A DNA stretch of 64,000 bases, from positions 66,400 to 130,399 of the forward strand of contig JAMWCW010000001.1 in assembly GCA_023819145.1 (NCBI GenBank), written 5' to 3'. Numbering within the stretch: the stretch's first letter is position 1; every line of letters starts with the position of its first letter. Position numbers and translations under genes: made by a program. Positions 1-64,000 of the stretch are shown here, piece after piece. The notes below the pieces were generated by a model, which saw only the letters and a program-made list of their open reading frames with translations, had not been told where the DNA came from and ran no database searches. This DNA comes from Candidatus Omnitrophota bacterium. GTDB lineage: Bacteria > Omnitrophota > Gorgyraeia > DTHP01.

Positions 1-289
1 ATTAAGAAACCCGATGAAGTCTGGGAGTATGTATTTAACTGGAGTAAAGCGCGGGGCAAAATAACCCTTCAAGATAACCTTACGATGGGTCTTCCTTAGC
101 AATTCTTTCTTGTGAATTTTCTGTTGTTCCAGCCAGCACACATCCTTGACGATAGCCGATAATTGTGGTATCTTTAAAGAGGAAGCAATTGCAAGAATAA
201 AAATCTTGAATTGTTTTGTAAAAGTATACCCTGTTTGGGCGATTTTAAGCCGGTTATAAAATCTTTTTCTTAAAAATGGCTTAGCGGTG

Positions 290-1210
290 ATGAAATTTAG
301 AAGAATGAAAATGGGGCTTGTTTTATATTTTGCTGTGGTATGGTCTTTTCTATCCGGTAGCTATCTTATCTTACCTCAAAAGAGCCAAATTATCTACGAT
401 AGGCTAAGTGCACGTAGAGTAAAAAGTGACTCTCGTTCAGATTACAATCTTACTTATTGTGCTCCTCAGTATTTTATTGATGGGATTAAAGAATTTATCC
501 CACCCTCTTATTACCCTATTGCTTGGCGGTTATATGAACATTTACGAACAGGTTATAGGGGGGAGCTGCTTTCTTCCGATTTAAGAACTGCATTTATCCA
601 ACTATTTAAGTATCATGGTATTAGGTCAATATTAGATTTGGGTTGTGGGAGGGGTAATTTTTTGTTTATGCTTCAACCTCTCGCTAAGGAAGCGGGGATA
701 GAACTGGTTGGTGTAGATTTAGAATTATCTCAAGATGTTAAAGAGAAAATGAGCAGGCTTGGTATTGAATTTTACGAGGGCGATTCCGAGGATTTAAGCG
801 AATTGGTGGGCAGGAGAAAATTTGACATTATTGTTGCGGCAGGAGTATTGGGGCAAGCTCAAATTTCTCTTTCTAAAGAAAATCTATCGCAGGCCCAAAA
901 GCAAAGCACGCATATTGCTCTTGCGGCAGTAGATGCATTAAGTAGTAATCCTTACGCAGTGTTTATTACCGCTTCAATATTCTCTTTTTTGTTTTTAGAA
1001 CGCAGTAAATTGGAAGAGATGGGTATTAGAATCGTTTATTGGAATAATGAAGAGATGAGGGTGAGAGAAGAGACGAGCTGGGATTCCATAGATGACCGCA
1101 TACGTGTTTGGTATGGGGAGAGATATTACGGGGAAGATTGTCCAAGTATTGGATTCTACAACCTATGGAACCAAAGCGCCAATGTTGCGGTTATGCAAAA
1201 ACGAAGATAG
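290..1210 (+). CDS. SAM-dependent methyltransferase-like protein with N-terminal signal-anchor plus RR leader motif
   Basis: Motif I LDLGCGRGNF (Rossmann MTase); N-terminal hydrophobic stretch GLVLYFAVVWSFLSGSYLIL followed by LSARRVKSD; ORF track 287-1210, ATG at 290. Confidence 0.5.
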   Translation: MKFRRMKMGLVLYFAVVWSFLSGSYLILPQKSQIIYDRLSARRVKSDSRSDYNLTYCAPQYFIDGIKEFIPPSYYPIAWRLYEHLRTGYRGELLSSDLRTAFIQLFKYHGIRSILDLGCGRGNFLFMLQPLAKEAGIELVGVDLELSQDVKEKMSRLGIEFYEGDSEDLSELVGRRKFDIIVAAGVLGQAQISLSKENLSQAQKQSTHIALAAVDALSSNPYAVFITASIFSFLFLERSKLEEMGIRIVYWNNEEMRVREETSWDSIDDRIRVWYGERYYGEDCPSIGFYNLWNQSANVAVMQKRR

Positions 1211-1361
1211 AATCTAAAGGGAATTATTCTCTAAAAAAACATCTTAAATAGATTATGGCGTAGTTGCAGGGTTTTACTTAAAAAAAGTCTTCCCGACTAA
1301 CTGAGTTGTTGATAGTTCGTCTTTCTTAATTTTTGTTAAGATTAGAGGGGGGATTCTAACT

Positions 1362-2210
1362 TTATTTTTTGCCACGCTCGGCAAGGATTTTATCCCAGAC
1401 CTCTCTTTGATATTGAGTGAAAAGTTCGTAAAGTCTTGACTCTAAAACTTTTCTTTCCCCTTCTTCGCTCCATAGTCTATAACTTTCCGAACAGAGCTTA
1501 AAAGCAATCATTAAAAGCTCATATTTATAACCTAATACTTCTCTTAAACGCTGCTCCTCTTTTTTTAGAGATTCTTCTAATTTTTCGTAGTCAATATTTA
1601 TCGCTTCATAATCAATTAAATAACCATCCTCGCCGGTTTTAGGATTATAATTTTCTCCTTCAATCCAGTGTTTACCTACGCGTCCATCATCTGCTTGTAC
1701 TGTATCCCGCGTATAGTCTATACCCCAGCTTTTGAGCTTAGGTAAAAACGGGGGGAGGGGCCTATATTTTTCTGCTTCTCCTGTCCAGGGATTCTGTACC
1801 CATCCGGAAGGAGGAGAGTCTTCCCTTCCTTCTGCATATTGATAGATATAGCAACCATCTTGGTAAAGGGTAAGAATATAAGGGACGTTTCTTGCTGGCA
1901 CTTCTCCCGTTAAGAACCAGTATTCATTCAAAAGAGCGCAAATAAGATGAATTTTATCTCCCCCTTTTGACTTGGCAATTAACAATAAAGGAGGACTAAA
2001 TTTTACTCCTTTAAGTTCTTCTATCTCAATAAAATCAACCTGCCCAACGCGCCAATTATTTGCTGCTTCGCGTATTTCTTCGGTGGTGATAAACGAGGGA
2101 TGAGTTTTTATTCTGCGTAGAGAAGAATAAGAGAGAGGTTCTATAAAGATAAAAAGAGCGTTAAATAATAGACTAAGCAAAGATAAGAGTAATAAAATTC
2201 TTGTTCTCAT
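1362..2210 (-). CDS. hypothetical protein of the RR-leader family (signal peptide then SLRRIKTHP)
   Basis: ORF 1362-2276 minus; internal Met MRTRILLLLSLLSLLFNALFIFI (start codon complement at 2208-2210) gives a typical n-h signal region; motif LSYSSLRRIKTHPSF follows; divergent to the PGK gene. Confidence 0.4.
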   Translation of the reverse strand: MRTRILLLLSLLSLLFNALFIFIEPLSYSSLRRIKTHPSFITTEEIREAANNWRVGQVDFIEIEELKGVKFSPPLLLIAKSKGGDKIHLICALLNEYWFLTGEVPARNVPYILTLYQDGCYIYQYAEGREDSPPSGWVQNPWTGEAEKYRPLPPFLPKLKSWGIDYTRDTVQADDGRVGKHWIEGENYNPKTGEDGYLIDYEAINIDYEKLEESLKKEEQRLREVLGYKYELLMIAFKLCSESYRLWSEEGERKVLESRLYELFTQYQREVWDKILAERGKK

Positions 2211-2260
2211 TTTTCTTCCCTGAGAAAATATAACACCTAATTTACCTAGCGTCAAGGGAC

Positions 2261-2292
2261 ACTTGACGATTTGCAAAAAGCGTGTTATATTT
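2261..2292 (+). promoter_or_regulatory. sigma70-like promoter (cccTTGACG -17- TATATT), copy 1 of a duplicated 29-bp promoter
   Basis: TTGACG 2264-2269, 17-nt spacer, TATATT 2287-2292; identical 29-mer CTTGACGATTTGCAAAAAGCGTGTTATAT recurs at 3913-3943; lies inside the over-long ORF 2271-3785, arguing that ORF's first 43 codons are not translated. Confidence 0.5.
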
Positions 2293-2399
2293 TAAACGAA
2301 ACTAAAATTCCTTTATCTAAGGATGCGGTAACTAATCTTTCCTTTAAGCTTAAATTTAGAACCCCTATAATTAAATACATAAAGAAGGTGTTTATACAA

Positions 2400-3785
2400 A
2401 TGTTATTGGTGAGGTTATTTTTGCTATTTGTTTTTGGTTTAGATGTATTATTTAATTTTTCTTCTTATTTATCTTGCCATAATTTTCTCTACGCATTACG
2501 CAGAAGTAAGCAAAGTAATATTTTTAGCTTAGGAATTGGTTCAAAGAAGACTATCGATGATTTGGGAGATATTTATGGCAAGGTTGTTTTAGTGAGGGTA
2601 GATTTTAATGTGCCTATTAAAGATGGACTTGTTTTAGACACCTATCGCTTAGAAAGAGCAAAAGAGACAATAGAAAATTTAACTAAGCGTGGTGCGAAGG
2701 TAGTTTTGATGTTTCATTTAGGCCGACCCAAAGGAAAGATTGTTCAAGAATATAGGATAGAACCGGTAATTGCTAAGTTTAGTGAAATGTTAGGCAAAGA
2801 GATTAAAATAGGTCCAGATGCCGTAGTAGGTGATGAATTAAGGGAGTTGGTTAGCAAGATGAATCCGGGGGAGGTAATTTCTTTACAGAATTTGCGTTTT
2901 CATTCCGGAGAAGAAAAACAAGATGAAGCCTTTGCGGAGGCAATTCTTAATTACACGAGGGCAGAGATTTACGTAAATGATGGGTCTGCCAATATGCACG
3001 GTAGCGACCAAGTGTCTGAAACTATCTTACCTCTCTTAATGCAGAGAAGAGGGCTTCCGACGGTTTTAGGAAAATTGGTGGTAGAAGAGTTTGGAATTCT
3101 GGAAAATTTTGTTAAGGGTGGTATAGATTTAGCCTTGTTTGGCGGTTCAAAATTTGAAAAGATTGAATCTATAAAGAATTTAGTGTCTAGTGGAAGAGTA
3201 AAAACTGTTTTTCTCTCGGGAGCAATGGCACACTTGTTCCTTAAAGCCAAAGGATTTGAATTAGGAAAGTCTAAAATTGACACAGAACTCGTGAGTGAAG
3301 CAGAAGAGATACTTGCTTTAGCCGAAAAGCGTGGCGTACGCATTGTGCTTCCTGTGGATGTGCGTTTAGATGATGGAAGTTTATTAGTTATTGCTGATAA
3401 AAAAGGAAATAAAATTGCTGATATACCGCCAGAAAGAGCCATTTGGGATATTGGAATTATTACTTTAAAAATGCTCAAAGACATGATGGAGATGATTCCT
3501 TCTTCAGGAAGAATAATTAGTAACGGCACCGCAGGATGGTTAGAAAAAGGTTTTCCTTTTGACTGGGGAACAAATGATATAAATAGAATGTTGATAAATC
3601 ATCCTGCAGAAAAATTAATTTTAGGAGGAGAAGGAGCTTTTGCTGCTTTGAATATGTTGGCTGAATATCAGGGAACACCTGAGCAGTTTAATATGACCAT
3701 TCTTACTGCAGGAGGAGCAGCACTTGCTTATCTAGCAGAAAGAGCGGATGAGCTTACGCCTTTTAATTATATTGATACGAAGTGA
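2400..3785 (+). CDS. pgk: phosphoglycerate kinase paralogue with N-terminal signal-anchor plus RR leader
   Basis: KVVLVRVDFNVPIKDG, KVVLMFHLGRPKG, IYVNDGSANMHGS, RIVLPVDV, LILGGEGAFAALN match PGK signatures; start moved to ATG 2400 (RBS aaagaaggtg at 2381-2390) downstream of the promoter; N-term MLLVRLFLLFVFGLDVLF...FLYALRRSKQS; the WNGPxGVFE region is divergent. Confidence 0.8.
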   Translation: MLLVRLFLLFVFGLDVLFNFSSYLSCHNFLYALRRSKQSNIFSLGIGSKKTIDDLGDIYGKVVLVRVDFNVPIKDGLVLDTYRLERAKETIENLTKRGAKVVLMFHLGRPKGKIVQEYRIEPVIAKFSEMLGKEIKIGPDAVVGDELRELVSKMNPGEVISLQNLRFHSGEEKQDEAFAEAILNYTRAEIYVNDGSANMHGSDQVSETILPLLMQRRGLPTVLGKLVVEEFGILENFVKGGIDLALFGGSKFEKIESIKNLVSSGRVKTVFLSGAMAHLFLKAKGFELGKSKIDTELVSEAEEILALAEKRGVRIVLPVDVRLDDGSLLVIADKKGNKIADIPPERAIWDIGIITLKMLKDMMEMIPSSGRIISNGTAGWLEKGFPFDWGTNDINRMLINHPAEKLILGGEGAFAALNMLAEYQGTPEQFNMTILTAGGAALAYLAERADELTPFNYIDTK

Positions 3786-3905
3786 TAATGAGTCGTAATC
3801 CGTAAACCGTAATCGGTAATTTGTAATAAAAAATAACGAACTCAACGAAATAACCAACTAAACGAAAATAACGAAATTAACGAACACAACGAACAAAATA
3901 TCATC
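3786..3905. repeat. composite microsatellite: 5 tandem 7-mers (CCGTAAT-like) followed by about 7 AACGAA units at 8-9 nt period
   Basis: tcgtaat ccgtaaa ccgtaat cggtaat ttgtaat, then aacgaact caacgaaa taaccaac taaacgaa aataacgaa attaacgaa cacaacgaa read directly; a related element occurs at 39095-39180. Confidence 0.6.
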
Positions 3906-3912
3906 AACGCAG

Positions 3913-3944
3913 CCCTTGACGATTTGCAAAAAGCGTGTTATATC
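3913..3944 (+). promoter_or_regulatory. sigma70-like promoter, copy 2 of the duplicated 29-bp promoter
   Basis: TTGACG 3916-3921, 17-nt spacer, TATATC 3939-3944; identical to the 2261 copy over 29 nt; precedes the GAPDH-like gene with a ~245-nt leader. Confidence 0.5.
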
Positions 3945-4187
3945 TTAATGTAGAAGAGAGGTACTTTATAAAACTTAAATTTCAATATCATAAATTAACT
4001 TTCTAGAATAAAAAGATGAGAGATTTTAATTATTTCTTTCTATTGGAAAGTGAAAAAATAGTTTCTCATTCTAAAGGGTATCAAGCCCTGATTAAAGCAT
4101 TGGAGCATGGTTTTGAAGGATTAGACAAGGAAATAGCCAAGAGGTTAATAAATTCCTATTTATATTTAAATGAAAGGAGGGAATGTA

Positions 4188-6611
4188 ATGAAAGGTTCTA
4201 AAATAAAATTTTTCTTAGTTTCTTTTTTGGTGCTTTCTTTTAGTTTTGGTTTTTCTTTTTCCGGTGATTCTTCTTTTTTATTGAGAAGACTCAGAAGTGT
4301 TCCTGTAGGTTATTTACCATCTTCAGGGATAGAAGTGGTAGATGCATTAGATGGTATGGTGAAGGTAGAGATGATTTTGCCTCAAACTTTTGAAGAGAAT
4401 CCGGCGTTAGTTCCGACATTATCGGCTTTTTTTCGTGCTTTAAGCTATAACCGCGATATAGAAATCTCAGCGATTGTATCTCCTGTTTCTGCGGAAGAGT
4501 TGGCTAGAGCCATTCAGTCAAATTATGCGTTAGGTCCGTGGAGAGGGGTTAATGTAAGTGCTGAAGGAAACACCTTAATTATAAGAGGAATGGATACAGA
4601 GGTAAGAATACCTGTTTCTACAAGTTCTACAAGATCCACCGGCGGAGCCGATGTTTCTATCTGTCTAGGAGATGTCTCCCGTGCTCCTTCGATTCTTTCC
4701 GGGAAAAGAGCGCTTTATTTTCCTGTAGGAAGCATAACAACGCAAGAAGGAATAACTGCTTTACCTGGTTCTATTGGAGAATGGGATAGTGCGGTGGTTA
4801 ATGTTTCGGAACTTACAGGTTTAGCAATAGCTTTACAAGCTCTGAGAGAAGAATTAGGAGGTTTTGGGATGGTGGGTAGAATAGATGTATTTTGTCCGGA
4901 AGGGGATATGACTATTGTGCCTTCGGCAAAAGAAGCCGATGTTTCTGATTACCTTTCTTCTTTAGGGATAACCTCCCCGGGAATGAGAGTAACTCTTCAT
5001 ACCACAAAAATATCCGGAGATATCAAAGGAGCAAGACTGGTAGGAATAGTAATTACTTTTCCCAGTAAAGTTACCAAAGAAGATTTAATAAAAATATTTG
5101 AAGCGCATCCTTTATTAGGAGTTGCTCCTGAAAAAGATTCTACTTCGGCAATGTTTACCAACCCCTATGAGACAAAACTTTTTTATCTCAATACCGGTAA
5201 GACTGTGGTAGACGAGCTAAAAGATGGTTCTACCATGATAACTCTGCGTGGTTGGGTAGGGGATTATTCTTACGCAGGAATGATGATTTCTGCCATCACT
5301 GAGGTGGGACAGCGTTTGTCGGAGTTAGGTATTCTTTCTACCCAGAAGGCAAGTGTAATCTATCCGGCAGTAGAGCATCCTAAAGTTCAAGTTCTTGCTC
5401 AACCGAAGAGAGTTATGGTCAATGGGGGAGGAGGGAGAATTGGAGTAAATATTTTGAGAAGTCTTATCGGAGATCCTAATTTTGATGTGGTGGCGGTTAA
5501 CGGAGTGCGTAGTGCCGAAGCCTTGCGTCAGGGATTACTTTATGACGAAATACTAGGTCCTACGCGGGCGGTAATAGAAACCGGCAAGCAGAAGTTATTG
5601 GACGGGAGAGAGATAGAGTTTGTGACTATAAATGGCCATAAAATATATGTGTTTAATGCCCGTGAAGATGAAGAAGTGCGTCAACTTCCGTTAGGTGATT
5701 TGGGGATTGAGTATGTTTTAGAAGCAAGTGGCAATTATACTCAAACAAAGGATTTTGAACCTTTCTTTCAAGCAGGAGCTAAATATGGCTTTATCAGCGC
5801 TCCCGCAAAAGATAAAACTACTCCAGAGATTGTTCCCGGTGTAAATCCTGAAACTTTTGTAGCGATGGCAAGAGAAGGACTATCTCAAGTGGTTTCTTTT
5901 GGTTCATGTACTACAAATAATGCTGCTCCTGCCATAAGAGCAGTGCTTGATCTTTTAGAAGCAAGAGGATTGCAAGTAGAAGAGCAATTAGAAAAAGTCA
6001 CTTTAGAGACAGTTCATGCAGTAACCCAGACCCAAGCACATCTTTTACCAATTCAAATCAGAGACCCAAATAAAGAGCCTGAGAGAGCAAGAGCAGGAGC
6101 ACTTAATATTGTAGTTTCTAGTACTGGTGCAGCTAAAGTTATTCCTAAAATCATTGAAGAAATTGACAAAATGGAGGGAATAGCTTTGCGCGTGGGCAAT
6201 CCTAATGGTTCGGAATCGCAGATTTCTTTCTATTTAGATGGTAAATCGCCCGTGACCAAGGAAGAAATAGTTGCTTATTTACAAGAAAGAGCGAGAACTG
6301 ACCTCTTTAATATTTTAAGAGTAAATACTGGAGAAAAATTAGATTCCCTAGCGATAAACGGTTCAGATATTACTTCCATTGTGGAAGCTTCAACGGTGAA
6401 AGTTACTCCTCGTTATAATGATAAAGGAGAATATGTTGGCGATATGATCGTGCTTAATACTTGGTATGATAACGAATGGAGTTATACTCAACAGTACTTA
6501 AGGGGAATTATTATGTTTACCCTATTACTGGAGAACCCTGGTTTAACCCCCGAAGAACTCTTGGTGCGTAGTGACAGATTGGGTGTACATGCCTATGCTC
6601 CTATCCCATAG
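4188..6611 (+). CDS. glyceraldehyde-3-phosphate dehydrogenase-like protein: degenerate N-terminal GAPDH-like copy plus intact C-terminal GAPDH domain, with RR leader
   Basis: C-half: MVNGGGGRIGVNILR (NAD-binding GxGxxG), SCTTNNAAP (active-site SCTTNCLAP with second Cys replaced by Asn), NIVVSSTGAAKVIPKI, WYDNEWSYT all GAPDH hallmarks; N-half: LGPWRGVNVSAEGNTLIIRGMDTEVRI and TLRGWVGDYSYAGMMISAI echo the corresponding GAPDH segments but lack the catalytic motifs; start at ATG 4188 after RBS aaaggaggg; leader FLVSFLVLSFSFGFSFSG...FLLRRLRSVP. Confidence 0.75.
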   Translation: MKGSKIKFFLVSFLVLSFSFGFSFSGDSSFLLRRLRSVPVGYLPSSGIEVVDALDGMVKVEMILPQTFEENPALVPTLSAFFRALSYNRDIEISAIVSPVSAEELARAIQSNYALGPWRGVNVSAEGNTLIIRGMDTEVRIPVSTSSTRSTGGADVSICLGDVSRAPSILSGKRALYFPVGSITTQEGITALPGSIGEWDSAVVNVSELTGLAIALQALREELGGFGMVGRIDVFCPEGDMTIVPSAKEADVSDYLSSLGITSPGMRVTLHTTKISGDIKGARLVGIVITFPSKVTKEDLIKIFEAHPLLGVAPEKDSTSAMFTNPYETKLFYLNTGKTVVDELKDGSTMITLRGWVGDYSYAGMMISAITEVGQRLSELGILSTQKASVIYPAVEHPKVQVLAQPKRVMVNGGGGRIGVNILRSLIGDPNFDVVAVNGVRSAEALRQGLLYDEILGPTRAVIETGKQKLLDGREIEFVTINGHKIYVFNAREDEEVRQLPLGDLGIEYVLEASGNYTQTKDFEPFFQAGAKYGFISAPAKDKTTPEIVPGVNPETFVAMAREGLSQVVSFGSCTTNNAAPAIRAVLDLLEARGLQVEEQLEKVTLETVHAVTQTQAHLLPIQIRDPNKEPERARAGALNIVVSSTGAAKVIPKIIEEIDKMEGIALRVGNPNGSESQISFYLDGKSPVTKEEIVAYLQERARTDLFNILRVNTGEKLDSLAINGSDITSIVEASTVKVTPRYNDKGEYVGDMIVLNTWYDNEWSYTQQYLRGIIMFTLLLENPGLTPEELLVRSDRLGVHAYAPIP

Positions 6612-6644
6612 AAAATAAGATTTATTCTCGCAAAAGGAGGAATT

Positions 6645-8798
6645 ATGCGGATAAGCAATTTAGTAAGAGTTATTTTTATTTTCTTTTCTGTTCAATTTTC
6701 TCTCTTTTCTGGTGAACTCCGGAATGGAGTAATCTTAATTTCTCGTCGGGCTAAGAATCAAGAATTTTTAATAGTGTCTCCCTTTCAAAAATTACTCTCT
6801 CTTTTAGGAAACGGATTACAAACTGGTCTTAACTTTGATGAAGGGATAGAACTTTTTCGCCAGATAGAGAGATTGCGCTTGTCTGTGGAGGAAACAGAAG
6901 ATTTTTATTCTTTTATAGCGAATAATCTTGTTGATTTTTTGGTAGTTTCAGAAAGGTCAGGAATTAGAATTGACCTTCTTGATATTCGCGACCTTTTCTC
7001 GGCAGCACAGAACTATGCTTTGGGGATAAGAAGAGATGAGTTGGGATTAAATAGGGGAGGAAGGGCTCTTTTAAATAAGATGTTAAGTGTTAAAGATATA
7101 AAAATCATTGGTGAACAGCTTTTAGAAGCACTTGACTCCTCTTTTAACAATGGCAGGATTGATAAAGCTAATTACCTGAAATATAGAGAGCGTCTTGAAA
7201 TTATTACTCTGATGGCTGGACTCTGGGCAACTTCACCAGTGAGTTCTAAGAGTATGCTTAGAGCTTTAGAAGGAGGAAATACCGCCATTATGGCCGCAAA
7301 TACCCAGATGTCGGTAAGTATTCCCGGACTTATGCTTGCTTCTTTAGAATTTGGAGCTCCCCTTATGTTTGAATCGGCAATGAGTGAAGTCAACCTGCAA
7401 GACCCAAATGACCCTGCGAAAATAGCTATTGGTTATATCGGTAGAAATCCCCAGGAATTTGCGGAAGTAGTAAGATACTATGCCTTTCTTTTAGGTTACG
7501 ACCTGCCTTATGCCATTCATGCTGACCACACCACAGTAAGTAAAGATACAGCGGAGGCAATTGACTATGCTAAAAGACTTAATCAAGCACAATTATCTGC
7601 AGGATATACCTCTTTTGCTATTGATCCTTCATCTCTTCCCGCAGTGAGAGAAGATACCCAGTTAAAAACGCTCAATGCCATGGAGGTGGAAGAGTTCTTG
7701 AGGCTTGGTTTTGATGAAAGTTTAGCAAAAACTTTAGCCGCGCGAGAATTTAAAAAATTAAAAGAACTCTCTTCTATTGAAGGAATAGACGAGAGAAAGA
7801 TCAATATTCTGATGGACTATATTGAGTCACAGATTCTAGTTGCAGTTTTGAATAAAATGGGGTATGAAGATTTGATGAGCATTCCACGTATGCCTGGAAC
7901 TATTGCCCGTGCCATTGTAGAGAACGGTCCGTTTACTTCCTTGGAAGAGCTAAAAGAAATTGATGGGCTGGGTGATGATGATATTTTCTATATTGAGGGA
8001 ATAGACAATGCGGTTCTTTTGTTTGATTATTTAAAGGCTTACTTAGATTTAAAGCGGATTATTGAGATAAATATAGAATTAGCAAAATTTATTCCTGAAG
8101 AGTTTGGTTTAGAGGTGGAAGTTGGTCATATTGGAAGAGTTGATCCACTGACGGGAGAGGCGGTGATGACTACTCCTTTAGAAGCGGTAGTTTTGATTGA
8201 AGCATTACAAAGATTTGGGATAAAACCACAGCTTTTGGCGGTAAATAATGGAACAAAACACGGAATTGTCTTCATTGGGGGTAAAGAGGTTCCTACGACT
8301 GTAGATGTAAAAAGAACCGATGAAATAGCGAGCGCTATAAGACCTTTAGGAGTTTCCCTTGCTCAGCACGGAACTACTGGTACGCCTTTTGAGGTTATAA
8401 AAGATCAACTTGCGGGAAATATCCTTAAAGCCAATGTAGGAACCGAGTGGCGGAGAACTGTTTTAAGAAGCATGCCTTTGGATTTATTCTATAGAATGGT
8501 AGAGTGGACAGTGGAAGAAGAAAAAAGGAAAGCTCCAGAGAAATTTTCTGGACTTCTTCCGGTAAGAAGTTATACACGTGAACAACTGCTAAGTTCAGAG
8601 TGTCCTTACTATGCTTTAATTATTGATCCTATAAAACGGGCAATAGGAGTTTTTAGAGCTGAAATTGATAATATTTCTGGTGAGGATTTGGATTTAATTG
8701 TAGAAACAACCCGCGAAGTAGCAAGAGAGTATTTTACTGCTTTTAATGCTCTAGAGAAAGTTTGGAAGATTGTAAAGTATTTGGGTTGGGGATGGTGA
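6645..8798 (+). CDS. class II fructose-bisphosphate/tagatose-bisphosphate aldolase-like protein with inserted HhH motif and RR leader
   Basis: Zn-ligand-bearing motifs AIHADHTT, EVEVGHIG, AVNNGTKHGIVF, LAQHGTTGTP...ANVGTEW align to class II FBA (HTDH, ELG, GNVHG, FHGGSG); ComEA-like helix-hairpin-helix IPRMPGTIARAIVENGPFTSLEELKEIDGLGD inserted; leader VIFIFFSVQFSLFSG...ILISRRAKNQ; RBS aaaaggagg. Confidence 0.55.
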   Translation: MRISNLVRVIFIFFSVQFSLFSGELRNGVILISRRAKNQEFLIVSPFQKLLSLLGNGLQTGLNFDEGIELFRQIERLRLSVEETEDFYSFIANNLVDFLVVSERSGIRIDLLDIRDLFSAAQNYALGIRRDELGLNRGGRALLNKMLSVKDIKIIGEQLLEALDSSFNNGRIDKANYLKYRERLEIITLMAGLWATSPVSSKSMLRALEGGNTAIMAANTQMSVSIPGLMLASLEFGAPLMFESAMSEVNLQDPNDPAKIAIGYIGRNPQEFAEVVRYYAFLLGYDLPYAIHADHTTVSKDTAEAIDYAKRLNQAQLSAGYTSFAIDPSSLPAVREDTQLKTLNAMEVEEFLRLGFDESLAKTLAAREFKKLKELSSIEGIDERKINILMDYIESQILVAVLNKMGYEDLMSIPRMPGTIARAIVENGPFTSLEELKEIDGLGDDDIFYIEGIDNAVLLFDYLKAYLDLKRIIEINIELAKFIPEEFGLEVEVGHIGRVDPLTGEAVMTTPLEAVVLIEALQRFGIKPQLLAVNNGTKHGIVFIGGKEVPTTVDVKRTDEIASAIRPLGVSLAQHGTTGTPFEVIKDQLAGNILKANVGTEWRRTVLRSMPLDLFYRMVEWTVEEEKRKAPEKFSGLLPVRSYTREQLLSSECPYYALIIDPIKRAIGVFRAEIDNISGEDLDLIVETTREVAREYFTAFNALEKVWKIVKYLGWGW

Positions 8799-8868
8799 GA
8801 TCTTATAATTCTTCTTAGTAATTGAAGTTGTCTAAAAATTATTTGCTACTAAAGGAGGGATTGTAGAG

Positions 8869-10407
8869 ATGAGAAAAATATTTTTAGTTCTTTCTTTTTG
8901 TTTATTGTTTTTTCTATTTTGTCCTTTAAATTATAATTCTCAAGAATATTTTTCTTTCCGTAGAATTCATCGTAATCTTTTAATCACTGACCCACAACTT
9001 TTAGATGAGGCATATTTGTTGAATATCCTCCATATTGGGGGTGGATTGGGTTCCATTGTAGTCGATGCTCGTAGCGGAGAGCATATTGCGAGATTGAGTA
9101 TCTCTGGGAAAAGAATTATTAGTCGTGATGGTTTTAGCGTGCAGGATATTTTAAAAGGGATAGAAGAAGGGCGATTCGTTACTGTTACTCATCAAGAATT
9201 AGTTCAGAGGGCTCTTGAACATAGAGAGAATTGTGTGCTTGTCTTTACAGGTGGTGGAGATTCTGCGGGTATAAATGCAGTAATCAGTTCTGCAGTCCAA
9301 GGATTAAAGAAATTGAAACCAGAAATGACTGTTTTGGGTTTAAGAAACGCAGGAGCCAGTCTGGTGGTTTCTCCGGAAGAATTTCCCGAACATCTTGTTC
9401 TGATAGATGAATTATACGCTGAAGATGTTGCGGAACAGGGCAGTACTTTTTTGGGCTCTTCAAGGTATAATCCTTTTAAGAAAGCAGAAGATATGGCAAA
9501 GACTCTGGAAAACATAAAGGGTTTTGGAGCGTGGATTTCTACAGGAGGAGATGATAATCTTAAGGTTGCCCAGAGATTATCCCAGGAAAATCCGGAAATG
9601 GTGGTTTTGGCTACTGCCAAAACCATCGATGGTGATGTGATGGTTAATGGAAGAGGAGTGCAATGTTTGGGATTTGATTCAGCAGCGAAGATGTATCGGG
9701 ACGAAATTTATTCTATTGCCCAGAGTGCCAAAGCTCATGGAGAGAAAGAACAACCGCTGGTAATTGTGGTTGAGGTGTTTGGAAGGGATTCCGGAAGGTT
9801 GGCTTTTGAATCGGCGCGCCCCGATGACTTTTCCGGATTGAATGCGGAGGAAATTCGGAGACAAGTTGACCTTGCAGGAACGATAATGATCGTTGTTCCT
9901 GAGGAGAAACATGCTGACGGGACTCAAGCGACCATTGATGAATTAGTAAAAAGGGCAGAGGAAATTATTGCCCGCGAAAATGCAGTGGTAATAGTTGTTG
10001 CTGAAGGTTATCGGCCAGGAGATATGCCGGATATTGTAAAAACTTCTTCTAAAACAGATGCCTACGGACACGTTCAACTTGCCGGCATTGGTTCCGCGCT
10101 TGTTCCGGTTTTAGAAAAAAGAATTCCTAAAGCAAAAGTAAGAACCTCTCTTCTTAACTATGAAGGAAGGGGAACGCTTCCCAGCGAATACGATGTTACA
10201 TTGGGTTATAAGATTGGTTGGGAAATGGCTGAACTAATAGCCCAAGGAGTGACGGGTGGAAGGTTTGTAGGATATTTCAATGAAATGGATGCCCGTTTTG
10301 AACTGCCGGTGGTGCTGGAATTGGTGAATATCTCTAACCAGAATACCTTAGAGCTTTATCCCCGTCAAATATTAGAGAGGAATAGGGTTTTGGTGCTTGA
10401 TAGGTAA
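8869..10407 (+). CDS. pfk: 6-phosphofructokinase (ATP- or PPi-dependent) with RR leader
   Basis: VLVFTGGGDSAGINAVI, GSTFLGSSRYNPF, WISTGGDDNLKVAQRL, AKTIDGDV, PLVIVVEVFGRDSGRLAFESA match PfkA motifs closely; leader LVLSFCLLFFLFCP...YFSFRRIHRN; RBS aaggaggg. Confidence 0.8.
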   Translation: MRKIFLVLSFCLLFFLFCPLNYNSQEYFSFRRIHRNLLITDPQLLDEAYLLNILHIGGGLGSIVVDARSGEHIARLSISGKRIISRDGFSVQDILKGIEEGRFVTVTHQELVQRALEHRENCVLVFTGGGDSAGINAVISSAVQGLKKLKPEMTVLGLRNAGASLVVSPEEFPEHLVLIDELYAEDVAEQGSTFLGSSRYNPFKKAEDMAKTLENIKGFGAWISTGGDDNLKVAQRLSQENPEMVVLATAKTIDGDVMVNGRGVQCLGFDSAAKMYRDEIYSIAQSAKAHGEKEQPLVIVVEVFGRDSGRLAFESARPDDFSGLNAEEIRRQVDLAGTIMIVVPEEKHADGTQATIDELVKRAEEIIARENAVVIVVAEGYRPGDMPDIVKTSSKTDAYGHVQLAGIGSALVPVLEKRIPKAKVRTSLLNYEGRGTLPSEYDVTLGYKIGWEMAELIAQGVTGGRFVGYFNEMDARFELPVVLELVNISNQNTLELYPRQILERNRVLVLDR

Positions 10408-10461
10408 AGAGATAACTTATTTTATTTGGCATTTTTAAAACAAATAGGTTTCTGAGTATTT

Positions 10462-11253
10462 GTGCGATATTTAATAATAAGAAAAATAGTAATTATTTTA
10501 TTTTTTTTGGCTCTTTCTCAGACAATAGTATTTTCTCCGGTGTATGCTCGCAGAGTGAAGTGGTTTGGGGGTGAGTTATCACTTCTTCAAGAAAATAATT
10601 TTTTTGTAGGGCTGGAAGATAGTTTGAAAGAGTTTGTTATTAAATTCGAGGATGCCAGAGTAATAAAATCTATCTCTCAGCCAGAGCCATTAGAAGGGGA
10701 TGCCCCTTTTGATTCCGGAGAAAAGATAGTTACCTATAAAATTGAGGTTTTGACAGATAAAGGGGTTAGCAGTTTAGTAGTGAAATTGGTAAGTAGCAGA
10801 GAAGCAAAAAATTTCTTAACTGCTTCTTTAAGGGGTGTTTCTCCAGGTCCAGCGATTTTTGTAGAACAGGGGTGGGAGAACAGAAATGGCGTTAGCGAAG
10901 GTTATTTAATCTATCGGTTCTTTGAAGGAGTGAAGTTAAGCGAAATTTGTAATCAGGAACAGGCAATTGATATCCTAAAGAATAATCTTTGGATTATTGA
11001 AGAATTAGGTATTAAACTTGCGAATTTAAAGAAAGCAGGGGTAAAATATAGAGATTTTTTATATTATAATACGCTTATTGATTTAGAAAAGAGAGCTCTT
11101 GTGATTGTTGATTACGGTGATAGGCATTGCGCTGATCCCTTTATTCAGGTAAGAGATTGGTGGTTGCCTTTGATGTTCAATACTGAACCCGAGATATTAG
11201 AGAAAGTTATTAGTTTATTTGTAGAAGTTTATCAGAGAGAATTAAATAATTAA
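10462..11253 (+). CDS. protein-kinase-like fold protein (candidate secreted kinase) with RR leader
   Basis: VVKLV (VAIK-like Lys), KYRDFLYYNTLID (HRDxxxxN catalytic loop), VIVDYGD (DFG-like); leader IVIILFFLALSQTIVFSPVYARRVKW; GTG start. Confidence 0.35.
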   Translation: MRYLIIRKIVIILFFLALSQTIVFSPVYARRVKWFGGELSLLQENNFFVGLEDSLKEFVIKFEDARVIKSISQPEPLEGDAPFDSGEKIVTYKIEVLTDKGVSSLVVKLVSSREAKNFLTASLRGVSPGPAIFVEQGWENRNGVSEGYLIYRFFEGVKLSEICNQEQAIDILKNNLWIIEELGIKLANLKKAGVKYRDFLYYNTLIDLEKRALVIVDYGDRHCADPFIQVRDWWLPLMFNTEPEILEKVISLFVEVYQRELNN

Positions 11254-11325
11254 TGAGATTTGCTACTCTTAAAGAAATTATCTTGCGGCGAGAAATGATC
11301 ACAATTTTAAGGGGGAGGAAGTGAT

Positions 11326-13551
11326 ATGGGTATGAGGAAAATATTCATATTTTGTTTTATTCTCATAAAATTTGCCATCTTTTCATTTTCTTTTAATTTT
11401 TCCTCTTTAGAAATTATTGCGCATCGCAGAACTAAAATTTCTCCTTTAGTAGCAAATCATGAGTCTGTAAGGAAAGTTTTAGTAGATATTTTCTACAGAG
11501 CAGCAGGATTTCAAGGGGCTTTGCGCAGCGGAACAGCACAAGAACGGCGAGATATTTTAAACCAACCTGAGGTAAAGCGCGCTGTTTCTTTGCTCCAATA
11601 TGGTTTGAGTTTAGGAAGTACAACTTTAAGAAATCAAGTGGCTTATCTTGCTGAACGTTTAGGGATAAGCGCGAATCCCGCAGTAAATATTGGAATCTAT
11701 CAGGGAGAAGCCGAAATTTTTGATATTCTGGGAAATATCTTTATGCCTGAGGGAGATGGTTTAGTCTTTTATCAAAAAGGAACTGATAATCCCGAAACTC
11801 TTTTTAAGCCTTTTTTGGCTCGCTATGGAGCCAAAATATTTGAATTTGACCCTTACTTCGTAGAGCGCAATTCTACTCCCTCCTATTCTACAGAATTAAG
11901 CGGTTTTGAAGCGCTGATTTCTTTAGCTATTCAAGAGGGACAAAATCCGCGTTTTATCTATCTTAGCGGAAAAGGTTTAACCGAAGCGCAAGCAAGAAGA
12001 ATTTATGCTTTGGCAGAAACTTACAATCTTATAATTATTGAGGATATTACCAACGCAAACCCTACAGATTATCTACTTTCTGCAAACGATTCTCAAGGGA
12101 GAGTAATTTCCATCGGAAATTTTGACAAGTATTTAGGGGCTGCAAATCCTTTAAGTTATGCCATTGCGGGAGAAGAGATTATGCGTCTTATGGAAATTGC
12201 TATTGGCGGGATAAGTCTTCATCCCAATGCTTTTATTCAGCCGATAGTCTCGGAAATTTTAGCCCAAAACGGTATACCTTTCTCGGTAAATGTTTCCTAT
12301 AAACCCATCACTCTTTCTGAGAGTGTAAAAGCAATTCTTGCTTCAACAGGTGCAGACCAGCGCTTAAAACCCTCCATCATTAGAGAAATTCTTAAAGGGG
12401 CAGTTTCGGATATGGTGCGTATGGGAGGAGGGGTTCCTGCCGAGGAGTTCTTCCCTTATGTGGAAATTGCCCAGATTATAGAAAATATGAGCCCTGAGGA
12501 ATGGGAAAAGGTAATGGCTGGGGACCCGGCGATTAATTTAGAGTTGCGCAGTGTTTTTTGCCGGTGGCTTGAAGAAAGAGGAATAAAAGCTGACCCCCGT
12601 CAGGTTTTGGTAACCAATGGGAGCCAGCAGGGTTTGGATTTATTGGGAAGATGGGTGGGAAAAGAAGGAGTTGTTTTTGCCGAATCTCCTACCTATGTAG
12701 GAATGATTACGGGAGTTGCTCCTTACGGAGGCCTTCCTTATGGTAGAAATATTCGGCATTGGGATTTACGCACACTCACTGGATTAGAGAATTTAGAGAA
12801 AGAAATTGAAGAGAACTATCGAGGTAAAAAAATTGTTTTATATGTTACACCAAACTTTGGTAATCCTCCTTCAGGGAATATGTGGACGATTAGCGAAAGA
12901 AGGAATCTTCTGGCTTTTGCCCAGAGGATGCGCTTAAAGGGATACGATTTGCATATTGTAGAAGATGATCCTTATGGAGAACTAAATTATACTGGTCAAA
13001 GAATTGTAGATATCAAAGAGTTGGATACAAACGGAACAGTAATTTATTTCAACTCCAATTCCAAAGTCTTTTCTCCGGGAATGCGTGTGGGGTACATTGT
13101 GGCTGATGAGAAAATAATTCATGAATTTGCTTCTCTTATGGATGAAGTAGGTTCTTTTGTTCCTACACTCCCCCAACTTATTATTACTAAGTTTATCGAG
13201 ACAGGAGCGATGGATAGACATATTGAATTTTTGATTGGTGAATATTCAAAACGTGCACGGGCAATGGAAGAAGCTTTAGAGGAATTTATGCCTGAAGGTG
13301 TAACCTGGACAAAACCTGAGGGAGGGTTATTTATTACTTTAACTGTTCCCTGGGATATAGATTTTATGGCCATGCTTGAGGAGGCCAAAAATTACGCGAT
13401 TCCCTTTAACTTTGTTCCGGGTATCGCCTTTAGTGTGGATGGCTCAAGTGCTCATAAAATTCGTCTTTGCTTTTCCACAGAGTCTGAAGAAAGAATAACC
13501 TTAGGTATTAAGGCTTTTGCGGAGTTGATAAAAAAACACCTTGGCCAATAG
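11326..13551 (+). CDS. PLP-dependent aminotransferase (class I/II fold) with N-terminal degenerate aminotransferase-like domain and RR leader
   Basis: C-half: LVTNGSQQGLDLLG, NSNSKVFSPGMRVGYIV (SxSK...R PLP-lysine motif); N-half has similar architecture (IYLSGKG...IIIEDI, SIGNFDKYLGAANP) without the full motif; leader FIFCFILIKFAIFSFSFNFSS...IIAHRRTKIS. Confidence 0.5.
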   Translation: MGMRKIFIFCFILIKFAIFSFSFNFSSLEIIAHRRTKISPLVANHESVRKVLVDIFYRAAGFQGALRSGTAQERRDILNQPEVKRAVSLLQYGLSLGSTTLRNQVAYLAERLGISANPAVNIGIYQGEAEIFDILGNIFMPEGDGLVFYQKGTDNPETLFKPFLARYGAKIFEFDPYFVERNSTPSYSTELSGFEALISLAIQEGQNPRFIYLSGKGLTEAQARRIYALAETYNLIIIEDITNANPTDYLLSANDSQGRVISIGNFDKYLGAANPLSYAIAGEEIMRLMEIAIGGISLHPNAFIQPIVSEILAQNGIPFSVNVSYKPITLSESVKAILASTGADQRLKPSIIREILKGAVSDMVRMGGGVPAEEFFPYVEIAQIIENMSPEEWEKVMAGDPAINLELRSVFCRWLEERGIKADPRQVLVTNGSQQGLDLLGRWVGKEGVVFAESPTYVGMITGVAPYGGLPYGRNIRHWDLRTLTGLENLEKEIEENYRGKKIVLYVTPNFGNPPSGNMWTISERRNLLAFAQRMRLKGYDLHIVEDDPYGELNYTGQRIVDIKELDTNGTVIYFNSNSKVFSPGMRVGYIVADEKIIHEFASLMDEVGSFVPTLPQLIITKFIETGAMDRHIEFLIGEYSKRARAMEEALEEFMPEGVTWTKPEGGLFITLTVPWDIDFMAMLEEAKNYAIPFNFVPGIAFSVDGSSAHKIRLCFSTESEERITLGIKAFAELIKKHLGQ

Positions 13552-13608
13552 ATTTTTTTGTAATATTTATATCTCCCTTTGGTTATAGATAATAGGGGGG
13601 CGAGAAAG

Positions 13609-14769
13609 ATGAAGAAATACTTAAGAATTAGAGGGATATTTATTTTAGTAGTATTTGTAGTATTTTTATTTACGCTTTTGATTCCTGTAAAACATTCCTT
13701 GGCTTATCCCAGGAGTTATCCTTATTTAGTTTCTAATTCATTACCAGCTTTTTCCGCGCGAGGGTTTAATGAAGCGCTCTTAGCGCGAGTTTTGCGCGAG
13801 ATTATCATTATCTATAAATTCTTGGCTCAAATCGAAAGGGTTCTTAATGAAAGAGGAGAAAATGATTTTCCATCTTTAGGTAGGGTCATCGGAGACAGAC
13901 CTCAGGAGAGAGAAAATTCCCAAAATACTCCCCCCAAAAGAAGTAATTTAAGGGAAGAACCTGCGGGTAACCGTCATCTAGACCCAGAAAATCCTTCGGC
14001 AAAACTACCAGAAGGGTCATCTTCGTCACCTGCTGGTTCTCTAGGAAAGATAAAGATTGCGATTATTGATATTGACTCTAAGCACGCCGCAGAAGTAAAG
14101 GCGGTAATGGAAGAGACAATTCGGCGTAAGAATCCCGGGGCAAAAGTAGAAATTCGTACCATTATTCTTCCTGGCAAATGGCAAAGGGATGGTTCTAAAG
14201 CGGTGGCTACCAGTGATATTTTAGACGCTTTTGCAGAAGCCAAAGCTTGGGGCGCAAAGGTAATCAATATGAGTATTGGTGCACAAGGAGGTGTAGACGG
14301 TATAGTGCTTAGTGCCTTACGCGACCTTTCTGAAAGTGGCATTCTGGTAGTAGCGGCATCAGGTAATGAAGGTAGTTATGATGCTTGGGGGCAAGCTGGC
14401 CGATATGTCTTATCAGTGGGGGTAAGAGGTGCACCTTATTCCAATACCGCTGATTTATATGTCGATTGGGGAGAGCTTCCACCTGGATTAGAAGGCACAT
14501 CTTTTGCTGCTCCGATTATTGCTGCGGAAGCGGCTTTAGCCTGGTTAGAAAACCCTTCCCTTAACTTGGCAAGTTTGCCTTCTCAATTAGGTTCACGGGA
14601 CACAGTTTATGCCCGGAGTAATCCTCCGCAAAGAAGTTCGCAGGGGTTTCACACTTCGGCAATAGAGTTTGTAAGGCCACCTGTTGTTTTTTATACGCCG
14701 GTGGAAGAAATGCCTTTTTACGAACAGAGTTTTTATTCGCCTGTTGGCTGTTTTCCGTCTTTTTGGTAA
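13609..14769 (+). CDS. subtilisin-like serine peptidase (S8 family), signal-anchored, no canonical HGTH motif seen
   Basis: AIIDIDS (Asp box), VINMSIGA, VAASGNEGS (oxyanion Asn), GTSFAAPIIAA (catalytic Ser box); start at ATG 13609 after RBS agggggg; N-term LRIRGIFILVVFVVFLFTLLIP; no RR motif after the hydrophobic segment. Confidence 0.55.
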   Translation: MKKYLRIRGIFILVVFVVFLFTLLIPVKHSLAYPRSYPYLVSNSLPAFSARGFNEALLARVLREIIIIYKFLAQIERVLNERGENDFPSLGRVIGDRPQERENSQNTPPKRSNLREEPAGNRHLDPENPSAKLPEGSSSSPAGSLGKIKIAIIDIDSKHAAEVKAVMEETIRRKNPGAKVEIRTIILPGKWQRDGSKAVATSDILDAFAEAKAWGAKVINMSIGAQGGVDGIVLSALRDLSESGILVVAASGNEGSYDAWGQAGRYVLSVGVRGAPYSNTADLYVDWGELPPGLEGTSFAAPIIAAEAALAWLENPSLNLASLPSQLGSRDTVYARSNPPQRSSQGFHTSAIEFVRPPVVFYTPVEEMPFYEQSFYSPVGCFPSFW

Positions 14770-14876
14770 TTTTTGTTTGTTTTCTTCTAAATAAAGGGGA
14801 CACTTACTACCGACTCTTCATTGGTTGTAAGAAAGTAAAAGATATTAAACTTGAATTCCGAGGAGGTATTATATAA

Positions 14877-16064
14877 ATGAAAAATAGTAGAGGAAAGATT
14901 TATGTTATGTTTTTGGGTTTGTTATTTTTCTTTCTTAACTCATTATTATATTTAGACTTATCTGCGGGATGCTCTTTCCGGCGAATCAAAACTCAACCTG
15001 CCAAAGAATCTGCGCTGGTGCTTTTTTTCCACGAATTAGGTAGAGAAGATATTTTTTTAGTGGGAGGAAAAGGGGCAAATTTGGGAGAACTTTCGCATAT
15101 TGCCGGGATAAGCGTTCCCGAGGGGTTTGTAGTTACCACCACCGCTTTTCAAAAATTTTTAGATGCCAACCCTGGATTACAAGATAAAATTATCAGGATT
15201 ATAAATAGTATAGATTGGGATACCCCTTCCAGTATAAACTCTGCTGCGGAAAAGATAAAAGAAGCGGTTTTGCGTGCGAACATGCCGCGAGAGATTATTG
15301 AGATGATTAAAGCAGGTTATGGCCATTTAGAAGAGATCTCCGGAATAAAGGATGTGCCCTGTGCTGTAAGAAGTTCGGGAGTTGCTGAGGATTCTCCTAA
15401 CTTTTCTTGGGCAGGTCAATTCCGCACTGAATTAAATCAGAGGGGAATATATCAGGTTTTAGAGGCGGTTAAATTAATCTGGGCAGAGTTGTATAATCCT
15501 GATGCCCTTACCTATGGACATCAGAATGGTATCGACCCGCGCAAATTTTCTATGGGAGTGGTAATTCAGCGGATGATAAATTCAGAGAAATCAGGAGTGG
15601 CTTTTGGACTGGAGTCCGATACAGGTTTTCGTGCCAATCCCGGAGGAATGGAAGGAGTTTTTTATATTGAAGGGGTTTATGGTTTAGGTGAAGGGATGGT
15701 GCAAAATATTCAAGAACCTGATGGATTTTTGGTAGTAAAGATGCCTAATGGTGAATTTAAAATTATTGAACGCATTTTCGGTTCCAAAAGAGAACAGATA
15801 GTTTATCGGTCTGGAATGAGTGGGACAGAGAAAACTTCGGTTCCCGAAGAATGGCGTCAGAGATGGGTTTTTTCAGAAGCAGAGGTGTTAGAGATTGCTC
15901 GTGCAGTTTTTGCCTTAAATAGCCACTATAATCATCCCCAGGATGTAGAATTTGCCTGGGAAGGAGGAAAACTATACATATTACAATCACGCAATGAGAC
16001 AGTTCATGCAGATAAACCAGTAGATTTAATTGAATGGAGAAAGTTTAGAATTAACCTTAAATGA
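14877..16064 (+). CDS. PEP synthase/pyruvate phosphate dikinase N-terminal nucleotide-binding (ATP-grasp) module, separate ORF, with RR leader
   Basis: LVGGKGANLGELSHIAGISVPEGFVVTTTAF matches PEP-utilising enzyme N-terminal signature; RBS gaggagg; leader VMFLGLLFFFLNSLLYLDLSAGCSFRRIKTQP. Confidence 0.75.
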   Translation: MKNSRGKIYVMFLGLLFFFLNSLLYLDLSAGCSFRRIKTQPAKESALVLFFHELGREDIFLVGGKGANLGELSHIAGISVPEGFVVTTTAFQKFLDANPGLQDKIIRIINSIDWDTPSSINSAAEKIKEAVLRANMPREIIEMIKAGYGHLEEISGIKDVPCAVRSSGVAEDSPNFSWAGQFRTELNQRGIYQVLEAVKLIWAELYNPDALTYGHQNGIDPRKFSMGVVIQRMINSEKSGVAFGLESDTGFRANPGGMEGVFYIEGVYGLGEGMVQNIQEPDGFLVVKMPNGEFKIIERIFGSKREQIVYRSGMSGTEKTSVPEEWRQRWVFSEAEVLEIARAVFALNSHYNHPQDVEFAWEGGKLYILQSRNETVHADKPVDLIEWRKFRINLK

Positions 16065-16083
16065 AAAAAGGGGGAGATAAATA

Positions 16084-18471
16084 ATGAAGTGGTTACATGT
16101 TAAAATTTTTTGGAGTATTGCCTTTTTAATTATTGCCAGCCTACTTTATGTTGATAATCTTTTTATGTTTTCTTCTTTAGATTTTATTACAAGAAGAGTA
16201 TTAACTCCTTCTTATACAGATTCTCCTTCGGTTGAGGTTCCCTCCGGTTCTCCTAAAATAATTGCCCGTGGAGAAGGGGTAGGTGCTAAAGGAGCGGGGG
16301 TAGGACGAGTGGTTATCATTGATGAAAATAGTTCCATCCCTATTCGTGAGCAGGCAATGCGTGTGCGCGAAGGAGATGTACTTGTTGCTTATCGCACCGA
16401 TCCTTCTTTGGTGGATGCCATGCGCCGAGCAGGTTTGGTGATTACTGAAATTGGAGGGAAAAATTCTCATGCTGCGATTGTCGCTAGAGAATTTAATTTA
16501 AATGCGGTTATTGGTGTGCCCAATGCTACGCGTATTTTTGCTCAAGGGCAGGTAGTTACTGTTGATGCTGAGCATGGAGTCATTTATGCTGGAGCTTTGC
16601 CGCTTGAAGAAGATAGTGTTTCCTATCGCGTGAGTGAACTTCCGTCTACGAGCCCTGTAAAGATAGGGATACTTTCCTTTGATACTGCTCGGGTGAGAGC
16701 GATGTTTCCTTTGGGTTTGTATTCTGATTTTTACGGTATAGGGCTGATGCGTGCAGAGTTTGCTTTACAAAATATTGGCATCCATCCGTTAGCAATATTG
16801 GATTTTGATAGAGGTACGCTTAGAGATGCAAGGCTACAAACAGAAATTACGCAAAAAATCAAAGGCTATGCGAGTGCGCGAGACTATTACATCTCAAAAC
16901 TTTCTTCTGCAATATTTTCCAATTCGCTTATTCTACATGAGGGGCAAAAGGTTATTTACCGCACCACTGATTTTAAAACCAACGAATATGAAGATATGTT
17001 AGGAGGGGATGTTTACGAGCATAAAGAGCCCAACCCCATGATGGGCAATCGCGGTTTACAGCGAATGATTAGTCCTGAATACCGGGAAGCATTTGATATG
17101 GAACTCGAAGCATTTTTACTTGCCTGGAAAGATAATCCGGGAAAGATTTCTATCATGGTTCCTATGGTACGCACTCCCCAAGACCTTCTGACTTTTCGTC
17201 AAATTCTTGAGGGAAAAATAAGGAGTATGGGGCTCTCGGGTATGCCTGAGGTAGTAATGATGTATGAATTGCCCGCGAATGTTTTTCAGATAGAGGAATT
17301 TATTCACGCCGGTATAAATGGTATTTCCATTGGTTCAAATGACCTGACACAATTTATTCTGGCAGTAGACAGGGACAGTGGTTTATTTAGAGAAGGAGGT
17401 AGAGAAGAATATGATGCCGTAAATAGAGCAGTATTGCGTGCTATCGGCATCGGTATAACTTCTTCTAAAGCCCGCGGTGTAAAAACAGGTATTTGTGGGC
17501 AAGCGCCATCAGACCATCCAGATGTTTATCCTGCAATTCTTACTGCTTTAGGAATAGATTCTATAAGTGTTACTCCCGATGTGTTTCATAAAGTGGTAGA
17601 AGCAGTAGCCCAAGCACAACAAAATCCTTCTTTTGGGATGAGATACCTTTCGGGTTTAGATTTATTTTTAGGCTACGATACCCAGACTAATCCCAAACGA
17701 GAATTAAAGAAGATAATTAGTTCTGATGATATACTTCGGAGTATTGGCATTCATCCTTTAGCCTTACTTGCCTTTGACCGGGGAAGTAGTTTATTGAGTG
17801 ATACGGCGATAAGTAGGCAGATTGTTTCTTTTGCCGGAGAAGAAACTGCAGAACGGGCTTACTTTGACCGTGTATATAGGGCGGTAAAGAATGCTTTACT
17901 TATGGATGGAGAGGTAGTTTATAGAACAGGAAGTTTGCTCAGTACCGATTATAAAACGCTTGTGGGAGGAGATATTTTTGAAAAAGAAGAAGCAAATCCC
18001 TTATTGGGTGCGTTTGGAATGTACCGCCTGCTCAGATATGGTTCAGAAGATGGCGCTTTGAGTATGCGTGATATTTTTAACATAGAGATGGATGCAGTTT
18101 TAAAAGCTGTGCGGGATACCGGTAAAGTTATTCATTTAGAGTTAGATATGGTGCGCACTTTTGGAGAATTACAGGAGGCAGTTTCTGTGATTAATGAGGC
18201 AATACGCCGTACAGGGATTTCTCCAGATAAGGTGAAAATTGGTCTAAATGTTTCTACTCCGGCAAATGTTCTGCTTATTTCTGATTTTATTAACCAAGGG
18301 AGATTAAGTTTTGTGAGTATCGACGAAAAAAGGTTAGCCTGTTATCTTTTGGGGGTGGATTCCTTGAGTATGGTTAGCCCCGAGGCTATTGAACGAGCCC
18401 TATATATACCTCGTCAACTGGTTTATACAGCATTAGCTCAAAAGGGAATCCCTTTAGTTAACTCCCCCTAA
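16084..18471 (+). CDS. PEP synthase/PPDK phosphohistidine swivel domain plus PEP/pyruvate-binding TIM barrel, followed by a degenerate second TIM-barrel copy, with RR leader
   Basis: GGKNSHAAIVAREFNLNAVIGV (mobile His domain), GLMRAEF, MVPMVRTPQD, SIGSNDLTQF (TIM-barrel motifs); second copy GIHPLALLAFDRG, LDMVRTFGEL, LSFVSIDEKRL lacks NDLTQ; leader IAFLIIASLLYVDNLFMFSS...FITRRVLTP. Confidence 0.75.
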   Translation: MKWLHVKIFWSIAFLIIASLLYVDNLFMFSSLDFITRRVLTPSYTDSPSVEVPSGSPKIIARGEGVGAKGAGVGRVVIIDENSSIPIREQAMRVREGDVLVAYRTDPSLVDAMRRAGLVITEIGGKNSHAAIVAREFNLNAVIGVPNATRIFAQGQVVTVDAEHGVIYAGALPLEEDSVSYRVSELPSTSPVKIGILSFDTARVRAMFPLGLYSDFYGIGLMRAEFALQNIGIHPLAILDFDRGTLRDARLQTEITQKIKGYASARDYYISKLSSAIFSNSLILHEGQKVIYRTTDFKTNEYEDMLGGDVYEHKEPNPMMGNRGLQRMISPEYREAFDMELEAFLLAWKDNPGKISIMVPMVRTPQDLLTFRQILEGKIRSMGLSGMPEVVMMYELPANVFQIEEFIHAGINGISIGSNDLTQFILAVDRDSGLFREGGREEYDAVNRAVLRAIGIGITSSKARGVKTGICGQAPSDHPDVYPAILTALGIDSISVTPDVFHKVVEAVAQAQQNPSFGMRYLSGLDLFLGYDTQTNPKRELKKIISSDDILRSIGIHPLALLAFDRGSSLLSDTAISRQIVSFAGEETAERAYFDRVYRAVKNALLMDGEVVYRTGSLLSTDYKTLVGGDIFEKEEANPLLGAFGMYRLLRYGSEDGALSMRDIFNIEMDAVLKAVRDTGKVIHLELDMVRTFGELQEAVSVINEAIRRTGISPDKVKIGLNVSTPANVLLISDFINQGRLSFVSIDEKRLACYLLGVDSLSMVSPEAIERALYIPRQLVYTALAQKGIPLVNSP

Positions 18472-18483
18472 CCGGGAAAAACC

Positions 18484-18582
18484 GACCCCACCTCGTAGGT
18501 GTCCTTTTCACTGTATTGTAAGTTGTTTTTATATGGATACTTATGTGGGACGATTTTGGCCACCTACGAGGTGGGCACGGTT
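18484..18582. repeat. REP/BIME-like element: two inverted hairpin units (CCACCTCGTAGGTG / CACCTACGAGGTGGG) about 55 nt apart
   Basis: ccccacctcgtaggtgtcc 18486-18504 and ggccacctacgaggtgggcacggtt 18558-18582 are mutual reverse complements; the same units recur at 29475-29573 and 30283-30380 flanking a RAYT gene. Confidence 0.6.
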
Positions 18583-18948
18583 AGTTTTGGTTTGGGTGTG
18601 GGTTGAGGAAAGTAGATTTTGGGTTGAGGAGTTAGATTAAGGAAAAATAAAAAACAGAATAGAATGTTTTGAGGTGTAAAGAAAGTTTACCCCCACAATG
18701 ATAGAAGATGTCAGTGTAAGTAGATATTTATCAGTAACTTATGGATAGATGCTCTTAGAATGTAATTTTAATTTACTTTCTTATTTGCCTTATGAAAAAA
18801 GGAGGAAGATAAATTTTCTTGTTTTATAGTCGGAAAAATCTGTCTTTGGTGATTATCTAATATTCTGGCATAAATTTTGCTTACTCTAGTAACAGAAAAA
18901 ATGTCAGAATTAAAAATTGAAATAAGAAAATTTTTACCATCTCTGCCA

Positions 18949-18977
18949 TTGACGATAAGAGAAAGATGTGATATAAT
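18949..18977 (+). promoter_or_regulatory. strong sigma70-like promoter TTGACG -17- TGaTATAAT (extended -10) for the giant YD-repeat gene
   Basis: TTGACG 18949-18954, extended -10 TGATATAAT 18969-18977; 25 nt upstream of ATG 19002. Confidence 0.5.
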
Positions 18978-19001
18978 TTATATAGAGAATAATAATAAAT
19001 A

Positions 19002-22000
19002 ATGAATAAAATAATAAAAATGATAAATATGGAAAAGAAGAGAAAATATATTCTTATCTTTTTGGGACTATTTTTGCTTATTAGTGCCTATGTAGAGGCA
19101 AAGGTGCGTACTCAAGTAATTCGCAATAGCCCCGTCCCGGAAAGAAATGTGGGAATTATTCCTGAGGCGCGTTCGGTAGAAGACTGGGCACGGGTGAGAA
19201 CTCAGGTTATAAAAGAAACAGAAAGGAGAAACCGTCAAATAGAGACCAGCCAGAATCTTCCCGATAAAATGGAAGATAGCCGGAGAGAGACAGAAGAGGA
19301 ACGCCTCAAATCCGCTTACAAAATAGAAAAAGATGCTCGGGAGATGAAACAAAAAATAGAGCAGGCTTCTCCCAATGAGGTGGTAGGAGAAAATCCCGAT
19401 GGGACAAAATGGTATCAATACTCAGGAAGATTTGACATCTTCAAGAACTGGATAAAAAACAAACTCAAAGAACTTGGCCTCTTGGATAAATGGAAGGGTG
19501 AAAGTTTTGAGGAATTAGTTCAAAAATATGGTAAAACCAATTTTGACCTCACCTTCAACAAAAAATCTTGGTCTTATTTTGGTAAGCGCTCCTCGACTCT
19601 GCAAACCACAGAATTTCAATTTAGTTTAACCAATCCCGAAGATAATTTTGAAAAATATATTCAGACGCGCTCGCGTCAATTAATCTGGGATAGCGCCAAT
19701 AATCGCGAGGCAGAAATTGTGCAACATACTATAACCGATGAGATAGAATGGGCAGGTAAGTTCTATGGCACGCCGGGAAAAACCGAACAAGGAAGGCAGA
19801 TGCTTTCTTCTCGCCAGAGAACTTGGGATGAGACCAGGGGAACTTATTCTGAGGTAAACCAGAGAAATGTCTATGAAGGGAATTTCCATATGCCCATTAA
19901 GACCATCCGCAAGGTCTTTGAATCGGGCTACGATACTAAAGGCAATTACTATGAACGCCGATACGAGATGACCCGTGAGAATATTGAATGGGCGTGGGTT
20001 GTTTCAAGTGACCCAATTTCTGGCGGAAGTTATGAAACAAAGAGCTTTGACCAGACGATGATTGATTATTCCACGCCTGATAAAAAGACAATTTCCCACC
20101 ATGAGTTTACTTATACTGATGATGGAGTTCCGGAAAGTCAATTGATTGTTAGCCGAGAAGTTGGTTTAGGGCTAAATCATATTTCAGTAAGTTTAGAAAG
20201 ATATCTTGACTACTACAAAGATGGTTCTTTGCGCCAAGGACTGAGTCTTGATCTCACTGGTGATTTTCCTGACGTATATACCGCCGTAAAAGAAGGAAGA
20301 ACTTTACAGAATTTAATCAATAATAAAGAAACAAAGTCGCAAATCGAAGCACAGTTGGGACGCAGTTTAAACTTGAACAATCCTCAAGATTTAAAAATCT
20401 ATACCGCTTATCTGAGGGAAGGATTGGGGGAAACAGCAAGAAAAATCAGTTTGAGTTTTGCCGAGAAGAAACACAATGACAAAGCATTCCTTGCCTGGGA
20501 AAAAGAGACAGTTGCCATTGAAGGAAAAGATGAAAATGGGAGCCTGATTAGTTCTAGCAGTGAAATAGAAAAAACTTATACCCAGTTCTTACCCTTTGGT
20601 CAACCCACAGAGATTGAGCAACTGATAAGAAGCGAAGCCACACCAAATGTAGAAACAAAATTAAAGATTTCTTTAAAATACAACAAGTATTGTCAGGTAA
20701 CTGAACAGAGAACCGAAACGCGAGAAACAAGCCTTGATGGCAAACTTAATAAACACACGATAAGCATAAAAGATAAAATTGTTTACAATGGTTTAGGACA
20801 GGAAATTTCCTATCGTGAGCGAGAAGAAGAATATGATATAGATGGAAAGCGCATTGGCAATCGTGAAACTTTAGTAAAAAATATTACCTATAATGAAGAT
20901 GGCTTGCAGACCGGTTACGAGATGCAGAGCATAACCAGAGGAATTGATACTCATGATGGAAGTATTTTTGAGATAATTACTGAAACAAAAGTGCGCGATA
21001 TCCGATATAATGAATTGGATATGCGTATATCCTGGAAGGAGATAAGTATAGATTTAAGCAGAAGCCCGGGATTAATTAGTGAGAGAATGTATCAGGTAAA
21101 GGCAATAGATGAATTTGGAAGAATTACGGAGATAGATATAAAAGAACACACTTATGGCACTGCTTCCGATGGAACCTCTCTAAATACTGAACGCACCATT
21201 AACCGCAAGATAAAATACAACTCTTTAGGTCAGGAAGAAGAGGCAATTGAGGAGGTAATTGAGAAGGCAAAGACCACTATCTCAACCATTAAATATGCCT
21301 ATGACCAGTATGGGAGAATTTCGCGCGAAGAAAGAAAAGTGCATGTAACGGGGAAAGATGGAGATAGCGAATTGGACTATACTTATACTCTATTGCGCTA
21401 TGGATTTGAGTACAATGATGCAGGACTTCTACAGAGATATAAGGCTAAAATCCGGAATGAATCTACAGCCGATATAGAAATAACTCAGGAGGTAGAGATT
21501 GGCTATGACAGTCTGGGAAGAGTAGATTATCAGAAGACTCAAGTCTGGGAAGATACGCGAAGCGGAGATAAGGCCTTACACAAATACACACTTACCGTAA
21601 GGGAAAACATTACCTATAATGAATTAGGATTAGAGACAGCTTATACTGAAACAGAGGAGGAATTTGATGAAGATGGAAAACGCATTGGCAATCGTAAGGT
21701 TAAGGTAAGTAACATTACTTATAATGAAGATGGTTTGCAGACTGGTTATGACATGGCGGTAATAGTAGAAGGGACTGATACCCATGACGGAAGTAGTTTT
21801 GAAACCTTTACCGAGATTAAAGTGCGCGATATTCGTTACAACAATTTAGGCATCCGCATTAGTTGGAGAGAAACCACCATAGATACAAGTAGGAGTCCAG
21901 GATTAACTACCGAAAGAAAATACGCGGTTACAGAGATAGATAGGTTTGGTAGACCTATAGAGCTTATAATCAATGAGCATGCTTATGGCTCTGCTTCTGA

Positions 22001-23138
22001 CGGGACAAGTTTAGATACCTTCCGCAAGATTACACGCCAGATAACCTACAATTCTTTAGGTCAGGAAGAGGAAATTACTGAAACCGTAGAAGAAGGGGCA
22101 AAGAAAACCACTTCCAAGATTAAGTACGAATACGATGAATGTGGCAGGATTAAATATGAAGAAAGAAATATTCATGTAGAGGGCGAAGAAGAGGGGGTTG
22201 AGTTGGATTATATTTCTACAATAAGGCGTTATGGATTTAAATACAATGATGCAGGGCTTGTACAGGGCTATACGGCAGAAATCTGGAACGAGTCCAGTCC
22301 CGACTTAGAAATAAAGCAGGAGGTAGAATTTGGCTATGACAGTCTGGGAAGAATAGACTATCAACGAAGCGAAACCTGGGAAAAGGGAATAAGTAAAAAG
22401 CGCGATAAACATGGTGAACCTACAGGCGAGGAAGAAGAGGTTGAACGGCATACAATTTCTGAGAAATATGATATCCAATATAATGAATTGGGCTTGGAAA
22501 CTTATTATAAAACCGATAGAAAAGAATACGAGGATGGAGAGTTAATCCGCGATGTTACCGAGACCACTTCGGGAATAAGGTATGATAGTAAGGGAAGAAT
22601 GACTGAATACACCACCCATAGAACTGGTCAAGAGAGATTCCTTGAAGACAGTGGAGAATATGGGGAATTAAAGAGTGTAAATATTACTACCCATATTTAC
22701 AACATTACCTATGTTGATGGTCTGGATTTAAGAAAATCCTGGAGAGAAGAAATTTCTGGTTATATAGGGGGACAGGAATTTAAGGCAAGCACCCGTCAAT
22801 ATGAAATCTTAGAATTTGACCGCTTTGGAGAAGTGGTAGATATAAATATTGAAGGAGATGGAGTGGAGGAGGAAAATTCTGCTCCTCAGATTGATACGCG
22901 GGGAACAACTTCTGGCCCAGAAGTTAATCAGACCACCAGACCTTACTCTCCGACAGGTTCAATAAAGACAACAAGTGTTCGTCGGGGACCAGTAAGAGGT
23001 TTAGGAGTGCGCGGAAAAAGTAGAACTTATGCAAAAAGACCTTCCGGAATAAGTCTTTTGAGTAGTGAATCCAGTCAGCGTAAGAAATTAGAAGAGGAAG
23101 CAGAATATATTACGCCAGATAAAGAAGAAGAAAAATAG
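19002..23138 (+). CDS. giant secreted YD-repeat (Rhs/teneurin-type) protein, 1378 aa, with two near-identical ~290-aa tandem super-repeats
   Basis: Signal peptide YILIFLGLFLLISAYVEA; YD-type units ITYNEDGLQTGY, YAYDQYGRISREE, YEYDECGRIKYEE, IGYDSLGRVDYQ; super-repeat from about aa 598-888 repeated at 889-1170 (nt about 20790-22510); alternative start at ATG 19029 (MEKKRK) is possible. Confidence 0.6.
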   Translation: MNKIIKMINMEKKRKYILIFLGLFLLISAYVEAKVRTQVIRNSPVPERNVGIIPEARSVEDWARVRTQVIKETERRNRQIETSQNLPDKMEDSRRETEEERLKSAYKIEKDAREMKQKIEQASPNEVVGENPDGTKWYQYSGRFDIFKNWIKNKLKELGLLDKWKGESFEELVQKYGKTNFDLTFNKKSWSYFGKRSSTLQTTEFQFSLTNPEDNFEKYIQTRSRQLIWDSANNREAEIVQHTITDEIEWAGKFYGTPGKTEQGRQMLSSRQRTWDETRGTYSEVNQRNVYEGNFHMPIKTIRKVFESGYDTKGNYYERRYEMTRENIEWAWVVSSDPISGGSYETKSFDQTMIDYSTPDKKTISHHEFTYTDDGVPESQLIVSREVGLGLNHISVSLERYLDYYKDGSLRQGLSLDLTGDFPDVYTAVKEGRTLQNLINNKETKSQIEAQLGRSLNLNNPQDLKIYTAYLREGLGETARKISLSFAEKKHNDKAFLAWEKETVAIEGKDENGSLISSSSEIEKTYTQFLPFGQPTEIEQLIRSEATPNVETKLKISLKYNKYCQVTEQRTETRETSLDGKLNKHTISIKDKIVYNGLGQEISYREREEEYDIDGKRIGNRETLVKNITYNEDGLQTGYEMQSITRGIDTHDGSIFEIITETKVRDIRYNELDMRISWKEISIDLSRSPGLISERMYQVKAIDEFGRITEIDIKEHTYGTASDGTSLNTERTINRKIKYNSLGQEEEAIEEVIEKAKTTISTIKYAYDQYGRISREERKVHVTGKDGDSELDYTYTLLRYGFEYNDAGLLQRYKAKIRNESTADIEITQEVEIGYDSLGRVDYQKTQVWEDTRSGDKALHKYTLTVRENITYNELGLETAYTETEEEFDEDGKRIGNRKVKVSNITYNEDGLQTGYDMAVIVEGTDTHDGSSFETFTEIKVRDIRYNNLGIRISWRETTIDTSRSPGLTTERKYAVTEIDRFGRPIELIINEHAYGSASDGTSLDTFRKITRQITYNSLGQEEEITETVEEGAKKTTSKIKYEYDECGRIKYEERNIHVEGEEEGVELDYISTIRRYGFKYNDAGLVQGYTAEIWNESSPDLEIKQEVEFGYDSLGRIDYQRSETWEKGISKKRDKHGEPTGEEEEVERHTISEKYDIQYNELGLETYYKTDRKEYEDGELIRDVTETTSGIRYDSKGRMTEYTTHRTGQERFLEDSGEYGELKSVNITTHIYNITYVDGLDLRKSWREEISGYIGGQEFKASTRQYEILEFDRFGEVVDINIEGDGVEEENSAPQIDTRGTTSGPEVNQTTRPYSPTGSIKTTSVRRGPVRGLGVRGKSRTYAKRPSGISLLSSESSQRKKLEEEAEYITPDKEEEK

Positions 23139-23395
23139 AAAAAAAATTACGGAGGATAACAAAAATCTTTCATTTTAAGTAATTGTAATTAAATAGTTTA
23201 AAAATTAATTTTATAAGCATGTAACTTAAGTTTACAATTATTAAACATTTTAGGGAGGAGAAAAAAGAGAGATAAAAAATGTAAATTTAATTATATTAAT
23301 TACTTATAAATGACGATGATTTTAGAGGAAAATTGGCATTAAACTTGCTTATATAAAGATGAAAAATTAAAATTTTGAAAAAAGGAGGGTAAAAA

Positions 23396-26300
23396 ATGAA
23401 AAAGACAAGATTTTTACTAAACCGGGCCGGGGGAATTTTAATACTTTTCTTAATTTTGGCTTTTACAAAGCCGGGAGAGGGATTATTTTTTACTGGTGAT
23501 GACCCTACTCAATACCATATGAGTACTGGATGCGGGATGTATGGTAATGGTTGTAATGCTTTTGGGGATCAAGAACGGCAAACTCCAGGCTTACTGAGGC
23601 AAATGAGTTCGTCACCGGCGTCTATTCAATTTAAGGACGGAATTCCAGTGACAGGGGATTCAGTGAGGTGGTCTCTTTTCGATCTGGATAATGATGGTAA
23701 TGTTGATTGTTATATAGATGAAAGTGGAAATAGATATTTAAAAACTATAACCTCAGATGGCATAATAACAGGTTATATTTTAGCAAAAAATCTTGAAAAT
23801 GGAGATTTAGATGTTCAAGTATATGGATATACTCAAACTTCAGGTTATTTTCCTATAATTCCTATAGAACCACTTGATCACACAGAACAGAATACTCAGG
23901 TAGTTGAAACACAATACCGTTTAGTGGCACATTTTAAAGTAGACCAAGCCGCTGGGCTTAATTCTTTAATAAAAGCTATTTTAGATGATACTCGCCTGCA
24001 ATCATTCCTTCAAAAATTTGATCCCAATATGAATAGTATGCTTAATGTGGGTGGCCAACAACTGAAGTTAGTTGAAAGTTTTACATATAACGATACAGAC
24101 TCTGAATGGAATAAAAATGACCAGGAGGAAAAATATTACTCCTCTATAAATGGATATTTAAAAAGGGAGGTAATTTCTGGAAAGGAATATTATTATGTCT
24201 ATAATTCCGACTATACCTTAGCTGCGCGCTATACAAAAGATACTAGTGGTGATATCACAAGCTTGACATTTATTACTCCTTCTGGAGGAGCTTTTGAGCG
24301 AGGTAAGTTAATTAGTGGGACTGAATATGAATTATCCGGGGCTTCCTTGGGGTATCTGAAGGGCTTATCGGAACTCTCGCTAAATATAAATAATATAGGT
24401 TCTTTAATGGAAAAATCTGCAATAATAGCGGGAACCTCATGGCTTAAGTTAGGCGAAAACCACTATTTTCAGCTTAAAAAAGGAACAATTGAGCAGGTAG
24501 TAACTGTAACTGTAGCAGACGATGGAAAATCTTCTTCTTTAACTTTGCAAAGGCTCAAATTGGAAGATGATAAATTGGTAGTAGTAAATGGTCAGTCAAT
24601 AACTGTTTCCAACGCGCTTTTAACTGGCAAGTTGCCAAGCGGATACTTAGATTCCTCAATTACTTCCCCTAAAGTCTTAGACCTTATTTTAAAAGGAGCC
24701 TCCATAGATTACACTCATCAGAGAATTTATTTTGATTATACAGGAAAGACTTATGCTTATGATGTTACTGGAGAAGGCTTACAGTATTATTATGTTTATT
24801 ATATGGGCGGAGGAAATACATTACCATTATTACAAATTTATGGTCCTGATACTAATATAACAACTGAAAACCCTGATTTAACTTTAACTGTGCCACAAGA
24901 ATTAAAAATCACTAATTTTACTTTTAATGTTAAAGGAACTAGCGCTACATTATCTTTCCAAGCAGATGGTAAAGAATACACATATAACCTTCCTACTAGT
25001 AAAAATGGTTCTTTTACCTTGAGTATTGATCCCCAAGCCACTGGTGCAGGGGTAATTGCACCTACTATTAAAATACTACCACCCGCATTAAGCGAGGAGC
25101 AAAAAAGATGGATTGCTAGTATTTTGGGTCTAGAAGACGATCCGGGTGGTCGAACAGCCGTACAACAATTGGATAATTTATTGGGAGATTCCCAAAATTA
25201 TTTTGTAACTGGTAATTATTTTGGGATTCAATCAGGAGAGAGTATTTTTATATTTAATACTTCCTCACTAAGTGCAGGTAGTAGATATCTTAAATTTGAT
25301 GGTAAAAATCTAATAATTAATGAGGGTACTACAACTATAACTATAGGAGATTTCGCTAAAGTTTTAAAGAGTCTAGGATTCTCTGCTTGGCTGGATGCTT
25401 TTAAATCTATGGAGGAAGATTCTCTGAGGACCCTTTTTGGACTAAATCCGAGCAATTCAGCCAATTTCACACTTGCCTTTGAGAAGATTATTACTGAGGC
25501 GCAGAAAGAGTTTTATAATTTCTCGTTTGAGAAAGACACAAGTGGTAGTAATTATTCGCCTAGGGGATATGCTAAGGCTATGTTGGATAATTCCCGATCT
25601 GTTGTTGTTGTTGAGTTTTATATTAGTGATGGGGATAGTTTCACCAAAGTTTTAGGATTTGATAGACCTACATTACTGCAAATATTAGATAGATCAGAAA
25701 CCTTTGAAGGCTTGTATGAAAAAGCTAAGGGATTTGTCAGGAATATTAGTTATGTAAAAAGGTTAGATGGAACTTATGTTTGGGTATGTAGTATAGGTAA
25801 TAAGTTTGTTCAATTTTATTCTATTGGAGGAGGAAGTGAATGGTGGGCATTGGCTGTTGATGCTACTGGTGATGTTACTGTATATGATAGCGGATGGGAG
25901 ATAAAATATACAATTGCTAAAATAGAGTTAGAATCGTCACCATCACCAAGCGTTGATTTAGTAAAAAGCCTAATTTTTGATGAGCAAACATTGCATCTTC
26001 TTCGGTTAAGTATAGAGCAAAGAGGAGACGGTGGTGTAACAGGTGTAACAATCCAAAGAAACAAAATAGAAGTGTGGGAACTGAAAAAAGCTTCGGCGAA
26101 TAGTAATGCGTTAAAGAGGATAGAAAAATTTACTTTGCTTGGAGAGGAATCTGTGGTAGCAGGAAGGGCGACCCCACTTGATCCAGAGCCAGTTATTGAA
26201 TTCGGCAGTAGAAAAATAAAGGAAATCCAATTTACCAATTTTGCGGGGATGGTAACCTTCGCTCGAGGAATTAGTTTTAAGACTCAGGGTGATAAAAGTT

Positions 26301-29300
26301 ATCTGATTTTAGGAGGAAAAATTTATGAGCTTTCTTTAGCAGAAGATGGATCAATCTTTACAATTAGCCAAACTCCTATTATTACGATTGAGCAACAAAC
26401 TTGGGAAGCAATAAGAACACTTATTGCTTACGAGCGGACAAATACTGGAAGTGTAACTGGCCCGAGTGCAATTGGCTGGGCTGATATTAGTATAGTAATA
26501 GAAAAAGAGGACAAAGTGTACTTTGAGGTGCCAGTGAAATCAATTGATGAGGGAAGATATGTATTGAGATTTGATAGTAAGGGACAATTAATTAAGAGAG
26601 ATGGTGCAGTATTGAGTTTTACTCCCACAGATTCAGATGAATCCCAAAAAGCAGAAAGCTTTAAAACATTTTTGCAAAATAATGTAGGCAATCTTCCTTT
26701 ATCTGCAGCAGGCAAAGCCTATGAGAGATTTTGTTCACAGTTGGCAATTGCTGGTGTGGCTAAAGTAGATTGGGAGATATTTCTTCGTAGCTGGAATGAA
26801 GGGGCAAAAACTCTTGAAGGCTTTAGTGACCCCGGATGGGGTGGGGGACTTAGTAGGAGCGAACTTATCGCGGCATTGGAGCTTAGTGATGAGCAGAAAC
26901 AACAGCAGTTGCGTAGAATTGAGGCTACAGATATAAATGGGTTTAATAAATATCTTTATATTGATGACAAGGGAAATATAGTTTATGTAGAAGAACTACC
27001 TGATCCCTCGAAAGGAAAATATAAAGGATATTTATTAAGGTATCAGTGGAATGATTCTGCTAATCCTCCGGAAGCGAATATTTCTGGAGTATTGGTAGGA
27101 GCTATGCAGCGTTCAACTTCACAAAATGTTTTATCACAAAATGTTTTATATGGAATAGTAGCAGAGGTTGATAATGGTGGGGGTTATGTAAAATTGAATG
27201 ATAAAGGATTTGAATTAAATTTAAATATTATATTTAAAGGTAATAACAAGGGGTATGAGAATCTTTTTGATTTTGAAACATACAAAATCGAAATCAAGGT
27301 TAGTAGAGTGGATAATACATTGACGCAGGTAGAAACAACGAATTGGGCTAATTCTAATGCGCAAAGATGGTATACGAGCTCTACCATTACTACAGTAGTA
27401 GGGCTACTGGAGGATGGGAAATTTGAAAAAAAGCGAGAAGAAAGGGTATTAAAAAATAATGAGGGGGAGCAAGAAACAATCACTTTTCCTGAATTTGATG
27501 GAAAAGGCAACCCCACTAAAAAACAGGTGCATTCTTTGAGGAAAGTCGATATTGAGGGTTGGGAATGGAGAGAGGATAATTATACAGAGACAGGAACTCT
27601 TAACAGTAATCAACAATGGGTGAGGAAAGGTTATGAACCTAATACTCAAAGGACAATTAAGCTAAGTAGAGGAAATGGGGATTATCTACAGCAGGAGTAC
27701 TCTATAGATGGAAATGGAAAAGCAATCAGATGTGTTATTGAGGAAAAAAGAGGTTCGGTAACTGCCAAAGTAGAAGAAGAAGTAGTAGGTGAAGGGGATT
27801 TATTATTCTTAGGAGAGAATACACAACTTACCTTGAATATTAATGGAGATAGGATAGATCCCAAAACAGGACAAACGGTAAGTGTAAGTGGCAATAATGT
27901 AGTAAGGTCTGTTTATGTATTTAAGGACGAAGAGGTGGCAGCACTTAAACAGCAGGGCTTAACCATAAGGGCTGGTATTCCTTATATCCTTGATAAATAT
28001 GAAGATGGTTCGTTTAGAATATATACCGCATTTGTAGAACAAACATATCTTGATGCACAAGGAAAACCTAAAGCGTATTATGTGGCTGGAGAATATGTAG
28101 GAACCCTTGGTTCAAAAAAAGCCAGTGACGGTGCCAGTGGCGGAGGCGGTGGAGGAGGTGGAGGAGGTGGAGGAGGTGGACCGGCAGGAAGTGACAAAAT
28201 TCCTCCTTCACAAATAGCTAATCAGGATACAGGAGAGATTGTTGGTGGTATGGAAGGGCAATTAGATGGTTTTGTGAAAAGAAGCTATCCTGAGAGAGTA
28301 GAGGAATTAGCTCATACTTATCGGGCAATGGGTCCGGGAATGAAGGAGAGAGCACTTTCTATAAACGATAGAGATAGTGCCAGAATATATCTATTGGGGA
28401 GATTTCTTTCCAGAGATAAAATTAAACAAGTTCTTTCGGTTCTTAAAAATAAGAATCTTTCTATTGAGGAAAAACGCGCTTTACTTAAGAAACTGGGGCT
28501 TTCGGATAAATTGCTTGACTTACTCCTTAATGGTGATGAAGAAGCATTAATTAAAGAAGCTCAAAAAATGCTCCTTAAGGATTTCGGGCTTTCTGATGAG
28601 GAGATTGAAGAATTCTTCAAGAGCAGTGATAAAAAAGGATATTTGCAGAAGAAAGGACTTTCTGATGAACGCATTGAGGCGGTAATGGAGATAACAGATT
28701 TAGAGAAGGCTCAAGAGGCAATCCTTAATCAGGAGGCAGTTTTGGAAGAGTTGCTCAGTGAGGAAGAGAAAGCACTTATGGAGGAGCTTTTTGCTTTGTT
28801 AGAGGAATATACCGGATTTATTAGTGATGAAGAGTATGCGGAATTAAGGGAGATTTTGGTAGATTTGGGGCTTTCTGAGGAGACCATAGATGATTTAATA
28901 GGTAAAAATGCGGATGAGTTTATGAATAGTCAGTTGCGGAATTGGGCAATGATGGATGAGAAAAATATTCTTGAATTGGCAAGGATGCTTTTCTTTGATG
29001 AAGACTTAAAGTTAGATAAATGGACTGCGGAGTTTATTGTAAAAGGTGATGAGTTTATGGTAAATGAGCTCTTAAGTAAAATTAGACAAGCAGTAAAAGA
29101 GTATCTTGAAGAGTATTGGGGTAAAGAGGTCAGTGAAGAAGAAGTTAAAGGTTTGGATGAGGCGACTAGAGAGAAAATTGCCGATGCTTTACTGCAAGCG
29201 ATAGGTAGAGGAGGACTTACGCTGGAAAATGCTTCTAAAAAAGTAAAGGAAATTCTTGCAGAGATTATCCCTTTGAAGGAAGCGAAAGAGGAGAAGAGCC

Positions 29301-29443
29301 CTATTCAGCCAGCACCTTCTCCGGAACCGTTACAGCCACAATCTCTTGCTGCGGTAAGTATTCAGGGTAACTGGAGGAGCAAAAATAATGATGATGATAT
29401 TCCGCGGTTGTTAAGAGAAAAAAATGAACTCAGAAGCAGATAG
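23396..29443 (+). CDS. giant secreted protein, 2015 aa, with Gly15 run and C-terminal acidic helical GLSDE-repeat region
   Basis: RBS aaaaggaggg; signal peptide ILILFLILAFTKPGEG; GGN-codon run 28138-28185 encoding G15; repeated GLSDEEIE / GLSDERIE / GLSEETID motifs about 28460-28890; no recognisable catalytic motif. Confidence 0.55.
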   Translation: MKKTRFLLNRAGGILILFLILAFTKPGEGLFFTGDDPTQYHMSTGCGMYGNGCNAFGDQERQTPGLLRQMSSSPASIQFKDGIPVTGDSVRWSLFDLDNDGNVDCYIDESGNRYLKTITSDGIITGYILAKNLENGDLDVQVYGYTQTSGYFPIIPIEPLDHTEQNTQVVETQYRLVAHFKVDQAAGLNSLIKAILDDTRLQSFLQKFDPNMNSMLNVGGQQLKLVESFTYNDTDSEWNKNDQEEKYYSSINGYLKREVISGKEYYYVYNSDYTLAARYTKDTSGDITSLTFITPSGGAFERGKLISGTEYELSGASLGYLKGLSELSLNINNIGSLMEKSAIIAGTSWLKLGENHYFQLKKGTIEQVVTVTVADDGKSSSLTLQRLKLEDDKLVVVNGQSITVSNALLTGKLPSGYLDSSITSPKVLDLILKGASIDYTHQRIYFDYTGKTYAYDVTGEGLQYYYVYYMGGGNTLPLLQIYGPDTNITTENPDLTLTVPQELKITNFTFNVKGTSATLSFQADGKEYTYNLPTSKNGSFTLSIDPQATGAGVIAPTIKILPPALSEEQKRWIASILGLEDDPGGRTAVQQLDNLLGDSQNYFVTGNYFGIQSGESIFIFNTSSLSAGSRYLKFDGKNLIINEGTTTITIGDFAKVLKSLGFSAWLDAFKSMEEDSLRTLFGLNPSNSANFTLAFEKIITEAQKEFYNFSFEKDTSGSNYSPRGYAKAMLDNSRSVVVVEFYISDGDSFTKVLGFDRPTLLQILDRSETFEGLYEKAKGFVRNISYVKRLDGTYVWVCSIGNKFVQFYSIGGGSEWWALAVDATGDVTVYDSGWEIKYTIAKIELESSPSPSVDLVKSLIFDEQTLHLLRLSIEQRGDGGVTGVTIQRNKIEVWELKKASANSNALKRIEKFTLLGEESVVAGRATPLDPEPVIEFGSRKIKEIQFTNFAGMVTFARGISFKTQGDKSYLILGGKIYELSLAEDGSIFTISQTPIITIEQQTWEAIRTLIAYERTNTGSVTGPSAIGWADISIVIEKEDKVYFEVPVKSIDEGRYVLRFDSKGQLIKRDGAVLSFTPTDSDESQKAESFKTFLQNNVGNLPLSAAGKAYERFCSQLAIAGVAKVDWEIFLRSWNEGAKTLEGFSDPGWGGGLSRSELIAALELSDEQKQQQLRRIEATDINGFNKYLYIDDKGNIVYVEELPDPSKGKYKGYLLRYQWNDSANPPEANISGVLVGAMQRSTSQNVLSQNVLYGIVAEVDNGGGYVKLNDKGFELNLNIIFKGNNKGYENLFDFETYKIEIKVSRVDNTLTQVETTNWANSNAQRWYTSSTITTVVGLLEDGKFEKKREERVLKNNEGEQETITFPEFDGKGNPTKKQVHSLRKVDIEGWEWREDNYTETGTLNSNQQWVRKGYEPNTQRTIKLSRGNGDYLQQEYSIDGNGKAIRCVIEEKRGSVTAKVEEEVVGEGDLLFLGENTQLTLNINGDRIDPKTGQTVSVSGNNVVRSVYVFKDEEVAALKQQGLTIRAGIPYILDKYEDGSFRIYTAFVEQTYLDAQGKPKAYYVAGEYVGTLGSKKASDGASGGGGGGGGGGGGGGPAGSDKIPPSQIANQDTGEIVGGMEGQLDGFVKRSYPERVEELAHTYRAMGPGMKERALSINDRDSARIYLLGRFLSRDKIKQVLSVLKNKNLSIEEKRALLKKLGLSDKLLDLLLNGDEEALIKEAQKMLLKDFGLSDEEIEEFFKSSDKKGYLQKKGLSDERIEAVMEITDLEKAQEAILNQEAVLEELLSEEEKALMEELFALLEEYTGFISDEEYAELREILVDLGLSEETIDDLIGKNADEFMNSQLRNWAMMDEKNILELARMLFFDEDLKLDKWTAEFIVKGDEFMVNELLSKIRQAVKEYLEEYWGKEVSEEEVKGLDEATREKIADALLQAIGRGGLTLENASKKVKEILAEIIPLKEAKEEKSPIQPAPSPEPLQPQSLAAVSIQGNWRSKNNDDDIPRLLREKNELRSR

Positions 29444-29472
29444 GTTAAACAAAAGTAATTAACCCCAAACCC

Positions 29473-30380
29473 CTGCCCACCGCGTAGGTGGGCATTTTTT
29501 CTTGACATAAGCTTATAAATTTGCTATATTTATTATAGAGTTTAAGGGACACCTACGCGGTGGGATAGGTTTTATTAATTATAGGAGAGTATAAAGAAGT
29601 TAACGAGAGTTAAGGAGAAAAAATGAGAAAGAATTTTCTGGCAGTAGGAGAAATTTATCACGTGTTGAATAAAAGTATTGCGGGTTTTCAGATTTTTAAC
29701 GATGAAGATGAATATCAGCGAATGGCTGGGCTTTTTGCCTATTATCAAAAAGAGAATCCTCCAGTTAAGTTCTCTAAGTATTTAAATTCCAATAAAAAAG
29801 GTTCTGAGGGGGAGAATACAGGAAATAAATTAGTGGAAATTATCGCCTATTGTCTTATGCCTACCCATCTTCATCTCTTATTGAGACAGATGAAAGAAGA
29901 AGGGATTTCTCTTTTTATGGGAAATGTTTTAAATAGCTACACCCGCTATTTTAATACCCGACATAAGCGCAAAGGACCTCTCTGGGAGGGTAGATTTAAA
30001 AGAATTCAAGTAAAAACCGAGGAAAATTTATTGCACCTTACCCGCTATATCCATCTTAATCCGGTTACAGCGTATCTGGTGAACAAGCCCGAGGATTGGC
30101 TTTTTTCTTCTTATCGAGAGTATTTAGGTCAGGTTGATGGTAAGGAGAAAATTTGCAATTTTGAAGATTCTTTAGAGATAGGCCCTGACTATAAAGAATT
30201 TGTGGAAGATAGAATTTCTTACCAGAGAGAACTTGCTCAGATTAAAGATTTAATAGTTGAAAACCTCTCCACCTAAACCTTAGACCACCTCGTAGGTGTC
30301 CTAAATCGATGATTATAAGTGTAAGAAATTATGTAGCTTATGATGAAGGAAATAGACCACCTACGAGGTGGGTACGGTTT
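29473..30380 (+). mobile_element. REPtron: RAYT gene flanked on both sides by REP/BIME hairpin pairs; the upstream pair contains a terminator-like hairpin and an embedded promoter
   Basis: gcccaccgcgtaggtgggc+TTTTTT (29475-29500) then ggacacctacgcggtgggataggtttt (29547-29573); TTGACA 29502-29507 -17- TATATT 29525-29530 between the units; downstream pair gaccacctcgtaggtgtcc 30283-30301 and gaccacctacgaggtgggtacggttt 30355-30380. Confidence 0.65.
29623..30276 (+). CDS. REP-associated tyrosine transposase (RAYT, IS200/IS605 Y1 HuH family)
   Basis: HuH motif AYCLMPTHLHLLL, LWEGRFKRIQV, catalytic-Tyr region LTRYIHLNPVTAYLV, WLFSSYREY; 217 aa; RBS aaggag. Confidence 0.8.
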   Translation: MRKNFLAVGEIYHVLNKSIAGFQIFNDEDEYQRMAGLFAYYQKENPPVKFSKYLNSNKKGSEGENTGNKLVEIIAYCLMPTHLHLLLRQMKEEGISLFMGNVLNSYTRYFNTRHKRKGPLWEGRFKRIQVKTEENLLHLTRYIHLNPVTAYLVNKPEDWLFSSYREYLGQVDGKEKICNFEDSLEIGPDYKEFVEDRISYQRELAQIKDLIVENLST

Positions 30381-30439
30381 ATAACGGTAGGAAAAGGAAG
30401 GAAGAAGAGGAAAGGTAAGTGAGAGGAGGAAAGAGGGAG

Positions 30440-30838
30440 ATGAAAAAAAGAATTCTGTTTTTGGGGATGGTTGGAGTATTATTGAGTTTTGTTTCTTGTG
30501 GAAAGGCAAAAGAGGAAGTTTACGAATCAGAGACAAAGGCAAGCGAAGAGGTGAAAATAGCTATGGTAGAGGAGGGAGAAATGGCCCAGAAACCTGAACT
30601 AAAATATGTGGAAGGAGAGCTTTTAGTAAAGTTTAAACCCGAAGTTTCTGCAGAAGAGATAATTACGATCCTCAAAGACGAATATCAATGCGAGATTATT
30701 GATATTATAAAAGGATTAGATGTTTACAGGATAAAAATGCCCAAAGGAAAAACTGTCCCCGAGATGGTGGAGTTATTGAGTAAAGATGAACGGGTGAAAT
30801 ACGCCGAACCTAACTATATCTATCGCTTACAGATGTAG
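30440..30838 (+). CDS. small lipoprotein with subtilase-propeptide (inhibitor I9)-like domain
   Basis: Signal MKKRILFLGMVGVLLSFVSC (lipobox-like); LLVKFKPEVSAEEI...VYRIKMPKG...VKYAEPNY resembles peptidase inhibitor I9 / subtilisin pro-domain ending in YAEPNY; ORF track starts at GTG 30419. Confidence 0.4.
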   Translation: MKKRILFLGMVGVLLSFVSCGKAKEEVYESETKASEEVKIAMVEEGEMAQKPELKYVEGELLVKFKPEVSAEEIITILKDEYQCEIIDIIKGLDVYRIKMPKGKTVPEMVELLSKDERVKYAEPNYIYRLQM

Positions 30839-30847
30839 AGGTAAAAC

Positions 30848-31612
30848 ATGAGACGCAGTATAATCGCGAGAGATAAAGCGGAATTAGTGCGCAAAATGAG
30901 GCTAAAATATTTATTTTCTTTTGGCGTAATCAGCGGGTTTGTTTTTTACTCTGGCTTGGCTTTCGCAGAGGAAAAAGCAGAAAAGCTTGAGGATTACAGC
31001 AAGTACGGTTATACCCTTAAATATAAAGACCCCAAGGTCTATACTACGCAACCGGGAGAAAAAGAATCTCCCTACCATCAGAAAGAACCCCAGCTTCCTC
31101 CCGCTTTAGAAGGCAGAACCAAATCGCCCCAATGGTCTAAACCAGAAAAGTTGCAAGAGGTTAAACCGGAAGAACTCTACATGCCTCCCTTGGAAGCAAT
31201 TTTAGGCTCATTACCACCTCCTCGCGAAGAGGAAAGCGTAGAAGAAAAGATTTTAACTAAAGAAGGGGAGATTTCCTTAGAGGCTTGGGGAGAAAAAGTA
31301 GAGTTAATGATTGAGGAAGTTCTGGGGAAAGAAGCTGAGGTGAAATTGGTAAGAGAAGGATTTTCTTTTACTACGCCGGTTACTCCCGTAGAGGAAGAAG
31401 AAGAAAAAGAAGTCCAAGAAAAACCTTCTACCTCCCTTTTCTCTGATACTTGGGAGATGCTTATCCAAGAAGGAAGGGTTACCCTTAAACCTTTAGGGAA
31501 AGTCTCACCCGAAGATTTAGAGAAAATTGCTGCTTATTTAGTAGACCTCTTAGGAAGGGGCGGAGAAATAACTAAGATAAGTCCGGAAGGAATTGAGGTT
31601 GAACTAAAATAG
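30848..31612 (+). CDS. hypothetical Pro/Glu-rich membrane-anchored protein
   Basis: One N-proximal hydrophobic segment LFSFGVISGFVFYSGLAFA; low-complexity PE-rich middle; no known motif. Confidence 0.3.
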   Translation: MRRSIIARDKAELVRKMRLKYLFSFGVISGFVFYSGLAFAEEKAEKLEDYSKYGYTLKYKDPKVYTTQPGEKESPYHQKEPQLPPALEGRTKSPQWSKPEKLQEVKPEELYMPPLEAILGSLPPPREEESVEEKILTKEGEISLEAWGEKVELMIEEVLGKEAEVKLVREGFSFTTPVTPVEEEEEKEVQEKPSTSLFSDTWEMLIQEGRVTLKPLGKVSPEDLEKIAAYLVDLLGRGGEITKISPEGIEVELK

Positions 31613-31922
31613 ATACTGTATCAAACCATATCAAGAAACTTTCTCGCTTATTTATTCCCAAATCTCACGAGAAAAGATAAACCGTATCAGAGCCGTGATA
31701 CGGTATTTAATTTCCTAAATTACCGAGCCACTCTCCATAAAGCAAGGGTATCAACTGTATCATAATTCTTTAAAAACCCTTGCCAAAATCCCTGCCGAAA
31801 AAGATAAGAAAAAAATATAACCAAAATGATTTTTTTTCTTGACAAAAGTTCTTAATTATGATAAGGTTAAAACCCTGATACTGTTTGATATAGTTAAACC
31901 CCCTTTAAAACAGGAGGGAGAA

Positions 31923-34109
31923 ATGAAGAAAGGTTTATTAAGGAAAGGAACCTTCATCGGGTTTCTTTTTTTATTGTTCTGGACAAGTAAGGTGAAGGGA
32001 GAAAAACAGGAAAGGAGTTTGGATAGTATAGAGCTAAAAGAACGGAATGAAGGGATACGGTTGATTATCTTGACCGACCAACCAGTAGAATATTCAGTGT
32101 ATGAAACCGACCTTCCTCCACGGCTGATTGTTGACCTCATCGGTACAGATATTTATGCCCATTCTAGAGTACCTTCTCATCTTGTGGTAGATAAATCACA
32201 ACTTAGGGCGGTGAACTTGCGTTGGTATGGCAAGCCTCCAGAAAAAGAAGGAGAACGGGCAAAAGTAGATTTGATAGAGTTTTTGCTAAAGAAAAAAGTT
32301 AAATATAAAGTGCTTAAACAAAATAACCGGATTATCGTAGATTTGGATTTACCGGGTTTTGTGCCTACGAAAGAGATAACGGAGGAGAAAGAAGTAAAAA
32401 CCCCTTTAGTAAATTTAGAACCCAGATTTCTGGAAGAAACCGAGGGTTGGGAAAAATGGATGGACATTGCCCTTGCCAATTACAAACCACTCCATATCGC
32501 TTATGAACAGGTGGAACTGGCACAGATAAAGGTGCGCGAAGCAAGAAGAATGCTTTTCCCGATTACGGTGATTAAGGCTGGACGCACCCGCGGTGATACT
32601 TCCGTAAGGGATGTCAGTTTTACGGAACAATCCTTTGGGATTCAGATGGAACAACCCATTAGCCAGGGAGGAGAACTGCGTTATAAATTGGAACAGGCTC
32701 TGGTTAATATGGATATTGCTCAGCGCGAGTATGAGCGGATAAAGGCAGATTATATGCTGGAAGTGAAACGCGCCTATTACAATTTACTGATTTATATTAT
32801 GAATGCAAAAATTTATGAAGATATTTTTAAGGAAGCAAATGATTTTTTGGAAATGGCCAAAAACCACTATGAAAAGAAATTAATTACCCAGTTGGAATTC
32901 CTCAATGTCCAGTCCCTCTATAGCCAGATTAAATACCAGCTGGTGGCTGCCCAGAAAGACCGCACCTTGGCAGAGCTTACTTTCAAACAAGTGCTAAACT
33001 TAGACCCCACGGTTACGCTGGAGCTTGAAGGCTGGTTAAAATTTGAAAAGCTTAATTTACACTTAGAACGGTGCAAGGAAATTGCTTTTAAGAAGAGGCC
33101 AGAGTTATCCATTAATGAGTTGATTGTCCGCTTTAATGAGTTAGGACAGAAAGCAGCAGATTCCAAAGAGAAACTTAAAGTTAGTCTAAGCGGATATTTG
33201 GGCACTACGGGAAGTGCCTATGATACTGAAGAGTTAAAGATGAAATCTGACTGGTTTCTAGGGCTTAAACTGAGCAAGGCATTTGGAGGGAATACCTTAA
33301 ATACCTCCCTGGTCAAGGAAGAGACGGTTCCTCGGCTTTCTCTTTCCCAGGAAAAAACCGGGAGTATAAGCGCCTCTGCAGAGTTTAATCTCTTAGATGG
33401 ACTTAGTCGTTTATCAGAGAAAAAAGGAGCCAGCGTAGAATATCTGCGCGCGGTGAATGAATTGTGGGAGGTGAAAAAGACTGTGGAATCAGAAGTGGTC
33501 AGTTCTTTTAACGAGTATCAGAAAGCCCTTTATCAATTAGATAATGTCTGGGAACGTATCCAGTTTCAGAAGAAGCGCGTGGATGTGACGGAGGCGCGCT
33601 GGAAACTGAATGAGGCAGGTATTTCTGATGTGCTGGAAGCAAAGATTGCCCTTGCTTCGGAAAAAGCATATTACAATAATCTCTTAGCCAATTACTATGG
33701 GGCGTTGAGCACGCTTACAAAAGCGTGCGGTCTGTATAAATATGCGGAGTTGATTCAAGGAGCTTCTCCGGAAATATTCTGGCATCGGGTAGCGGGAACA
33801 GAGGAACTTGATTATACCCAACTGCATAAGGAAGTTTTTCTTCCTAAGGGCGAGAAAATAGTCAAAATTGAGGACCTTCCCGGAGGGAAAATTATTGCGG
33901 TAAATAACGAAAGTGGTTTTGCCATCATTAATCTCGGTCAGGACCAGGGTGTAAGAGAAGGAGCAGAGTTGTGGGTGTATCGCCGGAAGGAAAAGGTGGG
34001 AGTATTAAAAGTCAGTAAGACCAAAAATGCTACTTCTTCTTGTAGGATTGCCCGTGCGGAAGCAGGAGAGAAAATTAGATTAGGGGATGAAGTAAAGGTA
34101 ATACCTTAG
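31923..34109 (+). CDS. outer-membrane efflux protein (TolC/OEP family) with AMIN-like N-terminal domain and extra C-terminal beta-domain
   Basis: Start moved to ATG 31923 after RBS aggaggga; signal FIGFLFLLFWTS; IRLIILTDQPVEYSVYETDLPPRLIVDLIG resembles AMIN; long coiled-coil OEP repeats (LEQALVNMDIAQREYERIKADY...LITQLEFLNVQSLYSQIKYQL); C-terminal GFAIINLGQDQGVREGAELWVYRRKEKVGVLKV; possible promoter TTGACA at 31839-31844. Confidence 0.6.
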   Translation: MKKGLLRKGTFIGFLFLLFWTSKVKGEKQERSLDSIELKERNEGIRLIILTDQPVEYSVYETDLPPRLIVDLIGTDIYAHSRVPSHLVVDKSQLRAVNLRWYGKPPEKEGERAKVDLIEFLLKKKVKYKVLKQNNRIIVDLDLPGFVPTKEITEEKEVKTPLVNLEPRFLEETEGWEKWMDIALANYKPLHIAYEQVELAQIKVREARRMLFPITVIKAGRTRGDTSVRDVSFTEQSFGIQMEQPISQGGELRYKLEQALVNMDIAQREYERIKADYMLEVKRAYYNLLIYIMNAKIYEDIFKEANDFLEMAKNHYEKKLITQLEFLNVQSLYSQIKYQLVAAQKDRTLAELTFKQVLNLDPTVTLELEGWLKFEKLNLHLERCKEIAFKKRPELSINELIVRFNELGQKAADSKEKLKVSLSGYLGTTGSAYDTEELKMKSDWFLGLKLSKAFGGNTLNTSLVKEETVPRLSLSQEKTGSISASAEFNLLDGLSRLSEKKGASVEYLRAVNELWEVKKTVESEVVSSFNEYQKALYQLDNVWERIQFQKKRVDVTEARWKLNEAGISDVLEAKIALASEKAYYNNLLANYYGALSTLTKACGLYKYAELIQGASPEIFWHRVAGTEELDYTQLHKEVFLPKGEKIVKIEDLPGGKIIAVNNESGFAIINLGQDQGVREGAELWVYRRKEKVGVLKVSKTKNATSSCRIARAEAGEKIRLGDEVKVIP

Positions 34110-34142
34110 GTAAAATCAAAAATTAGCAAAAGGAGGAGAAAA

Positions 34143-35411
34143 ATGGCAAAAATGTCTCCTAAGAATTTAAGGATTGTAATTTTGATACTTATGGTGGTGT
34201 TAGTGATGGTTTTAGCGAAGAAATTAGCCAAGCCACCTCCGCAACCCCCAAAAGGGAGGACTACTGCTACTAAGGTTAGTCCCAAACTTACGCGGGGCGC
34301 AGAAGTGAAAAAGGAAGAAAAAAAGAAGAAAAAAGAGGAAAAAGCACCTCAGATTCCTTCTGCCTTGGAACAATTGCTGATGGGCACGGGTGAGGCAGAG
34401 AAAATTCCCGTTAAAGTTTATAAAATCTCCCGCACCGATTTTCAGGATGAACTGCCCATTGTGGGAACAGTAAGGAGTATTCCGGAGATAGACCTGAAGT
34501 TTGAGATAAATGGCAGAGTGGCAGAAATCCGGTTTAAGGAAGGAGAGCGGGTGAAAAAAGGAGAGCTTATTGCCCGGTTAGACCAAAAAGATGCCCAGTT
34601 AGAACTCTCTTGGGCAGAGGCAAAATATAATGCGGCGTTAGCAGAGGCAGAAGCAGTAAAGAAACGTGCAGAGACTATTGAGAAATTGTATGAAGTAGGG
34701 GCAATTGTAGAAGCACGGGTGGAAGAAGCAAGAGCAGAAGTCAAAGCCTCAGAAGAAAGAGCCAAAGTAGCAAAGGCAGAAGTAGAATCGGCTAAATCAA
34801 GACTGGAAAAGACTAATCTCTATGCTTCTCAAAATGGGATTATGGGCCCCCGGGACCTAGATGTAGGAGAGTTTGTTACCCCCAATGAACGTTTGGGAAC
34901 GCTTTTTAGTGAAGAGAATACTTTTATTGAAGTGGGGGTGATTGAAAAAGATATAGGTAAAGTTCAGACGGGTCAGAGGGTCATTGTAAATGTTGACGCT
35001 TATCCCTATACTGATTTCTATGGAGTAGTAGAAAATATCTTTCCTAACTTAGAAGCACGTACCCGCACCTTGAATGTACGCATCAGACTTATAGAAACCA
35101 AAACGACGCTTCTTCCAGGAATGTTTGCCCGGACAAGGATTGTGGTCTATACGAAAAAGAATGCCTTGGTTGTTCCCAGCACCGCACTGTCAGTAGAAGG
35201 GAGAAGATATTTTGTTCCCGTTGTTAAGGATAATCGGGTAAGGAATAAAGAAGTGTTTACCGAGTATGCCACGTTAGACTATGCAGTGATTGCCCGTGGA
35301 TTGGAAGAAGGGGAATTGGTTATTGTTGAGACGCCGGGATTAAAGAAATTAAAAGACGGAACTCCTGTGGAGATTACCGAGACCCAAGAGAAATTGGCCT
35401 CGGGTAAATAG
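34143..35411 (+). CDS. RND efflux membrane-fusion (periplasmic adaptor, HlyD family) protein
   Basis: Single N-terminal TM, lysine-rich linker, coiled-coil hairpin DQKDAQLELSWAEAKYNAALAEAEA, beta-barrel/lipoyl-like segments; position upstream of two RND pumps; RBS aaaggagg. Confidence 0.65.
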   Translation: MAKMSPKNLRIVILILMVVLVMVLAKKLAKPPPQPPKGRTTATKVSPKLTRGAEVKKEEKKKKKEEKAPQIPSALEQLLMGTGEAEKIPVKVYKISRTDFQDELPIVGTVRSIPEIDLKFEINGRVAEIRFKEGERVKKGELIARLDQKDAQLELSWAEAKYNAALAEAEAVKKRAETIEKLYEVGAIVEARVEEARAEVKASEERAKVAKAEVESAKSRLEKTNLYASQNGIMGPRDLDVGEFVTPNERLGTLFSEENTFIEVGVIEKDIGKVQTGQRVIVNVDAYPYTDFYGVVENIFPNLEARTRTLNVRIRLIETKTTLLPGMFARTRIVVYTKKNALVVPSTALSVEGRRYFVPVVKDNRVRNKEVFTEYATLDYAVIARGLEEGELVIVETPGLKKLKDGTPVEITETQEKLASGK

Positions 35412-35492
35412 TATTTTTGGTTAAATAGTTAAATTGGTTAGATGGGTAAATAGTTAAAAGGTTAAATAGTCAATTAGTTGATTTAATTTGCG
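35412..35492. repeat. tandem ~16-bp repeat GGTTAAATAGTTAAAN x about 4
   Basis: ttggttaaatagttaaattggttagatgggtaaatagttaaaaggttaaatagtcaattagttga read directly between the MFP stop and the RND start. Confidence 0.5.
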
Positions 35493-35495
35493 AAG

Positions 35496-38400
35496 ATGAG
35501 ATTACCTGAGTTTTCAGTAAGAAAGCCGGTTACGGTAACCATGATTTTTCTGGGAGTGGCGCTTTTAGGATACATTTCCTGGACAAGACTTCCCCAAGCA
35601 CTTTTTCCTGCCATTACTTATCCCCAGATTACAGTAGTTACCGTTTACGAAAACGCTGCTCCCGAAGAGGTAGAGATTCTTATCACCAAAGTTATTGAAG
35701 AGGTGGTAGGTACTGTACCTAATCTTAAACGCATTTCTTCTATCTCCAAAGAGGGTCTTTCCACAATTATTCTAGAATTTAACTGGGGAACCAATATGGA
35801 TTTGGCTTCTTTGGCAGTGCGGGAGAAAATTGATTTAATTAAAGAAAGACTTCCCTTAGGCGCGCAAGACCCGATTGTAATGAAATATAATCCTTTTGAA
35901 CTTCCGGTAGTGATTCTTTCGGTTACCGGACCAATCAGCCCTCTGGAATTACGCGAGGTCTGCCGTAAGGTAATCAAAGATGAAATAGAAAAAATTGAGG
36001 GTGTTGCCTCCGCAAACATTACCGGAGGATGGGAAAGGGAAATCATCGTGGAAGTTGACCAAGGAAGACTTTCCGCAAACGGAATTCCTATTTTGCGCAT
36101 TGTTAATGCCTTGAAGGAAACAAATTTTTCTTTTCCTGCAGGGACAATAAAGGAGACATTTTTTGAGTATCTGATTCGCACCATGGGAGAATTCGAAAGG
36201 GTTAATGAAGTAAAGAGTGTGGTAATCGAAGCAATGGAACCCAACCCACCAAAGACTCGTTACGAAATGTTCTTGCAGGAAAGAGAGAAGAAAGAAAAAG
36301 ATAGACGCCTGATTTCTCTTTCCGATTTAGCCACGGTAAGAGATGCTTGGAAGGAACAAACCTCCATCTCCCGCTACAACGGCAAAGACAATGTGACGGT
36401 TTCGGTAATGAAACAGGCGGATGCCAATGTTGTGCTTACCGCACGTAAGGTAAGAGAGGTTTTGGAGAAGATTAAAGATAGAATTCCTAAACAATTGAAT
36501 GTAGAAGTTATCTATGACCAGTCGGAATTTATCCGCGCTTCCATCCAGGATTTAAAGACAAATGCCTGGCAGGGAGGCGTGCTTGCCTTTTTAGTACTTT
36601 TGTTATTCTTGCGCGAGTTCCGTAGTTCTTTGATTATCAGTCTCTCCATACCTGTTTCCATTATGGCTGCGCTGTGCATGATGTATTTTCAGGGCATAAG
36701 TATCAATATGATGTCCCTAGGAGGATTGGCTTTAGGAGTGGGAATGATTGTAGATAATTCCATCGTTGTTTTGGAAAACATTTATCGTTATCGCAAACAG
36801 TATGGCAAAGGATTTAGGGAAGCAGTTATTTTGGGAGCAACCGAGATGGGCTCGGCAATTACCGGTTCGACATTGACTACCGTTGTCGTTTTTGTTCCCC
36901 TAATCTATGTGGTGGGAATTGCCGGGCAACTTTTCCGAGAAATGGCTTTGACCATTACCTACTCTTTGCTTATTTCTTTGGTTGTTGCTTTGACGCTTGT
37001 TCCTCGTCTGGCAGCAATAGGTAGCGAAAAAAAAGAGATAGAGATTAGTAAAGAGGTAAGGAAAAAAGAGCCAAAATTCTTCTTAAAGATCGGTAATGCC
37101 TATGCAAGACTAATTGCTATTTTTTTAAAATTTCGTTTTATAGGTCTTTTTCTCATTGGACTTGTTTTTATTTTGAGTATTGGGATGCTTGCTAAATCGG
37201 ACCGAGAATTGTTGCCCAAAATTGATGAGAGGCAGTTTGTTCTGAAATTAGAGATGCAGACCGGAACAAAATTAGAAGTAACCGACCGAATATGCCGAGA
37301 GGTGGAGAAAGCACTTTTAAGTATTCCCGATATAGAAGGCGTAAGTTTGGCTATCGGTTCTACACGTGAGGAAAGAACCGGTGAAGTGGTGGAGACGATG
37401 GGTTCGCACCAAGCACGCTTTGTTGTGAATTTAAAGAAAGTGAATCGCCGGGACCCTGGTTATCGCTCGACGCAAGAGATAATTAATGTTTTCCAGGAGG
37501 AATTGGCGCATGCAAATTTGGAAGGAGCGCGTCTGGAGTATATTTTGCAAGAAAGTGTGTTCAAGATGGCTTTTCAGGCAGGTAAACCCATAAGTTTAGA
37601 AATAAAAGGGCATGATTTAAAAACTCTGGAAGCAATTTCCAAAGATATGGAGAAAATGTTGCAAGGAATTTCTGGGGTTTATGGAGTTACTTCCTCACTC
37701 GCTCCTCCCCATCCTGAAACAAAAGTCAATGTTTTAAAAGATAAGGCAGCTTACTATAATCTCTCGGTAAACGATATCGCTATGTCTGCCCAAGTGGCTA
37801 TCAAAGGACATGTCGCCACCAAGTTTAAAGAAATGGGGCAGGAATATGATATAAGAGTGCGATTGAGGGAAGAGGACAGGAATGAGATGAATAAACTAAG
37901 GCAGATATTGATTCATTCTAATGCGCTTGATGTGGATATTCCGCTTTCTGATGTTGCCTATATTGTTTCCGGAACCGGTCCAAGTCAGATTGAAAGATTA
38001 GACCAGCAGAGAGTAATCGTCCTTTCTGCTAATATTTATAAACGTGGATTTGATAAAGTGGCGAAGGACATTGAATCTGCTTTATCCCGCTACAGGATAC
38101 CCGAGGGATTTACTATAAAGTTGGGAGGCGAGCGTAAGGATATGGAAGAATCTTTTAAATCATTGCGTTTTGCCCTTATCCTTTCACTTATTCTCAACTA
38201 TATGGTTATGGCTTCGGAATTCGAATCTTTATGGCAACCGTTTATTATTATGTTCAATCTTCCTCTATCAATAATCGGTGTTGCCTTGGCAATATTTTTC
38301 ACCCGTACCACTTTAAATTCGGTGGTGATTTTAGGAACGATTATGTTGGGAGGAATTGTGGTTAATAATGGAATTGTTTTAATCGAGACGATAAACAGCC

Positions 38401-39026
38401 TCCGTAAGGAAGGGATGGTTGTAGAGAAGGCTTTAATCCAGGCAGGATTACAGAGGGTGCGTCCGATTATGATGACCTCGTTGACTACAATATTGGGACT
38501 ACTTCCGCTTGCTTTGGGTTTAGGAGAGGGAGCTGAATTGCGTGCGCCGATGGCAATTACGGTTATTGGAGGGCTATTATCCGGAACATTCTTGACCCTT
38601 TTGGTGATTCCAGCTCTCTATTTAATCGTGTTTAGATTCTTTGCCCTCTTTAGAAAGAAGGAGGTTTTAGTAGAGATTGAGCCGCCGGAAATAATTCACG
38701 AAGGCGTAAAGCCCATTCCTGTAGAAATAACCCCGGAGGTAAAAATACTACCTGAGAAAGAAACAGTTCCTCAAATTTCCGGCATTCCTTTTGCCGAAGA
38801 GAAACTTCCTTTAGTGGAAGAGGAGAAACTCGGCGGATTGAACGAACGTCAGAAAAAGTTTTTAGCAGAGTTAAAGACAAAAATTCGTCTTACACGCAAA
38901 GATTATATTAAATTATTTAATGTTTCTATGCCCACTGCTGCACGGGATATTAAGATTTTGGTAGAAAAAGGTTTTATCCGTGCTAAAGGTCCTGCAGGAC
39001 CGGGGAGATGGTATGAACTGACATAA
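35496..39026 (+). CDS. RND multidrug efflux permease (AcrB/HAE1 family) with ~130-aa C-terminal extension carrying a winged-HTH-like motif
   Basis: 12-TM RND architecture; conserved GLALGVGMIVDNSIVVLENI and VVFVPL motifs, both repeated in the second half; C-terminal tail ERQKKFLAELKTKIRLTRKDYIKLFNVSMPTAARDIKILVEKGFIRAKGPAGPGRWYEL. Confidence 0.8.
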   Translation: MRLPEFSVRKPVTVTMIFLGVALLGYISWTRLPQALFPAITYPQITVVTVYENAAPEEVEILITKVIEEVVGTVPNLKRISSISKEGLSTIILEFNWGTNMDLASLAVREKIDLIKERLPLGAQDPIVMKYNPFELPVVILSVTGPISPLELREVCRKVIKDEIEKIEGVASANITGGWEREIIVEVDQGRLSANGIPILRIVNALKETNFSFPAGTIKETFFEYLIRTMGEFERVNEVKSVVIEAMEPNPPKTRYEMFLQEREKKEKDRRLISLSDLATVRDAWKEQTSISRYNGKDNVTVSVMKQADANVVLTARKVREVLEKIKDRIPKQLNVEVIYDQSEFIRASIQDLKTNAWQGGVLAFLVLLLFLREFRSSLIISLSIPVSIMAALCMMYFQGISINMMSLGGLALGVGMIVDNSIVVLENIYRYRKQYGKGFREAVILGATEMGSAITGSTLTTVVVFVPLIYVVGIAGQLFREMALTITYSLLISLVVALTLVPRLAAIGSEKKEIEISKEVRKKEPKFFLKIGNAYARLIAIFLKFRFIGLFLIGLVFILSIGMLAKSDRELLPKIDERQFVLKLEMQTGTKLEVTDRICREVEKALLSIPDIEGVSLAIGSTREERTGEVVETMGSHQARFVVNLKKVNRRDPGYRSTQEIINVFQEELAHANLEGARLEYILQESVFKMAFQAGKPISLEIKGHDLKTLEAISKDMEKMLQGISGVYGVTSSLAPPHPETKVNVLKDKAAYYNLSVNDIAMSAQVAIKGHVATKFKEMGQEYDIRVRLREEDRNEMNKLRQILIHSNALDVDIPLSDVAYIVSGTGPSQIERLDQQRVIVLSANIYKRGFDKVAKDIESALSRYRIPEGFTIKLGGERKDMEESFKSLRFALILSLILNYMVMASEFESLWQPFIIMFNLPLSIIGVALAIFFTRTTLNSVVILGTIMLGGIVVNNGIVLIETINSLRKEGMVVEKALIQAGLQRVRPIMMTSLTTILGLLPLALGLGEGAELRAPMAITVIGGLLSGTFLTLLVIPALYLIVFRFFALFRKKEVLVEIEPPEIIHEGVKPIPVEITPEVKILPEKETVPQISGIPFAEEKLPLVEEEKLGGLNERQKKFLAELKTKIRLTRKDYIKLFNVSMPTAARDIKILVEKGFIRAKGPAGPGRWYELT

Positions 39027-39094
39027 ATTCGAAGCACGAAATCCGAAGCTTGAAACAGGAAATTTAAAACTAGAAACTCTCGTTCCTTTGGGGC

Positions 39095-39180
39095 GATGTA
39101 ATTTGTAAATCGTAAACCGTAATTCAGGAAAACGAACCCGAAGAACAGAACTGACTGAACGAGCTAACGAACCAAAGGGA
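39095..39180. repeat. second copy of composite GTAAT 7-mer / AACGAA repeat element
   Basis: tgtaatt tgtaaat cgtaaac cgtaatt, then aaaacgaac...gaacgagctaacgaacc; related to 3786-3905. Confidence 0.5.
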
Positions 39181-39196
39181 GTTAACATTAAGTAAA

Positions 39197-42100
39197 ATGA
39201 ATCTGCCAAAATTATCCATTCATCGGCCAGTTACTTTTACCATGGTTTTCTGGGGAATAATTCTTGTAGGCATAGTTTCCCTACAGCGTTTGCCTGTAGA
39301 GATGATGCCCAATGTAGCTTTTGAAGATATCTCCATAATTATTCAGATTCGAGGAGGAATTCCTCCTTCTGATGTAGAGATGCTGGTTACTAAGCCAGTG
39401 GAAGAGGCGGTTGGTGGTGTGAGTCACTTAAGGGAAATTATTTCTATCTCTGAGGAGGGAGAGTCGCGGGTGGTTTTAAGGTTTGAGCCCGGAACCAATA
39501 TGGATTTTGCCGCATTAGAGGTGAGAGAAAAATTTTCACGTATTGTTGATAAACTTCCCCGAGAAATTGAAAAGCCAGTGATTGCAAAATATCAAAAGAC
39601 TGATGTTCCAATAGTTATTCTTGCCGTTACCGGAATAGGTTATACTCCGGAAATTTTAAGACGCTTGGTAGATGAGAAGATAAAAGAGCGTTTTCAGCGT
39701 TTGGAAGGGGTGGCTAATGTGGAAGTAGTGGGAGGGAGAGAAAGGAAAATTCTCATTGAGGCAAGACAAGATGACTTACAGAGATACGGGATTCCCTTAG
39801 GCCGTGTGCTTAATATTTTAAATTTGAACAATCTTAATCTTCTGGCGGGAGAGATAAAGAGGGAAAGAGATAAATTTCTTATTCGCACGATGGGACAATA
39901 TGAAAATATTTCTGATATTGAGAATTTGGGAGTGGGGGTTTCTCATCAGGGTTCAGTAATCAGACTTAGAGATGTTGCTTTTGTGAAGGACTCTTTTCTT
40001 GAACCCATAGATTTGGCACGTGTGGATATCCAGCCGGTAGTTTCTTTGTATCTCCAGAAAGAATCAACTGCTAATACCGTTAAGGTAGTTGAATCGATAA
40101 AAAAAGAAATTGAAGAAACCCGCTTCATTATTCCTAAGGATATTGTAATGAAACTGACTTACAATCAAGCGGAGGCAATTCGTGATGCTATTTCTGCGGT
40201 AAAGAGTTCACTTTTCTGGGGAGGTATTTTGGCGATTATAGTACTTTTCTTTTTCTTGTGGGATTTGAAATCAACTTTAATTATTGGTATTTCTATTCCG
40301 GTTTCTGTCATCGCTACTTTTGCTTTTATGTTTTTTGCTAAACTTACTTTGAATGTTATGACTTTGAGTGGGCTTGCTTTAGGCATAGGGATGTTGGTGG
40401 ATAATTCTGTCGTGGTTTTGGATAATATTTTTAAAAAAAGAGAAGTCGGCCTTTCGCAGAAAAAGGCTGCAGAAGAGGGCAGTTCTGAAGTAACTTTGGC
40501 GATAACTGCTTCTACCCTTACCACGATCGTAGTTTTTTTGCCGATTGTTTTTGTAAATAAAGAGATTAGACTTCTGTATGTAGGGCTTTCCTTAACGGTG
40601 GTTTTTTCCCTGCTTGCCTCGTTGTTTGTGGCAATATCTTTTATACCGCTTTTGGGTTCGCGTTTAGTGATGCGTTCATACGGAAGGAAGATAGAAAATG
40701 TTCCCCGTGCGAGGAGATATTTTATAAAAATAAAGAAATTTTATCGAAACGCTTTAGCTAAAGCTCTCCATTTTCGTTATGCAATAGTGCTCGTTGCCTT
40801 CCTGCTTTTTATTTTTGCTCTCAAGATGGGGAAAAATTTAAAAACCGAGTTTATCGGAGTAACAGAACAAAATGAATTCACCATCCATGTGCAATTACCG
40901 GTGGGAGCGAAATTGGATGTTTCGGATAAGTGCGTAGAGCAGATAGAAAGGGTAGCCAAGGAGCTTCCTGAAGTCAGAACAATTTCTTCGCGCATTGAGC
41001 GCTGGTCTTCAAAAATATATGTAAGACTCTATCCTTTAGCCCAACGTGCAAGGTCTACCCAGGAGATTATTAATGAACTCCGTCCCAGAACTGAGGAGAT
41101 TGAACGTTACTATGATGCCTTCATCTATTTTGAAGAACCTCAGGAAGTAGGGACACGGGAAGTTTTTTTAGATGTGTTTGGTTATGATTATGAAGTATTG
41201 AAGAATCTTGCCATTGCTATGGCAAGTAAACTCCAGACAGTAAAAGGAATGACCGATGTCAAGATAAGAATGCGCGAAGGACGGCCAGAACTGCGATTAT
41301 TTATTGATAAAGAAAAAGCAGCTTCATTTGGGTTAAATATCGAAGATATTTCTACCACCATTCATGGACAGATGCGTGGTTTGCGTGCTACCTATTACCA
41401 TACGGAAGCAAAAGAGGTGGAAATAGTAGTGCGTCTTCATGAAGACGACCGTCGGCGGTTTAAAGATTTACATCGTCTTATTCTTACCTCTCGCGATGGA
41501 AATAGTGTTTATCTTAACCAGATTGCGAATTTTCGTTTTGATATCGGTCCGAGTGAAATCTGGCGCAAGAATAAACAGAGGATGGTTCAGGTGAGTGGAA
41601 GCAGAGGTTCTATGTCTTTGAAAGAAGCGGGTGAGAAAATTAAAGAGGCCTTAAAGAGCGTGGAATTTCCCAAAGACTATTTTTATCGCTTTGGTGGTGA
41701 TTATGAGAAAATGTTGAAAAATCAGAAAGAATTTACTTTTGCTATATTTTTAACTTTATTTTTGGTATACTTAGTAATGGCTTGTTTATTTGAGTCATAT
41801 GCTCAACCGTTAATTATTATGATGACAGTTCCTTTGGCAGCGATTGGTGTGGTTTCTATAATGCGAATTACGGATACTTCTATAAATATTGGCGCGCTGA
41901 TTGGATTTATGATGTTAGGGGGAATTGTGGTGAACAACGCCATAGTTTTAATTGATTTTATTAATTTAAAATTGCAAAATAAGAAGCATAAAAGGTATAA
42001 TTTACTCAAAGCTTTGATTTTTGCGGGAGAGGATAGGTTGCGTCCGATACTTATGACTACCATTACTACTTTATTGGGACTTACGCCGATGGCCCTTGAC

Positions 42101-42295
42101 CGTTCGGAGTCCGCAAGTCTCTGGTCTCCTCTAGCGATTACCGTTATGGGAGGTTTGACAAGTTCTACTTTTTTGACCCTTTTTATTATTCCCAGCTTAT
42201 TCTTGATTTTTGAAGACATAAAGAAATTTATATTGGCAGTTGTAATTGAAAGAAAGCCTTTGCTGAGTCTGAAACTTCTGCGAAGGACTACATAA
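39197..42295 (+). CDS. RND efflux permease (AcrB family), second paralogue
   Basis: GLALGIGMLVDNSVVVLDNI, VVFLPIVF, 12-TM repeat architecture, 1032 aa. Confidence 0.85.
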   Translation: MNLPKLSIHRPVTFTMVFWGIILVGIVSLQRLPVEMMPNVAFEDISIIIQIRGGIPPSDVEMLVTKPVEEAVGGVSHLREIISISEEGESRVVLRFEPGTNMDFAALEVREKFSRIVDKLPREIEKPVIAKYQKTDVPIVILAVTGIGYTPEILRRLVDEKIKERFQRLEGVANVEVVGGRERKILIEARQDDLQRYGIPLGRVLNILNLNNLNLLAGEIKRERDKFLIRTMGQYENISDIENLGVGVSHQGSVIRLRDVAFVKDSFLEPIDLARVDIQPVVSLYLQKESTANTVKVVESIKKEIEETRFIIPKDIVMKLTYNQAEAIRDAISAVKSSLFWGGILAIIVLFFFLWDLKSTLIIGISIPVSVIATFAFMFFAKLTLNVMTLSGLALGIGMLVDNSVVVLDNIFKKREVGLSQKKAAEEGSSEVTLAITASTLTTIVVFLPIVFVNKEIRLLYVGLSLTVVFSLLASLFVAISFIPLLGSRLVMRSYGRKIENVPRARRYFIKIKKFYRNALAKALHFRYAIVLVAFLLFIFALKMGKNLKTEFIGVTEQNEFTIHVQLPVGAKLDVSDKCVEQIERVAKELPEVRTISSRIERWSSKIYVRLYPLAQRARSTQEIINELRPRTEEIERYYDAFIYFEEPQEVGTREVFLDVFGYDYEVLKNLAIAMASKLQTVKGMTDVKIRMREGRPELRLFIDKEKAASFGLNIEDISTTIHGQMRGLRATYYHTEAKEVEIVVRLHEDDRRRFKDLHRLILTSRDGNSVYLNQIANFRFDIGPSEIWRKNKQRMVQVSGSRGSMSLKEAGEKIKEALKSVEFPKDYFYRFGGDYEKMLKNQKEFTFAIFLTLFLVYLVMACLFESYAQPLIIMMTVPLAAIGVVSIMRITDTSINIGALIGFMMLGGIVVNNAIVLIDFINLKLQNKKHKRYNLLKALIFAGEDRLRPILMTTITTLLGLTPMALDRSESASLWSPLAITVMGGLTSSTFLTLFIIPSLFLIFEDIKKFILAVVIERKPLLSLKLLRRTT

Positions 42296-42349
42296 TAAAT
42301 AACAATAGTTTAAATATATAACAATTTAGCAGTTTAACAATTTAAGACG

Positions 42350-43564
42350 ATGAGGCAAATTTTTCGCACACTCTTAACTGCGGTGTTTGTGCTTTTACTT
42401 TTTGTAATGGCTATTGCCTTATTTTATCTTGCTTCGGAAAAAAGAAAAATTACCAATCAATATAATAAAGACCGTGAATTGTGGACCATTAGAAATAACG
42501 CCTTACGGGAGAGCCTTAAGAAGAGTGAGGAAGATATCTTGAATTTAAAGAAAGAGTTGGAAGGTTTAAATGTTGAGTTAAAAAAGGCTAACGATGAATT
42601 AAGTGCATTGAGGTTGAGTTATGAAAATTTGAACAAAGAAAATCTTTCGCTCAATCAGAAAATCAATGTTTATTCGAGAGAAAGGGAAGGGCTTCTGCAA
42701 AAAATTGCACGTCTAGAACAGGATTTACGCATGGTTCAAAACACAAAAGCCCCACAAGAGGAATCTTGGGCGACTCTTTTGAAAGAAAAGGTTGATTTAC
42801 AGATGCGCATAAATGAGGTAGAAGAAAAACTTAAAAATAACCGTTTATTGATTACCCAATTGGAGACAGAACGGAGGAAGTTGGGAGAGCGTTTAAGCGG
42901 GGTTCAACTGGATAAGATTGGCATAGAGAAGAATCTTGGAAGTGGTGGGACTACCAAATCAACTTCTCCCCGTGATATATTGAAGGCAAATTTAGAAAAA
43001 GAAAATATGGAGCAGAAGTTAGCAGACTTGGCAATAGAGAAGGATAATTTGGAAGAGCGGATTATTTCCTTAAAAGAAGAAGTAGATAAAGCCGATGCAG
43101 AGAGAGATGTCCTTAATACCCAGATAGAACGTATAAATCAATTATTGGAAGAGAAGTTAAGCCAGATAAATAAAGTAAGAGAAGAATTGGAAAGTGCGCT
43201 TAAGGAAGCAAAACGCATAGCTCTTGCAGGAACTTCTCCTGTAGAACTCCCTCCGGTGGTAGTAAAGAAAGGAATAGCAGAAGGGACTCAGAAATTACCT
43301 CCGCCACCACGCATTCCTCCTCCCAGAACCGAACAGGCGAATATAGTTTTAGTTAACGAAAAATACAATTTCGTGATTATAAATGTGGGTAAAAGCGAAG
43401 GGGTTGTAGAAGGTATGCTTTTTGACCTCTATGAAAATAAAGAGAACATTGGGCAGATAAAGATAAAAGAAGTCAGAGAAAGACTTTCTGCAGGTGAGAT
43501 TGTAGAATTGAAAAAAGGTAAGAGCATAAAATCTGAAACCACTCTGGCAATATACTCTCCTTGA
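42350..43564 (+). CDS. membrane-anchored coiled-coil protein with C-terminal beta-domain shared with the TolC-like protein
   Basis: N-terminal TM LLTAVFVLLLFVMAIALFYL; about 250 aa heptad-rich coiled coil; proline-rich linker; C-terminal NFVIINVGKSEGVVEGMLFDLYE...GQIKIKEV parallels GFAIINLGQDQGVREGAELWVYR...VGVLKV of the 31923 gene. Confidence 0.4.
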   Translation: MRQIFRTLLTAVFVLLLFVMAIALFYLASEKRKITNQYNKDRELWTIRNNALRESLKKSEEDILNLKKELEGLNVELKKANDELSALRLSYENLNKENLSLNQKINVYSREREGLLQKIARLEQDLRMVQNTKAPQEESWATLLKEKVDLQMRINEVEEKLKNNRLLITQLETERRKLGERLSGVQLDKIGIEKNLGSGGTTKSTSPRDILKANLEKENMEQKLADLAIEKDNLEERIISLKEEVDKADAERDVLNTQIERINQLLEEKLSQINKVREELESALKEAKRIALAGTSPVELPPVVVKKGIAEGTQKLPPPPRIPPPRTEQANIVLVNEKYNFVIINVGKSEGVVEGMLFDLYENKENIGQIKIKEVRERLSAGEIVELKKGKSIKSETTLAIYSP

Positions 43565-43700
43565 TATTCTCTTCTGTAACCCGAAATAATGCAAAGAGTT
43601 ATATTTTCTTGCTATTATACGCGTTTTTAATCTAATAAAATTTTTGCAATCAATTTCTTCATCTACCGTTATAAATTTGGAGCACAATTACAATAATTAC

Positions 43701-43747
43701 TTGACAAATATAGAAATTTCAAGATAATCCCTTTTAAGGAAGGGATA
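43701..43747 (+). promoter_or_regulatory. promoter TTGACA -16- GATAAT overlapped by 20-bp perfect palindrome ATCCCTTttaaggAAGGGAT (candidate operator)
   Basis: TTGACA 43701-43706, GATAAT 43723-43728; palindrome 43727-43747 read directly; upstream of mscS-like gene. Confidence 0.4.
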
Positions 43748-43824
43748 ATTTATTAGAATAAGCTGTTGTAAAGAATAGTAATACTGTTTCCACCAGATGT
43801 TTTCTTTTGGTTTAGTAAAGGGAG

Positions 43825-44865
43825 GTGATTATTTTGCAGAAGACATATGAGGTTTTATTGCCGGTAGTTATTTTCTTTTTTATCTTTATTCTTGGTTACA
43901 TCGTCAGGAAGTTAATCTTAAATAGATTGACCAAGTGGACAGAAAAGACCAGAACCAGCATCGATGATATTATCGTTTCTTCTATTAAAGGGCCGTTTAT
44001 TATCTGGTGCATTATGTTGGCAGTTTATTCAGCGTTCAAATTTTCTCATTTCTCAGACGAGGTAGTAACTTTTATCGGTAAGGCGCTTCTTTCTTTAGGG
44101 ATTTTATCAGTAACGCTGGTTATCGCAGGTATTGCGACGCGGATAATTAAGCAATATTCTTCAGAAAAAGAAGGAGGATTACCTCTTCCTTCACTTACAG
44201 AGAATATTGTGCGGATAGTAATCTTAGGGATAGGCATACTTGTAATATTGAACAATCTTGGGATATCGATTACCCCGCTTCTTACTGCTTTGGGTATTGG
44301 GGGGCTCGCAGTTGCTTTAGCGCTTCAGGACACACTTTCCAATCTCTTTGCGGGATTTTACATTTCTTTTACTCACCAGATTAGCGTTGGAGATTTTGTA
44401 AAATTGGAATCAGGTGATGAGGGTTATGTCTTAGATATTGGCTGGCGTGCCACAAGAATAAGAATGCTACCCAATAATGTAATTATTATTCCCAATAGTA
44501 AACTGGCGCAGTCTATAATTACCAATTATTATCTTCCGGATAAAGAAATGGCAGTGTTAGTTCCTGTAGGTGTGCATTATAGTAGCGACTTAGATAAGGT
44601 AGAAGAGATAACTATTGAAGTAGCCAAGGAGGTAATGCGTGAAGTAGAGGGAGGGGTTCCAGAGTTTGAACCTTTTATAAGGTATCATACTTTTAATGAT
44701 TTCAGTATAAATTTCAATGTAATCTTAAGAACAAAAGAGGTTGTAAATCAGCATTTAATTAGACATGAATTTATTAAAAGATTGCACAAACGATATAAAA
44801 AAGAGAAAATTGTAATTCCCTATCCCATAAGGGCAATAAATTACGAACAGGAAAAAACAGGGTAA
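43825..44865 (+). CDS. small-conductance mechanosensitive channel (MscS family)
   Basis: Three N-terminal TMs, signature ALQDTLSNLFAGFYISFTHQISVGDFVKL and beta-domain; GTG/TTG start inside or just after RBS gggaggtg, start uncertain by about 9 nt. Confidence 0.8.
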   Translation: MIILQKTYEVLLPVVIFFFIFILGYIVRKLILNRLTKWTEKTRTSIDDIIVSSIKGPFIIWCIMLAVYSAFKFSHFSDEVVTFIGKALLSLGILSVTLVIAGIATRIIKQYSSEKEGGLPLPSLTENIVRIVILGIGILVILNNLGISITPLLTALGIGGLAVALALQDTLSNLFAGFYISFTHQISVGDFVKLESGDEGYVLDIGWRATRIRMLPNNVIIIPNSKLAQSIITNYYLPDKEMAVLVPVGVHYSSDLDKVEEITIEVAKEVMREVEGGVPEFEPFIRYHTFNDFSINFNVILRTKEVVNQHLIRHEFIKRLHKRYKKEKIVIPYPIRAINYEQEKTG

Positions 44866-44882
44866 TAAGGAAAGAAAACATT

Positions 44883-46358
44883 ATGTGGACAAAAGAGAGT
44901 TTAGAAGAGTTGATTAAGACGCGACTGGAAGATTATCTTTTGATTGTAGTTTCTAATCGTGAACCCTATGTGCATACTCTGAAAAAAGGAAAAGTTGTTT
45001 GTCAGAAAGGTGCCGGAGGAGTGATCACTGCTTTAGACCCCGTCATGCGGACATGTAAAGGAATCTGGATTGCCCAAGCCTCTGGTGAAGCCGATAGGAA
45101 AGTAGCCGATAGAGAAGGGAAAGTTAAAGTTCCTCCCGAAGAACCTTTGTATGAATTAAAAAGAGTCTGGTTAAGCAAGGAAGAAGATGAGGGATATTAT
45201 TATGGTTTTTCTAATGAAGCCCTCTGGCCCCTTTGCCATATGGCTTTTATCCGACCTATCTTTAGAGAATCAGATTGGGAGTATTACAAGAAAGTTAATG
45301 AGAAATTTGCCAAAGCAGTACTTGAAGAGACAAAGGGTAAAAAAGCATTTGTTTGGATTCAGGATTATCATCTGGCACTTTTACCTAAATATCTTAAAGA
45401 GGCGCAGTCTAACATTATTACAGCACACTTCTGGCATATCCCTTGGCCCGGTCCTGATGTTTTTAGAATTGCTCCTCACCGTCAGGAGATATTAGAGGGA
45501 CTGCTTGCCAATGACCTCCTCGGTTTCCATATTCGTTATAATTGCGATAATTTCTTGGGTTGTGTAGATAGAGAGCTGGAAGCAAAGATTGACCGTGAAA
45601 GATATTCGGTAATTAAAGGTGGACACGAAACCCTTATAAGACCTTATCCCATAAGCGTAGATTTTCTTGATATTGCCCGAAAAGCTGATTTCCAAGAAGT
45701 GCAGGAACTAATAGGACAACTGCGGGAAGAATTTTCACTTAATTATGAGTTTGTCTGTTTGGGACTTGATCGGATAGATTATACAAAAGGGATTCCTGAA
45801 AGATTACAAGCGGTGGGAAGATTTCTGGATAAATATCCCCAGTATCGGGAAAGGTTTGTCTTTATACAAATGGGAGAAATTTCCCGTTTGCATATTCCCC
45901 AATATAAGCTCCTGAATGATGAACTTAATGCTTTGGTAGAGAAGATAAACTGGAAATATGCTACTGAATATTGGTCACCTATCGTTTTAGTAAGAAGACA
46001 TTTAAGCTATCCGGAACTGCTCGCTTTTTATCGTTTAGGTAACCTCTGTATTGTTTCCTCCTTGCATGATGGGATGAATTTAGTTTCTAAGGAATTTGTA
46101 TCCGCAAGAGTTGATTTGGATGGGGTTTTACTCTTAAGTCAATTTACGGGAGCAGCCAGAGAACTTACAGATAGTATTTTAATCAATCCCTACGATACCG
46201 AAGAATTTGCCGATAAAATCTATCAAGCAGTTAATTTATCTCGGGAGGAGAGAGAAAAAAGAATGTTAAAGATGCGTAAAATTGTAGAGTTTAATAATAT
46301 CTATCGCTGGGCAGGGAAAGTGATTTCTGAACTTTTAAAATTTGAGTTTAAGGAATGA
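44883..46358 (+). CDS. otsA: alpha,alpha-trehalose-phosphate synthase (GT20)
   Basis: GFSNEALWPLCH, FWHIPWP, GFHIRYNCDNF, GLDRIDYTKGI, SSLHDGMNLVSKEF are classic OtsA motifs. Confidence 0.85.
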   Translation: MWTKESLEELIKTRLEDYLLIVVSNREPYVHTLKKGKVVCQKGAGGVITALDPVMRTCKGIWIAQASGEADRKVADREGKVKVPPEEPLYELKRVWLSKEEDEGYYYGFSNEALWPLCHMAFIRPIFRESDWEYYKKVNEKFAKAVLEETKGKKAFVWIQDYHLALLPKYLKEAQSNIITAHFWHIPWPGPDVFRIAPHRQEILEGLLANDLLGFHIRYNCDNFLGCVDRELEAKIDRERYSVIKGGHETLIRPYPISVDFLDIARKADFQEVQELIGQLREEFSLNYEFVCLGLDRIDYTKGIPERLQAVGRFLDKYPQYRERFVFIQMGEISRLHIPQYKLLNDELNALVEKINWKYATEYWSPIVLVRRHLSYPELLAFYRLGNLCIVSSLHDGMNLVSKEFVSARVDLDGVLLLSQFTGAARELTDSILINPYDTEEFADKIYQAVNLSREEREKRMLKMRKIVEFNNIYRWAGKVISELLKFEFKE

Positions 46359-47131
46359 AACATTTGGTTAGACACTGGGAAGAGATAAGAGGGATAATAA
46401 AGGACAAAAAGGTTTTTATTTTTCTTGACTACGACGGCACGCTTGCTCCTATTGTAAATACTCCTCAAGAAGCAAAATTGTCTTTGGAAATCAGGGCATC
46501 GCTCCTTAAATTAGTTAAAAAATCCAATTTTAGTCTGGCGGTTATTAGCGGAAGAGAATTGAGGGAAATAAAACAGAGAGTGAATATAAAAGGAATAGTT
46601 TATGCCGGGAATCACGGATTAGAGATAGAAGGGAAGGGAGTAAATTTTAAAGGTTTGGTTTCAGATGATTACCGAAAACTCTTGAAAGAGATTAAGCGGC
46701 GTTTATTAAAAATATTTGCCTCTTTTAAAGGGGTAATAGTTGAAGATAAAGGATTGAGTATAAGTATCCATTATCGCCTTGCAGAGAAGAGTAGAATACC
46801 TTTAATAAAGAAAGAAATTGAGCGGGTTGTAAAGCGATTAAAGGCAAGAAGGAATGTAGAGTTAAAAGAAGGGAAGATGGTTAAAGAGATAATGCCAAAG
46901 GTTAAATGGGATAAAGGCAAGGCAGTTAAGTGGATTCTTGCTAATAAAAAGGGTAATTACTTTCCGATTTATATTGGCGATGATAAAACCGACGAAGATG
47001 CTTTTCGGGTAGTTAGAAAAAAGGGAATTTCTATTTATGTAGGAAAGCCCAAAAGGAGTTTTGCGGAGTATTTTCTATACGATACCCAAGAAGTAAATAA
47101 ATTTTTGAATAAACTTTTATGGTTGAACTAA
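46355..47131 (+). CDS. otsB: trehalose-6-phosphate phosphatase (HAD family)
   Basis: FLDYDGTLAPIV (HAD motif I), GDDKTDEDAF (motif IV); 4-nt overlap with otsA. Confidence 0.8.
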   Translation: MKHLVRHWEEIRGIIKDKKVFIFLDYDGTLAPIVNTPQEAKLSLEIRASLLKLVKKSNFSLAVISGRELREIKQRVNIKGIVYAGNHGLEIEGKGVNFKGLVSDDYRKLLKEIKRRLLKIFASFKGVIVEDKGLSISIHYRLAEKSRIPLIKKEIERVVKRLKARRNVELKEGKMVKEIMPKVKWDKGKAVKWILANKKGNYFPIYIGDDKTDEDAFRVVRKKGISIYVGKPKRSFAEYFLYDTQEVNKFLNKLLWLN

Positions 47132-47790
47132 CGAGAGCAAAAGAACCATTTAGATTCTATACACGTTTGCATCTGACGGAACTTACTGGTTTTAGGGCGG
47201 TGAACCTTTCACAATTATTAGAGTTGATTAAAGAAATCCCAGGTTCTGCTATCTATCATCATACCCATAGATTCCTGCAACAACATCTTTATCTCTCTCC
47301 CGAACCACCTAATGATTTTGCATACTGGGTGAGAGAATTTCTGGGAGAGGATGAATTAGGAGAAAAACTTGCGAGCATCGATACCTTAGAATTTTCTACC
47401 ATCCGTGCTTTAAGAGAGAAGATAATAGAAATGGTTGAAGTTTATCTTAAGGAGAAACCACGTGCAAGATTGAAGTTTGCTAATGAGGGAGAAGAATTTC
47501 ATTTTGTTAAATCCGTAAGTTTCATCCTCCCTACTCCTTACATTGCCTATGACCTTAAAGAATTTGTAGAAATTATAAAGAAAATTACTATAGATTCCAT
47601 ATACTTTCATATTTTTGAAGCACGTTTACGTCTGGAGAAGGGCAGAAACGATTTTTCTTACTGGATAGAGACCTCGTTGGGAGATAGAGAATTAGCTGAA
47701 GAGATTTCTCAATTTGATCCTTATACAAGGACTCTTGAAGAATTAAGAAAAACTCTCATAAGGATAATTGAAAAGAGAATTAAAATTTAG
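47119..47790 (+). CDS. hypothetical protein with internal tandem duplication
   Basis: NDFAYWVREFLGEDELGEKLASID...IRALREKIIEMVE repeated as NDFSYWIETSLGDRELAEEISQFD...LEELRKTLIRIIE; overlaps otsB stop. Confidence 0.35.
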   Translation: MVELTRAKEPFRFYTRLHLTELTGFRAVNLSQLLELIKEIPGSAIYHHTHRFLQQHLYLSPEPPNDFAYWVREFLGEDELGEKLASIDTLEFSTIRALREKIIEMVEVYLKEKPRARLKFANEGEEFHFVKSVSFILPTPYIAYDLKEFVEIIKKITIDSIYFHIFEARLRLEKGRNDFSYWIETSLGDRELAEEISQFDPYTRTLEELRKTLIRIIEKRIKI

Positions 47791-47807
47791 AGTTTAGTAT
47801 TTTATAA

Positions 47808-49025
47808 ATGGCAATGGAAAAATTAGAAGCATATATTCCTATTGTGGGAGAATCGGTAATCAATGACCTGCGTCTTCTTGCCAAAAGTCTTAAAGGGAGA
47901 GTTATCCAGAACATAAATTCTACTGCTGTTGGAGGAGGAGTAGCAGAAATTTTAACGCGGATGGTACCTCTTTTGAAGGAGCTCGGCATAGATGCACGAT
48001 GGGATTTAATAAAAGGAGGAGAAGATTTTTTTACCGTAACCAAGAAATTTCACAATGTCTTGCATGGAAGAAAAGAAGAGGTTACCGACAGAGATTTTGA
48101 GATTTTCCTTAAGACAAGTGAAGAAAACATTAAAGAGGTTAATATTGATGGAGACATTATCTTTATTCACGACCCTCAGCCAATTGCCTTGGTAGAGAAG
48201 AAAGGAAATAATAAGTGGCTTTGGCGTTGTCATATTGATGTCTCGCGCCCTGACCTTAAAGTCTGGGATTTTTTAAAAAGATATATTGTAAATTATGACG
48301 CCTGTATTTTTTCTGCTCCTGCTTTTTCCCAGCCTTTGCCTATACGACAATTTCTCATTGCACCCTCTATTGATCCTTTAAGCGATAAAAATAAGGATTT
48401 GCCTCAAGAAATAATTGATTCGGTTCTGAGAAAATATAACATTCCTCAGGATAAGCCGATAATTACCCAGATTTCTCGTTTCGACCGTTTAAAAGACCCT
48501 TTGGGAGTTATTGAGGCATATAGACTGGTTAAAAAATATAATGAGTGTAGACTTATTTTAGCCGGAGGTTTGGCTACCGATGATCCGGAAGGATTGAAAG
48601 TTTATGATGAGCTAAAAGAAAAAGCAGGCAAAGACCCATGTATCCATATTTTGCTTTTGCCTCATTCGGATATCACGGTGAACGCTCTACAAAGGGCTTC
48701 TGACATAATTATTCAAAAATCTCTCCGGGAAGGATTTGGTTTAACAGTAGCCGAGGCGCTTTGGAAAGCAAAGCCAACAGTTGCTTCAGCGGTAGGAGGT
48801 ATTCCTTTACAGATTAAACATAAATATTCTGGTCTTTTGTGCCATTCTGTAGAAGGTGCAGCTTTTGCTCTGAAACAACTATTGAATAGTCCTGATTATG
48901 CAAAGAAACTGGGAGAAAATGGGAAGGAGCATATAAGACAGAATTTTCTTTTGACTCGTCATCTACGCGACTATATGTTGCTTTTTCTTTCGCTTTATCA
49001 TCAGGAAGACATCGTTTATCTTTAA
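47808..49025 (+). CDS. GT4-family glycosyltransferase (candidate trehalose/glucosylglycerate-type synthase)
   Basis: EGFGLTVAEALWKAKPTVASAVGGIPLQI is the GT-B/GT4 E-x7-E region; location beside otsAB suggests compatible-solute synthesis. Confidence 0.65.
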   Translation: MAMEKLEAYIPIVGESVINDLRLLAKSLKGRVIQNINSTAVGGGVAEILTRMVPLLKELGIDARWDLIKGGEDFFTVTKKFHNVLHGRKEEVTDRDFEIFLKTSEENIKEVNIDGDIIFIHDPQPIALVEKKGNNKWLWRCHIDVSRPDLKVWDFLKRYIVNYDACIFSAPAFSQPLPIRQFLIAPSIDPLSDKNKDLPQEIIDSVLRKYNIPQDKPIITQISRFDRLKDPLGVIEAYRLVKKYNECRLILAGGLATDDPEGLKVYDELKEKAGKDPCIHILLLPHSDITVNALQRASDIIIQKSLREGFGLTVAEALWKAKPTVASAVGGIPLQIKHKYSGLLCHSVEGAAFALKQLLNSPDYAKKLGENGKEHIRQNFLLTRHLRDYMLLFLSLYHQEDIVYL

Positions 49026-49152
49026 AAATTACACTCATCGGTAAAAAATCGGTTTTTTCGTAATTGTTTAGCAAAGTTTATTAGGCAATAACCAATAGGA
49101 CTAAGCTAACATGCTAAACAAACGAACGTACTTATAAAATTTATAATTTTTC

Positions 49153-49180
49153 TTGACATATACATAAAATTATTGATAAT
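49153..49180 (+). promoter_or_regulatory. candidate promoter TTGACA -16- tGATAAT
   Basis: TTGACA 49153-49158, GATAAT 49175-49180. Confidence 0.3.
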
Positions 49181-49206
49181 TAATACTGCCCAAGAAAGGA
49201 GGAGAG

Positions 49207-49659
49207 ATGAAGAATTGTATAATGCTGATAGTGGTAGCTGGTTTTTTATTCTCAGGTTGTGCCACCTCTTCTAAACAAATGGATTTAGAAACGCAGAGAT
49301 TACGGACCCAGATTGGAACACTTGAACAACAGCTTAAAGATAGTGAGAAAGAAATCGAAATTTTGGAGATCCAGTTAGAAAGAGAGAGACAGACGCGAAG
49401 AAATTTAGAAAGGCAGATATTAGCGGAGAAGTCAAAGTTAGCGGATTTTCAGACTTTACCCCGACCTTCGGTGAGAAATATTCAAGAGGCATTACGCAAA
49501 GCAGGTTTTTATGATGGGGCGGTGGATGGGAAATTGGGCCCTAAGACCAAAGAGGCGATTAAGAATTTTCAGAGAAGTAGAGGATTGCAAGTAGATGGCA
49601 TCGTAGGGAAAGCAACTTGGAGAGAATTAGCAAAATATTTAACTGATAAACAGAAATAA
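49207..49659 (+). CDS. lipoprotein with C-terminal peptidoglycan-binding (PG_binding_1-like) domain and N-terminal coiled coil
   Basis: Lipobox LFSGCA; LRKAGFYDGAVDGKLGPKTKEAIKNFQRSRGLQVDGIVGKATW matches PG-binding domain consensus; RBS aaaggagga. Confidence 0.6.
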   Translation: MKNCIMLIVVAGFLFSGCATSSKQMDLETQRLRTQIGTLEQQLKDSEKEIEILEIQLERERQTRRNLERQILAEKSKLADFQTLPRPSVRNIQEALRKAGFYDGAVDGKLGPKTKEAIKNFQRSRGLQVDGIVGKATWRELAKYLTDKQK

Positions 49660-49744
49660 CCCCCTGTTATTCCTTTCTATCATCCTTCCATTTTAATTGC
49701 TAAGAGCACTCTCTTTTGTTATATTATTTTTCGCAAAAAGGCAA

Positions 49745-50758
49745 ATGAAAACTAAGCTCTTCAAGATAAACCCTCGTAAGATAGAAATTGATAAAATTAG
49801 AAAAGCAGCCCAGATAATAAAAAAAGGAGGTCTGGTTGCTTTTCCTACAGAGACTGTTTATGGTTTGGGTGCGGATGCTTTTAATAAGCAAGCGATAACC
49901 AAAATTTTTAGAGTAAAGAAACGTCCTTTTAATGACCCGCTGATCGTGCATATTGCAGATAAAAAAGATGTTTTTAAAGTTGCTGATAAAATAGATAAAA
50001 CAGTCTGTAAGATTATAGAGCAATTCTGGCCGGGGCCATTAACGGTAATTTTAAAGAAAGCCAAAGATATTCCCAAAATAGCCACTGCAAACTTAGAGAC
50101 AATAGCTATAAGAATGCCTGCTCATTCAGTTGCTTTGAGTTTGATAAAAGAAGCAAAGACTCCTCTAGTTGCTCCCAGCGCTAATCTCTTTGGAAAGCTT
50201 TCACCTACAACAGCAGAAGATGTTTTGGAAGATTTGAGAGGGAAAATAGACTTAGTCCTTGATGCGGGAAAAACGGTTGTGGGGATAGAGTCCACTATTT
50301 TAGACCTCACGCGGCGACCTTTTTCCGTATTACGTTTCGGAGGAGTTTCTTTAGAAGAACTTAAAAGAGTAATTCCTGAATTTAGGTTGTATAAAGAAAA
50401 AGAGATTCTTGCTCCGGGGATGTTTATACGCCATTATTCCCCTCGGGCAAAGTTGATTGTGGTAGAGGAAGGCAAAGGACAAATAGGGAAGGTTAAGAAA
50501 ATGGTTTATAAATTTTTGCGGGAAAGGAAGAAAGTAGGGATAATGGCGAAGGCAGAACACCGGTCTCAATATCGCAACTTTAAAGTAAAATTTCTGGGAA
50601 GAGGCAATGATTTTTCTTCCTGCGCAAGCAATCTTTTTGCTCTATTGCGTGAGTTTGATAGAGAGAAATTTGAGATAATTATTGCCGAAGGCGTTAAAGA
50701 AAAGGGTTTGGGCAGGGCAATTATGGAGAGATTAAGAAAGGCTCAAGGAGATGGTTAA
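49745..50758 (+). CDS. tsaC: L-threonylcarbamoyladenylate synthase (TsaC/Sua5, YrdC plus Sua5 domains)
   Basis: GGLVAFPTETVYGLGADAFN, KxR...PLIVHI motifs of YrdC; C-terminal Sua5 extension; start at internal ATG 49745 more plausible than the ORF-track start 49697. Confidence 0.8.
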   Translation: MKTKLFKINPRKIEIDKIRKAAQIIKKGGLVAFPTETVYGLGADAFNKQAITKIFRVKKRPFNDPLIVHIADKKDVFKVADKIDKTVCKIIEQFWPGPLTVILKKAKDIPKIATANLETIAIRMPAHSVALSLIKEAKTPLVAPSANLFGKLSPTTAEDVLEDLRGKIDLVLDAGKTVVGIESTILDLTRRPFSVLRFGGVSLEELKRVIPEFRLYKEKEILAPGMFIRHYSPRAKLIVVEEGKGQIGKVKKMVYKFLRERKKVGIMAKAEHRSQYRNFKVKFLGRGNDFSSCASNLFALLREFDREKFEIIIAEGVKEKGLGRAIMERLRKAQGDG

Positions 50759-51431
50759 TCTTTTTTTATTTTTAACGATTTTTTTCTTTAGTACCGATAT
50801 TAATGCCGAAGATTTTTCCTTAGCAAGAGAAAGAATGGTTAAAGAGCAGATTGAAATAAGAGGAATAAAAAACCCTCGACTTTTGGAGGTAATGCGTAAA
50901 GTAGAAAGACACCTTTTTGTTCCTTCTTCCTATAGAATGTTTGCTTATGAAGATAGCCCCCTTCCCATCGGTTTTGGACAAACTATTTCTCAGCCGTATA
51001 TTGTGGCTTTAATGACAGAATTATTGGATTTAAAGGGTACGGAAAAGGTCTTAGAAATTGGGACTGGATCCGGTTATCAGGCAGCAATTTTAGCAGAGCT
51101 CGCCAAAGAAGTTTACACCATAGAAATCATCAAACCCTTGGCAGAGAAAGCAGAGGAGTTGCTTAAAGATTTGGGTTACGCTAATATCTTTGTAAAATAT
51201 GGAGACGGATTTTTAGGTTGGCCAGATAAAGCCCCTTTTGAGGCAATAATTGTAACCTGTGCACCTCCAGAGATTCCTCCTCCTCTAATTGAGCAGTTAG
51301 TGGAAGGAGGAAGATTGGTTATTCCCGTTGGAGAAGACTGGCAGATTTTAAAGCGCGTAGAAAAGAGAGAAGGGAAGGTTTTTATAAAGGATATTATCCC
51401 GGTGATTTTTGTTCCCATGATGAGAGATTGA
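50751..51431 (+). CDS. pcm: protein-L-isoaspartate O-methyltransferase with apparent N-terminal signal peptide
   Basis: TISQPYIVALMTELL, VLEIGTGSGYQAAILAEL, FEAIIVTCAPPEIPPPLIEQL; 25-aa hydrophobic N-extension MVNLFLFLTIFFFSTDINA precedes the region aligning to the E. coli Pcm N-terminus; alternative start ATG 50835. Confidence 0.8.
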   Translation: MVNLFLFLTIFFFSTDINAEDFSLARERMVKEQIEIRGIKNPRLLEVMRKVERHLFVPSSYRMFAYEDSPLPIGFGQTISQPYIVALMTELLDLKGTEKVLEIGTGSGYQAAILAELAKEVYTIEIIKPLAEKAEELLKDLGYANIFVKYGDGFLGWPDKAPFEAIIVTCAPPEIPPPLIEQLVEGGRLVIPVGEDWQILKRVEKREGKVFIKDIIPVIFVPMMRD

Positions 51432-53686
51432 TGAAAAAGAAATTGATTCTTTCTTTAATGGTGTTGGGTTTAAGCGGAATAATAGCCGAAGTTTTACTTT
51501 TGCGGGAACTTTTGATAATTTTTTATGGTAATGAGTTAACCATTGGAATAATTCTAGCTAACTGGTTAATTCTTGAGGCGATAGGAGCATACTTACTGGG
51601 TAAGAACATAGAGCATATTTTGCGAAAATTAGAAGGCTTTGTGGGGTTGGAGGTTATTTTTTCTCTCTCTTTTCCTTGGGCTATTTATCTTACGCGCATT
51701 ATCAGAGATGTTTTTGGAATTGTTCCGGGTGTTGGGCTGGGTTTGGGTCCAGTTTTTTTGTTTTCTTTTTTGGTACTTTTCCCTGTTAGCGTGTCTCACG
51801 GAGCGCTTTTTACCTTCGGGTGTAGAATTTTTTCTCTGCATGTGCAGCCGGAAGCGAAAGGAATCGGGAGAGTTTATGTTTATGAAACGATAGGAACTAT
51901 TCTTGGCGGTTTGATTTTTACCTATTTTTTAATTCCTTATCTACATTCTTTTCAGATTGCGTTCAGTATAACTTTAATAAATTTTTTGCTCTGTGTTTTA
52001 CTATTAGGAAAATTCTGGGATAAAGGTAGGACTTTAACGAGTAAAACTTTAGGGTTAGTTGTTGCCATTTTATGTTTTATCAATATTATCTTATTTACAG
52101 GAGAGGTGGAAAAGATTCATCGTTATTCTATCCGCAGACAATGGAAGGAGTATGAAGTTAAATATTATCAAAATACATTCTTTGGTAATATAGTGGTGGC
52201 AGAAAAGGAAAATGCGCTTACTTTCTTTTTTAACGGTTTACCTCTGGTTGACTTATCATCTCCGGATGTTTATTCGGTGGAGGAGTTTGCACATTTTTCT
52301 CTGCTTTCTCACGAGGCACCAAGGGATGTTCTGGTTATTGGTAAAGGAGCAGGAGGATTAATTAATGAGTTACTTAAACATTCAGTCAAAAGTATTGATT
52401 ACGTAGAGATTGACCCCCTATTTTTAAAGGCTCTTAAGAAATTTTCTAATTCGCTTATTGCAGAAGAACTTAATAATCCTCGAGTAAATATTATCTCTCT
52501 CGATGGCAGATTTTTTATTAAGAGAACAGATAAAAAATATGATTTGATTCTTGTGGGTATTATTAATCCCTGGGACTTACAGAGCAATCGTTATTTTACC
52601 CAAGAATTTTTCTCTTTGGCAAAGCGGAGTTTAAAAGATAAAGGTATTTTAGCCTTTCGTCTTCCCAGCTTGCCCCGGGCGATTTTAAATTTGAAAGAAC
52701 TCAGGGAACTCAATGGTTCAATTCTCTTTGCCTTAGAGAAGGTATATAGATGCACAAGAGTAATTCCCGGTGATGGGAATAATCTTTTTCTTGCTTCGAC
52801 GAGTAAAGAGATTACGTTGATTGATTCTAAATTGTTTATAGAGAGGATGAAGGATAGAAGAATTGCCACTTCGTTGCTTATCCCTCCCTATGTTGAATAT
52901 AGATTAGAGCCATGGTGGTATAATAATTTCTTTAATTCTCTTAAGGATGCTCCTCTTAATCTTAACAAGGACTTTAAACCCATAGCTACATTTTATAGCC
53001 TTGCCTACTGGAATGCGCTTTTTTCACCCTATTTATTAGGAATTTCACGGGGAATAGATAAAACAATTCTTTTTACGGGAATCTTTCTTCTTTGTTCTTT
53101 TGTGGTGGTATTACTATCCAGAAGAATTCGTTTAAGCATTCCCTATTCTGTTTTAACTACTGGTTTTTCGGGAATGCTTTTTAATTTAGTCTTGATTTTC
53201 GTCTTTCAGATAGTCTACGGATATGTCTTTCACTGGATAGGTTTTTTAATCACTTCTTTCATGGGAGGTGTAGCGTTTGGAGGTTTTCTTATGACAGAAA
53301 ATTTAGAAAAGATTAAAAGAGACCGTTTCTGGTTTCTGAATACAGAACTATCTCTTATCTTATTTTCAATAATCCTTCCTTTTATTTTCTTTATTATCCA
53401 CAATTTTTCAAATAATCCATTTGTTTTTCTTCTTACCGCTTTCCTTGCGGGGATATTTATCGGAGTGCAGTTTCCTTTAGCTAATAAGATCTATCTGAAT
53501 AATTGTCCTGATTTGAGTAAGACCGCTGGTTTACTTTATGGTGCGGATTTAGTAGGAGGTTGGTTTGCAGGAATATGTGGGGGGATTTTAATCTTACCTC
53601 TTTTGGGAGTTTATGGGACCTTTATGGTAATTTTTATACTTAAATTAGCTAGCTTCACTATATTCTTCTTTAGCCGGAGGTTTTGA
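51428..53686 (+). CDS. polytopic membrane protein fused to spermidine-synthase-like (polyamine aminopropyltransferase fold) domain
   Basis: Central DVLVIGKGAGGLINELLKH and DLILVGIINPWD motifs (SpeE-like SAM fold) flanked by about 7 N-terminal and about 6 C-terminal TM helices. Confidence 0.65.
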   Translation: MMKKKLILSLMVLGLSGIIAEVLLLRELLIIFYGNELTIGIILANWLILEAIGAYLLGKNIEHILRKLEGFVGLEVIFSLSFPWAIYLTRIIRDVFGIVPGVGLGLGPVFLFSFLVLFPVSVSHGALFTFGCRIFSLHVQPEAKGIGRVYVYETIGTILGGLIFTYFLIPYLHSFQIAFSITLINFLLCVLLLGKFWDKGRTLTSKTLGLVVAILCFINIILFTGEVEKIHRYSIRRQWKEYEVKYYQNTFFGNIVVAEKENALTFFFNGLPLVDLSSPDVYSVEEFAHFSLLSHEAPRDVLVIGKGAGGLINELLKHSVKSIDYVEIDPLFLKALKKFSNSLIAEELNNPRVNIISLDGRFFIKRTDKKYDLILVGIINPWDLQSNRYFTQEFFSLAKRSLKDKGILAFRLPSLPRAILNLKELRELNGSILFALEKVYRCTRVIPGDGNNLFLASTSKEITLIDSKLFIERMKDRRIATSLLIPPYVEYRLEPWWYNNFFNSLKDAPLNLNKDFKPIATFYSLAYWNALFSPYLLGISRGIDKTILFTGIFLLCSFVVVLLSRRIRLSIPYSVLTTGFSGMLFNLVLIFVFQIVYGYVFHWIGFLITSFMGGVAFGGFLMTENLEKIKRDRFWFLNTELSLILFSIILPFIFFIIHNFSNNPFVFLLTAFLAGIFIGVQFPLANKIYLNNCPDLSKTAGLLYGADLVGGWFAGICGGILILPLLGVYGTFMVIFILKLASFTIFFFSRRF

Positions 53687-53687
53687 T

Positions 53688-54602
53688 TTGTTTAGAAAAA
53701 AAATAAAACTTTTTTCTTTAATCATCTTCTTTTCAGCGGTTATTTATTTTTCATACCTTACCTATACTAAAATCGAGCGCATAATAAGAGAAAAAGAACT
53801 GTTTAGAAAAAGGGAACTCGCCTGGACAGAACTAAGAAAAGATTTAGGAAATAAATTGAAAGAGTTCAAAGGAAAGGTAGGGATATTGATCAAAGATTTA
53901 GAGACAAACTGGGTAATTTCTTTTAATGAGGAACTTTCTTTTCCTGCAGCAAGTTTGATAAAAGTGCCCATTATGCTTGCCTGTTTTTCTGCGGTTGAAG
54001 AAGGAAGAATGAAATTTGAAGATACTGTAAAATTAAAAAATTCTGATAAAACTTCCGGCTCGGGAATATTAAAAAACTTACCCGCGGGAAAAATCTTTAA
54101 TATTGAACGCCTCGTTGAACTTATGATTACCGTGAGTGATAATACAGCTACTAATATACTGATAGAGAAATTAGGTTTTGAATACTTAAACAATTATTTT
54201 AATAAAATTGGGTTAAGAAACACTACTCTTGTACGGAGGATGATGGATTTTCGCGAGCGTAAAAAAGGAGTAGATAACTTTACTACCGCAAAAGATATGG
54301 CTTGTGTTTTTGAAAAGATTTATCGTAAACAGAAGGTAAAGGCAAATTTTGCCGATAAATCTCTTGGTTTTCTGGAGGCGCAGAAATATCGTGATCGCAT
54401 TCCTTCAAAACTACCTCCCGAAATAAAAGTAGCGCATAAAACAGGGTTAGAACGAGGTGTATGTCATGATACAGGGATAGTTTTTGGACCTAAAGGAGAT
54501 TTTCTTATTGTAGTTTTGACAGAAGGTGCAGAGGCAAAGAATGCTAAGGAATTTATTGCCGATGTCTCTTTTCGTGTCTACAGCTATTACCTTAAATTTT
54601 AG
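53688..54602 (+). CDS. class A beta-lactamase-like serine hydrolase
   Basis: SLIK (SxxK), SDN, HKTGL (KTG) in correct order and spacing; N-terminal signal/TM; TTG start after RBS ccggagg. Confidence 0.6.
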   Translation: MFRKKIKLFSLIIFFSAVIYFSYLTYTKIERIIREKELFRKRELAWTELRKDLGNKLKEFKGKVGILIKDLETNWVISFNEELSFPAASLIKVPIMLACFSAVEEGRMKFEDTVKLKNSDKTSGSGILKNLPAGKIFNIERLVELMITVSDNTATNILIEKLGFEYLNNYFNKIGLRNTTLVRRMMDFRERKKGVDNFTTAKDMACVFEKIYRKQKVKANFADKSLGFLEAQKYRDRIPSKLPPEIKVAHKTGLERGVCHDTGIVFGPKGDFLIVVLTEGAEAKNAKEFIADVSFRVYSYYLKF

Positions 54603-54697
54603 AATTTAAATATGGAAAATAAAACTTGACAAAAACAATTGAATAAAATAAAATAATTTTATAAAATCCTTTAAAATTATAAAAGGAGGGAAGAATA

Positions 54698-55969
54698 ATG
54701 GAGAGAAAATTTATTTTTCTTTTAATTTTATGTTTTTTTATAATTGGTTGCGGAAAGAAAGAGACAAGAGAATCTATACCCACCATTAAAGTAGCCTTTT
54801 GGGGTACTCCTGAAGAGGTAGAGATTATAGAGAATATCATTCTACCTTGGCAAAAGGAGCATCCGCAAATAAAAGTAGAATTACAACACTCCCCTTTTGC
54901 CGGTTATGTGAATAAGATTCTAACACGGATTGCTGGTGGCGCTCCACCTGATGTGATATGTGCCGAGGCAAATCTTTTTGTAAGTTTATGGAATAAAGGG
55001 ATATTTTTAAATCTTAGTCCTTTTCTCGAGAAAGAAATAGGCTTTTCTATAAAAGATTTCTTTCCCGAAGTAGTCAATCGTTTTACTGTGGAGGGGAAGG
55101 TCTATGGTATTCCTCGGGACACCGCTCCCTTTGCTTGCGTTTATTACAACAAGAAGATTTTTGACGAGAAGAATGTTTCCTATCCTACTGATGATTGGAG
55201 TTGGCAGGATTTATTAGAAAAAGCAAAAGCCCTTACTGAATATGATGAACAAGGGAGAGCCCTCTGTTATGGTTTTTACGGCTGGGCTTGGCAGAATTTT
55301 ATCTATTCTAACGGAGGTGCTCTTGTAGATAATGTAGAAAAACCTACTCTTTGTCTTCTGGACCGTCCTGAATCTATTGAGGGTTTAGAATTTTATGTCG
55401 ATTTAATTCATAAGTATAAAGTTTCTCCTACACCTACTGCTCTCATAAACTTGGGGATGGGGGTCCAGATGATGTTTATGACCGGAAGGCTAGCAATGTT
55501 TTCTTCAGGAATCTGGGAGACCCCTATTTTAAGAAAAGCAAAAGATTTTGATTGGGATGTGGTAATGTTTCCCAAAGGGCCAAAAGGCATCAGGGGGTTT
55601 GGAACAGGAGGGAGTGCCTATGGAATTTTGAAAACAACGAAATATCCTAAAGAAGCTTGGGAGGTAGTAAAGGCACTTACTAATGAAAGAGCCCAGACAA
55701 TTCTCGCAGATTCCGGACTCGCTCAGCCGGCGAATCGGAAAATAGCAGAGAGTGAACATTTTGCTTTGGATGAGAAGTTACCAAAGAATAAGAAAATGCT
55801 TAACGAAGCAGTAAAATATATTTCTTACGAACCTTTTCATGGCCGTTGGAGGGAGATTAATGAGTTGTATATTGTGCCTGAACTTGATATGGTTTTTAAT
55901 GGACAGAAGAGTGTACGGGAAGCGATTGCTAAGATTGTTCCCGATATAAATAAGTTATTGAAACAATAA
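54698..55969 (+). CDS. ABC transporter extracellular solute-binding lipoprotein (family 1, sugar type)
   Basis: Lipobox IIGCG; size and composition typical; RBS aaaaggaggg; possible promoter TTGACA at 54626-54631. Confidence 0.6.
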   Translation: MERKFIFLLILCFFIIGCGKKETRESIPTIKVAFWGTPEEVEIIENIILPWQKEHPQIKVELQHSPFAGYVNKILTRIAGGAPPDVICAEANLFVSLWNKGIFLNLSPFLEKEIGFSIKDFFPEVVNRFTVEGKVYGIPRDTAPFACVYYNKKIFDEKNVSYPTDDWSWQDLLEKAKALTEYDEQGRALCYGFYGWAWQNFIYSNGGALVDNVEKPTLCLLDRPESIEGLEFYVDLIHKYKVSPTPTALINLGMGVQMMFMTGRLAMFSSGIWETPILRKAKDFDWDVVMFPKGPKGIRGFGTGGSAYGILKTTKYPKEAWEVVKALTNERAQTILADSGLAQPANRKIAESEHFALDEKLPKNKKMLNEAVKYISYEPFHGRWREINELYIVPELDMVFNGQKSVREAIAKIVPDINKLLKQ

Positions 55970-55987
55970 AAAAGAGGAGGTGGGAAA

Positions 55988-57190
55988 ATGGCGGAAGAAA
56001 TTTTTGGTGAAGAAATAATGAGCGACCGTGAAAGGAAGAACTGGGTAATTCTGGATTTGATTCGGCGTAAGGGACCAATTACCCGAACCGAAATTTCTAA
56101 GGAAACACAGCTTAATATAGTGACAGTTTCCAACTATATTAATAGTTATATTCAAAAAGGATTGGTTTTAGAAGGGGGGCTTGATGTTTCCAGCGGTGGT
56201 CGAAGACCGGTGATGGTAGAGCTTAATCCCAAGGCGGGATTTGTTGTTGGTGTCGGTCTTGACCTTTTTAATATTATAGGGCTTACTACTGATCTTCAGG
56301 CAAATGTCTTGGTTAAGGTAAAGAAACCTCGTCCTGTTGGTTCCGAGGATATGGTTATAGACAATATCGTAGATTTGGTAGATGAGTTAATGAAGAAATC
56401 TGAATTGGAACCCTCCAAGATTAAGGGTTTAGGAGTAGGCATTCCCGGAATAATAGACCGCCGAGTAGGGACAATTCGCTGGCCAAATCAGATGGGAAGT
56501 ATTTATATTTCTACTTTGAAGAGTCTATTGGAACAGAAATTTGGCATTCCTACCTTTATCGAGAATGATGCCACTGTTGCCGCCTGCGGAGAAAGAGAAC
56601 TGGAATTGGAAACAGGAGTCCAGAATCTTATATTTATGTATTCGGGAGTAGGTTCGGGGATTATTATTAATGGTCAGGTTTACCGTGGAGCAAGTGGATG
56701 TGCGGGAGAACTGGGGATTGCTAATTTTACCGAAGATGAGAAACATAAATGGGGTGGTATGGCACGTTGGGAAGCAGATTTGGGCTTAACAACGCGGGCA
56801 ATAGAAGCGATTAAGAAAGGAGAAAAGACACGGATTTTTGATCTGGCCAATGGAGATGTAAATAAGATTACCATGAAAACCGTGGTGGAAGCAGCCAAAG
56901 AAGGCGATGCATTAGCTGATAAATTGGTAGAAGAGGCGGGTATAGAACTGGGTATACGTATTGCCTACTTGGTTAACTTTCTCAATCCTGAAGTAGTGGT
57001 AATCGGAGGAGGGATTGAACGTGCGGGGGCAGTGCTTCTCGATGCTATAAAACGCACGGTGAGAGCAAGAGCGTTTGAAGAAATGGCAAATGTTGTGCGT
57101 ATTGTCCCTACCCAGTTGGGAGAAGATTCGGTTGCTATGGGTGCAGTAAGTTTGGTAATTCAAGAAATCTTTACCCATGTGATGCTTTAA
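55988..57190 (+). CDS. ROK-family transcriptional regulator (N-terminal wHTH plus ROK sugar-kinase fold)
   Basis: HTH ITRTEISKETQLNIVTVSNYIN; glycine-rich GVGIPGIID and GSGIIINGQVYRGASGCAGELG ROK segments; RBS agaggaggtg. Confidence 0.65.
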   Translation: MAEEIFGEEIMSDRERKNWVILDLIRRKGPITRTEISKETQLNIVTVSNYINSYIQKGLVLEGGLDVSSGGRRPVMVELNPKAGFVVGVGLDLFNIIGLTTDLQANVLVKVKKPRPVGSEDMVIDNIVDLVDELMKKSELEPSKIKGLGVGIPGIIDRRVGTIRWPNQMGSIYISTLKSLLEQKFGIPTFIENDATVAACGERELELETGVQNLIFMYSGVGSGIIINGQVYRGASGCAGELGIANFTEDEKHKWGGMARWEADLGLTTRAIEAIKKGEKTRIFDLANGDVNKITMKTVVEAAKEGDALADKLVEEAGIELGIRIAYLVNFLNPEVVVIGGGIERAGAVLLDAIKRTVRARAFEEMANVVRIVPTQLGEDSVAMGAVSLVIQEIFTHVML

Positions 57191-57230
57191 ATTCTAAAAG
57201 AATAAAGACACATAGAGAAGAAACAAAAGA

Positions 57231-57425
57231 ATGGAATGTACCCAAAAGAAAAATTTGGATTTTTGCACTTGCACTTACGAACCCTGTCCTCGTAAAGGCA
57301 AGTGCTGTGAATGTATAATCTATCATCGAAACAAGGGGCAACTTCCCGGATGTCTTTTCCCACCCCAGGCAGAGAAATCTTACGACCGTTCTCTGAAAGC
57401 ATTCATCTCTGCGTTTAAGAAATAG
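57231..57425 (+). CDS. small cysteine-rich protein (7 Cys in 40 aa), possible metal-binding
   Basis: CTCTYEPCPRKGKCCECIIYHRNKGQLPGC; weak RBS. Confidence 0.3.
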   Translation: MECTQKKNLDFCTCTYEPCPRKGKCCECIIYHRNKGQLPGCLFPPQAEKSYDRSLKAFISAFKK

Positions 57426-57434
57426 AGGGGAATT

Positions 57435-57854
57435 ATGGAAAGCAAAGATAATGGTTTAATTGAAATGGAACTTTTTAGAATCCAGATAGATGAAAATAGA
57501 GGAGAACAGGTGATTGTTCTCAAGGAAAAAAATGGCACACGCACTATGCCCATTGTTATTGGCATTGTGGAAGCTACAGCCATAAAGATGAAAATCGGTG
57601 GTTTTTCGCCTCCTCGTCCTTTGACGCACGATTTACTTAATAATACTATTAAGGAACTGGATGCCCATTTAGAACGGATTGTGGTAGAAAAACTTGAGGA
57701 TAATATTTTTTATGCTAAGCTTGTAATCCGAGATTATGTGGGTAATTTTAGAGAAGTTGATGCCCGTCCATCCGACTCTATTGCTTTAGCCCTCCGTGCC
57801 AATGCTCCTATCTTTGTACGCAACGAAGTTTTAGAAAAATTGAAGCTTACATGA
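57435..57854 (+). CDS. bifunctional nuclease (BFN/DUF151) domain protein
   Basis: MPIVIGIVEATAIKMKIGGFSPPRPLTHDLL and FREVDARPSDSIALALR match BFN domain; RBS agagggg. Confidence 0.65.
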   Translation: MESKDNGLIEMELFRIQIDENRGEQVIVLKEKNGTRTMPIVIGIVEATAIKMKIGGFSPPRPLTHDLLNNTIKELDAHLERIVVEKLEDNIFYAKLVIRDYVGNFREVDARPSDSIALALRANAPIFVRNEVLEKLKLT

Positions 57855-58897
57855 ACACCTTTGAATTTCAAGCTACAGGTATTGGGAGTTTAGGACACGT
57901 TAATTACCAGGAAGCGGTTTCTTTTGTATTAGACCTTTTTCCCGAAATTCCTTTTTGGGTTCAGCTTCCCCAGCGCTGTTTCCGAGAGAATATGTATGTT
58001 CAATTTAGTGAAGGTATTCCTGGTATTGTAGTTAAGGAAGAAGAGAGGAAGGTCTATGTTGATACACGGAAAATAACTGAAGAGGACTTGTCCAATATCT
58101 ACGAGCATTATCTTGGAGGCAAGAATGATTTTTTTGGGATAAGCAAAGAATACGCGGAGGGATTTTATGAGTTTATTGAACAGCTAAGAGCAAAAAAGAT
58201 TTCTTGCTCTTTCCTAAAAGGTCAGATTATCGGACCGATTAGTTTTATGCTTACGGTCACCGACGATTCTAAAAAACCGCTTATCTATCAGGAACAAATT
58301 GCAGACTCAATTCTTAAAATTCTTACAATGAAAGCCAGATGGCAAGTAAGAAGATTAAAAGAGATTGCTCAAAGGGTAATTATTTTCGTTGATGAGCCGT
58401 ATTTAGTTTCTCTCGGTTCAGGTTATGTGAATTTAGACTTTCGGGATGTTTTGAAGAATCTTGATGAAATGATTGAGGGTATTCGGCAGGAAAATGCCTT
58501 GGTGGGGATTCACTGCTGTGGGAATACCGATTGGGGATTGTTAACTCAGACAAAAACTGATATCATAAGTTTCGATGCTTATAATTTTAGCGAATCAATT
58601 TTAGTGTATTCTGAAGCGATAAATATTTTTATGAAACGAGGGGGGGTAATTGCTTGGGGAATAGTTCCTACGGACTCTGACGTGGAAAAACTCAGCTCTA
58701 AGGAGTTATTTAAGAAATTTATGGAAACAGTAGAAATACTTGTTTCCAAGGGATTAAATAGAGAGTTGATTTATAAGCAGTCAATAATTACTCCCGGCTG
58801 TGGTTTAGGAAGCTTTTCCTCAGAGAAAGGAGAGGTTGTTCTCCGCGCTACTTGTGAATTATCTCGTAAGTTAAGAAAAGAATTGTTTTTCAGGTAG
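57851..58897 (+). CDS. UroD/MetE-like superfamily protein (possible Zn-dependent methyltransferase)
   Basis: IIFVDEPYL (like MetE IQIDEPA) and GIHCCGNTDWG (His-x-Cys zinc motif); tentative. Confidence 0.3.
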   Translation: MNTFEFQATGIGSLGHVNYQEAVSFVLDLFPEIPFWVQLPQRCFRENMYVQFSEGIPGIVVKEEERKVYVDTRKITEEDLSNIYEHYLGGKNDFFGISKEYAEGFYEFIEQLRAKKISCSFLKGQIIGPISFMLTVTDDSKKPLIYQEQIADSILKILTMKARWQVRRLKEIAQRVIIFVDEPYLVSLGSGYVNLDFRDVLKNLDEMIEGIRQENALVGIHCCGNTDWGLLTQTKTDIISFDAYNFSESILVYSEAINIFMKRGGVIAWGIVPTDSDVEKLSSKELFKKFMETVEILVSKGLNRELIYKQSIITPGCGLGSFSSEKGEVVLRATCELSRKLRKELFFR

Positions 58898-58899
58898 TT

Positions 58900-60069
58900 A
58901 TGAAATTTAATAAGCCTCTTACGCGCAGAAACTTCATAAAAAAAACCTGCCTCTTTTGCTTAAGTTTGGGGTTTTCCGGTCTCATAAAGTCTCTCCTCAA
59001 AGAAAAATTTGTCTTTGGAGATATCCTGCTTCGTCAGGGAATGCGGGAGGCAATGTTTTATGATGTTATAGATACGGAGACGGTGCAGTGTCATTTATGT
59101 CCACGTAATTGCACATTGACAAACGGTCAGCGCAGTTTCTGTCGTGTAAGGGAACCCGAGAAGGGTAAACTTTATAGTTTAGTTTATGGGCTTGCTTGTG
59201 CGGTGCATGTTGACCCGATAGAGAAAAAACCCATATTTCATATGCTTCCCGGAACGAGTTCCTTTTCTATAGCTACGGTAGGTTGCAATCTCCGTTGTAA
59301 GTTCTGTCAGAACTGGACAATTTCGCAGGTTAAGCCAGAGGAAGTTGACTACCTATATTTACCGCCACTGGAGGTTATTAAAATGGCTGAGGAAAAAAAA
59401 TGTGCATCCATTGCCTATACTTATACAGAACCAACTATCTTCTATGAGTATATGCTTGATACCGCAAAACTCGCTAAAGAAAAAAATATAAAAAATATTT
59501 ATGTCACCGCTGGCTATATTAATCCCCAGCCCGCAAGACTTTTAGCTAAATATATTGATGCGGCAAACATTGACCTTAAGGCATATGATGATGAGTATCT
59601 CCAAAATATCTGTGCCCAGAGACTCGAGCCTCTTCTTGAAGCAATAAAGTTGTTTAAGGATTTAGGAGGCTGGGTAGAGATTACTAACTTAATTCTTCCC
59701 ACATTGAATGACAAAATGGAAAAAATTCGCCAAATGTGCTACTGGATAAAGAAGAATTTAGGTGCGGATACCCCTATACATTTTTCAAGATTTTCTCCAA
59801 TGTATAAGATGGTTCATTTACCTTCTACACCAGTTTCTACCTTGGAGGAGGCAAGAAGGGTAGCCATGGAGGTTGGGCTTAACTATGTTTATATCGGAAA
59901 TGCTCCCGGACATCCCGGAGAACATACCTACTGTCCGGGATGTAAAAAAATACTTATCGAAAGAAAAGGATTTTTTCTAACCCAATATAATTTAAATAAA
60001 AATAGATGTAAATATTGCAAGTGCGAGATTGCCGGAATCTGGCCTGAAAAATATTCTTTAGTTGATTAG
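58900..60069 (+). CDS. AmmeMemoRadiSam-system radical SAM enzyme with twin-arginine (Tat) signal peptide
   Basis: N-terminal LTRRNFIKKTCLFCLSLGFSG (S/T-R-R-x-F-L-K plus h-region); CHLCPRNCTL, PIFHMLPGTSSFSIATVGCNLRCKFCQNW radical-SAM CxxxCxxC cluster. Confidence 0.75.
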   Translation: MKFNKPLTRRNFIKKTCLFCLSLGFSGLIKSLLKEKFVFGDILLRQGMREAMFYDVIDTETVQCHLCPRNCTLTNGQRSFCRVREPEKGKLYSLVYGLACAVHVDPIEKKPIFHMLPGTSSFSIATVGCNLRCKFCQNWTISQVKPEEVDYLYLPPLEVIKMAEEKKCASIAYTYTEPTIFYEYMLDTAKLAKEKNIKNIYVTAGYINPQPARLLAKYIDAANIDLKAYDDEYLQNICAQRLEPLLEAIKLFKDLGGWVEITNLILPTLNDKMEKIRQMCYWIKKNLGADTPIHFSRFSPMYKMVHLPSTPVSTLEEARRVAMEVGLNYVYIGNAPGHPGEHTYCPGCKKILIERKGFFLTQYNLNKNRCKYCKCEIAGIWPEKYSLVD

Positions 60070-60080
60070 AGGTTCATCCC

Positions 60081-60109
60081 TTGACGCTCTCCTAAGAATA
60101 TGCTATCTT
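60081..60109 (+). promoter_or_regulatory. candidate promoter cccTTGACG -17- TATCTT
   Basis: Same cccTTGACG -35 context as the promoters at 2261 and 3913. Confidence 0.3.
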
Positions 60110-60161
60110 TTATATTAGAGAGATTAAATTACTTTTTAAATTAAAATAAAAAGGTGTTTTT

Positions 60162-61886
60162 ATGATGAATAAGAAAAAATTATGTATCACAATTGTATTT
60201 TTAACTTTATTCTTATCAGCTGGAGATATCTGTTTTGCCCGTCGAATACCCTCATATTTTAGTCTTTCGCAAATTCTTAACGCGGCGTATGTTCGAGGAT
60301 ATCTTACCCCAGAAGAGATAACTGCCCTGTATCGAAGATCTTCCGGAAAGGCAGATTTAACAGATATGCAAGGTGAGGTCAAACTTGCCATCTTACTTGA
60401 TGGGAGGTCTCTTCCTGTCAGGGTTTATGGCGGATATATCGATGTGGGACAAGACAGATTCGTTATTCAGATTAAAGGGGAAGAAGAAACAGGTTTATAT
60501 AATGAAATTATTTTCCAAGAAGGAAATGCAGGAAAACCTTTTGTTATAAATCTAAGGACCGGCGGGACCATCAGCATGGAAGAGAAAGACGAAAAAAGAG
60601 GAACAGCAAGAGATGGGCTTAAATCAGAATTACCATATATCCAGGTTGGTTCTACGAGGTGGGATTCCAGCCAGATTGGCGGAGAAGAACTGCTTACCTT
60701 AGTAAATTGTGTTTCACGGGTATTGGATTTAGGTATGGTTCCTTTGATTACGCATGGGACTGATACGATGGAGATCACCGCATTTATTCTCAGTCTTTTG
60801 TTTCCTAATAGATTTATGGTTATGACCGGTGCTTTTGATGCTGCCAACACTCCCGGAGGAGACGCTCCTATTAATTTTAGGTCTTCCCAGCAATTAGCCG
60901 AAAGTGGTAATGTTCCAGCACATCTCTATGTAGTGATGAACAATAAAATTCATTTGGGCTCACGGCTGGTGAAAGTAGGGACGTCTAAAGAATATGGATT
61001 TTTAAGTTATGGTGGCCATATTGGAGAAATAGATGAAAACGGTGTGATTCGGTTTAATAACTCTTTTCTGGTTGAAGAAAAGAGTTTTTCCTCCACTATA
61101 CTTGACCCCACAAAATACGGAATTTCTGATACGGTGTTATTTTATAGTAACGCTTACTTACCACTTATTGCTATCAAGACACTAACCACACAATTAATCA
61201 CCAAAAAGGAATCTGGTGGAAGACCGGGTTTAGTTATAGAAGGAAGTCTCCCCCCAGGAAGCGAACCTTTCTTGGATATGCTTTTTCAGAGAGGTATTCC
61301 CGTATTTGTAGAGGATGTTAATCAGGAAATTACAGGCGTTTTTAAAATCCCCGATTGGCTTAGTCCTTTGCAGGCTTGGGCAAAACTCAGTTTATTGCTC
61401 AATCAATTTGAGAACGAGGTGATACCAGATTTAATGCTTTTAGATATAGCTGGAGAAAAGGTTTATCACGATTATCTGTGGATAAAAAAGGCAGAAGAAG
61501 TGTCTCGACCTTACAGTGAAAGGATTCCTCGTCAGAAAATCAGCGGAAATTTCTATTCTAATGCAGGGAGAGCAGTGAGTTTTGTTTTGACCTTTCCTGG
61601 CTCAATGTCAAAAGCAGTTTTGAAATCAGAGATAGATAGACTTTTGGCAACACCTGCCCAAGAAAAGATTCTTGTAATTGAAGGCGCAGGAAATGGTAAT
61701 GTTGACTTGCAGTTAAACGATTTGCTAAGCTTTGCGCTGAATAAAGGTATTAAAGTTGTAGTAATTGCCCGTCCAGTTACAGGCAGAGCAGATCTAAGCT
61801 ATGATGTAGCACTTAAATTAGATTCCCGCTGTATACATGCGGATGGTTTGGGTAGGGACTATTTGTTGAGCTTACTTGAGCCATAG
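60162..61886 (+). CDS. secreted L-asparaginase/glutaminase-family protein, enlarged (574 aa)
   Basis: Signal peptide ITIVFLTLFLSAGDICFA; VPLITHGTDTMEITAF (asparaginase hGTDTM motif), LVIEGAGNGNV; long inserts relative to 330-aa asparaginases. Confidence 0.5.
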   Translation: MMNKKKLCITIVFLTLFLSAGDICFARRIPSYFSLSQILNAAYVRGYLTPEEITALYRRSSGKADLTDMQGEVKLAILLDGRSLPVRVYGGYIDVGQDRFVIQIKGEEETGLYNEIIFQEGNAGKPFVINLRTGGTISMEEKDEKRGTARDGLKSELPYIQVGSTRWDSSQIGGEELLTLVNCVSRVLDLGMVPLITHGTDTMEITAFILSLLFPNRFMVMTGAFDAANTPGGDAPINFRSSQQLAESGNVPAHLYVVMNNKIHLGSRLVKVGTSKEYGFLSYGGHIGEIDENGVIRFNNSFLVEEKSFSSTILDPTKYGISDTVLFYSNAYLPLIAIKTLTTQLITKKESGGRPGLVIEGSLPPGSEPFLDMLFQRGIPVFVEDVNQEITGVFKIPDWLSPLQAWAKLSLLLNQFENEVIPDLMLLDIAGEKVYHDYLWIKKAEEVSRPYSERIPRQKISGNFYSNAGRAVSFVLTFPGSMSKAVLKSEIDRLLATPAQEKILVIEGAGNGNVDLQLNDLLSFALNKGIKVVVIARPVTGRADLSYDVALKLDSRCIHADGLGRDYLLSLLEP

Positions 61887-62010
61887 GGAATTAAAATCCT
61901 TCTAATTACTTTTTCATTGCTTATTATCCCACGGAGTGAACCTCTGATTCTTTTCTAGATTTTAGATAAATTTGTACGGAATTAGTAGAGAACTATTAAA
62001 TTTAATTTCC

Positions 62011-62039
62011 TTGACAAGCAGTCAGATAAGTTCTAAAAT
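62011..62039 (+). promoter_or_regulatory. candidate promoter TTGACA -17- TAAAAT
   Basis: TTGACA 62011-62016, TAAAAT 62034-62039, 40 nt before the Fe-S subunit gene. Confidence 0.4.
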
Positions 62040-62078
62040 ATTCCCCAATTATTGTGAAAAAAATCACAAATTTATAAA

Positions 62079-63134
62079 ATGCCTCTATACTATTTCCCCA
62101 GAGCCAAGTGTTTAGAATTCTTATCTCTTTTAGAGAAAGAATATGAGCTTTATCTCCCTTCGGTAATAGAAGGTAAAGGTATATCTTGCGAATTCGGTTA
62201 CAATTTACCGATAACCGATTTCACACTGGTGAAATACTCATCTTCTAAAGAATCCGATTTATTCTTTAATTCTTATCGAACCGTAGAGCCTTTAAAAACA
62301 TTTTTTACTTTTCCTAAAGAAAAACTTGTTTCTAAGAAAGAAAAATTTGCCATTTTGGGAGTTAAAAATTGCGATTTATTCTCTTTAAAAATTCAGGATT
62401 ATGTTTTTTTAGAAGGAATAGTTTCTGACCCTTTCTACCGAGCGAGGAGAGAAAACTCTTTAATTATCTCTGGAGATTGCACTGCTTTTAAAGAAGTATG
62501 TTTCTGTTTGTCTTTGGAAATAAATCCCTATCCTGGGGATGGTTTTGATATAAACCTCTCTCCTTTAGAAGACGGTTTTTTGGTAGAGGCGGGTTCTTTA
62601 AAAGGTGAAGAGATAATTAAGAAAGGTAAAGGCATTTTTTCCTTAGCGCAAAATGAACAGATTGCCAAACGGATTGAAAACAGAGAGGCTTTTAAGAAGA
62701 GTTTGGATAAACATATTCAATTCCATAATATTCCTAAAAAAGAGGTTCTGCAAAAAATAGTCAAAGATGGATTTAGTTCTTCTTTATGGCAGGAAGAAGC
62801 TCTCCGTTGTGTAGAATGTGGAGGATGTAATTTATCTTGTCCCACTTGTCACTGTTTTTTACTGGCTGAAGATAGATTTGGTAATGCGCACGAAAAGGTG
62901 CGCCTCTGGGATGCCTGTCTTTATGCCAATTTTGCTAGGGTAGCAGGGGGAGCTAACCCTTTGCGTTATCGTTATCAACGTTTGCGTAATCGCTATTTGA
63001 AAAAATTTGATTTTTTCCCGGAGAATATTTCTTTGTTTGCCTGTTCTGGCTGTGGAAGGTGTATTGAGGTTTGTCCGGCAAAGATTGACATCAGGAAAAA
63101 TCTAAAAGAATTAAGTGTAAGGTGTAAAGTATAA
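62079..63134 (+). CDS. 4Fe-4S dicluster subunit of an AsrA/sulfhydrogenase-beta-like oxidoreductase
   Basis: CVECGGCNLSCPTCHCF and CSGCGRCIEVCPAKIDI ferredoxin-type Cys clusters; 350 aa; followed by a PyrK/AsrB-like partner gene. Confidence 0.5.
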   Translation: MPLYYFPRAKCLEFLSLLEKEYELYLPSVIEGKGISCEFGYNLPITDFTLVKYSSSKESDLFFNSYRTVEPLKTFFTFPKEKLVSKKEKFAILGVKNCDLFSLKIQDYVFLEGIVSDPFYRARRENSLIISGDCTAFKEVCFCLSLEINPYPGDGFDINLSPLEDGFLVEAGSLKGEEIIKKGKGIFSLAQNEQIAKRIENREAFKKSLDKHIQFHNIPKKEVLQKIVKDGFSSSLWQEEALRCVECGGCNLSCPTCHCFLLAEDRFGNAHEKVRLWDACLYANFARVAGGANPLRYRYQRLRNRYLKKFDFFPENISLFACSGCGRCIEVCPAKIDIRKNLKELSVRCKV

Positions 63135-63203
63135 AGTATGTATGATTTTTTTTGAATAAGCGGGAATTTATATCCTGTATATTTCATATTGAATAATACT
63201 AAG

Positions 63204-64000
63204 ATGGATAATCCTTATCAACCTCTAAAAGCAACTTTAGAAACGATAATCACGGAAACGCCGAATATTAAAACTTTTGTGATGAAACCGGAAAAAGATT
63301 TTTCTTTTAAAACAGGGCAGTTTATTGAAGTTTCTTTTCCTGGTTTTGGAGAGGGACCTTTTACTCCCTCCTCTGACCCAGAGGTTAAGAATAGATTAGA
63401 AGTAACAATTATGAATGTCGGGAGACTTACTTCTAAACTCCATAGCCTTAGTGGGGGAGAGGTATTGGGGATACGTGGACCATATGGCAAAGGTTATCCT
63501 TTGGATAAATTTGTGGATAAGGACGTTTTAATAGTTGGTGGAGGAGTGGGACTTGCTCCTTTACGCTCTCTGCTTTTTGCCCTTTTTTCTGATATTAAGA
63601 GGTATAATAAAGTCATCTTGCGTTACGGAGCCCGTTCTCCCCAAGATATTGTTTATAAAAATTCTCTTCCCGAATGGGGCAAAAGAGAAAAAGTAGATGT
63701 TTTGGTTACTGTAGATGTCGGAGATAATAGTTGGAAAGGGAATGTGGGTTTGGTCACTTCTATCCTCAAAGATTTGCCTTTGGAGATAAGTAGGGCGGTA
63801 GCGGTTGTTTGTGGGCCACCGATAATGATGAAGTTTGTTACCTTGAAATTAGTGGATTTGGGTTTTGGTGCTCAGGATATCTATCTTTCAATGGAAAAGA
63901 ATATGTCCTGTGGTTTGGGAAAATGTGGGCATTGTCGACTGGGAAAATACTATGTCTGTCGCGATGGTCCGGTGTTTACCTATCAAGAGATGAAGGATAT
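63204..64000 (+). CDS. FAD/NAD(P)-binding 2Fe-2S oxidoreductase subunit (PyrK/AsrB/HydG-like), 3-prime truncated by the window edge
   Basis: FKTGQFIEVSFPG (FAD-binding beta-barrel), GGGVGLAPLRSL (NAD GGxGxxP), C-terminal MSCGLGKCGHCRLGKYYVCRDGP 2Fe-2S motif; open to the window end. Confidence 0.6.
   Translation, partial: MDNPYQPLKATLETIITETPNIKTFVMKPEKDFSFKTGQFIEVSFPGFGEGPFTPSSDPEVKNRLEVTIMNVGRLTSKLHSLSGGEVLGIRGPYGKGYPLDKFVDKDVLIVGGGVGLAPLRSLLFALFSDIKRYNKVILRYGARSPQDIVYKNSLPEWGKREKVDVLVTVDVGDNSWKGNVGLVTSILKDLPLEISRAVAVVCGPPIMMKFVTLKLVDLGFGAQDIYLSMEKNMSCGLGKCGHCRLGKYYVCRDGPVFTYQEMKD

What the first reader, a model, noticed from the sequence alone, without database searches (positions are those of the whole stretch)
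14877..18471. PEP synthase/PPDK split into two separately leader-tagged ORFs
The ATP-grasp nucleotide-binding module (14877-16064) and the phosphohistidine plus PEP/pyruvate module (16084-18471) are separate ORFs 19 nt apart. Each has its own RBS and its own signal-anchor plus RR leader (CSFRRIKTQP and FITRRVLTP). This argues against a sequencing frameshift. A functional enzyme would need both leader-tagged halves delivered to the same place. This supports the leader acting as a co-localisation signal.
Basis: partly seen in the sequence, partly recalled or inferred. Interest (0 to 1): 0.55.

Follow-up and report, generated by a model that had tools for sequence, protein, structure and literature searches.

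The report
Split PEP synthase, each half leader-tagged
In this uncultured Omnitrophota bacterium a PEP synthase gene that is a single gene in its nearest relatives has been cut in two by a ~180-base insertion, and that insertion gives the second half its own ribosome-binding site, start codon and copy of an undescribed N-terminal leader, which suggests the leader is needed to send each polypeptide to the same place.

Summary
ORF1 (14877-16064, 395 aa) is the ATP-grasp (PPDK_N) module. ORF2 (16084-18471, 795 aa) is the phosphohistidine plus PEP/pyruvate module, followed by an extra degenerate copy of the PEP-binding domain. They lie 19 nt apart, and each has a Shine-Dalgarno site and a hydrophobic leader with an RR motif.

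The four nearest relatives (51-73% identical, other Omnitrophota) and more distant long-form PEP synthases are all single fused proteins of about 1150 aa. However, the difference is not an indel. In the interdomain linker, 217 nt of the window replace 39 nt of the fused genes (net +178 nt). The new sequence carries a stop, an SD, an ATG, a 22-residue hydrophobic core, the RR motif and a Pro/Ser tether. No single indel can re-fuse the frames.

The break falls exactly at residues 352/355 of the solved PEP synthase 2OLS. All catalytic residues are kept, and both halves have diverged at the same low non-synonymous rate.

The best reading is a recent, probably functional gene fission that acquired a second leader. 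Eleven normally cytosolic enzymes in the window carry the same leader, and it is conserved in relatives. I found no description of it. Where it sends proteins is untested.

The parts
14862..14866 (+). Shine-Dalgarno GGAGG of ORF1
14877..16064 (+). ORF1, 395 aa: leader plus the ATP-grasp (PPDK_N) half of PEP synthase (NCBI MCM8783200.1)
14877..15008 (+). ORF1 leader (aa 1-44): K/R n-region, hydrophobic core aa 8-26, CSFRRIKTQP (RR codons 14979-14984). Ancestral: it is present on fused orthologues P0122 and P0124.
15057..16019 (+). PPDK_N nucleotide-binding domain (aa 61-381). Conserved GGKGANLGEL (K65), AVRSSG (R165) and QDVEFAW (E358).
16038..16254 (+). Lineage-specific replacement of the interdomain linker: 217 nt here against 39 nt (13 codons) in fused orthologues, net +178 nt. 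It contains the ORF1 tail RKFRINLK, the stop, the SD, the ATG, the ORF2 leader and a Pro/Ser tether.
16070..16076 (+). Shine-Dalgarno GGGGGAG of ORF2, 7 nt before the ATG
16084..18471 (+). ORF2, 795 aa: leader, phosphohistidine swivel domain, PEP/pyruvate TIM barrel and a degenerate second TIM-like domain (NCBI MCM8783201.1)
16084..16206 (+). ORF2 leader (aa 1-41): MKWLHVK, hydrophobic core aa 8-29, FMFSS, DFITRRVLTP (RR codons 16192-16197). Absent from all fused relatives, so newly acquired.
16207..16254 (+). Pro/Ser-rich tether PSYTDSPSVEVPSGSP between the leader and the swivel domain
   Evidence: AF2 pLDDT is about 65-68 for residue blocks 31-60.
16366..16578 (+). PEP-utilizers (swivel) domain. 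The catalytic His129 in GGKNSHAAIV is at 16468-16470.
16729..17619 (+). PEP-utilizers_C TIM barrel. R223, R323, E395, N419 (NDLTQ) and Cys471 (GICGQ, 17494-17496) are retained.
17641..18468 (+). Degenerate internal duplicate of the PEP-binding domain (aa 520-795). The catalytic Arg/Glu/NDLTQ/Cys are lost. It is shared by all long-form relatives.
13579..14769 (+). Context: a subtilase (Peptidase_S8) with an ordinary signal/anchor and no RR motif. An S8 gene also lies near the long-form PpsA in L007 and L009. It is a candidate leader-processing protease (inference only).

Best explanation
This is a recent, probably functional gene fission of a clade-specific 'long-form' PEP synthase (pyruvate, water dikinase) that already carried an N-terminal leader.

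In the lineage of this Omnitrophota MAG, the 13-codon linker between the ATP-grasp domain and the phosphohistidine domain was replaced by 217 nt. That sequence ends the first polypeptide. It then supplies a Shine-Dalgarno site, an ATG, a new copy of the clade's leader (K/R n-region, 22-residue hydrophobic core, FxFSS, RR-V) and a Pro/Ser tether for the second polypeptide.

The two genes are co-transcribed with a 19-nt gap. Each product would be routed by its own leader to the same membrane or extracytoplasmic destination. There the ATP-grasp subunit would phosphorylate His129 of the swivel domain in trans, and the swivel domain would pass the phosphate to pyruvate at the Cys471 TIM barrel. This resembles the two-subunit PEP-synthase-like phenylphosphate synthases.

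Shown: the fission, the insertion, the leader's family membership, domain integrity and conservation. Inferred: co-transcription, trans-assembly, the leader's targeting role and the destination.
For: (1) Fused ancestry. P0121 (73% identical), P0122 (65%), P0123 (55%) and P0124 (51%), and the leaderless long forms P0125-P0127, are single proteins of 1057 (partial) to 1390 aa with PPDK_N, PEP-utilizers and PEP-utilizers_C. An exhaustive HMMER search of ORF1 against 1.84e9 representatives finds only itself, then fused P0124 and fused P0126.

(2) Structured insertion. The anchor-to-anchor distance is 286 nt, against 108, 108 and 117 nt in L009, L007 and L010. A single indel cannot re-fuse the frames.

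(3) The break is at residues 352/355 of 2OLS.

(4) The catalytic His, Cys, Arg, Glu and NDLTQ residues and the ATP-grasp motifs are intact. The combined PpsA model score of 283.7 + 450.9 bits exceeds the 598-bit cutoff that neither half reaches alone. The AF2 model of ORF2 is confident (pLDDT 88.4, pTM 0.89).

(5) Both halves show equal, low non-synonymous divergence from the fused L009 gene (pN 0.17 and 0.19, against pS 0.68-0.76).

(6) The SD sites are good, and the alternative Met28 has none.

(7) No promoter- or terminator-like site lies between the ORFs, and a hairpin follows the ORF2 stop.

(8) The leader family is real. It occurs on 11 window enzymes with the consensus [SIA][ALF]-RR-[IV]-K-[ST]-x-P at residues 27-44. 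It also occurs on the orthologues and their neighbours, with an R-[IM]-[IV]-R variant in L010.

(9) There is precedent for separate ATP-grasp and His-domain subunits in phenylphosphate and phenylphosphoamidate synthases (PMC7500099).
Against: No second genome carries the same split. Selection since the fission therefore cannot be measured, because the dN/dS estimate integrates the whole divergence. Independent sequence confirmation is also lacking.

The ORF2 leader deviates from the consensus (Leu instead of Lys after RR-V). No donor for the inserted DNA could be identified. There is only weak similarity to the ORF1 leader (protein z 3.4), to the aminotransferase leader (26 of 31 nt, shared AAGGGGGAG SD) and to a 20-nt, 75% direct repeat of the linker. 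None of these stands out against AT-rich background.

An ATP-dependent enzyme outside the cytoplasm is biochemically awkward. There is no canonical AxA signal-peptidase site. AF2 gives no confident structure for residues 1-31.
Confidence: 0.75

Rival explanations
1. This is incipient pseudogenisation. An insertion disrupted the fused gene, and one or both ORFs are decaying remnants. The leader-like look of the ORF2 N-terminus is then a coincidence of T-rich inserted DNA.
For: The split is unique to this MAG. Selection after the split is unmeasurable. The ORF2 RR motif is slightly off consensus. A relative's cluster has a broken enolase (L007), so gene decay does occur in such clusters.
Against: The inserted sequence simultaneously provides a stop, a well-spaced SD, an ATG, an n-region, a 22-residue hydrophobic core, FMFSS and RR-V, and it rejoins the swivel domain in frame. 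I estimate the chance of RR[IV] at residues 25-45 alone at about 0.007. Both ORFs (395 and 795 codons) are free of stops and keep every catalytic residue.
Confidence: 0.12
2. This is an assembly or sequencing artefact, such as a chimeric insertion or misjoin in the metagenome assembly.
For: The source is a MAG, no reads are available here, and there is only one observation of the junction.
Against: The flanks are collinear with the same gene on both sides. The insert has no other copy in the 64-kb window that could seed a misjoin. The contig is 221 kb and carries intact 1378- and 2015-aa ORFs. A random chimera would not create an in-frame leader with an SD.
Confidence: 0.03
3. The split is real, but the halves no longer work together. 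For example, the ATP-grasp subunit serves another His-domain partner, or ORF2 acts alone as a PEP-utilising phosphotransferase.
For: Stand-alone PPDK_N proteins that pair with non-PpsA partners (Rph_4th/PEP-utilizers) are common.
Against: The two ORFs remain adjacent with a 19-nt gap and diverge at equal rates. ORF1 is 73% identical to the N-part of the fused orthologue, not to the stand-alone families, which are at most 42% identical. No alternative partner is in the window.
Confidence: 0.06
4. This rival concerns the destination only. The leader is an uncleaved membrane tether that holds the enzymes on the cytoplasmic face (N-out/C-in, with the RR-x-K cluster as a positive-inside determinant). 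The halves would then meet on the inner leaflet rather than being exported.
For: The basic cluster follows the hydrophobic core, and no AxA site is present. ATP- and NAD-dependent enzymes make sense in the cytoplasm. The Pro/Ser tether after the ORF2 leader looks like a stalk.
Against: The n-regions also carry 2-4 Lys/Arg, as classical Sec signals do (MKNSRGK, MKWLHVK, MRK...), so the charge difference does not favour N-out. The co-located S8 protease has an ordinary export signal.
Confidence: 0.3

Closest known systems
Canonical PEP synthase PpsA (pyruvate, water dikinase; e.g. N. meningitidis 2OLS, E. coli PpsA)
   Same: It has the same three catalytic modules in the same order, the same catalytic His and Cys, and all PEP/pyruvate-site residues. 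ORF1 and ORF2 together cover 2OLS residues 6-781.
   Different: The canonical enzyme is one cytosolic polypeptide of about 800 aa without a leader. Here there are two polypeptides, each with a hydrophobic leader, plus an extra degenerate PEP-binding domain. Each half alone scores below the NCBIfam equivalog cutoff.
Long-form PEP synthases of about 1100-1400 aa (Omnitrophota P0121-P0124; Desulforudis audaxviator P0127, P0126, P0125)
   Same: They share the duplicated C-terminal domain. The Omnitrophota members also share the N-terminal leader (P0122, P0124) and nearby S8 protease genes.
   Different: All are single fused ORFs with a 13-16-residue linker where the window has a stop, an SD, an ATG and a leader.
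Phenylphosphate synthase and phenylphosphoamidate synthase (Pps/Pas alpha and beta; Thauera aromatica, Desulfatiglans anilini)
   Same: These PEP-synthase-like enzymes have the ATP-binding module (beta) and the phospho-His module (alpha) as separate gene products that work together (PMC7500099; Schmeling et al. 2004 as cited there).
   Different: They phosphorylate phenol or aniline, not pyruvate, and they are cytosolic without leaders. Beyond that paper, my own knowledge is that the alpha subunit lacks the PEP/pyruvate TIM barrel and that the Thauera enzyme needs a third subunit. The stand-alone PPDK_N proteins I inspected, which are at most about 40% identical to ORF1, have Rph_4th/PEP-utilizers partners nearby.
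Sec-type signal peptides or signal anchors, and Tat (twin-arginine) signals
   Same: The leader has a basic n-region and a hydrophobic core of about 20 residues, like Sec signals. The S-x-RR-[IV]-K motif resembles the Tat S/T-RR-x-F-L-K consensus (that consensus is from my own knowledge).
   Different: The RR motif lies after the hydrophobic core, not before it. There is no AxA site. Ordinary lipoprotein-type signals in the same window lack the motif. No Pfam or NCBIfam model covers it.

Membership tests
PEP synthase (pyruvate, water dikinase, PpsA) | N-terminal ATP-grasp nucleotide-binding domain (PPDK_N) | tested here: met
   ORF1 aa 61-381, 306.9 bits. It aligns to 2OLS residues 6-352.
PEP synthase (pyruvate, water dikinase, PpsA) | Swivel domain with the catalytic phospho-histidine (GGxxxHAAIVARE) | tested here: met
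   ORF2 aa 95-165, His129. The His is invariant in alignment A3.
PEP synthase (pyruvate, water dikinase, PpsA) | C-terminal PEP/pyruvate TIM barrel with the catalytic Cys and the NDLTQ, Arg and Glu ligands | tested here: met
   ORF2 aa 216-512. C471, N419, E395, R223 and R323 are all invariant columns.
PEP synthase (pyruvate, water dikinase, PpsA) | All three modules on one polypeptide, reaching the NCBIfam equivalog cutoff (NF005057, 598 bits) | tested here: not met
   There are two ORFs, scoring 283.7 and 450.9 bits separately. Only their sum exceeds 598.
PEP synthase (pyruvate, water dikinase, PpsA) | Catalyses ATP + pyruvate + H2O -> AMP + PEP + Pi | not testable with these tools
   This needs an enzyme assay with both subunits.
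Pyruvate, phosphate dikinase (PPDK) | Full-length match to PPDK models (TIGR01828) | tested here: not met
   Only 55 and 69 bits, against a cutoff of 843.
Phenylphosphate-synthase-type split enzymes | Separate ATP-grasp subunit and His-domain subunit | tested here: met
Phenylphosphate-synthase-type split enzymes | The His-domain subunit lacks the PEP/pyruvate TIM barrel (it has an Rph_4th-type domain instead), and the ATP-grasp subunit belongs to the stand-alone PPDK_N clade | tested here: not met
   ORF2 has a complete PEP-utilizers_C domain. ORF1 is 56-73% identical to fused PpsAs and at most 42% identical to stand-alone PPDK_N proteins. The stand-alone proteins have different neighbours.
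Sec-type cleavable signal peptide | Basic n-region plus a hydrophobic h-region | tested here: met
   Kyte-Doolittle 17-residue maxima are 2.27 (ORF1) and 2.09 (ORF2). The n-regions carry 3 (ORF1) and 2 (ORF2) Lys/Arg.
Sec-type cleavable signal peptide | c-region with a small-x-small (AxA) signal peptidase I site | tested here: inconclusive
   No consistent AxA is present. ORF1 has SAG|C and ORF2 has FSS|L. No dedicated predictor was available.
Tat signal peptide | Twin-arginine motif in the n-region, upstream of the h-region | tested here: not met
   RR lies 8-18 residues downstream of the hydrophobic core in all 16 leaders.
Omnitrophota RR-leader family (provisional, defined here) | Hydrophobic core followed by [SIA][ALF]-RR-[IV]-K-[ST]-x-P at residues 27-44, on normally cytosolic enzymes | tested here: met
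   ORF1 matches fully (SFRRIKTQP). ORF2 matches RR-V, T and P but has Leu in place of Lys. It also shares the FxFSS sub-motif with the PGK and aminotransferase leaders.

The most novel reading that the evidence does not exclude
The RR-leader would be a dedicated, undescribed targeting signal. It would move a whole set of glycolytic/gluconeogenic and amino-acid enzymes out of the bulk cytoplasm of these ultra-small, possibly host-dependent Omnitrophota. The set comprises PGK, GAPDH, aldolase, PFK, PEP synthase, FBP aldolase/phosphatase, an aminotransferase and an asparaginase. The destination could be the periplasm, the cell surface, a prey cell or a membrane-bounded compartment. The syntenic S8 subtilase might cleave at the dibasic RR site. 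The PEP synthase fission would then be a natural experiment showing that every polypeptide of the module must carry its own leader.
Probability: 0.3. Interest if true: 0.85.

Novelty: new variant of a known kind. Interest (0 to 1): 0.55.

Why it matters
Gene fissions are common, and split PEP-synthase-like enzymes are known, so the split alone is modest. The interest lies in what was inserted. A complete second copy of a clade-specific leader appeared exactly when the C-terminal half became an independent polypeptide. This is comparative evidence that the leader is a functional, per-polypeptide signal and not annotation noise. The same leader sits on about a dozen normally cytosolic central-metabolism enzymes in this and related Omnitrophota. 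If it is an export or compartment signal, these uncultured nanobacteria place ATP-dependent central metabolism somewhere unexpected. The two PEP synthase halves would then make a convenient pair for testing targeting and reassembly.

Tried and rejected
- **Frameshift or indel:** rejected. The difference is a net +178 nt replacement, and the stop codons in the two frames overlap so that no single indel fuses them.
- **ORF1 as a member of the widespread stand-alone PPDK_N families:** rejected. Those families are at most 42% identical to ORF1 and have Rph_4th/PEP-utilizers, PEPCK-like or unrelated neighbours.
- **Word-index search with ORF1:** it missed the fused orthologues. The ORF2 search and the exhaustive search found them.
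- **Search for a second instance of the split:** a genome-contig scan with ORF2 found nothing. A scan with the C-terminal-domain alignment A2 found only the P0121 contig. The metagenome scan gave only 26-32% identical long forms.
- **P0242, the 36-aa 'representative' of ORF2's cluster:** it is an unrelated clustering artefact.
- **Donor of the inserted DNA:** there is no repeat in the window. Local similarities to the ORF1 and aminotransferase leaders, and a 20-nt linker repeat, are not above the AT-rich background.
- **Extending the context beyond the window:** three exact-protein look-ups failed, probably because the annotated start codons differ.
- **Other scans:** Rfam found no RNA family in the window. 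The promoter/terminator scan found nothing above the shuffle expectation between the ORFs.
- **Literature:** I found no paper on this leader or on leader-tagged glycolytic enzymes in Omnitrophota.


Full report
**1. Observation**

ORF1 is 14877-16064 (395 aa). ORF2 is 16084-18471 (795 aa). A 19-nt spacer separates them, and ORF2 is in frame +1 relative to ORF1.

Pfam assigns PPDK_N to ORF1 aa 61-381. It assigns PEP-utilizers (aa 95-165) and PEP-utilizers_C (aa 216-512) to ORF2. Against the NCBIfam PpsA equivalog NF005057 (798 positions), ORF1 covers positions 2-341 and ORF2 covers 353-791. PPDK models score an order of magnitude lower, so the enzyme is a pyruvate, water dikinase and not a PPDK.

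On the solved N. meningitidis PpsA (2OLS), ORF1 aa 48-391 aligns to residues 6-352 and ORF2 aa 55-501 aligns to residues 355-781. The break is at the interdomain linker and no catalytic sequence is missing.

ORF1 has GGAGG 10 nt upstream of its ATG. ORF2 has GGGGGAG 7 nt upstream. The only downstream Met that would skip the hydrophobic segment (M28) has no SD.

Both N-termini have a K/R n-region, a hydrophobic core of about 20 residues and an RR motif 8-10 residues further on: CSFRRIKTQP in ORF1 and DFITRRVLTP in ORF2.

**2. Relatives are fused, but the difference is not an indel**

The window comes from a 221-kb contig of a Candidatus Omnitrophota MAG. ORF1 is MCM8783200.1 and ORF2 is MCM8783201.1.

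The closest homologues of ORF2 are single proteins that carry all three Pfam domains:
- P0121: 73% identical, 1057 aa, partial, from an Omnitrophota MAG.
- P0122: 65% identical, 1154 aa.
- P0123: 55% identical, 1157 aa.
- P0124: 51% identical, 1145 aa.
- More distant long forms without a leader: P0125, P0126 and P0127 (Desulforudis audaxviator, 1115 aa).

ORF1 is 73, 63, 53 and 55% identical to the N-terminal parts of P0121, P0122, P0123 and P0124.

An exhaustive HMMER search of ORF1 against 1.84 billion representatives returned only itself, then fused P0124 (56%) and fused P0126 (43%). Everything else was at most 42% identical. Scans of GTDB species genomes and JGI metagenome contigs found no closer relative and no second split.

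The fused state is therefore ancestral. The fission is confined to this lineage and is younger than its divergence from P0121.

At the junction the fused proteins read ...PLDLIEW-SIKKVSSQVAESA-KIIARGEGVG... The window reads ...PVDLIEW-RKFRINLK*, then 19 nt, then MKWLHVKIFWSIAFLIIASLLYVDNLFMFSSLDFITRRVLTPSYTDSPSVEVPSGSP-KIIARGEGVG.

The distance between the conserved anchors is 286 nt in the window. It is 108, 108 and 117 nt in L009, L007 and L010. So 217 nt (16038-16254) replace 39 nt, a net gain of 178 nt, which explains the frame change.

The frame-0 stop (16062-64) lies upstream of the last frame+1 stop (16078-80). No single-base error could have produced the two ORFs from a fused gene.

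The inserted segment contains, in order:
- a stop codon
- an SD
- an ATG
- an n-region
- a 22-residue hydrophobic core
- the FMFSS and RR-V motifs of the local leader family
- a Pro/Ser tether that rejoins the swivel domain in frame

**3. Are both halves intact?**

ORF2 retains His129 (GGKNSHAAIV), Cys471 (GICGQ), R223, R323, E395 and N419 (NDLTQ). All of these are invariant in a 30-sequence alignment. ORF1 keeps GGKGANLGEL, AVRSS and DVEFA.

Against the fused L009 gene, non-synonymous divergence is the same in both halves (pN 0.17 and 0.19). Synonymous sites are saturated (pS 0.68-0.76). This shows long-term purifying selection, but it cannot isolate the period since the fission.

AlphaFold2 models ORF2 with pLDDT 88.4 and pTM 0.89. 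Only residues 1-31 and 49-53 are unstructured.

No promoter- or terminator-like element separates the ORFs. A small hairpin follows the ORF2 stop, and a strong promoter-like site (18949-18977) precedes the next gene.

**4. The extra domain**

ORF2 residues 520-795 are an internal duplicate of the PEP-binding domain. The BLOSUM62 local score against residues 181-515 is 261, and the segment alone matches PEP-utilizers_C at 40 bits. The duplicate has lost the Arg, Glu, NDLTQ and Cys catalytic positions.

All long-form relatives share this domain.

**5. The leader family**

Of 39 non-nested ORFs of at least 120 aa in the window, 11 have an N-terminal hydrophobic segment followed by RR:
- a methyltransferase (287)
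- an unknown protein (1362, minus strand)
- PGK (2271)
- GAPDH (4170)
- class II aldolase (6645)
- PFK (8869)
- a Bud32-like protein (10462)
- an aminotransferase (11326)
- the two PpsA halves (14877 and 16084)
- an asparaginase (60162)

None of the other membrane proteins or lipoproteins in the window has the motif.

Aligned on RR, the consensus is [SIA]-[ALF]-R-R-[IV]-K-[ST]-x-P at residues 27-44. Several leaders also share an FxFSS stretch.

The leader is conserved outside this genome:
- P0122 has TFRRIKS and P0124 has SLRRIKS.
- In L007, the FBPase_3 neighbour has EARRVKG and two small neighbours have IARRIKG and MARRIRT.
- In L010, the motif is R-[IM]-[IV]-R on four different proteins.

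An S8 subtilase with an ordinary signal and no RR motif lies near the long-form PpsA in the window, in L007 and in L009.

No Pfam or NCBIfam model covers the leader. I found no paper describing it.

**6. Origin of the second leader**

This is unresolved. The ORF2 leader aligns best with ORF1's own leader (z 3.4, with 2 of 300 shuffles reaching the score) and with the aminotransferase leader (z 3.1). With the aminotransferase leader it also shares 26 of 31 nt and the SD AAGGGGGAG.

A 20-nt, 75% direct repeat, 157 nt apart (16021-16040 and 16178-16197), hints that the linker (LDLIEW... against LDFITRR...) was duplicated.

None of these similarities exceeds what T-rich leader-coding DNA gives among unrelated pairs.

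**7. Mechanism**

The best-supported reading is a functional two-subunit PEP synthase created by fission. Each subunit carries the clade's leader so that both reach the same destination.

Trans-phosphorylation of a separate His-domain subunit by a separate ATP-grasp subunit has precedent. In the phenylphosphate and phenylphosphoamidate synthases, the alpha and beta subunits are homologous to the PEP synthase/PPDK and pyruvate, water dikinase modules (PMC7500099).

What the leader does is inference. Its n-region and h-region look Sec-like. The RR motif sits on the wrong side of the hydrophobic core for Tat. There is no AxA site. The dibasic motif and the linked S8 protease suggest processing.

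The destination could be the periplasm or surface, or a cytoplasmic-face tether. It cannot be decided from sequence, and an exported ATP-dependent enzyme is biochemically puzzling.

**8. Verdict**

The split is genuine and is not a frameshift, even though relatives are fused. The gain of a second leader at the fission point is the strongest evidence available in this window that the leader is a functional per-polypeptide signal.

Novelty: a new variant of a known kind, namely a split PEP-utilising enzyme. It sits inside a leader system that appears to be undescribed.

Remaining doubts:
- There is a single observation and no read-level check.
- There is no measure of selection since the split.
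- There is no experimental evidence for targeting or reassembly.

Noticed in passing
window 287-18471 and 60162-61886: About eleven normally cytosolic enzymes all carry the same clade-specific N-terminal leader: a hydrophobic core followed by RR-[IV]-K. They are a methyltransferase, PGK, GAPDH, class II aldolase, PFK, a Bud32-like protein, an aminotransferase, PpsA (two ORFs), an asparaginase and one unknown protein. Lipoprotein-type signals in the same window (30419, 49207, 54698) lack the motif. All score below the NCBIfam equivalog cutoffs, so they are divergent copies.
   Followed up: partly
window 17641-18468 (ORF2 aa 520-795); 4302-5399 (GAPDH N-extension); 11461-12405 (aminotransferase N-extension): The leader-tagged enzymes carry long extra domains. 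In PpsA the extra domain is a catalytically dead duplicate of its own TIM barrel. The GAPDH extension weakly matches Gp_dh_N (E 0.0026, sub-threshold). The aminotransferase extension gave no Pfam match. These may be single-chain pseudo-dimers.
   Followed up: partly
window 13579-14769; L007 10272-11495; L009 3306-4466: A subtilase (Peptidase_S8; weak hits to mycosin and PatA-type maturation proteases) lies near the long-form PpsA in three genomes. It has an ordinary signal/anchor and a conserved aromatic C-terminus (…PSFW, …SVFVW, …PVIWP). Its His-motif region is unusually short (DIDSKHAAEV). It is a candidate protease for the dibasic leader motif.
   Followed up: partly
window 6645-8798: The class II fructose-bisphosphate aldolase is interrupted by an inserted helix-hairpin-helix module (HHH_3, ComEA/PsbU-like, aa 402-445). 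Modules of this type are typical of extracytoplasmic proteins.
   Followed up: no
window 19002-23138 and 23396-29443: Two giant ORFs (1378 and 2015 aa) with N-terminal hydrophobic segments have no significant Pfam match. The first has YD/Rhs-like repeats (YNxxGxxxxY), a large internal tandem duplication and a twice-repeated (K/R)VRTQVI(R/K) motif near its N-terminus. The second has a 14-residue poly-Gly run and an acidic helical C-terminus.
   Followed up: no
window 29623-30276: An IS200/Y1-type transposase-like ORF lies at the boundary between the leader-tagged/giant-protein cluster and the housekeeping genes (an RND efflux system, trehalose synthesis and others).
   Followed up: no
L007 14-722 and 920-4138: In the P0122 genome the enolase next to the cluster is broken into 68-aa and 158-aa ORFs. 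A 1072-aa FBP aldolase/phosphatase (FBPase_3) carries the leader (AEARRVKGNP).
   Followed up: no
L010 667-9471: In the P0123 lineage the leader motif is R-[IM]-[IV]-R (TTRIVRT, TSRIIRG, SARMIRG, YPRIVRD) on four different proteins. The twin arginine itself is therefore not invariant across the clade.
   Followed up: partly
window 16084-18471 (database note): ORF2's 90% cluster in the protein collection is represented by an unrelated 36-aa JGI fragment (P0242). For that reason ORF2 does not find itself in homology searches. The word-index search with ORF1 also missed the 56-73% identical fused orthologues.
   Followed up: yes

Follow-up and report, generated by a model that had tools for sequence, protein, structure and literature searches.

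Among the closest known counterparts of the system considered here is the REPtron of Escherichia coli, in which TnpA_REP (RAYT, yafM; PDB 4ER8), a 165-aa Y1 HuH protein with a Y-x-x-x-N-P motif, is encoded by a single-copy gene of stable position that is flanked by inverted REP pairs. The E. coli REPs are extragenic, lie 3′ of genes, occur in hundreds of copies, and are represented within BIMEs by Y and Z variants. In the REPIN-RAYT system of Pseudomonas fluorescens SBW25 (Bertels and Rainey 2011, PMC3116915), a long hairpin arises from two inverted REPs separated by a short spacer, and the whole doublet, including its spacer, is repeated in a population of tens to hundreds, with copies flanking a vertically inherited RAYT gene. 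Subclass 2.1 of TnpA_Y1 (Bertels group 1, or TIRYT, with its TIRtrons; PMC6006769, PMC5581495, PMC3733652) has a median length of 238 aa, a wide taxonomic spread, and flanking repeats of low abundance, some of which (TIRs) are self-complementary and organized as dimers or clusters.

Here, we describe a locus from an uncultured Omnitrophota bacterium, contained in a 64-kb stretch of DNA that we refer to as the window. The locus is probably a REPtron, i.e., a domesticated, single-copy, vertically inherited gene for a RAYT-type Y1 HuH protein together with its cognate palindromic repeats. The RAYT gene is enclosed by two mutually inverted repeat doublets, and a further doublet adjoins the 3′ end of another gene, 11 kb upstream.

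A RAYT-type Y1 HuH protein of 217 aa

The gene at 29623..30276 on the (+) strand encodes a 217-aa protein that the first-pass annotation had taken for a HuH Y1 protein of the RAYT type, and both sequence and fold searches bear this out. The HMM search proposed at that stage for a Y1 domain was positive, with Pfam Y1_Tnp (PF01797) scoring 33.9 bits (cut-off, 23; E = 3.8e-8), and the same family was matched by 18 of 18 members of set A2. The protein carries THLHLLL, with H82 and H84 as the HuH residues, the catalytic tyrosine Y142 in RYIHLNPV, a W121-E motif, and the tail motif W159..S162-S163; H82, H84, and Y142 are invariant across 120 homologs. A PDB profile search ranked TnpA_REP (4ER8) best at 1.6e-5, compared with 4e-3 for ISDra2 TnpA. 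Similarly, an AF2 model (pLDDT 85) submitted to Foldseek returned 4ER8_A as the top match (E = 4e-8, TM(target) 0.65, 16% identity), with the ISDra2, IS608, and IS200 TnpAs weaker at 3e-4 to 1e-3. More than 5,700 homologs were returned at ~55–70% identity, from Omnitrophota, anammox Planctomycetota, Hippea, and others.

Despite the shared Y1 HuH fold and Y-x-x-x-N-P motif, the protein differs from E. coli TnpA_REP in its greater length, in having an additional N-terminal segment, in its conserved C-terminal tail, in its low identity to 4ER8 (16%), and in its THLH version of the HuH motif. Its score against the NCBIfam equivalog REP_Tyr_transpos (NF047646), 67.5 bits, falls under the 80-bit cut-off, so that it is related to that equivalog group and not a member of it. 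Y---NP is the signature of class 2 TnpA_Y1 proteins, while THLH departs from the D/N-H-x-H of the described subclasses (PMC6006769, Table 1). Among the entries of that table, subclass 2.1 (NH[VYF]H, W[EQ], Y[IV]HLNP, and an SS tail) gives the best fit on account of YIHLNP, W-E, and the SS tail, and the protein, which is also of similar length, is a candidate member. The protein and its homologs share with subclass 2.1 the wide taxonomic spread and the low-abundance flanking repeats, whereas the protein differs in HuH motif (THLH versus NH[VYF]H) and its clade in having clear REP-like hairpins, without which subclass 2.1 has been reported (PMC6006769). No match to Bac_DnaA_C or HTH_23/28, which would represent the C-terminal HTH-like domain of subclass 2.1, was found even at E ≤ 1.

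Three doublets of one palindromic repeat

We found that the core CCACCNCGTAGGTG, with at most one mismatch, occurs six times in the 64-kb window, compared with 0.00 expected from 100 shuffles, at positions 18488(+), 18561(−), 29477(+), 29550(−), 30285(+), and 30358(−); allowing three mismatches yielded no credible extra copy anywhere in the window. The six cores form three inverted doublets, each with its two 14-mers separated by exactly 59 nt. Doublet A (18474..18588; cores 18488–18501 with loop TCGTA and 18561–18574 with loop TACGA) begins 3 nt past the stop codon of the PEP-utilizers gene. Doublet B (29463..29577) has its cores at 29477–29490 (loop GCGTA) and 29550–29563 (loop TACGC). Doublet C (30271..30385; cores 30285–30298 with loop TCGTA and 30358–30371 with loop TACGA) has its first core 9 nt past the RAYT stop codon. 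All three are located 3–20 nt 3′ of a stop codon. The inverted hairpin pairs recognized at three sites on first reading are confirmed.

The unit initially proposed, CCACC-NCGTA-GGTGG, held in part. Its core is present in all six units, but the full CCACC/GGTGG stem is found in only three; the other three have GGTGT on the spacer side, which leaves a CACCT/AGGTG stem of 5 bp and a loop of 3 nt. In addition, the unit that is actually repeated measures ~110 nt, larger than first described, and its outer AAACC../..GGTT extensions are conserved. The spacers are homologous, with 37/59 positions identical between A and C, 42/59 between B and C in reverse orientation, and 37/59 between A and B in reverse orientation (0–3 of 500 shuffles matched these values, and none for B and C). 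Because of this homology, we regard A, B, and C as three copies of one REPIN-like element of ~110 nt, of which A and C share an orientation and B is inverted. The fixed core positions are identical across the six units (13/13), whereas the spacers are only 63–71% identical, which argues for selection or homogenization of the cores. With spacers 29–37% diverged, the three doublets do not demonstrate recent mobility.

Each doublet region of ~120–130 nt folds as a long single-stranded DNA hairpin (z −3.5 to −6.2) in which the two units of the doublet and the outer AACC/GGTT pair with each other. The units are short extragenic palindromes, as are REPs (imperfect palindromes of 20–40 nt), with stems of 5–8 bp, loops of 3–5 nt, and an intergenic location in 6/6 cases; like E. 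coli REPs, they lie 3′ of genes. The two variants per pair (..GGTGTCC versus ..GGTGG[GCT]C) recall the Y and Z REPs. The doublets also have the make-up of REPINs, being inverted REPs with a short spacer that form a long hairpin and are repeated as a whole, spacer included, with copies flanking an apparently vertically inherited RAYT gene as in SBW25 (PMC3116915). A further likeness to the SBW25 REPINs is that doublet B departs from A and C at the variable position of the loop (N of the core), the change being mirrored in both arms. However, the canonical 5′ GT[AG]G at the foot of the hairpin, which is part of the definition of REPs (PMC6006769) and is found in E. coli, is absent here; the GTAG in CCACC-TCGTA-GGTGG instead runs from the loop into the 3′ arm, of which it takes in the first base.

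All six units in the window fall within 12 kb, no REP unit was found in its remaining 52 kb, and the RAYT gene occurs once in the 64 kb. Within the scope of the window, the copy number is therefore apparently low compared with the hundreds of E. coli, and the SBW25 population contrasts with only three old doublets here.

Predicted terminator and promoter within doublet B

The left REP unit of doublet B, followed by T6, constitutes an intrinsic-terminator-like site (29474..29500, (+) strand) 3′ of the gene for a 2015-aa protein. The site comprises an 8-bp stem with six G-C pairs and a 5-nt loop (GCCCACCgcgtaGGTGGGC hairpin plus T6), and it ranks first among terminator-like sites within 18000–31000. 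Two other lineages, L012/L013 and L098, have retained both its hairpin and its T-run. The earlier suggestion of a terminator for the 2015-aa gene (GCCCACCgcgtaGGTGGGC plus T6) is supported as a prediction, and the left unit of B with T6 would terminate that gene.

The spacer of doublet B contains a σ70-like promoter directed toward the RAYT gene (29502..29530, (+) strand), with the sequence TTGACA-17-TATATT, just as it was first described, and a TG preceding the −10 box. Its 11/12 agreement with the consensus places it among the two best matches in 13 kb. The −35 box and its adjacent bases (CTTGACA) are invariant in the window, L012/L013, and L098, and the terminator–promoter–hairpin order is conserved in relatives. 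Since the promoter lies in the B spacer, the RAYT message is expected to start between two hairpins and to end at a third. Use of a doublet spacer as the RAYT promoter, and a RAYT from a different clade, set this locus apart from that of SBW25.

Flanking hairpins and dispersed copies in related genomes

Matched perfect hairpins adjoin the gene in 54 of 85 homologous loci, giving a REPtron-like hairpin–gene–hairpin arrangement in which the hairpins lie ~20–155 nt (mostly 30–80 nt) before the start and ~10–30 nt after the stop. The flanking pairs are in direct orientation at 32 of the 54 loci, with 32 direct and 15 inverted pairs across the family, and the same core as in the window stands on both sides of the RAYT homolog in L011, L012, L014, and L016/L098. 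Among the unique flanking hairpins, 100 of 125 have an ACC-N5-GGT top. At stem positions 6–9, which played no part in choosing the hairpins, the paired fractions are 92%, 83%, 78%, and 67%, compared with 61%, 49%, 43%, and 41% after shuffling, and several pair types occur at these positions, i.e., the lower stem co-varies. Hairpin type shows a weak but significant association with RAYT similarity (0/500 permutations). The L014 homolog lies in a different genomic context, and the same hairpin type accompanies the gene across contexts and phyla (L014, L011). Two paralogs that share a contig, with ~54% identity to the query, have different hairpins. The loop can change while the arms stay in place, as in the orthologous hairpins ACACC-TACGC-GGTGG (window) and ACACC-TCGTA-GGTGG (L012), where it is flipped, and the loops of some family members lack GTAG (e.g., CCAGG, TCCGA, and CCCGG).

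At most homologous loci, no cognate hairpin besides the two flanking ones was found within ±5 kb; summed around RAYT-centered loci, distant cognate hairpins numbered 20 in 307 kb versus 0.3 expected. Doublets with the same core also occur on other contigs of related MAGs, with four such contigs in BS750m-G21 and one (L004) from the same MAG as L012, whose RAYT is 72% identical. Of the units in related MAGs, 30/32 are extragenic, and these genomes contain dispersed extragenic clusters without a RAYT gene nearby.

Synteny of the giant genes and alternative explanations

Between doublets A and B lie two giant genes on the (+) strand, G1 (19002–23138, 1378 aa) and G2 (23396–29443, 2015 aa), neither of which has a Pfam, NCBIfam, or PDB match. 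It had been suggested that they lie exactly between the two pairs and may form an insertion delimited by RAYT and REPs, mobilized by the RAYT protein or acquired by recombination. Doublets A and B do bracket 19002–29443 and are mutually inverted, and relatives show no conservation of the N-terminal ~1,600 residues of G2. The fit is not exact, however: doublet A ends ~415 nt before G1, and a gap of 20 nt separates the stop codon of G2 from the start of B. Furthermore, comparison with relatives, the check originally proposed for a variably present giant-gene pair, contradicts an insertion, in that L016/L098 have G1 (72–76% identical), a divergent giant partner (63% identical to the C terminus of G2), the RAYT gene, and the downstream Fervidolysin_NPro-like/OEP/MFP/RND (efflux) genes in the same order without doublet A. 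G1 is immediately preceded by a Peptidase_S8 gene in three relatives (L098, L101, and L102), and the S8–G1 intergenic region of L098 contains no counterpart of doublet A. In the window, Peptidase_S8 (13579–14769) is separated from G1 by a PEP-synthase-like pair on the (+) strand (14877..18471), PPDK_N (395 aa) and PEP-utilizers (795 aa), with doublet A at its 3′ edge. It is this pair, instead, that is lineage-specific at this position. Together with a conserved G1 promoter region and the lack of a GC-content step across the giant-gene region, these comparisons make such an island extremely unlikely; the giant genes are ancestral neighbors of the RAYT gene, neither part of the REP system nor its cargo.

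A more restricted form of mobility, in which doublets B and C delimit an autonomous, still mobile IS200-like insertion sequence of 923 bp, is also very unlikely. IS200, a TnpA-only member of IS200/IS605, has a terminator-like hairpin upstream of its promoter. The order within doublet B matches this; IS200 also has the same catalytic Y1 fold and hairpins at the ends of a unit of ~0.9 kb, and the direct orientation of flanking hairpins at 32/54 homologous loci resembles the left and right ends of IS200/IS605. However, IS200 TnpA has Y-x-x-x-Q, not the Y-x-x-x-N-P of our protein (PMC6006769, Table 1). The TnpAs of IS200/IS605 measure ~150 aa, compared with 217 aa here, and these elements occur in multiple near-identical copies, often with tnpB, whereas here there is one copy in 64 kb with no tnpB adjoining, and the two paralogs sharing one contig are only ~54% identical to the query and differ in their hairpins. 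The chromosomal position of the gene is also the same in three lineages, with a divergence that matches that of its neighbors (identity to L012/L016: RAYT, 72/65%; OEP, 83/76%; FervN, 74/70%; p254, 64/60%; G1 is at 72–76%), and hairpins are found at a distance from the gene too, as separate doublets. Alternatively, the hairpins may be mainly cis-acting transcript elements (terminators, 5′/3′ UTR stabilizers, or an IS200-like block to read-through) that are not copied substrates, the few extra copies being due to ordinary recombination. Their placement just past stop codons, the top rank of the B-left terminator-like site, the conserved order of terminator, promoter, and hairpin, and the restriction of most family members to two gene-flanking hairpins within ±5 kb all agree with this. 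We nevertheless consider it improbable, given that the hairpin type follows the gene into other contexts and phyla, that stems co-vary by locus and the copies before and after the gene match, that dispersed extragenic clusters in related MAGs have no RAYT gene nearby, and that the best fold match of the protein is a hairpin-bound single-stranded DNA nuclease. A role in cis and a REPtron are not mutually exclusive.

Proposed mechanism and significance

Judging from E. coli TnpA_REP and the TnpA of IS200/IS605, the RAYT protein would, under the REPtron reading, bind the hairpin as single-stranded DNA. The single-stranded DNA beside the hairpin would then be cleaved and rejoined through Tyr142 and the HuH metal site, as in these relatives, and such events may occasionally copy or move REP units or doublets and keep their cores uniform. 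Hairpins just past stop codons could, in addition, serve as terminators or stabilize mRNA 3′ ends, and the layout of the RAYT message between hairpins would also permit autoregulation.

These findings extend RAYT/REP systems to Omnitrophota, a known kind of system in an unstudied phylum; our literature search returned no paper linking Omnitrophota with RAYTs, REPINs, or repetitive extragenic sequences. For annotation, they imply that this RAYT gene is not evidence of a mobile island, that the giant genes adjoining it are not to be read as cargo, and that the “IS200-like transposase” widely annotated in uncultured phyla is a hairpin-flanked, syntenic gene of the RAYT type. More tentatively, the 217-aa protein might belong to an extensive and so far undescribed clade of RAYT-like Y1 proteins with a non-canonical, low-copy hairpin, characterized by an ACC-N5-GGT top, no GTAG foot, a single copy at either side of the gene, and a loop that can flip while the arms stay, although we consider this rather unlikely. 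If true, this would implicate the loop and upper stem in recognition and would suggest a domesticated host role, such as self-regulation or local processing of single-stranded DNA, as opposed to genome-wide amplification of REPs. The ACC-N5-GGT hairpins with covarying stems at ~80 loci offer a ready set of substrates for studying RAYT recognition that does not involve GTAG.

Hairpin pairs in the window

We found six copies of the core CCACCNCGTAGGTG in the 64-kb window, at 18488(+), 18561(−), 29477(+), 29550(−), 30285(+), and 30358(−), against an expected count of 0 in dinucleotide-preserving shuffles of the window; no further credible copy was found there at ≤3 mismatches. These units are arranged as three inverted pairs, termed doublets A (18474–18588), B (29463–29577), and C (30271–30385), each with a core-to-core gap of exactly 59 nt, which bears out the first-pass annotation of hairpin pairs at three sites. 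Single-stranded DNA folding revealed a long hairpin at all three regions (z-scores −3.5 to −6.2), and two-strand alignment placed each pair within a ~110-nt element with conserved outer extensions (AAACC../..GGTT) and a central ATAAG..CTTAT. Specifically, the spacers were identical at 37/59 positions for A versus C in the same orientation, at 42/59 for B versus C in reverse orientation, and at 37/59 for A versus B, also reversed, values matched by 0–3 of 500 shuffles. This spacer homology indicates that A, B, and C are copies of one element, with B inverted relative to A and C, so that the copies on either side of the 217-aa gene are mutually inverted.

Two unit variants occur in each doublet, ..GGTGTCC on the spacer side and ..GGTGG[G/C/T]C, the GGTGTCC type being the gene-proximal one on either side of the REP-associated tyrosine transposase (RAYT) gene. 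All 13 fixed core positions (13/13) are identical across the six units, and spacer divergence amounts to 29–37%. The single variable loop position differs in B, where the change is mirrored in both arms (GCGTA, TACGC).

Each doublet is followed on its right-hand side by a purine-rich tract (18583–18660, 29566–29622, and 30376–30445; 68–87% A+G vs 55% for the window), which at B and C extends into the ribosome-binding region of the downstream gene; at A, ~340 nt pass without a following gene. Rfam (gathering thresholds) and tRNA scans of the window found nothing, so the hairpins are not explained by any known RNA family. Integron attC sites, considered for the AAC...GTT ends, were rejected because these ends do not fit RYYYAAC/GTTRRRY and because the repeats accompany a Y1 gene in ~80 loci.

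A TnpA_REP-like protein between doublets B and C

The ORF at 29623–30276 (+) matched Pfam Y1_Tnp above the gathering score, and H82 and H84 (HuH motif, THLH) and Y142 (in RYIHLNP) were invariant across 120 homologs. In a PDB profile search, E. coli TnpA_REP (4ER8) ranked top at 1.6e-5, with ISDra2 TnpA at 4e-3. The structure used was an AF2 model built on the 120-sequence alignment (pLDDT 85), for which Foldseek returned 4ER8 as the best match (4e-8, probability 1.00) and IS200/IS605 transposases about four orders of magnitude weaker; a first model, from an 18-sequence alignment, was discarded (pLDDT 57, meaningless Foldseek matches). The earlier description of the 217-aa product as a HuH Y1 transposase-like protein thus stands, in the HMM search as well as in its invariant residues and best structural match. 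In a Candidatus Omnitrophota MAG, an identical protein bears the annotation "transposase", and more than 5,700 homologs, many ~60% identical, occur in Omnitrophota, Scalindua, Brocadiaceae, and others.

Hairpins accompany the gene in relatives

A doublet-pattern scan of GTDB representative genomes, a set from which the window's own genome is absent, revealed 11 loci in 8 MAGs, including a Hippea MAG with a doublet upstream of a 52%-identical RAYT homolog and another unit downstream. The same core flanks both sides of the homologs in loci L012 (72% identical), L014 (65%), and L016/L098 (65%), with L098 using CCACTTCGTAGGTGG; the surroundings of the L014 gene are unrelated, with QRPTase on one side and UvrB on the other. 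Matched perfect hairpins were present in 54 of 85 loci (80 metagenome loci plus the homolog loci just described), centered ~20–155 nt (mostly 30–80) before the start and ~10–30 nt after the stop. An ACC-N5-GGT top was common to 100 of the 125 unique flank hairpins. Below it, stem positions 6–9, which were not imposed by selection, paired in 92, 83, 78, and 67% (shuffled controls: 61, 49, 43, and 41%) through several pair types, figures biased somewhat upward because the longest hairpin per flank was taken. Loci sharing a stem arm encoded slightly more similar proteins (57.9% vs 56.1%; 0/500 permutations), and two paralogs (L084 and L097), ~40 kb apart on one 532-kb contig, each had a different cognate hairpin.

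Across these loci, the hairpin is evidently tied to the RAYT gene, as in described REPtrons, where every RAYT is matched with a palindrome of its own (PMC6006769). The proposal that B and C form a REPtron around the gene is therefore supported both by their flanking positions and by the 54 matched loci. The doublet itself is ruled out as a generic family feature, since most relatives carry single hairpins.

The hairpin just upstream of RAYT has the same asymmetric arms (ACACC...GGTGG) in the window (29550–29563) and at the orthologous L012 site (4271–4283), with the 5-nt loops flipped, i.e., reverse-complemented (TACGC in the window vs TCGTA in L012). Family-wide, 32 loci have their upstream and downstream loops in direct orientation and 15 have them inverted, and a nested structure, a complete hairpin within an inverted REP pair, lies upstream of the homolog in L051.

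Dispersal and copy number

In related MAGs, units with the same core sit on contigs that lack RAYT, clustered two to four at a time, and 30 of 32 are extragenic; L004 and L012, the latter with the closest RAYT, belong to one assembly. RAYT-centered loci contained 20 cognate hairpins >400 nt from the gene in 307 kb (0.3 expected), although two overlapping loci account for 12 of these and the majority of loci have zero. Within the window, the farthest doublet from RAYT is A, 11 kb away, with no others besides B and C. Given so few distant copies, the family looks low-copy, nearer to Bertels' group 1 than to groups 2 and 3, which are REP-rich (PMC5581495).

Predicted terminator and promoter in doublet B

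The left B unit plus T6 was the best terminator-like site in a 13-kb region, and TTGACA-17-TATATT, with TG before the −10 box, was among the two best promoter matches there, the other lying in front of the giant gene G1. Loci L012/L013 and L098 keep the hairpin, the T-run, and CTTGACA(T/C)AAG. Both signals, proposed in the first-pass annotation, thus hold up on rank and conservation, and the case for each as a putative element remains one of consensus plus conservation.

The giant genes and their neighborhood

Lying between doublets A and B, the giant genes G1 (19002–23138, 1378 aa) and G2 (23396–29443, 2015 aa) had been read as a possible REP-delimited insertion, a reading that the comparison of loci contradicts. 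G1 has seven homologs, found in Omnitrophota only. In L016/L098, G1 (72–76% identical) is followed by a gene for a 1310-aa protein 63% identical to the C-terminal ~400 residues of G2, then by RAYT, a Fervidolysin_NPro-like gene, a ~250-aa gene, OEP, MFP, and RND, so that the giant-gene pair holds the same place beside RAYT and the downstream genes. RAYT identity (72%/65% in L012/L016) is in line with that of its neighbors (OEP, 83/76%; FervN, 74/70%; p254, 64/60%). Peptidase_S8 directly adjoins G1 upstream in L098, L101, and L102, and the L098 intergenic region corresponding to the doublet A site has no REP. The G1 promoter region (18859–19016) is conserved, and no GC-content step was found around the giant genes. 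Synteny and the adjoining S8 gene argue that the giant genes are ancestral neighbors of RAYT.

In the window, the S8 homolog (13579–14769) is separated from G1 by doublet A and by a PPDK_N (395 aa) and PEP-utilizers (795 aa) pair (14877–18471), a split PPDK/PEP-synthase-like enzyme with no homolog in any locus retrieved for comparison. By this comparison, what is specific to the lineage is the metabolic gene pair, at whose 3′ end doublet A lies.

Pfam, NCBIfam, and PDB sequence searches returned nothing usable for the giant proteins; PDB matches to G2 were an artifact of its Gly14 run (28139–28180) aligning with scFv linkers. G1 has a signal-peptide-like N-terminus, an internal ~277-aa duplication (residues ~595–845 vs ~872–1122, 163/250 identical), and recurring YNxxG/YDxxGR motifs reminiscent of YD/RHS repeats, without a Pfam RHS match. 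G2 carries, besides the 14 glycines, acidic "GLSDEE"-type repeats near its C-terminus; conservation in relatives is confined to its last ~400 residues, and the ~1600 residues N-terminal to them are specific to the lineage. Both genes belong to a conserved Omnitrophota cluster (window 13579–42295; L012, L016, and L098) of Peptidase_S8, G1, G2, RAYT, a Fervidolysin N-prodomain-like protein, a ~250-aa protein, OEP (AMIN match), HlyD/MFP, and two RND pumps, which may serve to export or process the giant proteins. In another Omnitrophota locus (L100, 6152–7412), the G1 homolog is separated from a 2556-aa giant gene by a 23S_rRNA_IVP gene, a HicAB toxin-antitoxin pair, and a small gene without an assigned function; the locus yielded no CCACC-type REP.

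All 2-kb bins of the window show positive GC skew, and nearly all of its gene-like ORFs of at least 100 aa are on the (+) strand; the stretch thus appears to come from a single replichore in which genes strongly favor the leading strand. AT skew is elevated from ~18 to ~36 kb.

Relation to known systems and proposed mechanism

The system in the window works like a REPtron and, by most tests, is one. It departs from the definition in two features. The protein falls below the threshold of the NCBIfam equivalog group (REP-associated tyrosine transposase model, 67.5 bits; cut-off, 80 bits), and the GT[AG]G foot of canonical REPs is missing: GTAG here runs from the loop into the 3′ arm, and the loop sequence differs in many relatives. 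The protein's motifs YIHLNP, WE, and SS resemble those of subclass 2.1/TIRYT, for which a C-terminal HTH-like domain and no REP-like hairpins have been reported (PMC6006769); here, in contrast, REP-like hairpins lie beside the gene, and no such domain was found in the window's RAYT family. The literature searched contained no paper pairing Omnitrophota with RAYT, REPIN, or repetitive extragenic sequences.

Because of its homology to TnpA_REP (PMC3479197) and IS200/IS605 TnpA, we propose that the protein most likely recognizes the hairpin in single-stranded DNA and would cut and rejoin nearby via Tyr142. The perfect cores beside diverged spacers, the mirrored arm changes, and the lineage-specific rearrangement of units, such as the direct repeats downstream of the L012 homolog at the place of the window's doublet C, fit occasional protein-mediated copying or replacement of units.

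Follow-up and report, generated by a model that had tools for sequence, protein, structure and literature searches.

A lineage-restricted, putatively exported hairpin-repeat protein of Omnitrophota that may form a toxin-less Rhs-like shell, tube or scaffold

The 1378-aa protein encoded at 19002-23138 of the window (the whole 64,000-nucleotide stretch of DNA that was analysed) is, we hold with moderate confidence, a lineage-restricted, Sec-exported and toxin-less Rhs-like shell, tube or scaffold that acts together with an S8 subtilase and a giant secreted protein. After Sec export, the signal peptide would be followed by a charged linker and then by the ribbon, in which residues ~180-1285 would fold as one piece of about 60 long antiparallel beta-strands, that is, roughly 30 hairpins, with Y-[N/D]-x-x-G turns stitching one ribbon edge. 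Such a ribbon falls in the structural class of the Rhs, Tc-toxin and teneurin YD shells, but its sequences form a family of their own that is not yet catalogued, with longer hairpins and an overall coil that would differ; the array grew when a 16-strand module of 277-288 aa was anciently duplicated in tandem. We infer both the export of the protein and the closed or tubular geometry of the ribbon; the protein would be a toxin-less shell, tube or scaffold of the cell envelope or surface. The neighbouring secreted S8 subtilase would cooperate with it, possibly by processing it, as the adjacency of the genes suggests, and the giant secreted protein encoded downstream may cooperate as well.

The gene, its export signal and its neighbours

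The features of the region, all on the + strand, are the following.

13579-14769, +: secreted S8 subtilase-like gene
18949-18977, +: putative promoter-like site
19002-23138, +: whole ORF, 1378 aa
19002-19097, +: predicted signal peptide, aa 1-32
19098-19361, +: charged linker, aa 33-120
19362-20450, +: family-specific N-terminal region, aa 121-483
20274-20426, +: three-helix insertion within the preceding region, aa 425-475
20451-20834, +: degenerate partial super-repeat, aa 484-611
20835-21665, +: super-repeat copy 1, aa 612-888
21666-22529, +: super-repeat copy 2, aa 889-1176
22530-22871, +: degenerate partial super-repeat, with the final strands of the beta-ribbon, aa 1177-1290
22872-23138, +: C-terminal tail, aa 1291-1378, and stop codon
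23396-29443, +: 2015-aa secreted protein, conserved neighbour
30419-30838, +: lipoprotein-like stand-alone subtilase prodomain

The initial annotation had described a 1378-aa ORF coding for a secreted repeat protein. The reading frame runs from ATG to stop (NCBI: MAG hypothetical protein NC818_00260, Candidatus Omnitrophica), and a Sec-type signal is likewise supported by the sequence: the N-terminus carries KKRK in the n-region, a hydrophobic run of 17 aa (YILIFLGLFLLISAYV) and a cleavage-type site, VEA/K. Small residues at -3/-1 are kept across orthologues (AES, VEA), and by the -3/-1 rule this N-terminus is probably a signal peptide. Because the orthologues begin aligning at M10 (ATG at 19029), the true start may be 19029. 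The promoter-like site, putative as a consensus match only, consists of TTGACG-17 nt-TATAAT with a TG extension; with 11 of 12 matches it is the best in the region, and the first ATG lies 25 nt downstream of it.

The linker is rich in E (16%), R (15%) and K (9%) and contains the two motifs that had been noticed after the signal peptide, KVRTQVI (aa 34-40, 19101-19121) and RVRTQVI (aa 64-70, 19191-19211). Their conserved core in the family is VRTQ[VI]; the pair is kept in four of seven members and in the orthologue at locus L005 (as SAVRTQVI and NVRTQV, with no preceding basic residue), and is absent in the other three. The proposed kinship with the RRIKTQ/RRIKTH leader of the upstream gene block appears weak, since the conserved cores differ, that of the upstream block being an RR pair in the pattern hydrophobic segment, then x-RR-aliphatic-K/R. 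No twin arginine was found 8-15 residues past the hydrophobic segment of the protein (AKVRTQ, ARVRTQ), nor RR at the leader position of its orthologues (RGVSTQ, SRVRTQ, SRLQTQ, SAVRTQ). On the other hand, the post-hoc pattern [KR][VIL][KR]T[QH] occurs five times against 0.1 expected, always in the first 90 residues, and given this enrichment the protein and the upstream block may share a recognition system.

The region of aa 121-483 holds the largest share of invariant columns in the family alignment, and an exhaustive search with profile positions 1-400 gave no match beyond the close family. At the other end, the last 88 aa form a basic (pI 9.6), S/T/G/P-rich, disordered and fast-evolving tail (dN/dS 0.57) with an acidic end; the Pfam and NCBIfam scans gave no toxin domain in it, and no sorting signal was recognised. 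The gene is real and under purifying selection, with dN/dS of 0.09 against the orthologue P0002. Its close relatives number about eight, all from Omnitrophota (seven among 5.8e9 proteins, and three loci among 185,579 species genomes). More distant relatives match the repeat region only and are proteins of 1-8 kaa from uncultivated bacteria, those with a name being MAG proteins of Elusimicrobiota. A Pfam scan of 11 of them gave no match to RHS_repeat.

Synteny of the gene with the S8 and giant genes is conserved. The S8 gene, which retains the serine motif GTSFAAP and the AASGN region, lies directly 5' of the orthologue at L001, L005 and L006, and near the gene in the window, where two PPDK genes stand between them. 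A giant secreted-protein gene is located 3' of the gene or its orthologue in the window, L001 and L003. The one in the window, of 2015 aa, has a helical C-terminal region (aa 1600-1958) that shares 62% identity with the gene following P0002, and a hypervariable middle including a 14-residue glycine run; no TcA-related match was found for it in Pfam or among PDB sequences, where its matches were glycine-linker artefacts only. The stand-alone prodomain further downstream is Fervidolysin_NPro-like (E 2.3e-16), and its position is kept in L001.

Predicted fold and readings of function

AlphaFold2 models were built, with an alignment depth of only 7 sequences, for aa 118-1292 (pLDDT 84.8, pTM 0.67) and aa 612-1176 (pLDDT 91.4, pTM 0.84). 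They predict 59-62 strands of 8-23 residues each in uninterrupted hairpins, preceded in the N-terminal part by a small alpha/beta cap from which hairpins lead into the repeat array. The lack of any YD-shell match had been named as what would refute the initial annotation, but the strong Foldseek matches of the two models are all to such shells: below E 1e-6 only Rhs, TcB-TcC, YenBC and teneurin-2 were retrieved (E 1e-18 to 5.5e-7, probability 1.0), with E-values that are possibly inflated where queries are repetitive and all-beta. TM-scores to these shells are only 0.09-0.20, with rmsd of 22-40 A, and the global shape rests on the model. These predicted structures place the protein and the YD shells in a common hairpin-ribbon fold class. 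The YD-type motifs that had been claimed are also present, the degenerate Y[ND]xxG occurring 17 times, at predicted hairpin loops and spaced at a median of 34.5 aa, and the full signature YxYDxxGR[LI] twice (YAYDQYGRI at aa 765, YEYDECGRI at aa 1042).

It can also be the case, although we regard it as rather doubtful, that the protein is an extended repeat protein of the ligand-binding or adhesin kind, whose hairpin array binds a polymer (prey or host cell wall, polysaccharide) and forms neither shell nor tube. Analogues would be MORN arrays and the cell-wall-binding repeats of the clostridial and choline-binding types. Cell-wall-binding repeats are typically beta-hairpin repeats with aromatic-x-x-G turns, which favours this reading, as do weak matches to MORN-repeat proteins in BFVD, the acidic, hydrophilic and apparently secreted chain, the differing copy number of the super-repeat among orthologues, and the proposal that Omnitrophota live as predators or epibionts and have giant proteins that target cell walls. 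However, CW_binding, MORN and carbohydrate-binding modules all lack a Pfam match, and Foldseek clearly favours the Rhs-type shells, at E 1e-18, over MORN, for which E is 1e-4 or weaker. Moreover, with an rmsd of about 30 A to shells that are compact, the model would seem to be compact too, and not a straight ribbon of roughly 290 A.

A highly diverged Rhs/YD polymorphic-toxin cocoon, a closed shell in which the basic 88-aa tail would be the cargo or from which the toxin would have been lost, is unlikely. Every top structural match is an Rhs, Tc or teneurin shell, the chain carries the canonical YxYDxxGRI motif, and the ribbon, of about 1100 aa, is comparable in length to the T6SS Rhs core 8qja (about 1020 aa), but TM-scores are 0.2 or lower and the family tests point the other way. 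Sequence searches of Pfam, NCBIfam and PDB placed the protein in no known family. Neither RHS_repeat (Pfam PF05593) nor TIGR01643 (NCBIfam) matched it at E <= 1, and RHS-core PF03527 did not match it either, whereas the positive control, Escherichia coli RhsA, was matched by RHS_repeat in the same scan at 1.5e-68 in 11 stretches and has one RHS-core match. The family profile retrieved no Rhs, Tc or teneurin protein among PDB sequences at E <= 10, and hhalign against RhsA gave a probability of 1.1%. The protein does not belong to the curated YD/Rhs sequence families.

The initial annotation had further held that the protein has neither the Rhs core terminator nor a recognisable toxin and is hence not a typical polymorphic toxin, and motif and Pfam/NCBIfam scans bear this out. 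The terminator PxxxxDPxGL was found in no family member, and the DPxG autoprotease motif neither in the protein nor in five other members, P0005 having a single DPLG. PAAR, DUF6531, the VgrG-binding domain, the TcB beta-propeller and the FN-plug are without a Pfam match in the protein. A polymorphic toxin with its immunity gene was not found: the tail, disordered and fast-evolving, is not polymorphic in the manner of toxins, and the next gene encodes the 2015-aa protein instead of a small immunity protein. Because it is without an aspartyl autoprotease, the core motif and a C-terminal toxin, the protein could not be a cocoon that encapsulates and releases a toxin, and it is from this absence of toxin features that we infer a structural role.

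That the protein is a very large beta-barrel of the outer membrane, or resembles a translocon, is disfavoured and, in our judgement, very improbable. This reading would agree with strands that are all antiparallel with short connecting turns, with a weak OmpA_membrane Pfam match (E 7.9e-4, below the curated cut-off) and with low-probability Foldseek matches to LptD, TonB-dependent receptors and TOM40; the barrel matches are, however, at least 10 orders of magnitude weaker than the Rhs matches. The chain is hydrophilic and acidic (GRAVY -0.93, 12% Glu). Of the two strand faces, one has a mean KD of 0.0 and the other of -1.6, which puts them some 1.5 sd away from the shuffled control; even the more hydrophobic face reaches only 0.0, and the amphipathic signal does not rise above the control. 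No terminal beta-signal was recognised, the C-terminus being the disordered charged tail. With a hydrophilic chain and neither face of the modelled sheet hydrophobic, the protein is predicted not to be a membrane protein.

Anatomy and age of the super-repeat

The tandem super-repeat reported in the initial annotation exists (aa 612-888 against 889-1176, BLASTP E 4e-108), and the strings quoted for it are present, among them ITYNEDGLQTGY at aa 628 and 905. Of the boundaries given, 598, 889 and 1170, only 889 agrees with the computed set of 612, 889 and 1176. Each full copy comprises 16 strands, or 8 hairpins, and the two are bordered on both sides by degenerate partial copies, one at aa 484-611 that matches unit positions 149-288 (domain E 3.4e-10) and another at aa 1177-1285 (domain E 1.1e-05), where the AlphaFold2 ribbon ends. 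The orthologues P0006 and P0007 have one full copy, the others two.

The description of the copies as near-identical, or 60-70% identical, was overstated, since their protein identity is 58-61%; at the DNA level it is 66% (codon-aligned) to 70.5% (blastn, 715 nt), and 49% at third codon positions. Nor is the duplication recent, and the supposed proneness of the DNA to recombination is not supported: dS between the copies is about 2.2, which means saturated synonymous sites, the longest exact DNA run common to them is 23 nt, and TRF found no long-period DNA repeat. Copy 1 is closer to copy 1 of P0002 (78%, the same value as for the two second copies) than to its own sister (61%). Judged from the sequence, the duplication is ancient and diverged, because synonymous sites are saturated and each copy is nearer to its counterpart in the orthologue than to the other copy beside it.

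Collapse or expansion of the repeat during assembly, which had been raised as what would undo the initial reading, has a negligible chance even if the source is a metagenome-assembled genome and the protein is known from a single contig. With about 34% of their nucleotides different and no identical stretch longer than 23 bases, the copies can be placed unambiguously by short reads; the orthology is copy-specific, and the two-copy layout recurs for P0002 in assemblies made independently by ENA and JGI (5 contigs).

Comparison with known systems

The closest structural parallels are the Rhs/YD shells, namely T6SS Rhs cores (for example PDB 8qja), TcB-TcC and YenBC of ABC toxins (6h6g and 4igl) and the teneurin YD shell (9g2f). 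The protein as modelled shares with them a long single antiparallel beta-hairpin ribbon, and also Y-D/N-x-x-G(R)(L/I) at hairpin turns; a secretion signal is shared with the extracellular YD proteins of the WapA and teneurin types. Its hairpins are of about 34 aa, in contrast to about 21 aa in the shells, and the 16-strand super-repeat is a feature of its own. It differs as well in the family matches, the low TM-scores and the missing autoprotease, terminator, toxin, immunity gene and PAAR, VgrG, propeller or plug modules described above.

In Bacillus subtilis WapA and other wall-associated YD-repeat proteins secreted by Sec, an N-terminal signal likewise precedes a long array of YD-type hairpins. 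The repeats of WapA are detectable with RHS_repeat, its C-terminus is a tRNase toxin and the immunity gene lies next to it; the protein has none of these. The Tc (ABC) toxin complex involves a TcA-type partner and a TcB beta-propeller, and neither was found, the former in the 2015-aa neighbour, the latter in the model.

Within the phylum itself, giant Omnitrophota proteins are predicted to contain RHS-like antiparallel beta-helix tubules of ~1500 aa, with exterior alpha-helices at regular intervals, and carry S8 domains at their N-termini (West-Roberts et al., bioRxiv 10.1101/2023.11.21.568195). Compared by this published description, the protein resembles the tubules in phylum, in more than 1000 aa of predicted continuous antiparallel, RHS-like beta-structure, in being associated with S8 subtilase, and in the matches of its repeat region to 5-8 kaa proteins of uncultivated bacteria. 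It differs in standing alone at 1378 aa, where the tubules are segments of proteins of more than 10,000 aa, and in a single three-helix insertion (aa 425-475, DSSP) in place of regularly interspaced helices. S8 is a neighbouring gene here and a fused N-terminal domain there; none of the 11 scanned distant relatives has a Pfam match to S8, and there is therefore no evidence of S8 fusion among them. By analogy, the protein may be a stand-alone counterpart of the RHS-like beta-helix tubules inside the giant Omnitrophota proteins.

The tandem super-repeat and its age

The ribbon protein encoded at 19002-23138 (+ strand) is a real, conserved, toxin-less Rhs-like hairpin-ribbon protein, with predicted Sec-type export, and it represents an uncatalogued sequence family that was built by ancient module duplication. 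The tandem super-repeat described in the initial annotation was recovered as residues 612-888 and 889-1176, which are 58% identical over 288 columns (E 4e-108), and an HMM of the unit detected, besides these two full copies, a degenerate half copy (residues 484-611) and a degenerate partial copy (residues 1177-1285). The copies had been called near-identical, which does not agree with their 58-61% identity in protein and 66-70.5% in DNA (66% codon-aligned, 70.5% over the 715 nt aligned by blastn); at third positions identity is 49%. Nor is the duplication recent, as had also been proposed: the Nei-Gojobori dS between copy 1 and copy 2 is ~2.2, that is, saturated (dN 0.30), and copy 1 is nearer to its counterpart in P0002, the closest orthologue (78% identity, the same value as for copy 2 against copy 2), than to copy 2 of its own protein (only 61%). 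The duplication is therefore older than the split between these orthologues, which are 72% identical overall. The longest exact DNA run common to the two full copies is 23 nt and no DNA repeat of long period was detected by TRF in the ORF, so that the repeat, previously thought to be recombination-prone, is an implausible target of homologous recombination. The super-repeat is real and ancient and, being old and stable, it is no hotspot for recombination or copy-number artefacts. P0002 has the same two-copy layout in independent assemblies from ENA and JGI, and the unit is present as one full copy in the relatives P0006 and P0007 and as ~1.7 copies in P0003, P0004 and P0005.

Only seven relatives of the ribbon protein were found among 5.8e9 clustered proteins with either a single-sequence or a profile query, all of those named being from Omnitrophota. 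The same seven were returned when the word-index homologue search was repeated with the family alignment, and when one genome of each GTDB species was scanned, three loci of the family turned up, all in Omnitrophota. Of 1.84e9 representative proteins searched exhaustively with hmmsearch, 32 matched the family profile; outside the close family the matches are confined to the repeat region (profile positions about 290-1040) and lie in proteins of 0.1-8 kaa, the named ones from Elusimicrobiota MAGs, and the N-terminal 360-aa region was found, in that search, only in the close family. Against P0002, the whole protein has a dN/dS of 0.09, with values of 0.07-0.08 for the folded regions and 0.57 for the C-terminal tail, the last 88 residues making up a basic, S/T/G/P-rich, fast-evolving tail. 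The protein is deposited as hypothetical protein NC818_00260 of an NCBI MAG (Candidatus Omnitrophica), and the family goes unmentioned in a preprint of 2026 that deals with complete genomes of Omnitrophota. At locus L005 (MAG JBBIPY010000007, 9950-14316) the orthologue is split between ORFs of 749 and 746 aa that overlap, an apparent frameshift that, on a contig with ~6x coverage, may be a sequencing error or mark a pseudogene.

Relation to Rhs/YD proteins

The classification as a YD-repeat protein stands in part as regards motifs, stands as regards predicted fold class, and fails as regards sequence models. With Pfam and NCBIfam, neither the ribbon protein nor 11 distant relatives matched RHS_repeat, RHS core or TIGR01643 at E <= 1, in a scan in which the positive control, E. 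coli RhsA, gave RHS_repeat at 1.5e-68 together with RHS core, DUF6531 and a toxin domain; judged by such models, the protein is not YD/Rhs. Its matches to OmpA_membrane and DUF7432 are sub-threshold noise, and ZapD and CASTOR, which appeared in phmmer and family-profile hmmsearch against PDB sequences, are chance matches only. By motif it would partly qualify, with YxYDxxGR[LI] present once per super-repeat and Y[ND]xxG 17 times at a median spacing of 34.5 aa, a spacing equal to that in distant relatives. Alignment of the family profile with E. coli RhsA by hhalign had a probability of 1.1% and placed the YD motifs together, YEYDECGRIKYEER being paired with YRYDEKGRLTGER.

AlphaFold2 models, built from only seven sequences, reached a pLDDT of 84.8 and a pTM of 0.67 for residues 118-1292, and 91.4 and 0.84, respectively, for residues 612-1176. 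They comprise 59-62 strands, each 8-23 residues long, that form hairpins without interruption, with 16 predicted strands per super-repeat; a small alpha/beta cap is also present, as is a single insertion of three helices (residues 425-475). In Foldseek searches of the PDB the strong matches were the T6SS Rhs core (8qja, E 1e-18 and 4e-13), TcB-TcC (6suf, 6h6g), YenBC (4igl, 5kis) and teneurin-2 (9g2f, 4e-10), followed by barrels and WD40-like structures at E ~5e-5 or weaker. All of the strong matches are YD-type shells, in agreement with the fold initially proposed, though the TM-score against them is only 0.09-0.20 with an rmsd of 22-40 A. In our reading, the modelled hairpin ribbon is of the same class as that of Rhs/YD proteins, with longer hairpins and a different overall coil. 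The rmsd of ~30 A to compact shells would point to a model that is also compact, and not a straight ribbon of ~290 A. A fold search of BFVD gave only weak matches to MORN-repeat and tail proteins, and viral kinship was discarded.

The reported lack of an Rhs core terminator and of a toxin was confirmed: PxxxxDPxGL is absent from every family member, DPxG does not occur in the ribbon protein and occurs once in the family (DPLG in P0005), and scans of the ribbon protein with Pfam and NCBIfam gave no domain of the toxin, PAAR, VgrG-binding or propeller kind.

Gene neighbourhood and leader motifs

The window is AT-rich (GC about 38%), has nearly all of its genes on the + strand and gave no Rfam match over its whole length. 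The elements around the ribbon gene are the following:

13579-14769, + strand: secreted S8 subtilase-like gene, GTSFAAP serine motif kept
18949-18977: strong sigma-70-like site, TTGACG-17-TG-TATAAT, 11 of 12 consensus matches
23396-29443, + strand: giant secreted protein of 2015 aa, downstream of the ribbon gene
30419-30838: lipoprotein-like stand-alone subtilase prodomain, Fervidolysin_NPro-like (E 2.3e-16)

The ribbon ORF runs from ATG to stop, and its annotated length of 1378 aa is probably 9 residues too long, because M10 is where the alignment of all orthologues begins; translation may in truth start from the ATG at 19029. Positions 19002-19031 are of low complexity (AAT/AATAATA-type) and contain three in-frame ATGs, those of M1, M7 and M10. 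The N-terminus, KKRK followed by a 17-residue hydrophobic run and VEA/K, has the predicted layout of a classical signal-peptidase I site.

An orthologue of the S8 gene lies directly upstream of that of the ribbon gene at loci L001, L005 and L006 of other genomes, and in the window the two genes are separated by two ORFs of pyruvate phosphate dikinase (PPDK). These contain the ATP-grasp N-terminal part (14877-16064) and the mobile and PEP-utilising C-terminal part (16084-18471), each of the two carries a separate hydrophobic leader and RR motif, and PPDK genes are absent from this position at the three loci. The match of the S8 protein to the subtilase model is limited to the middle and the C-terminal part, and the catalytic Asp and His motifs are unclear; the protein and the stand-alone prodomain are encoded by separate genes, both of which keep their positions around the ribbon gene in L001. 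No domain matches were obtained for the giant protein, in which the first ~1500 residues, including the middle, are hypervariable and a run of 14 glycines is found near residue 1580. Its Glu/Lys-rich, helical C-terminal region shares 62% identity with the gene that follows P0002 downstream and weakly resembles the 2556-aa gene that follows P0005; in L001 the matching region is divided between a gene of 1310 aa and one of 971 aa that contains fn3. It is not a paralogue of the ribbon protein, since no other ORF of the window matches the family profile, and a role as TcA-like partner was rejected because its PDB matches arise only via the glycine run, which resembles scFv linkers.

Beyond the giant gene the window has, conserved in L001, an IS200/Y1-type transposase-like gene, the subtilase prodomain, a 254-aa protein and TolC-HlyD-AcrB-AcrB. 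The transposase-like gene (29623-30276, RAYT-like, syntenic in L001) is flanked by two of three copies of a REPIN-like element (18487-18575, 29476-29564 and 30284-30372), each consisting of two inverted 15-nt arms, CCCACCTCGTAGGTG, that lie 59 nt apart and are themselves small palindromes. The 15-mer has 6 matches against 0.04 expected, and in one copy the two arms have changed in a compensating manner (T>G in one, A>C in the other). The third copy is intergenic and upstream of the ribbon gene, and therefore the pair of ribbon and giant genes is bracketed by copies.

An RR leader, that is, a hydrophobic N-terminal segment and then x-RR-aliphatic-K/R, is present in 12 ORFs of the window, 11 of them at 287-13551 and 14877-18471 and one at 60162-61886. 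The S8 gene is the sole large ORF without it in the 287-18471 stretch, and it is absent from ordinary lipoproteins and secreted proteins of the window. Its bearers include a methyltransferase, PGK, GAPDH, class-II aldolase, PFK, an aminotransferase and both PPDK halves, and the RR is kept in orthologues from two other Omnitrophota genomes (L001 4427-8477, L005 1299-8248). The leader is thus found on normally cytoplasmic enzymes, with the RR motif (RRIKTQ, RRIKTH, RRSKQ, RRLRS, RRAKN, RRIHR, RRVKW, RRTKI, RRVLT, RRVKS or RRIPS) 8-25 residues past the signal-peptide-like segment and, in several cases, an extension of 100-400 aa before the enzyme domain. Our search found no literature on leader-bearing or membrane-anchored glycolytic enzymes in Omnitrophota. 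One possibility is that the leader anchors these proteins in the membrane according to the positive-inside rule; another is that it is a novel signal for sorting or processing.

The ribbon protein does contain KVRTQVI (residues 34-40) and RVRTQVI (residues 64-70), as initially noted. Their proposed link with the RRIKTQ leaders upstream gains from the enrichment of the post-hoc pattern [KR][VIL][KR]T[QH] (5 instances where 0.1 would be expected, none of them beyond residue 90), but the ribbon protein has no RR at the leader position, and the conserved core of its family, VRTQ[VI] in two occurrences, has no basic residue ahead of it in L005 and is wholly missing in P0005, P0006 and P0007. RR is extended to IKTQ or IKTH in only two proteins of the upstream block. 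A recognition system common to both is weakly suggested as a possibility. A lipoprotein at 49207-49659 (lipobox LFSGC) contains QRLRTQIG at residues 30-37, the sole independent instance of basic-aliphatic-basic-T-Q in the window.

Possible role and comparison with giant-protein tubules

We somewhat favour the view that the ribbon protein is a structural shell, tube or scaffold working with the neighbouring subtilase and the giant protein. It is unlikely to be a surface adhesin array, and less likely still to be a degenerate true Rhs cocoon, a reading to be set beside its YD motifs and shell matches on the one hand and its missing terminator and toxin on the other. A more elaborate proposal, which we regard as doubtful, is that the S8 subtilase, the ribbon protein, the giant protein and the prodomain lipoprotein constitute an undescribed, Omnitrophota-specific envelope or surface apparatus. 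The ribbon protein would build a hollow tube or sheath, and the subtilase would read basic-aliphatic-basic-T-Q after the signal peptide as a convertase-type processing or sorting site (VR/TQ in the ribbon protein, RRIK/TQ in the neighbouring leader-bearing glycolytic enzymes); if true, this would tie the ribbon protein to the unexplained leader-peptide system on PGK, GAPDH, aldolase, PFK and PPDK. An outer-membrane barrel is very improbable and was discarded, the protein being hydrophilic (GRAVY -0.93) and its strands having neither a hydrophobic face nor amphipathicity. That the super-repeat is an assembly artefact has a negligible probability given the independent assemblies of P0002.

The family, small and outside Pfam, is one of Rhs-like hairpin-ribbon proteins without toxin-delivery machinery, and its members should not be annotated as Rhs toxins. 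It implies that the Rhs/YD architecture also serves as a bare structural module in the ultra-small, uncultivated Omnitrophota, a phylum suspected of a predatory or epibiotic life. The conserved pairing with the S8 gene, and with the giant gene where downstream sequence exists, makes these proteins candidates for a surface apparatus.

RHS-like antiparallel beta-helix tubules have been predicted in giant Omnitrophota proteins, some of which bear N-terminal S8 peptidase domains (West-Roberts et al., bioRxiv 10.1101/2023.11.21.568195). Unlike those tubules, the ribbon protein has no regularly spaced exterior helices. It may be a stand-alone counterpart of them at the size of a single gene and, since the giant proteins are too large for direct study, would provide a tractable model of 1.4 kaa for RHS-like tubules so far only predicted inside giant proteins.
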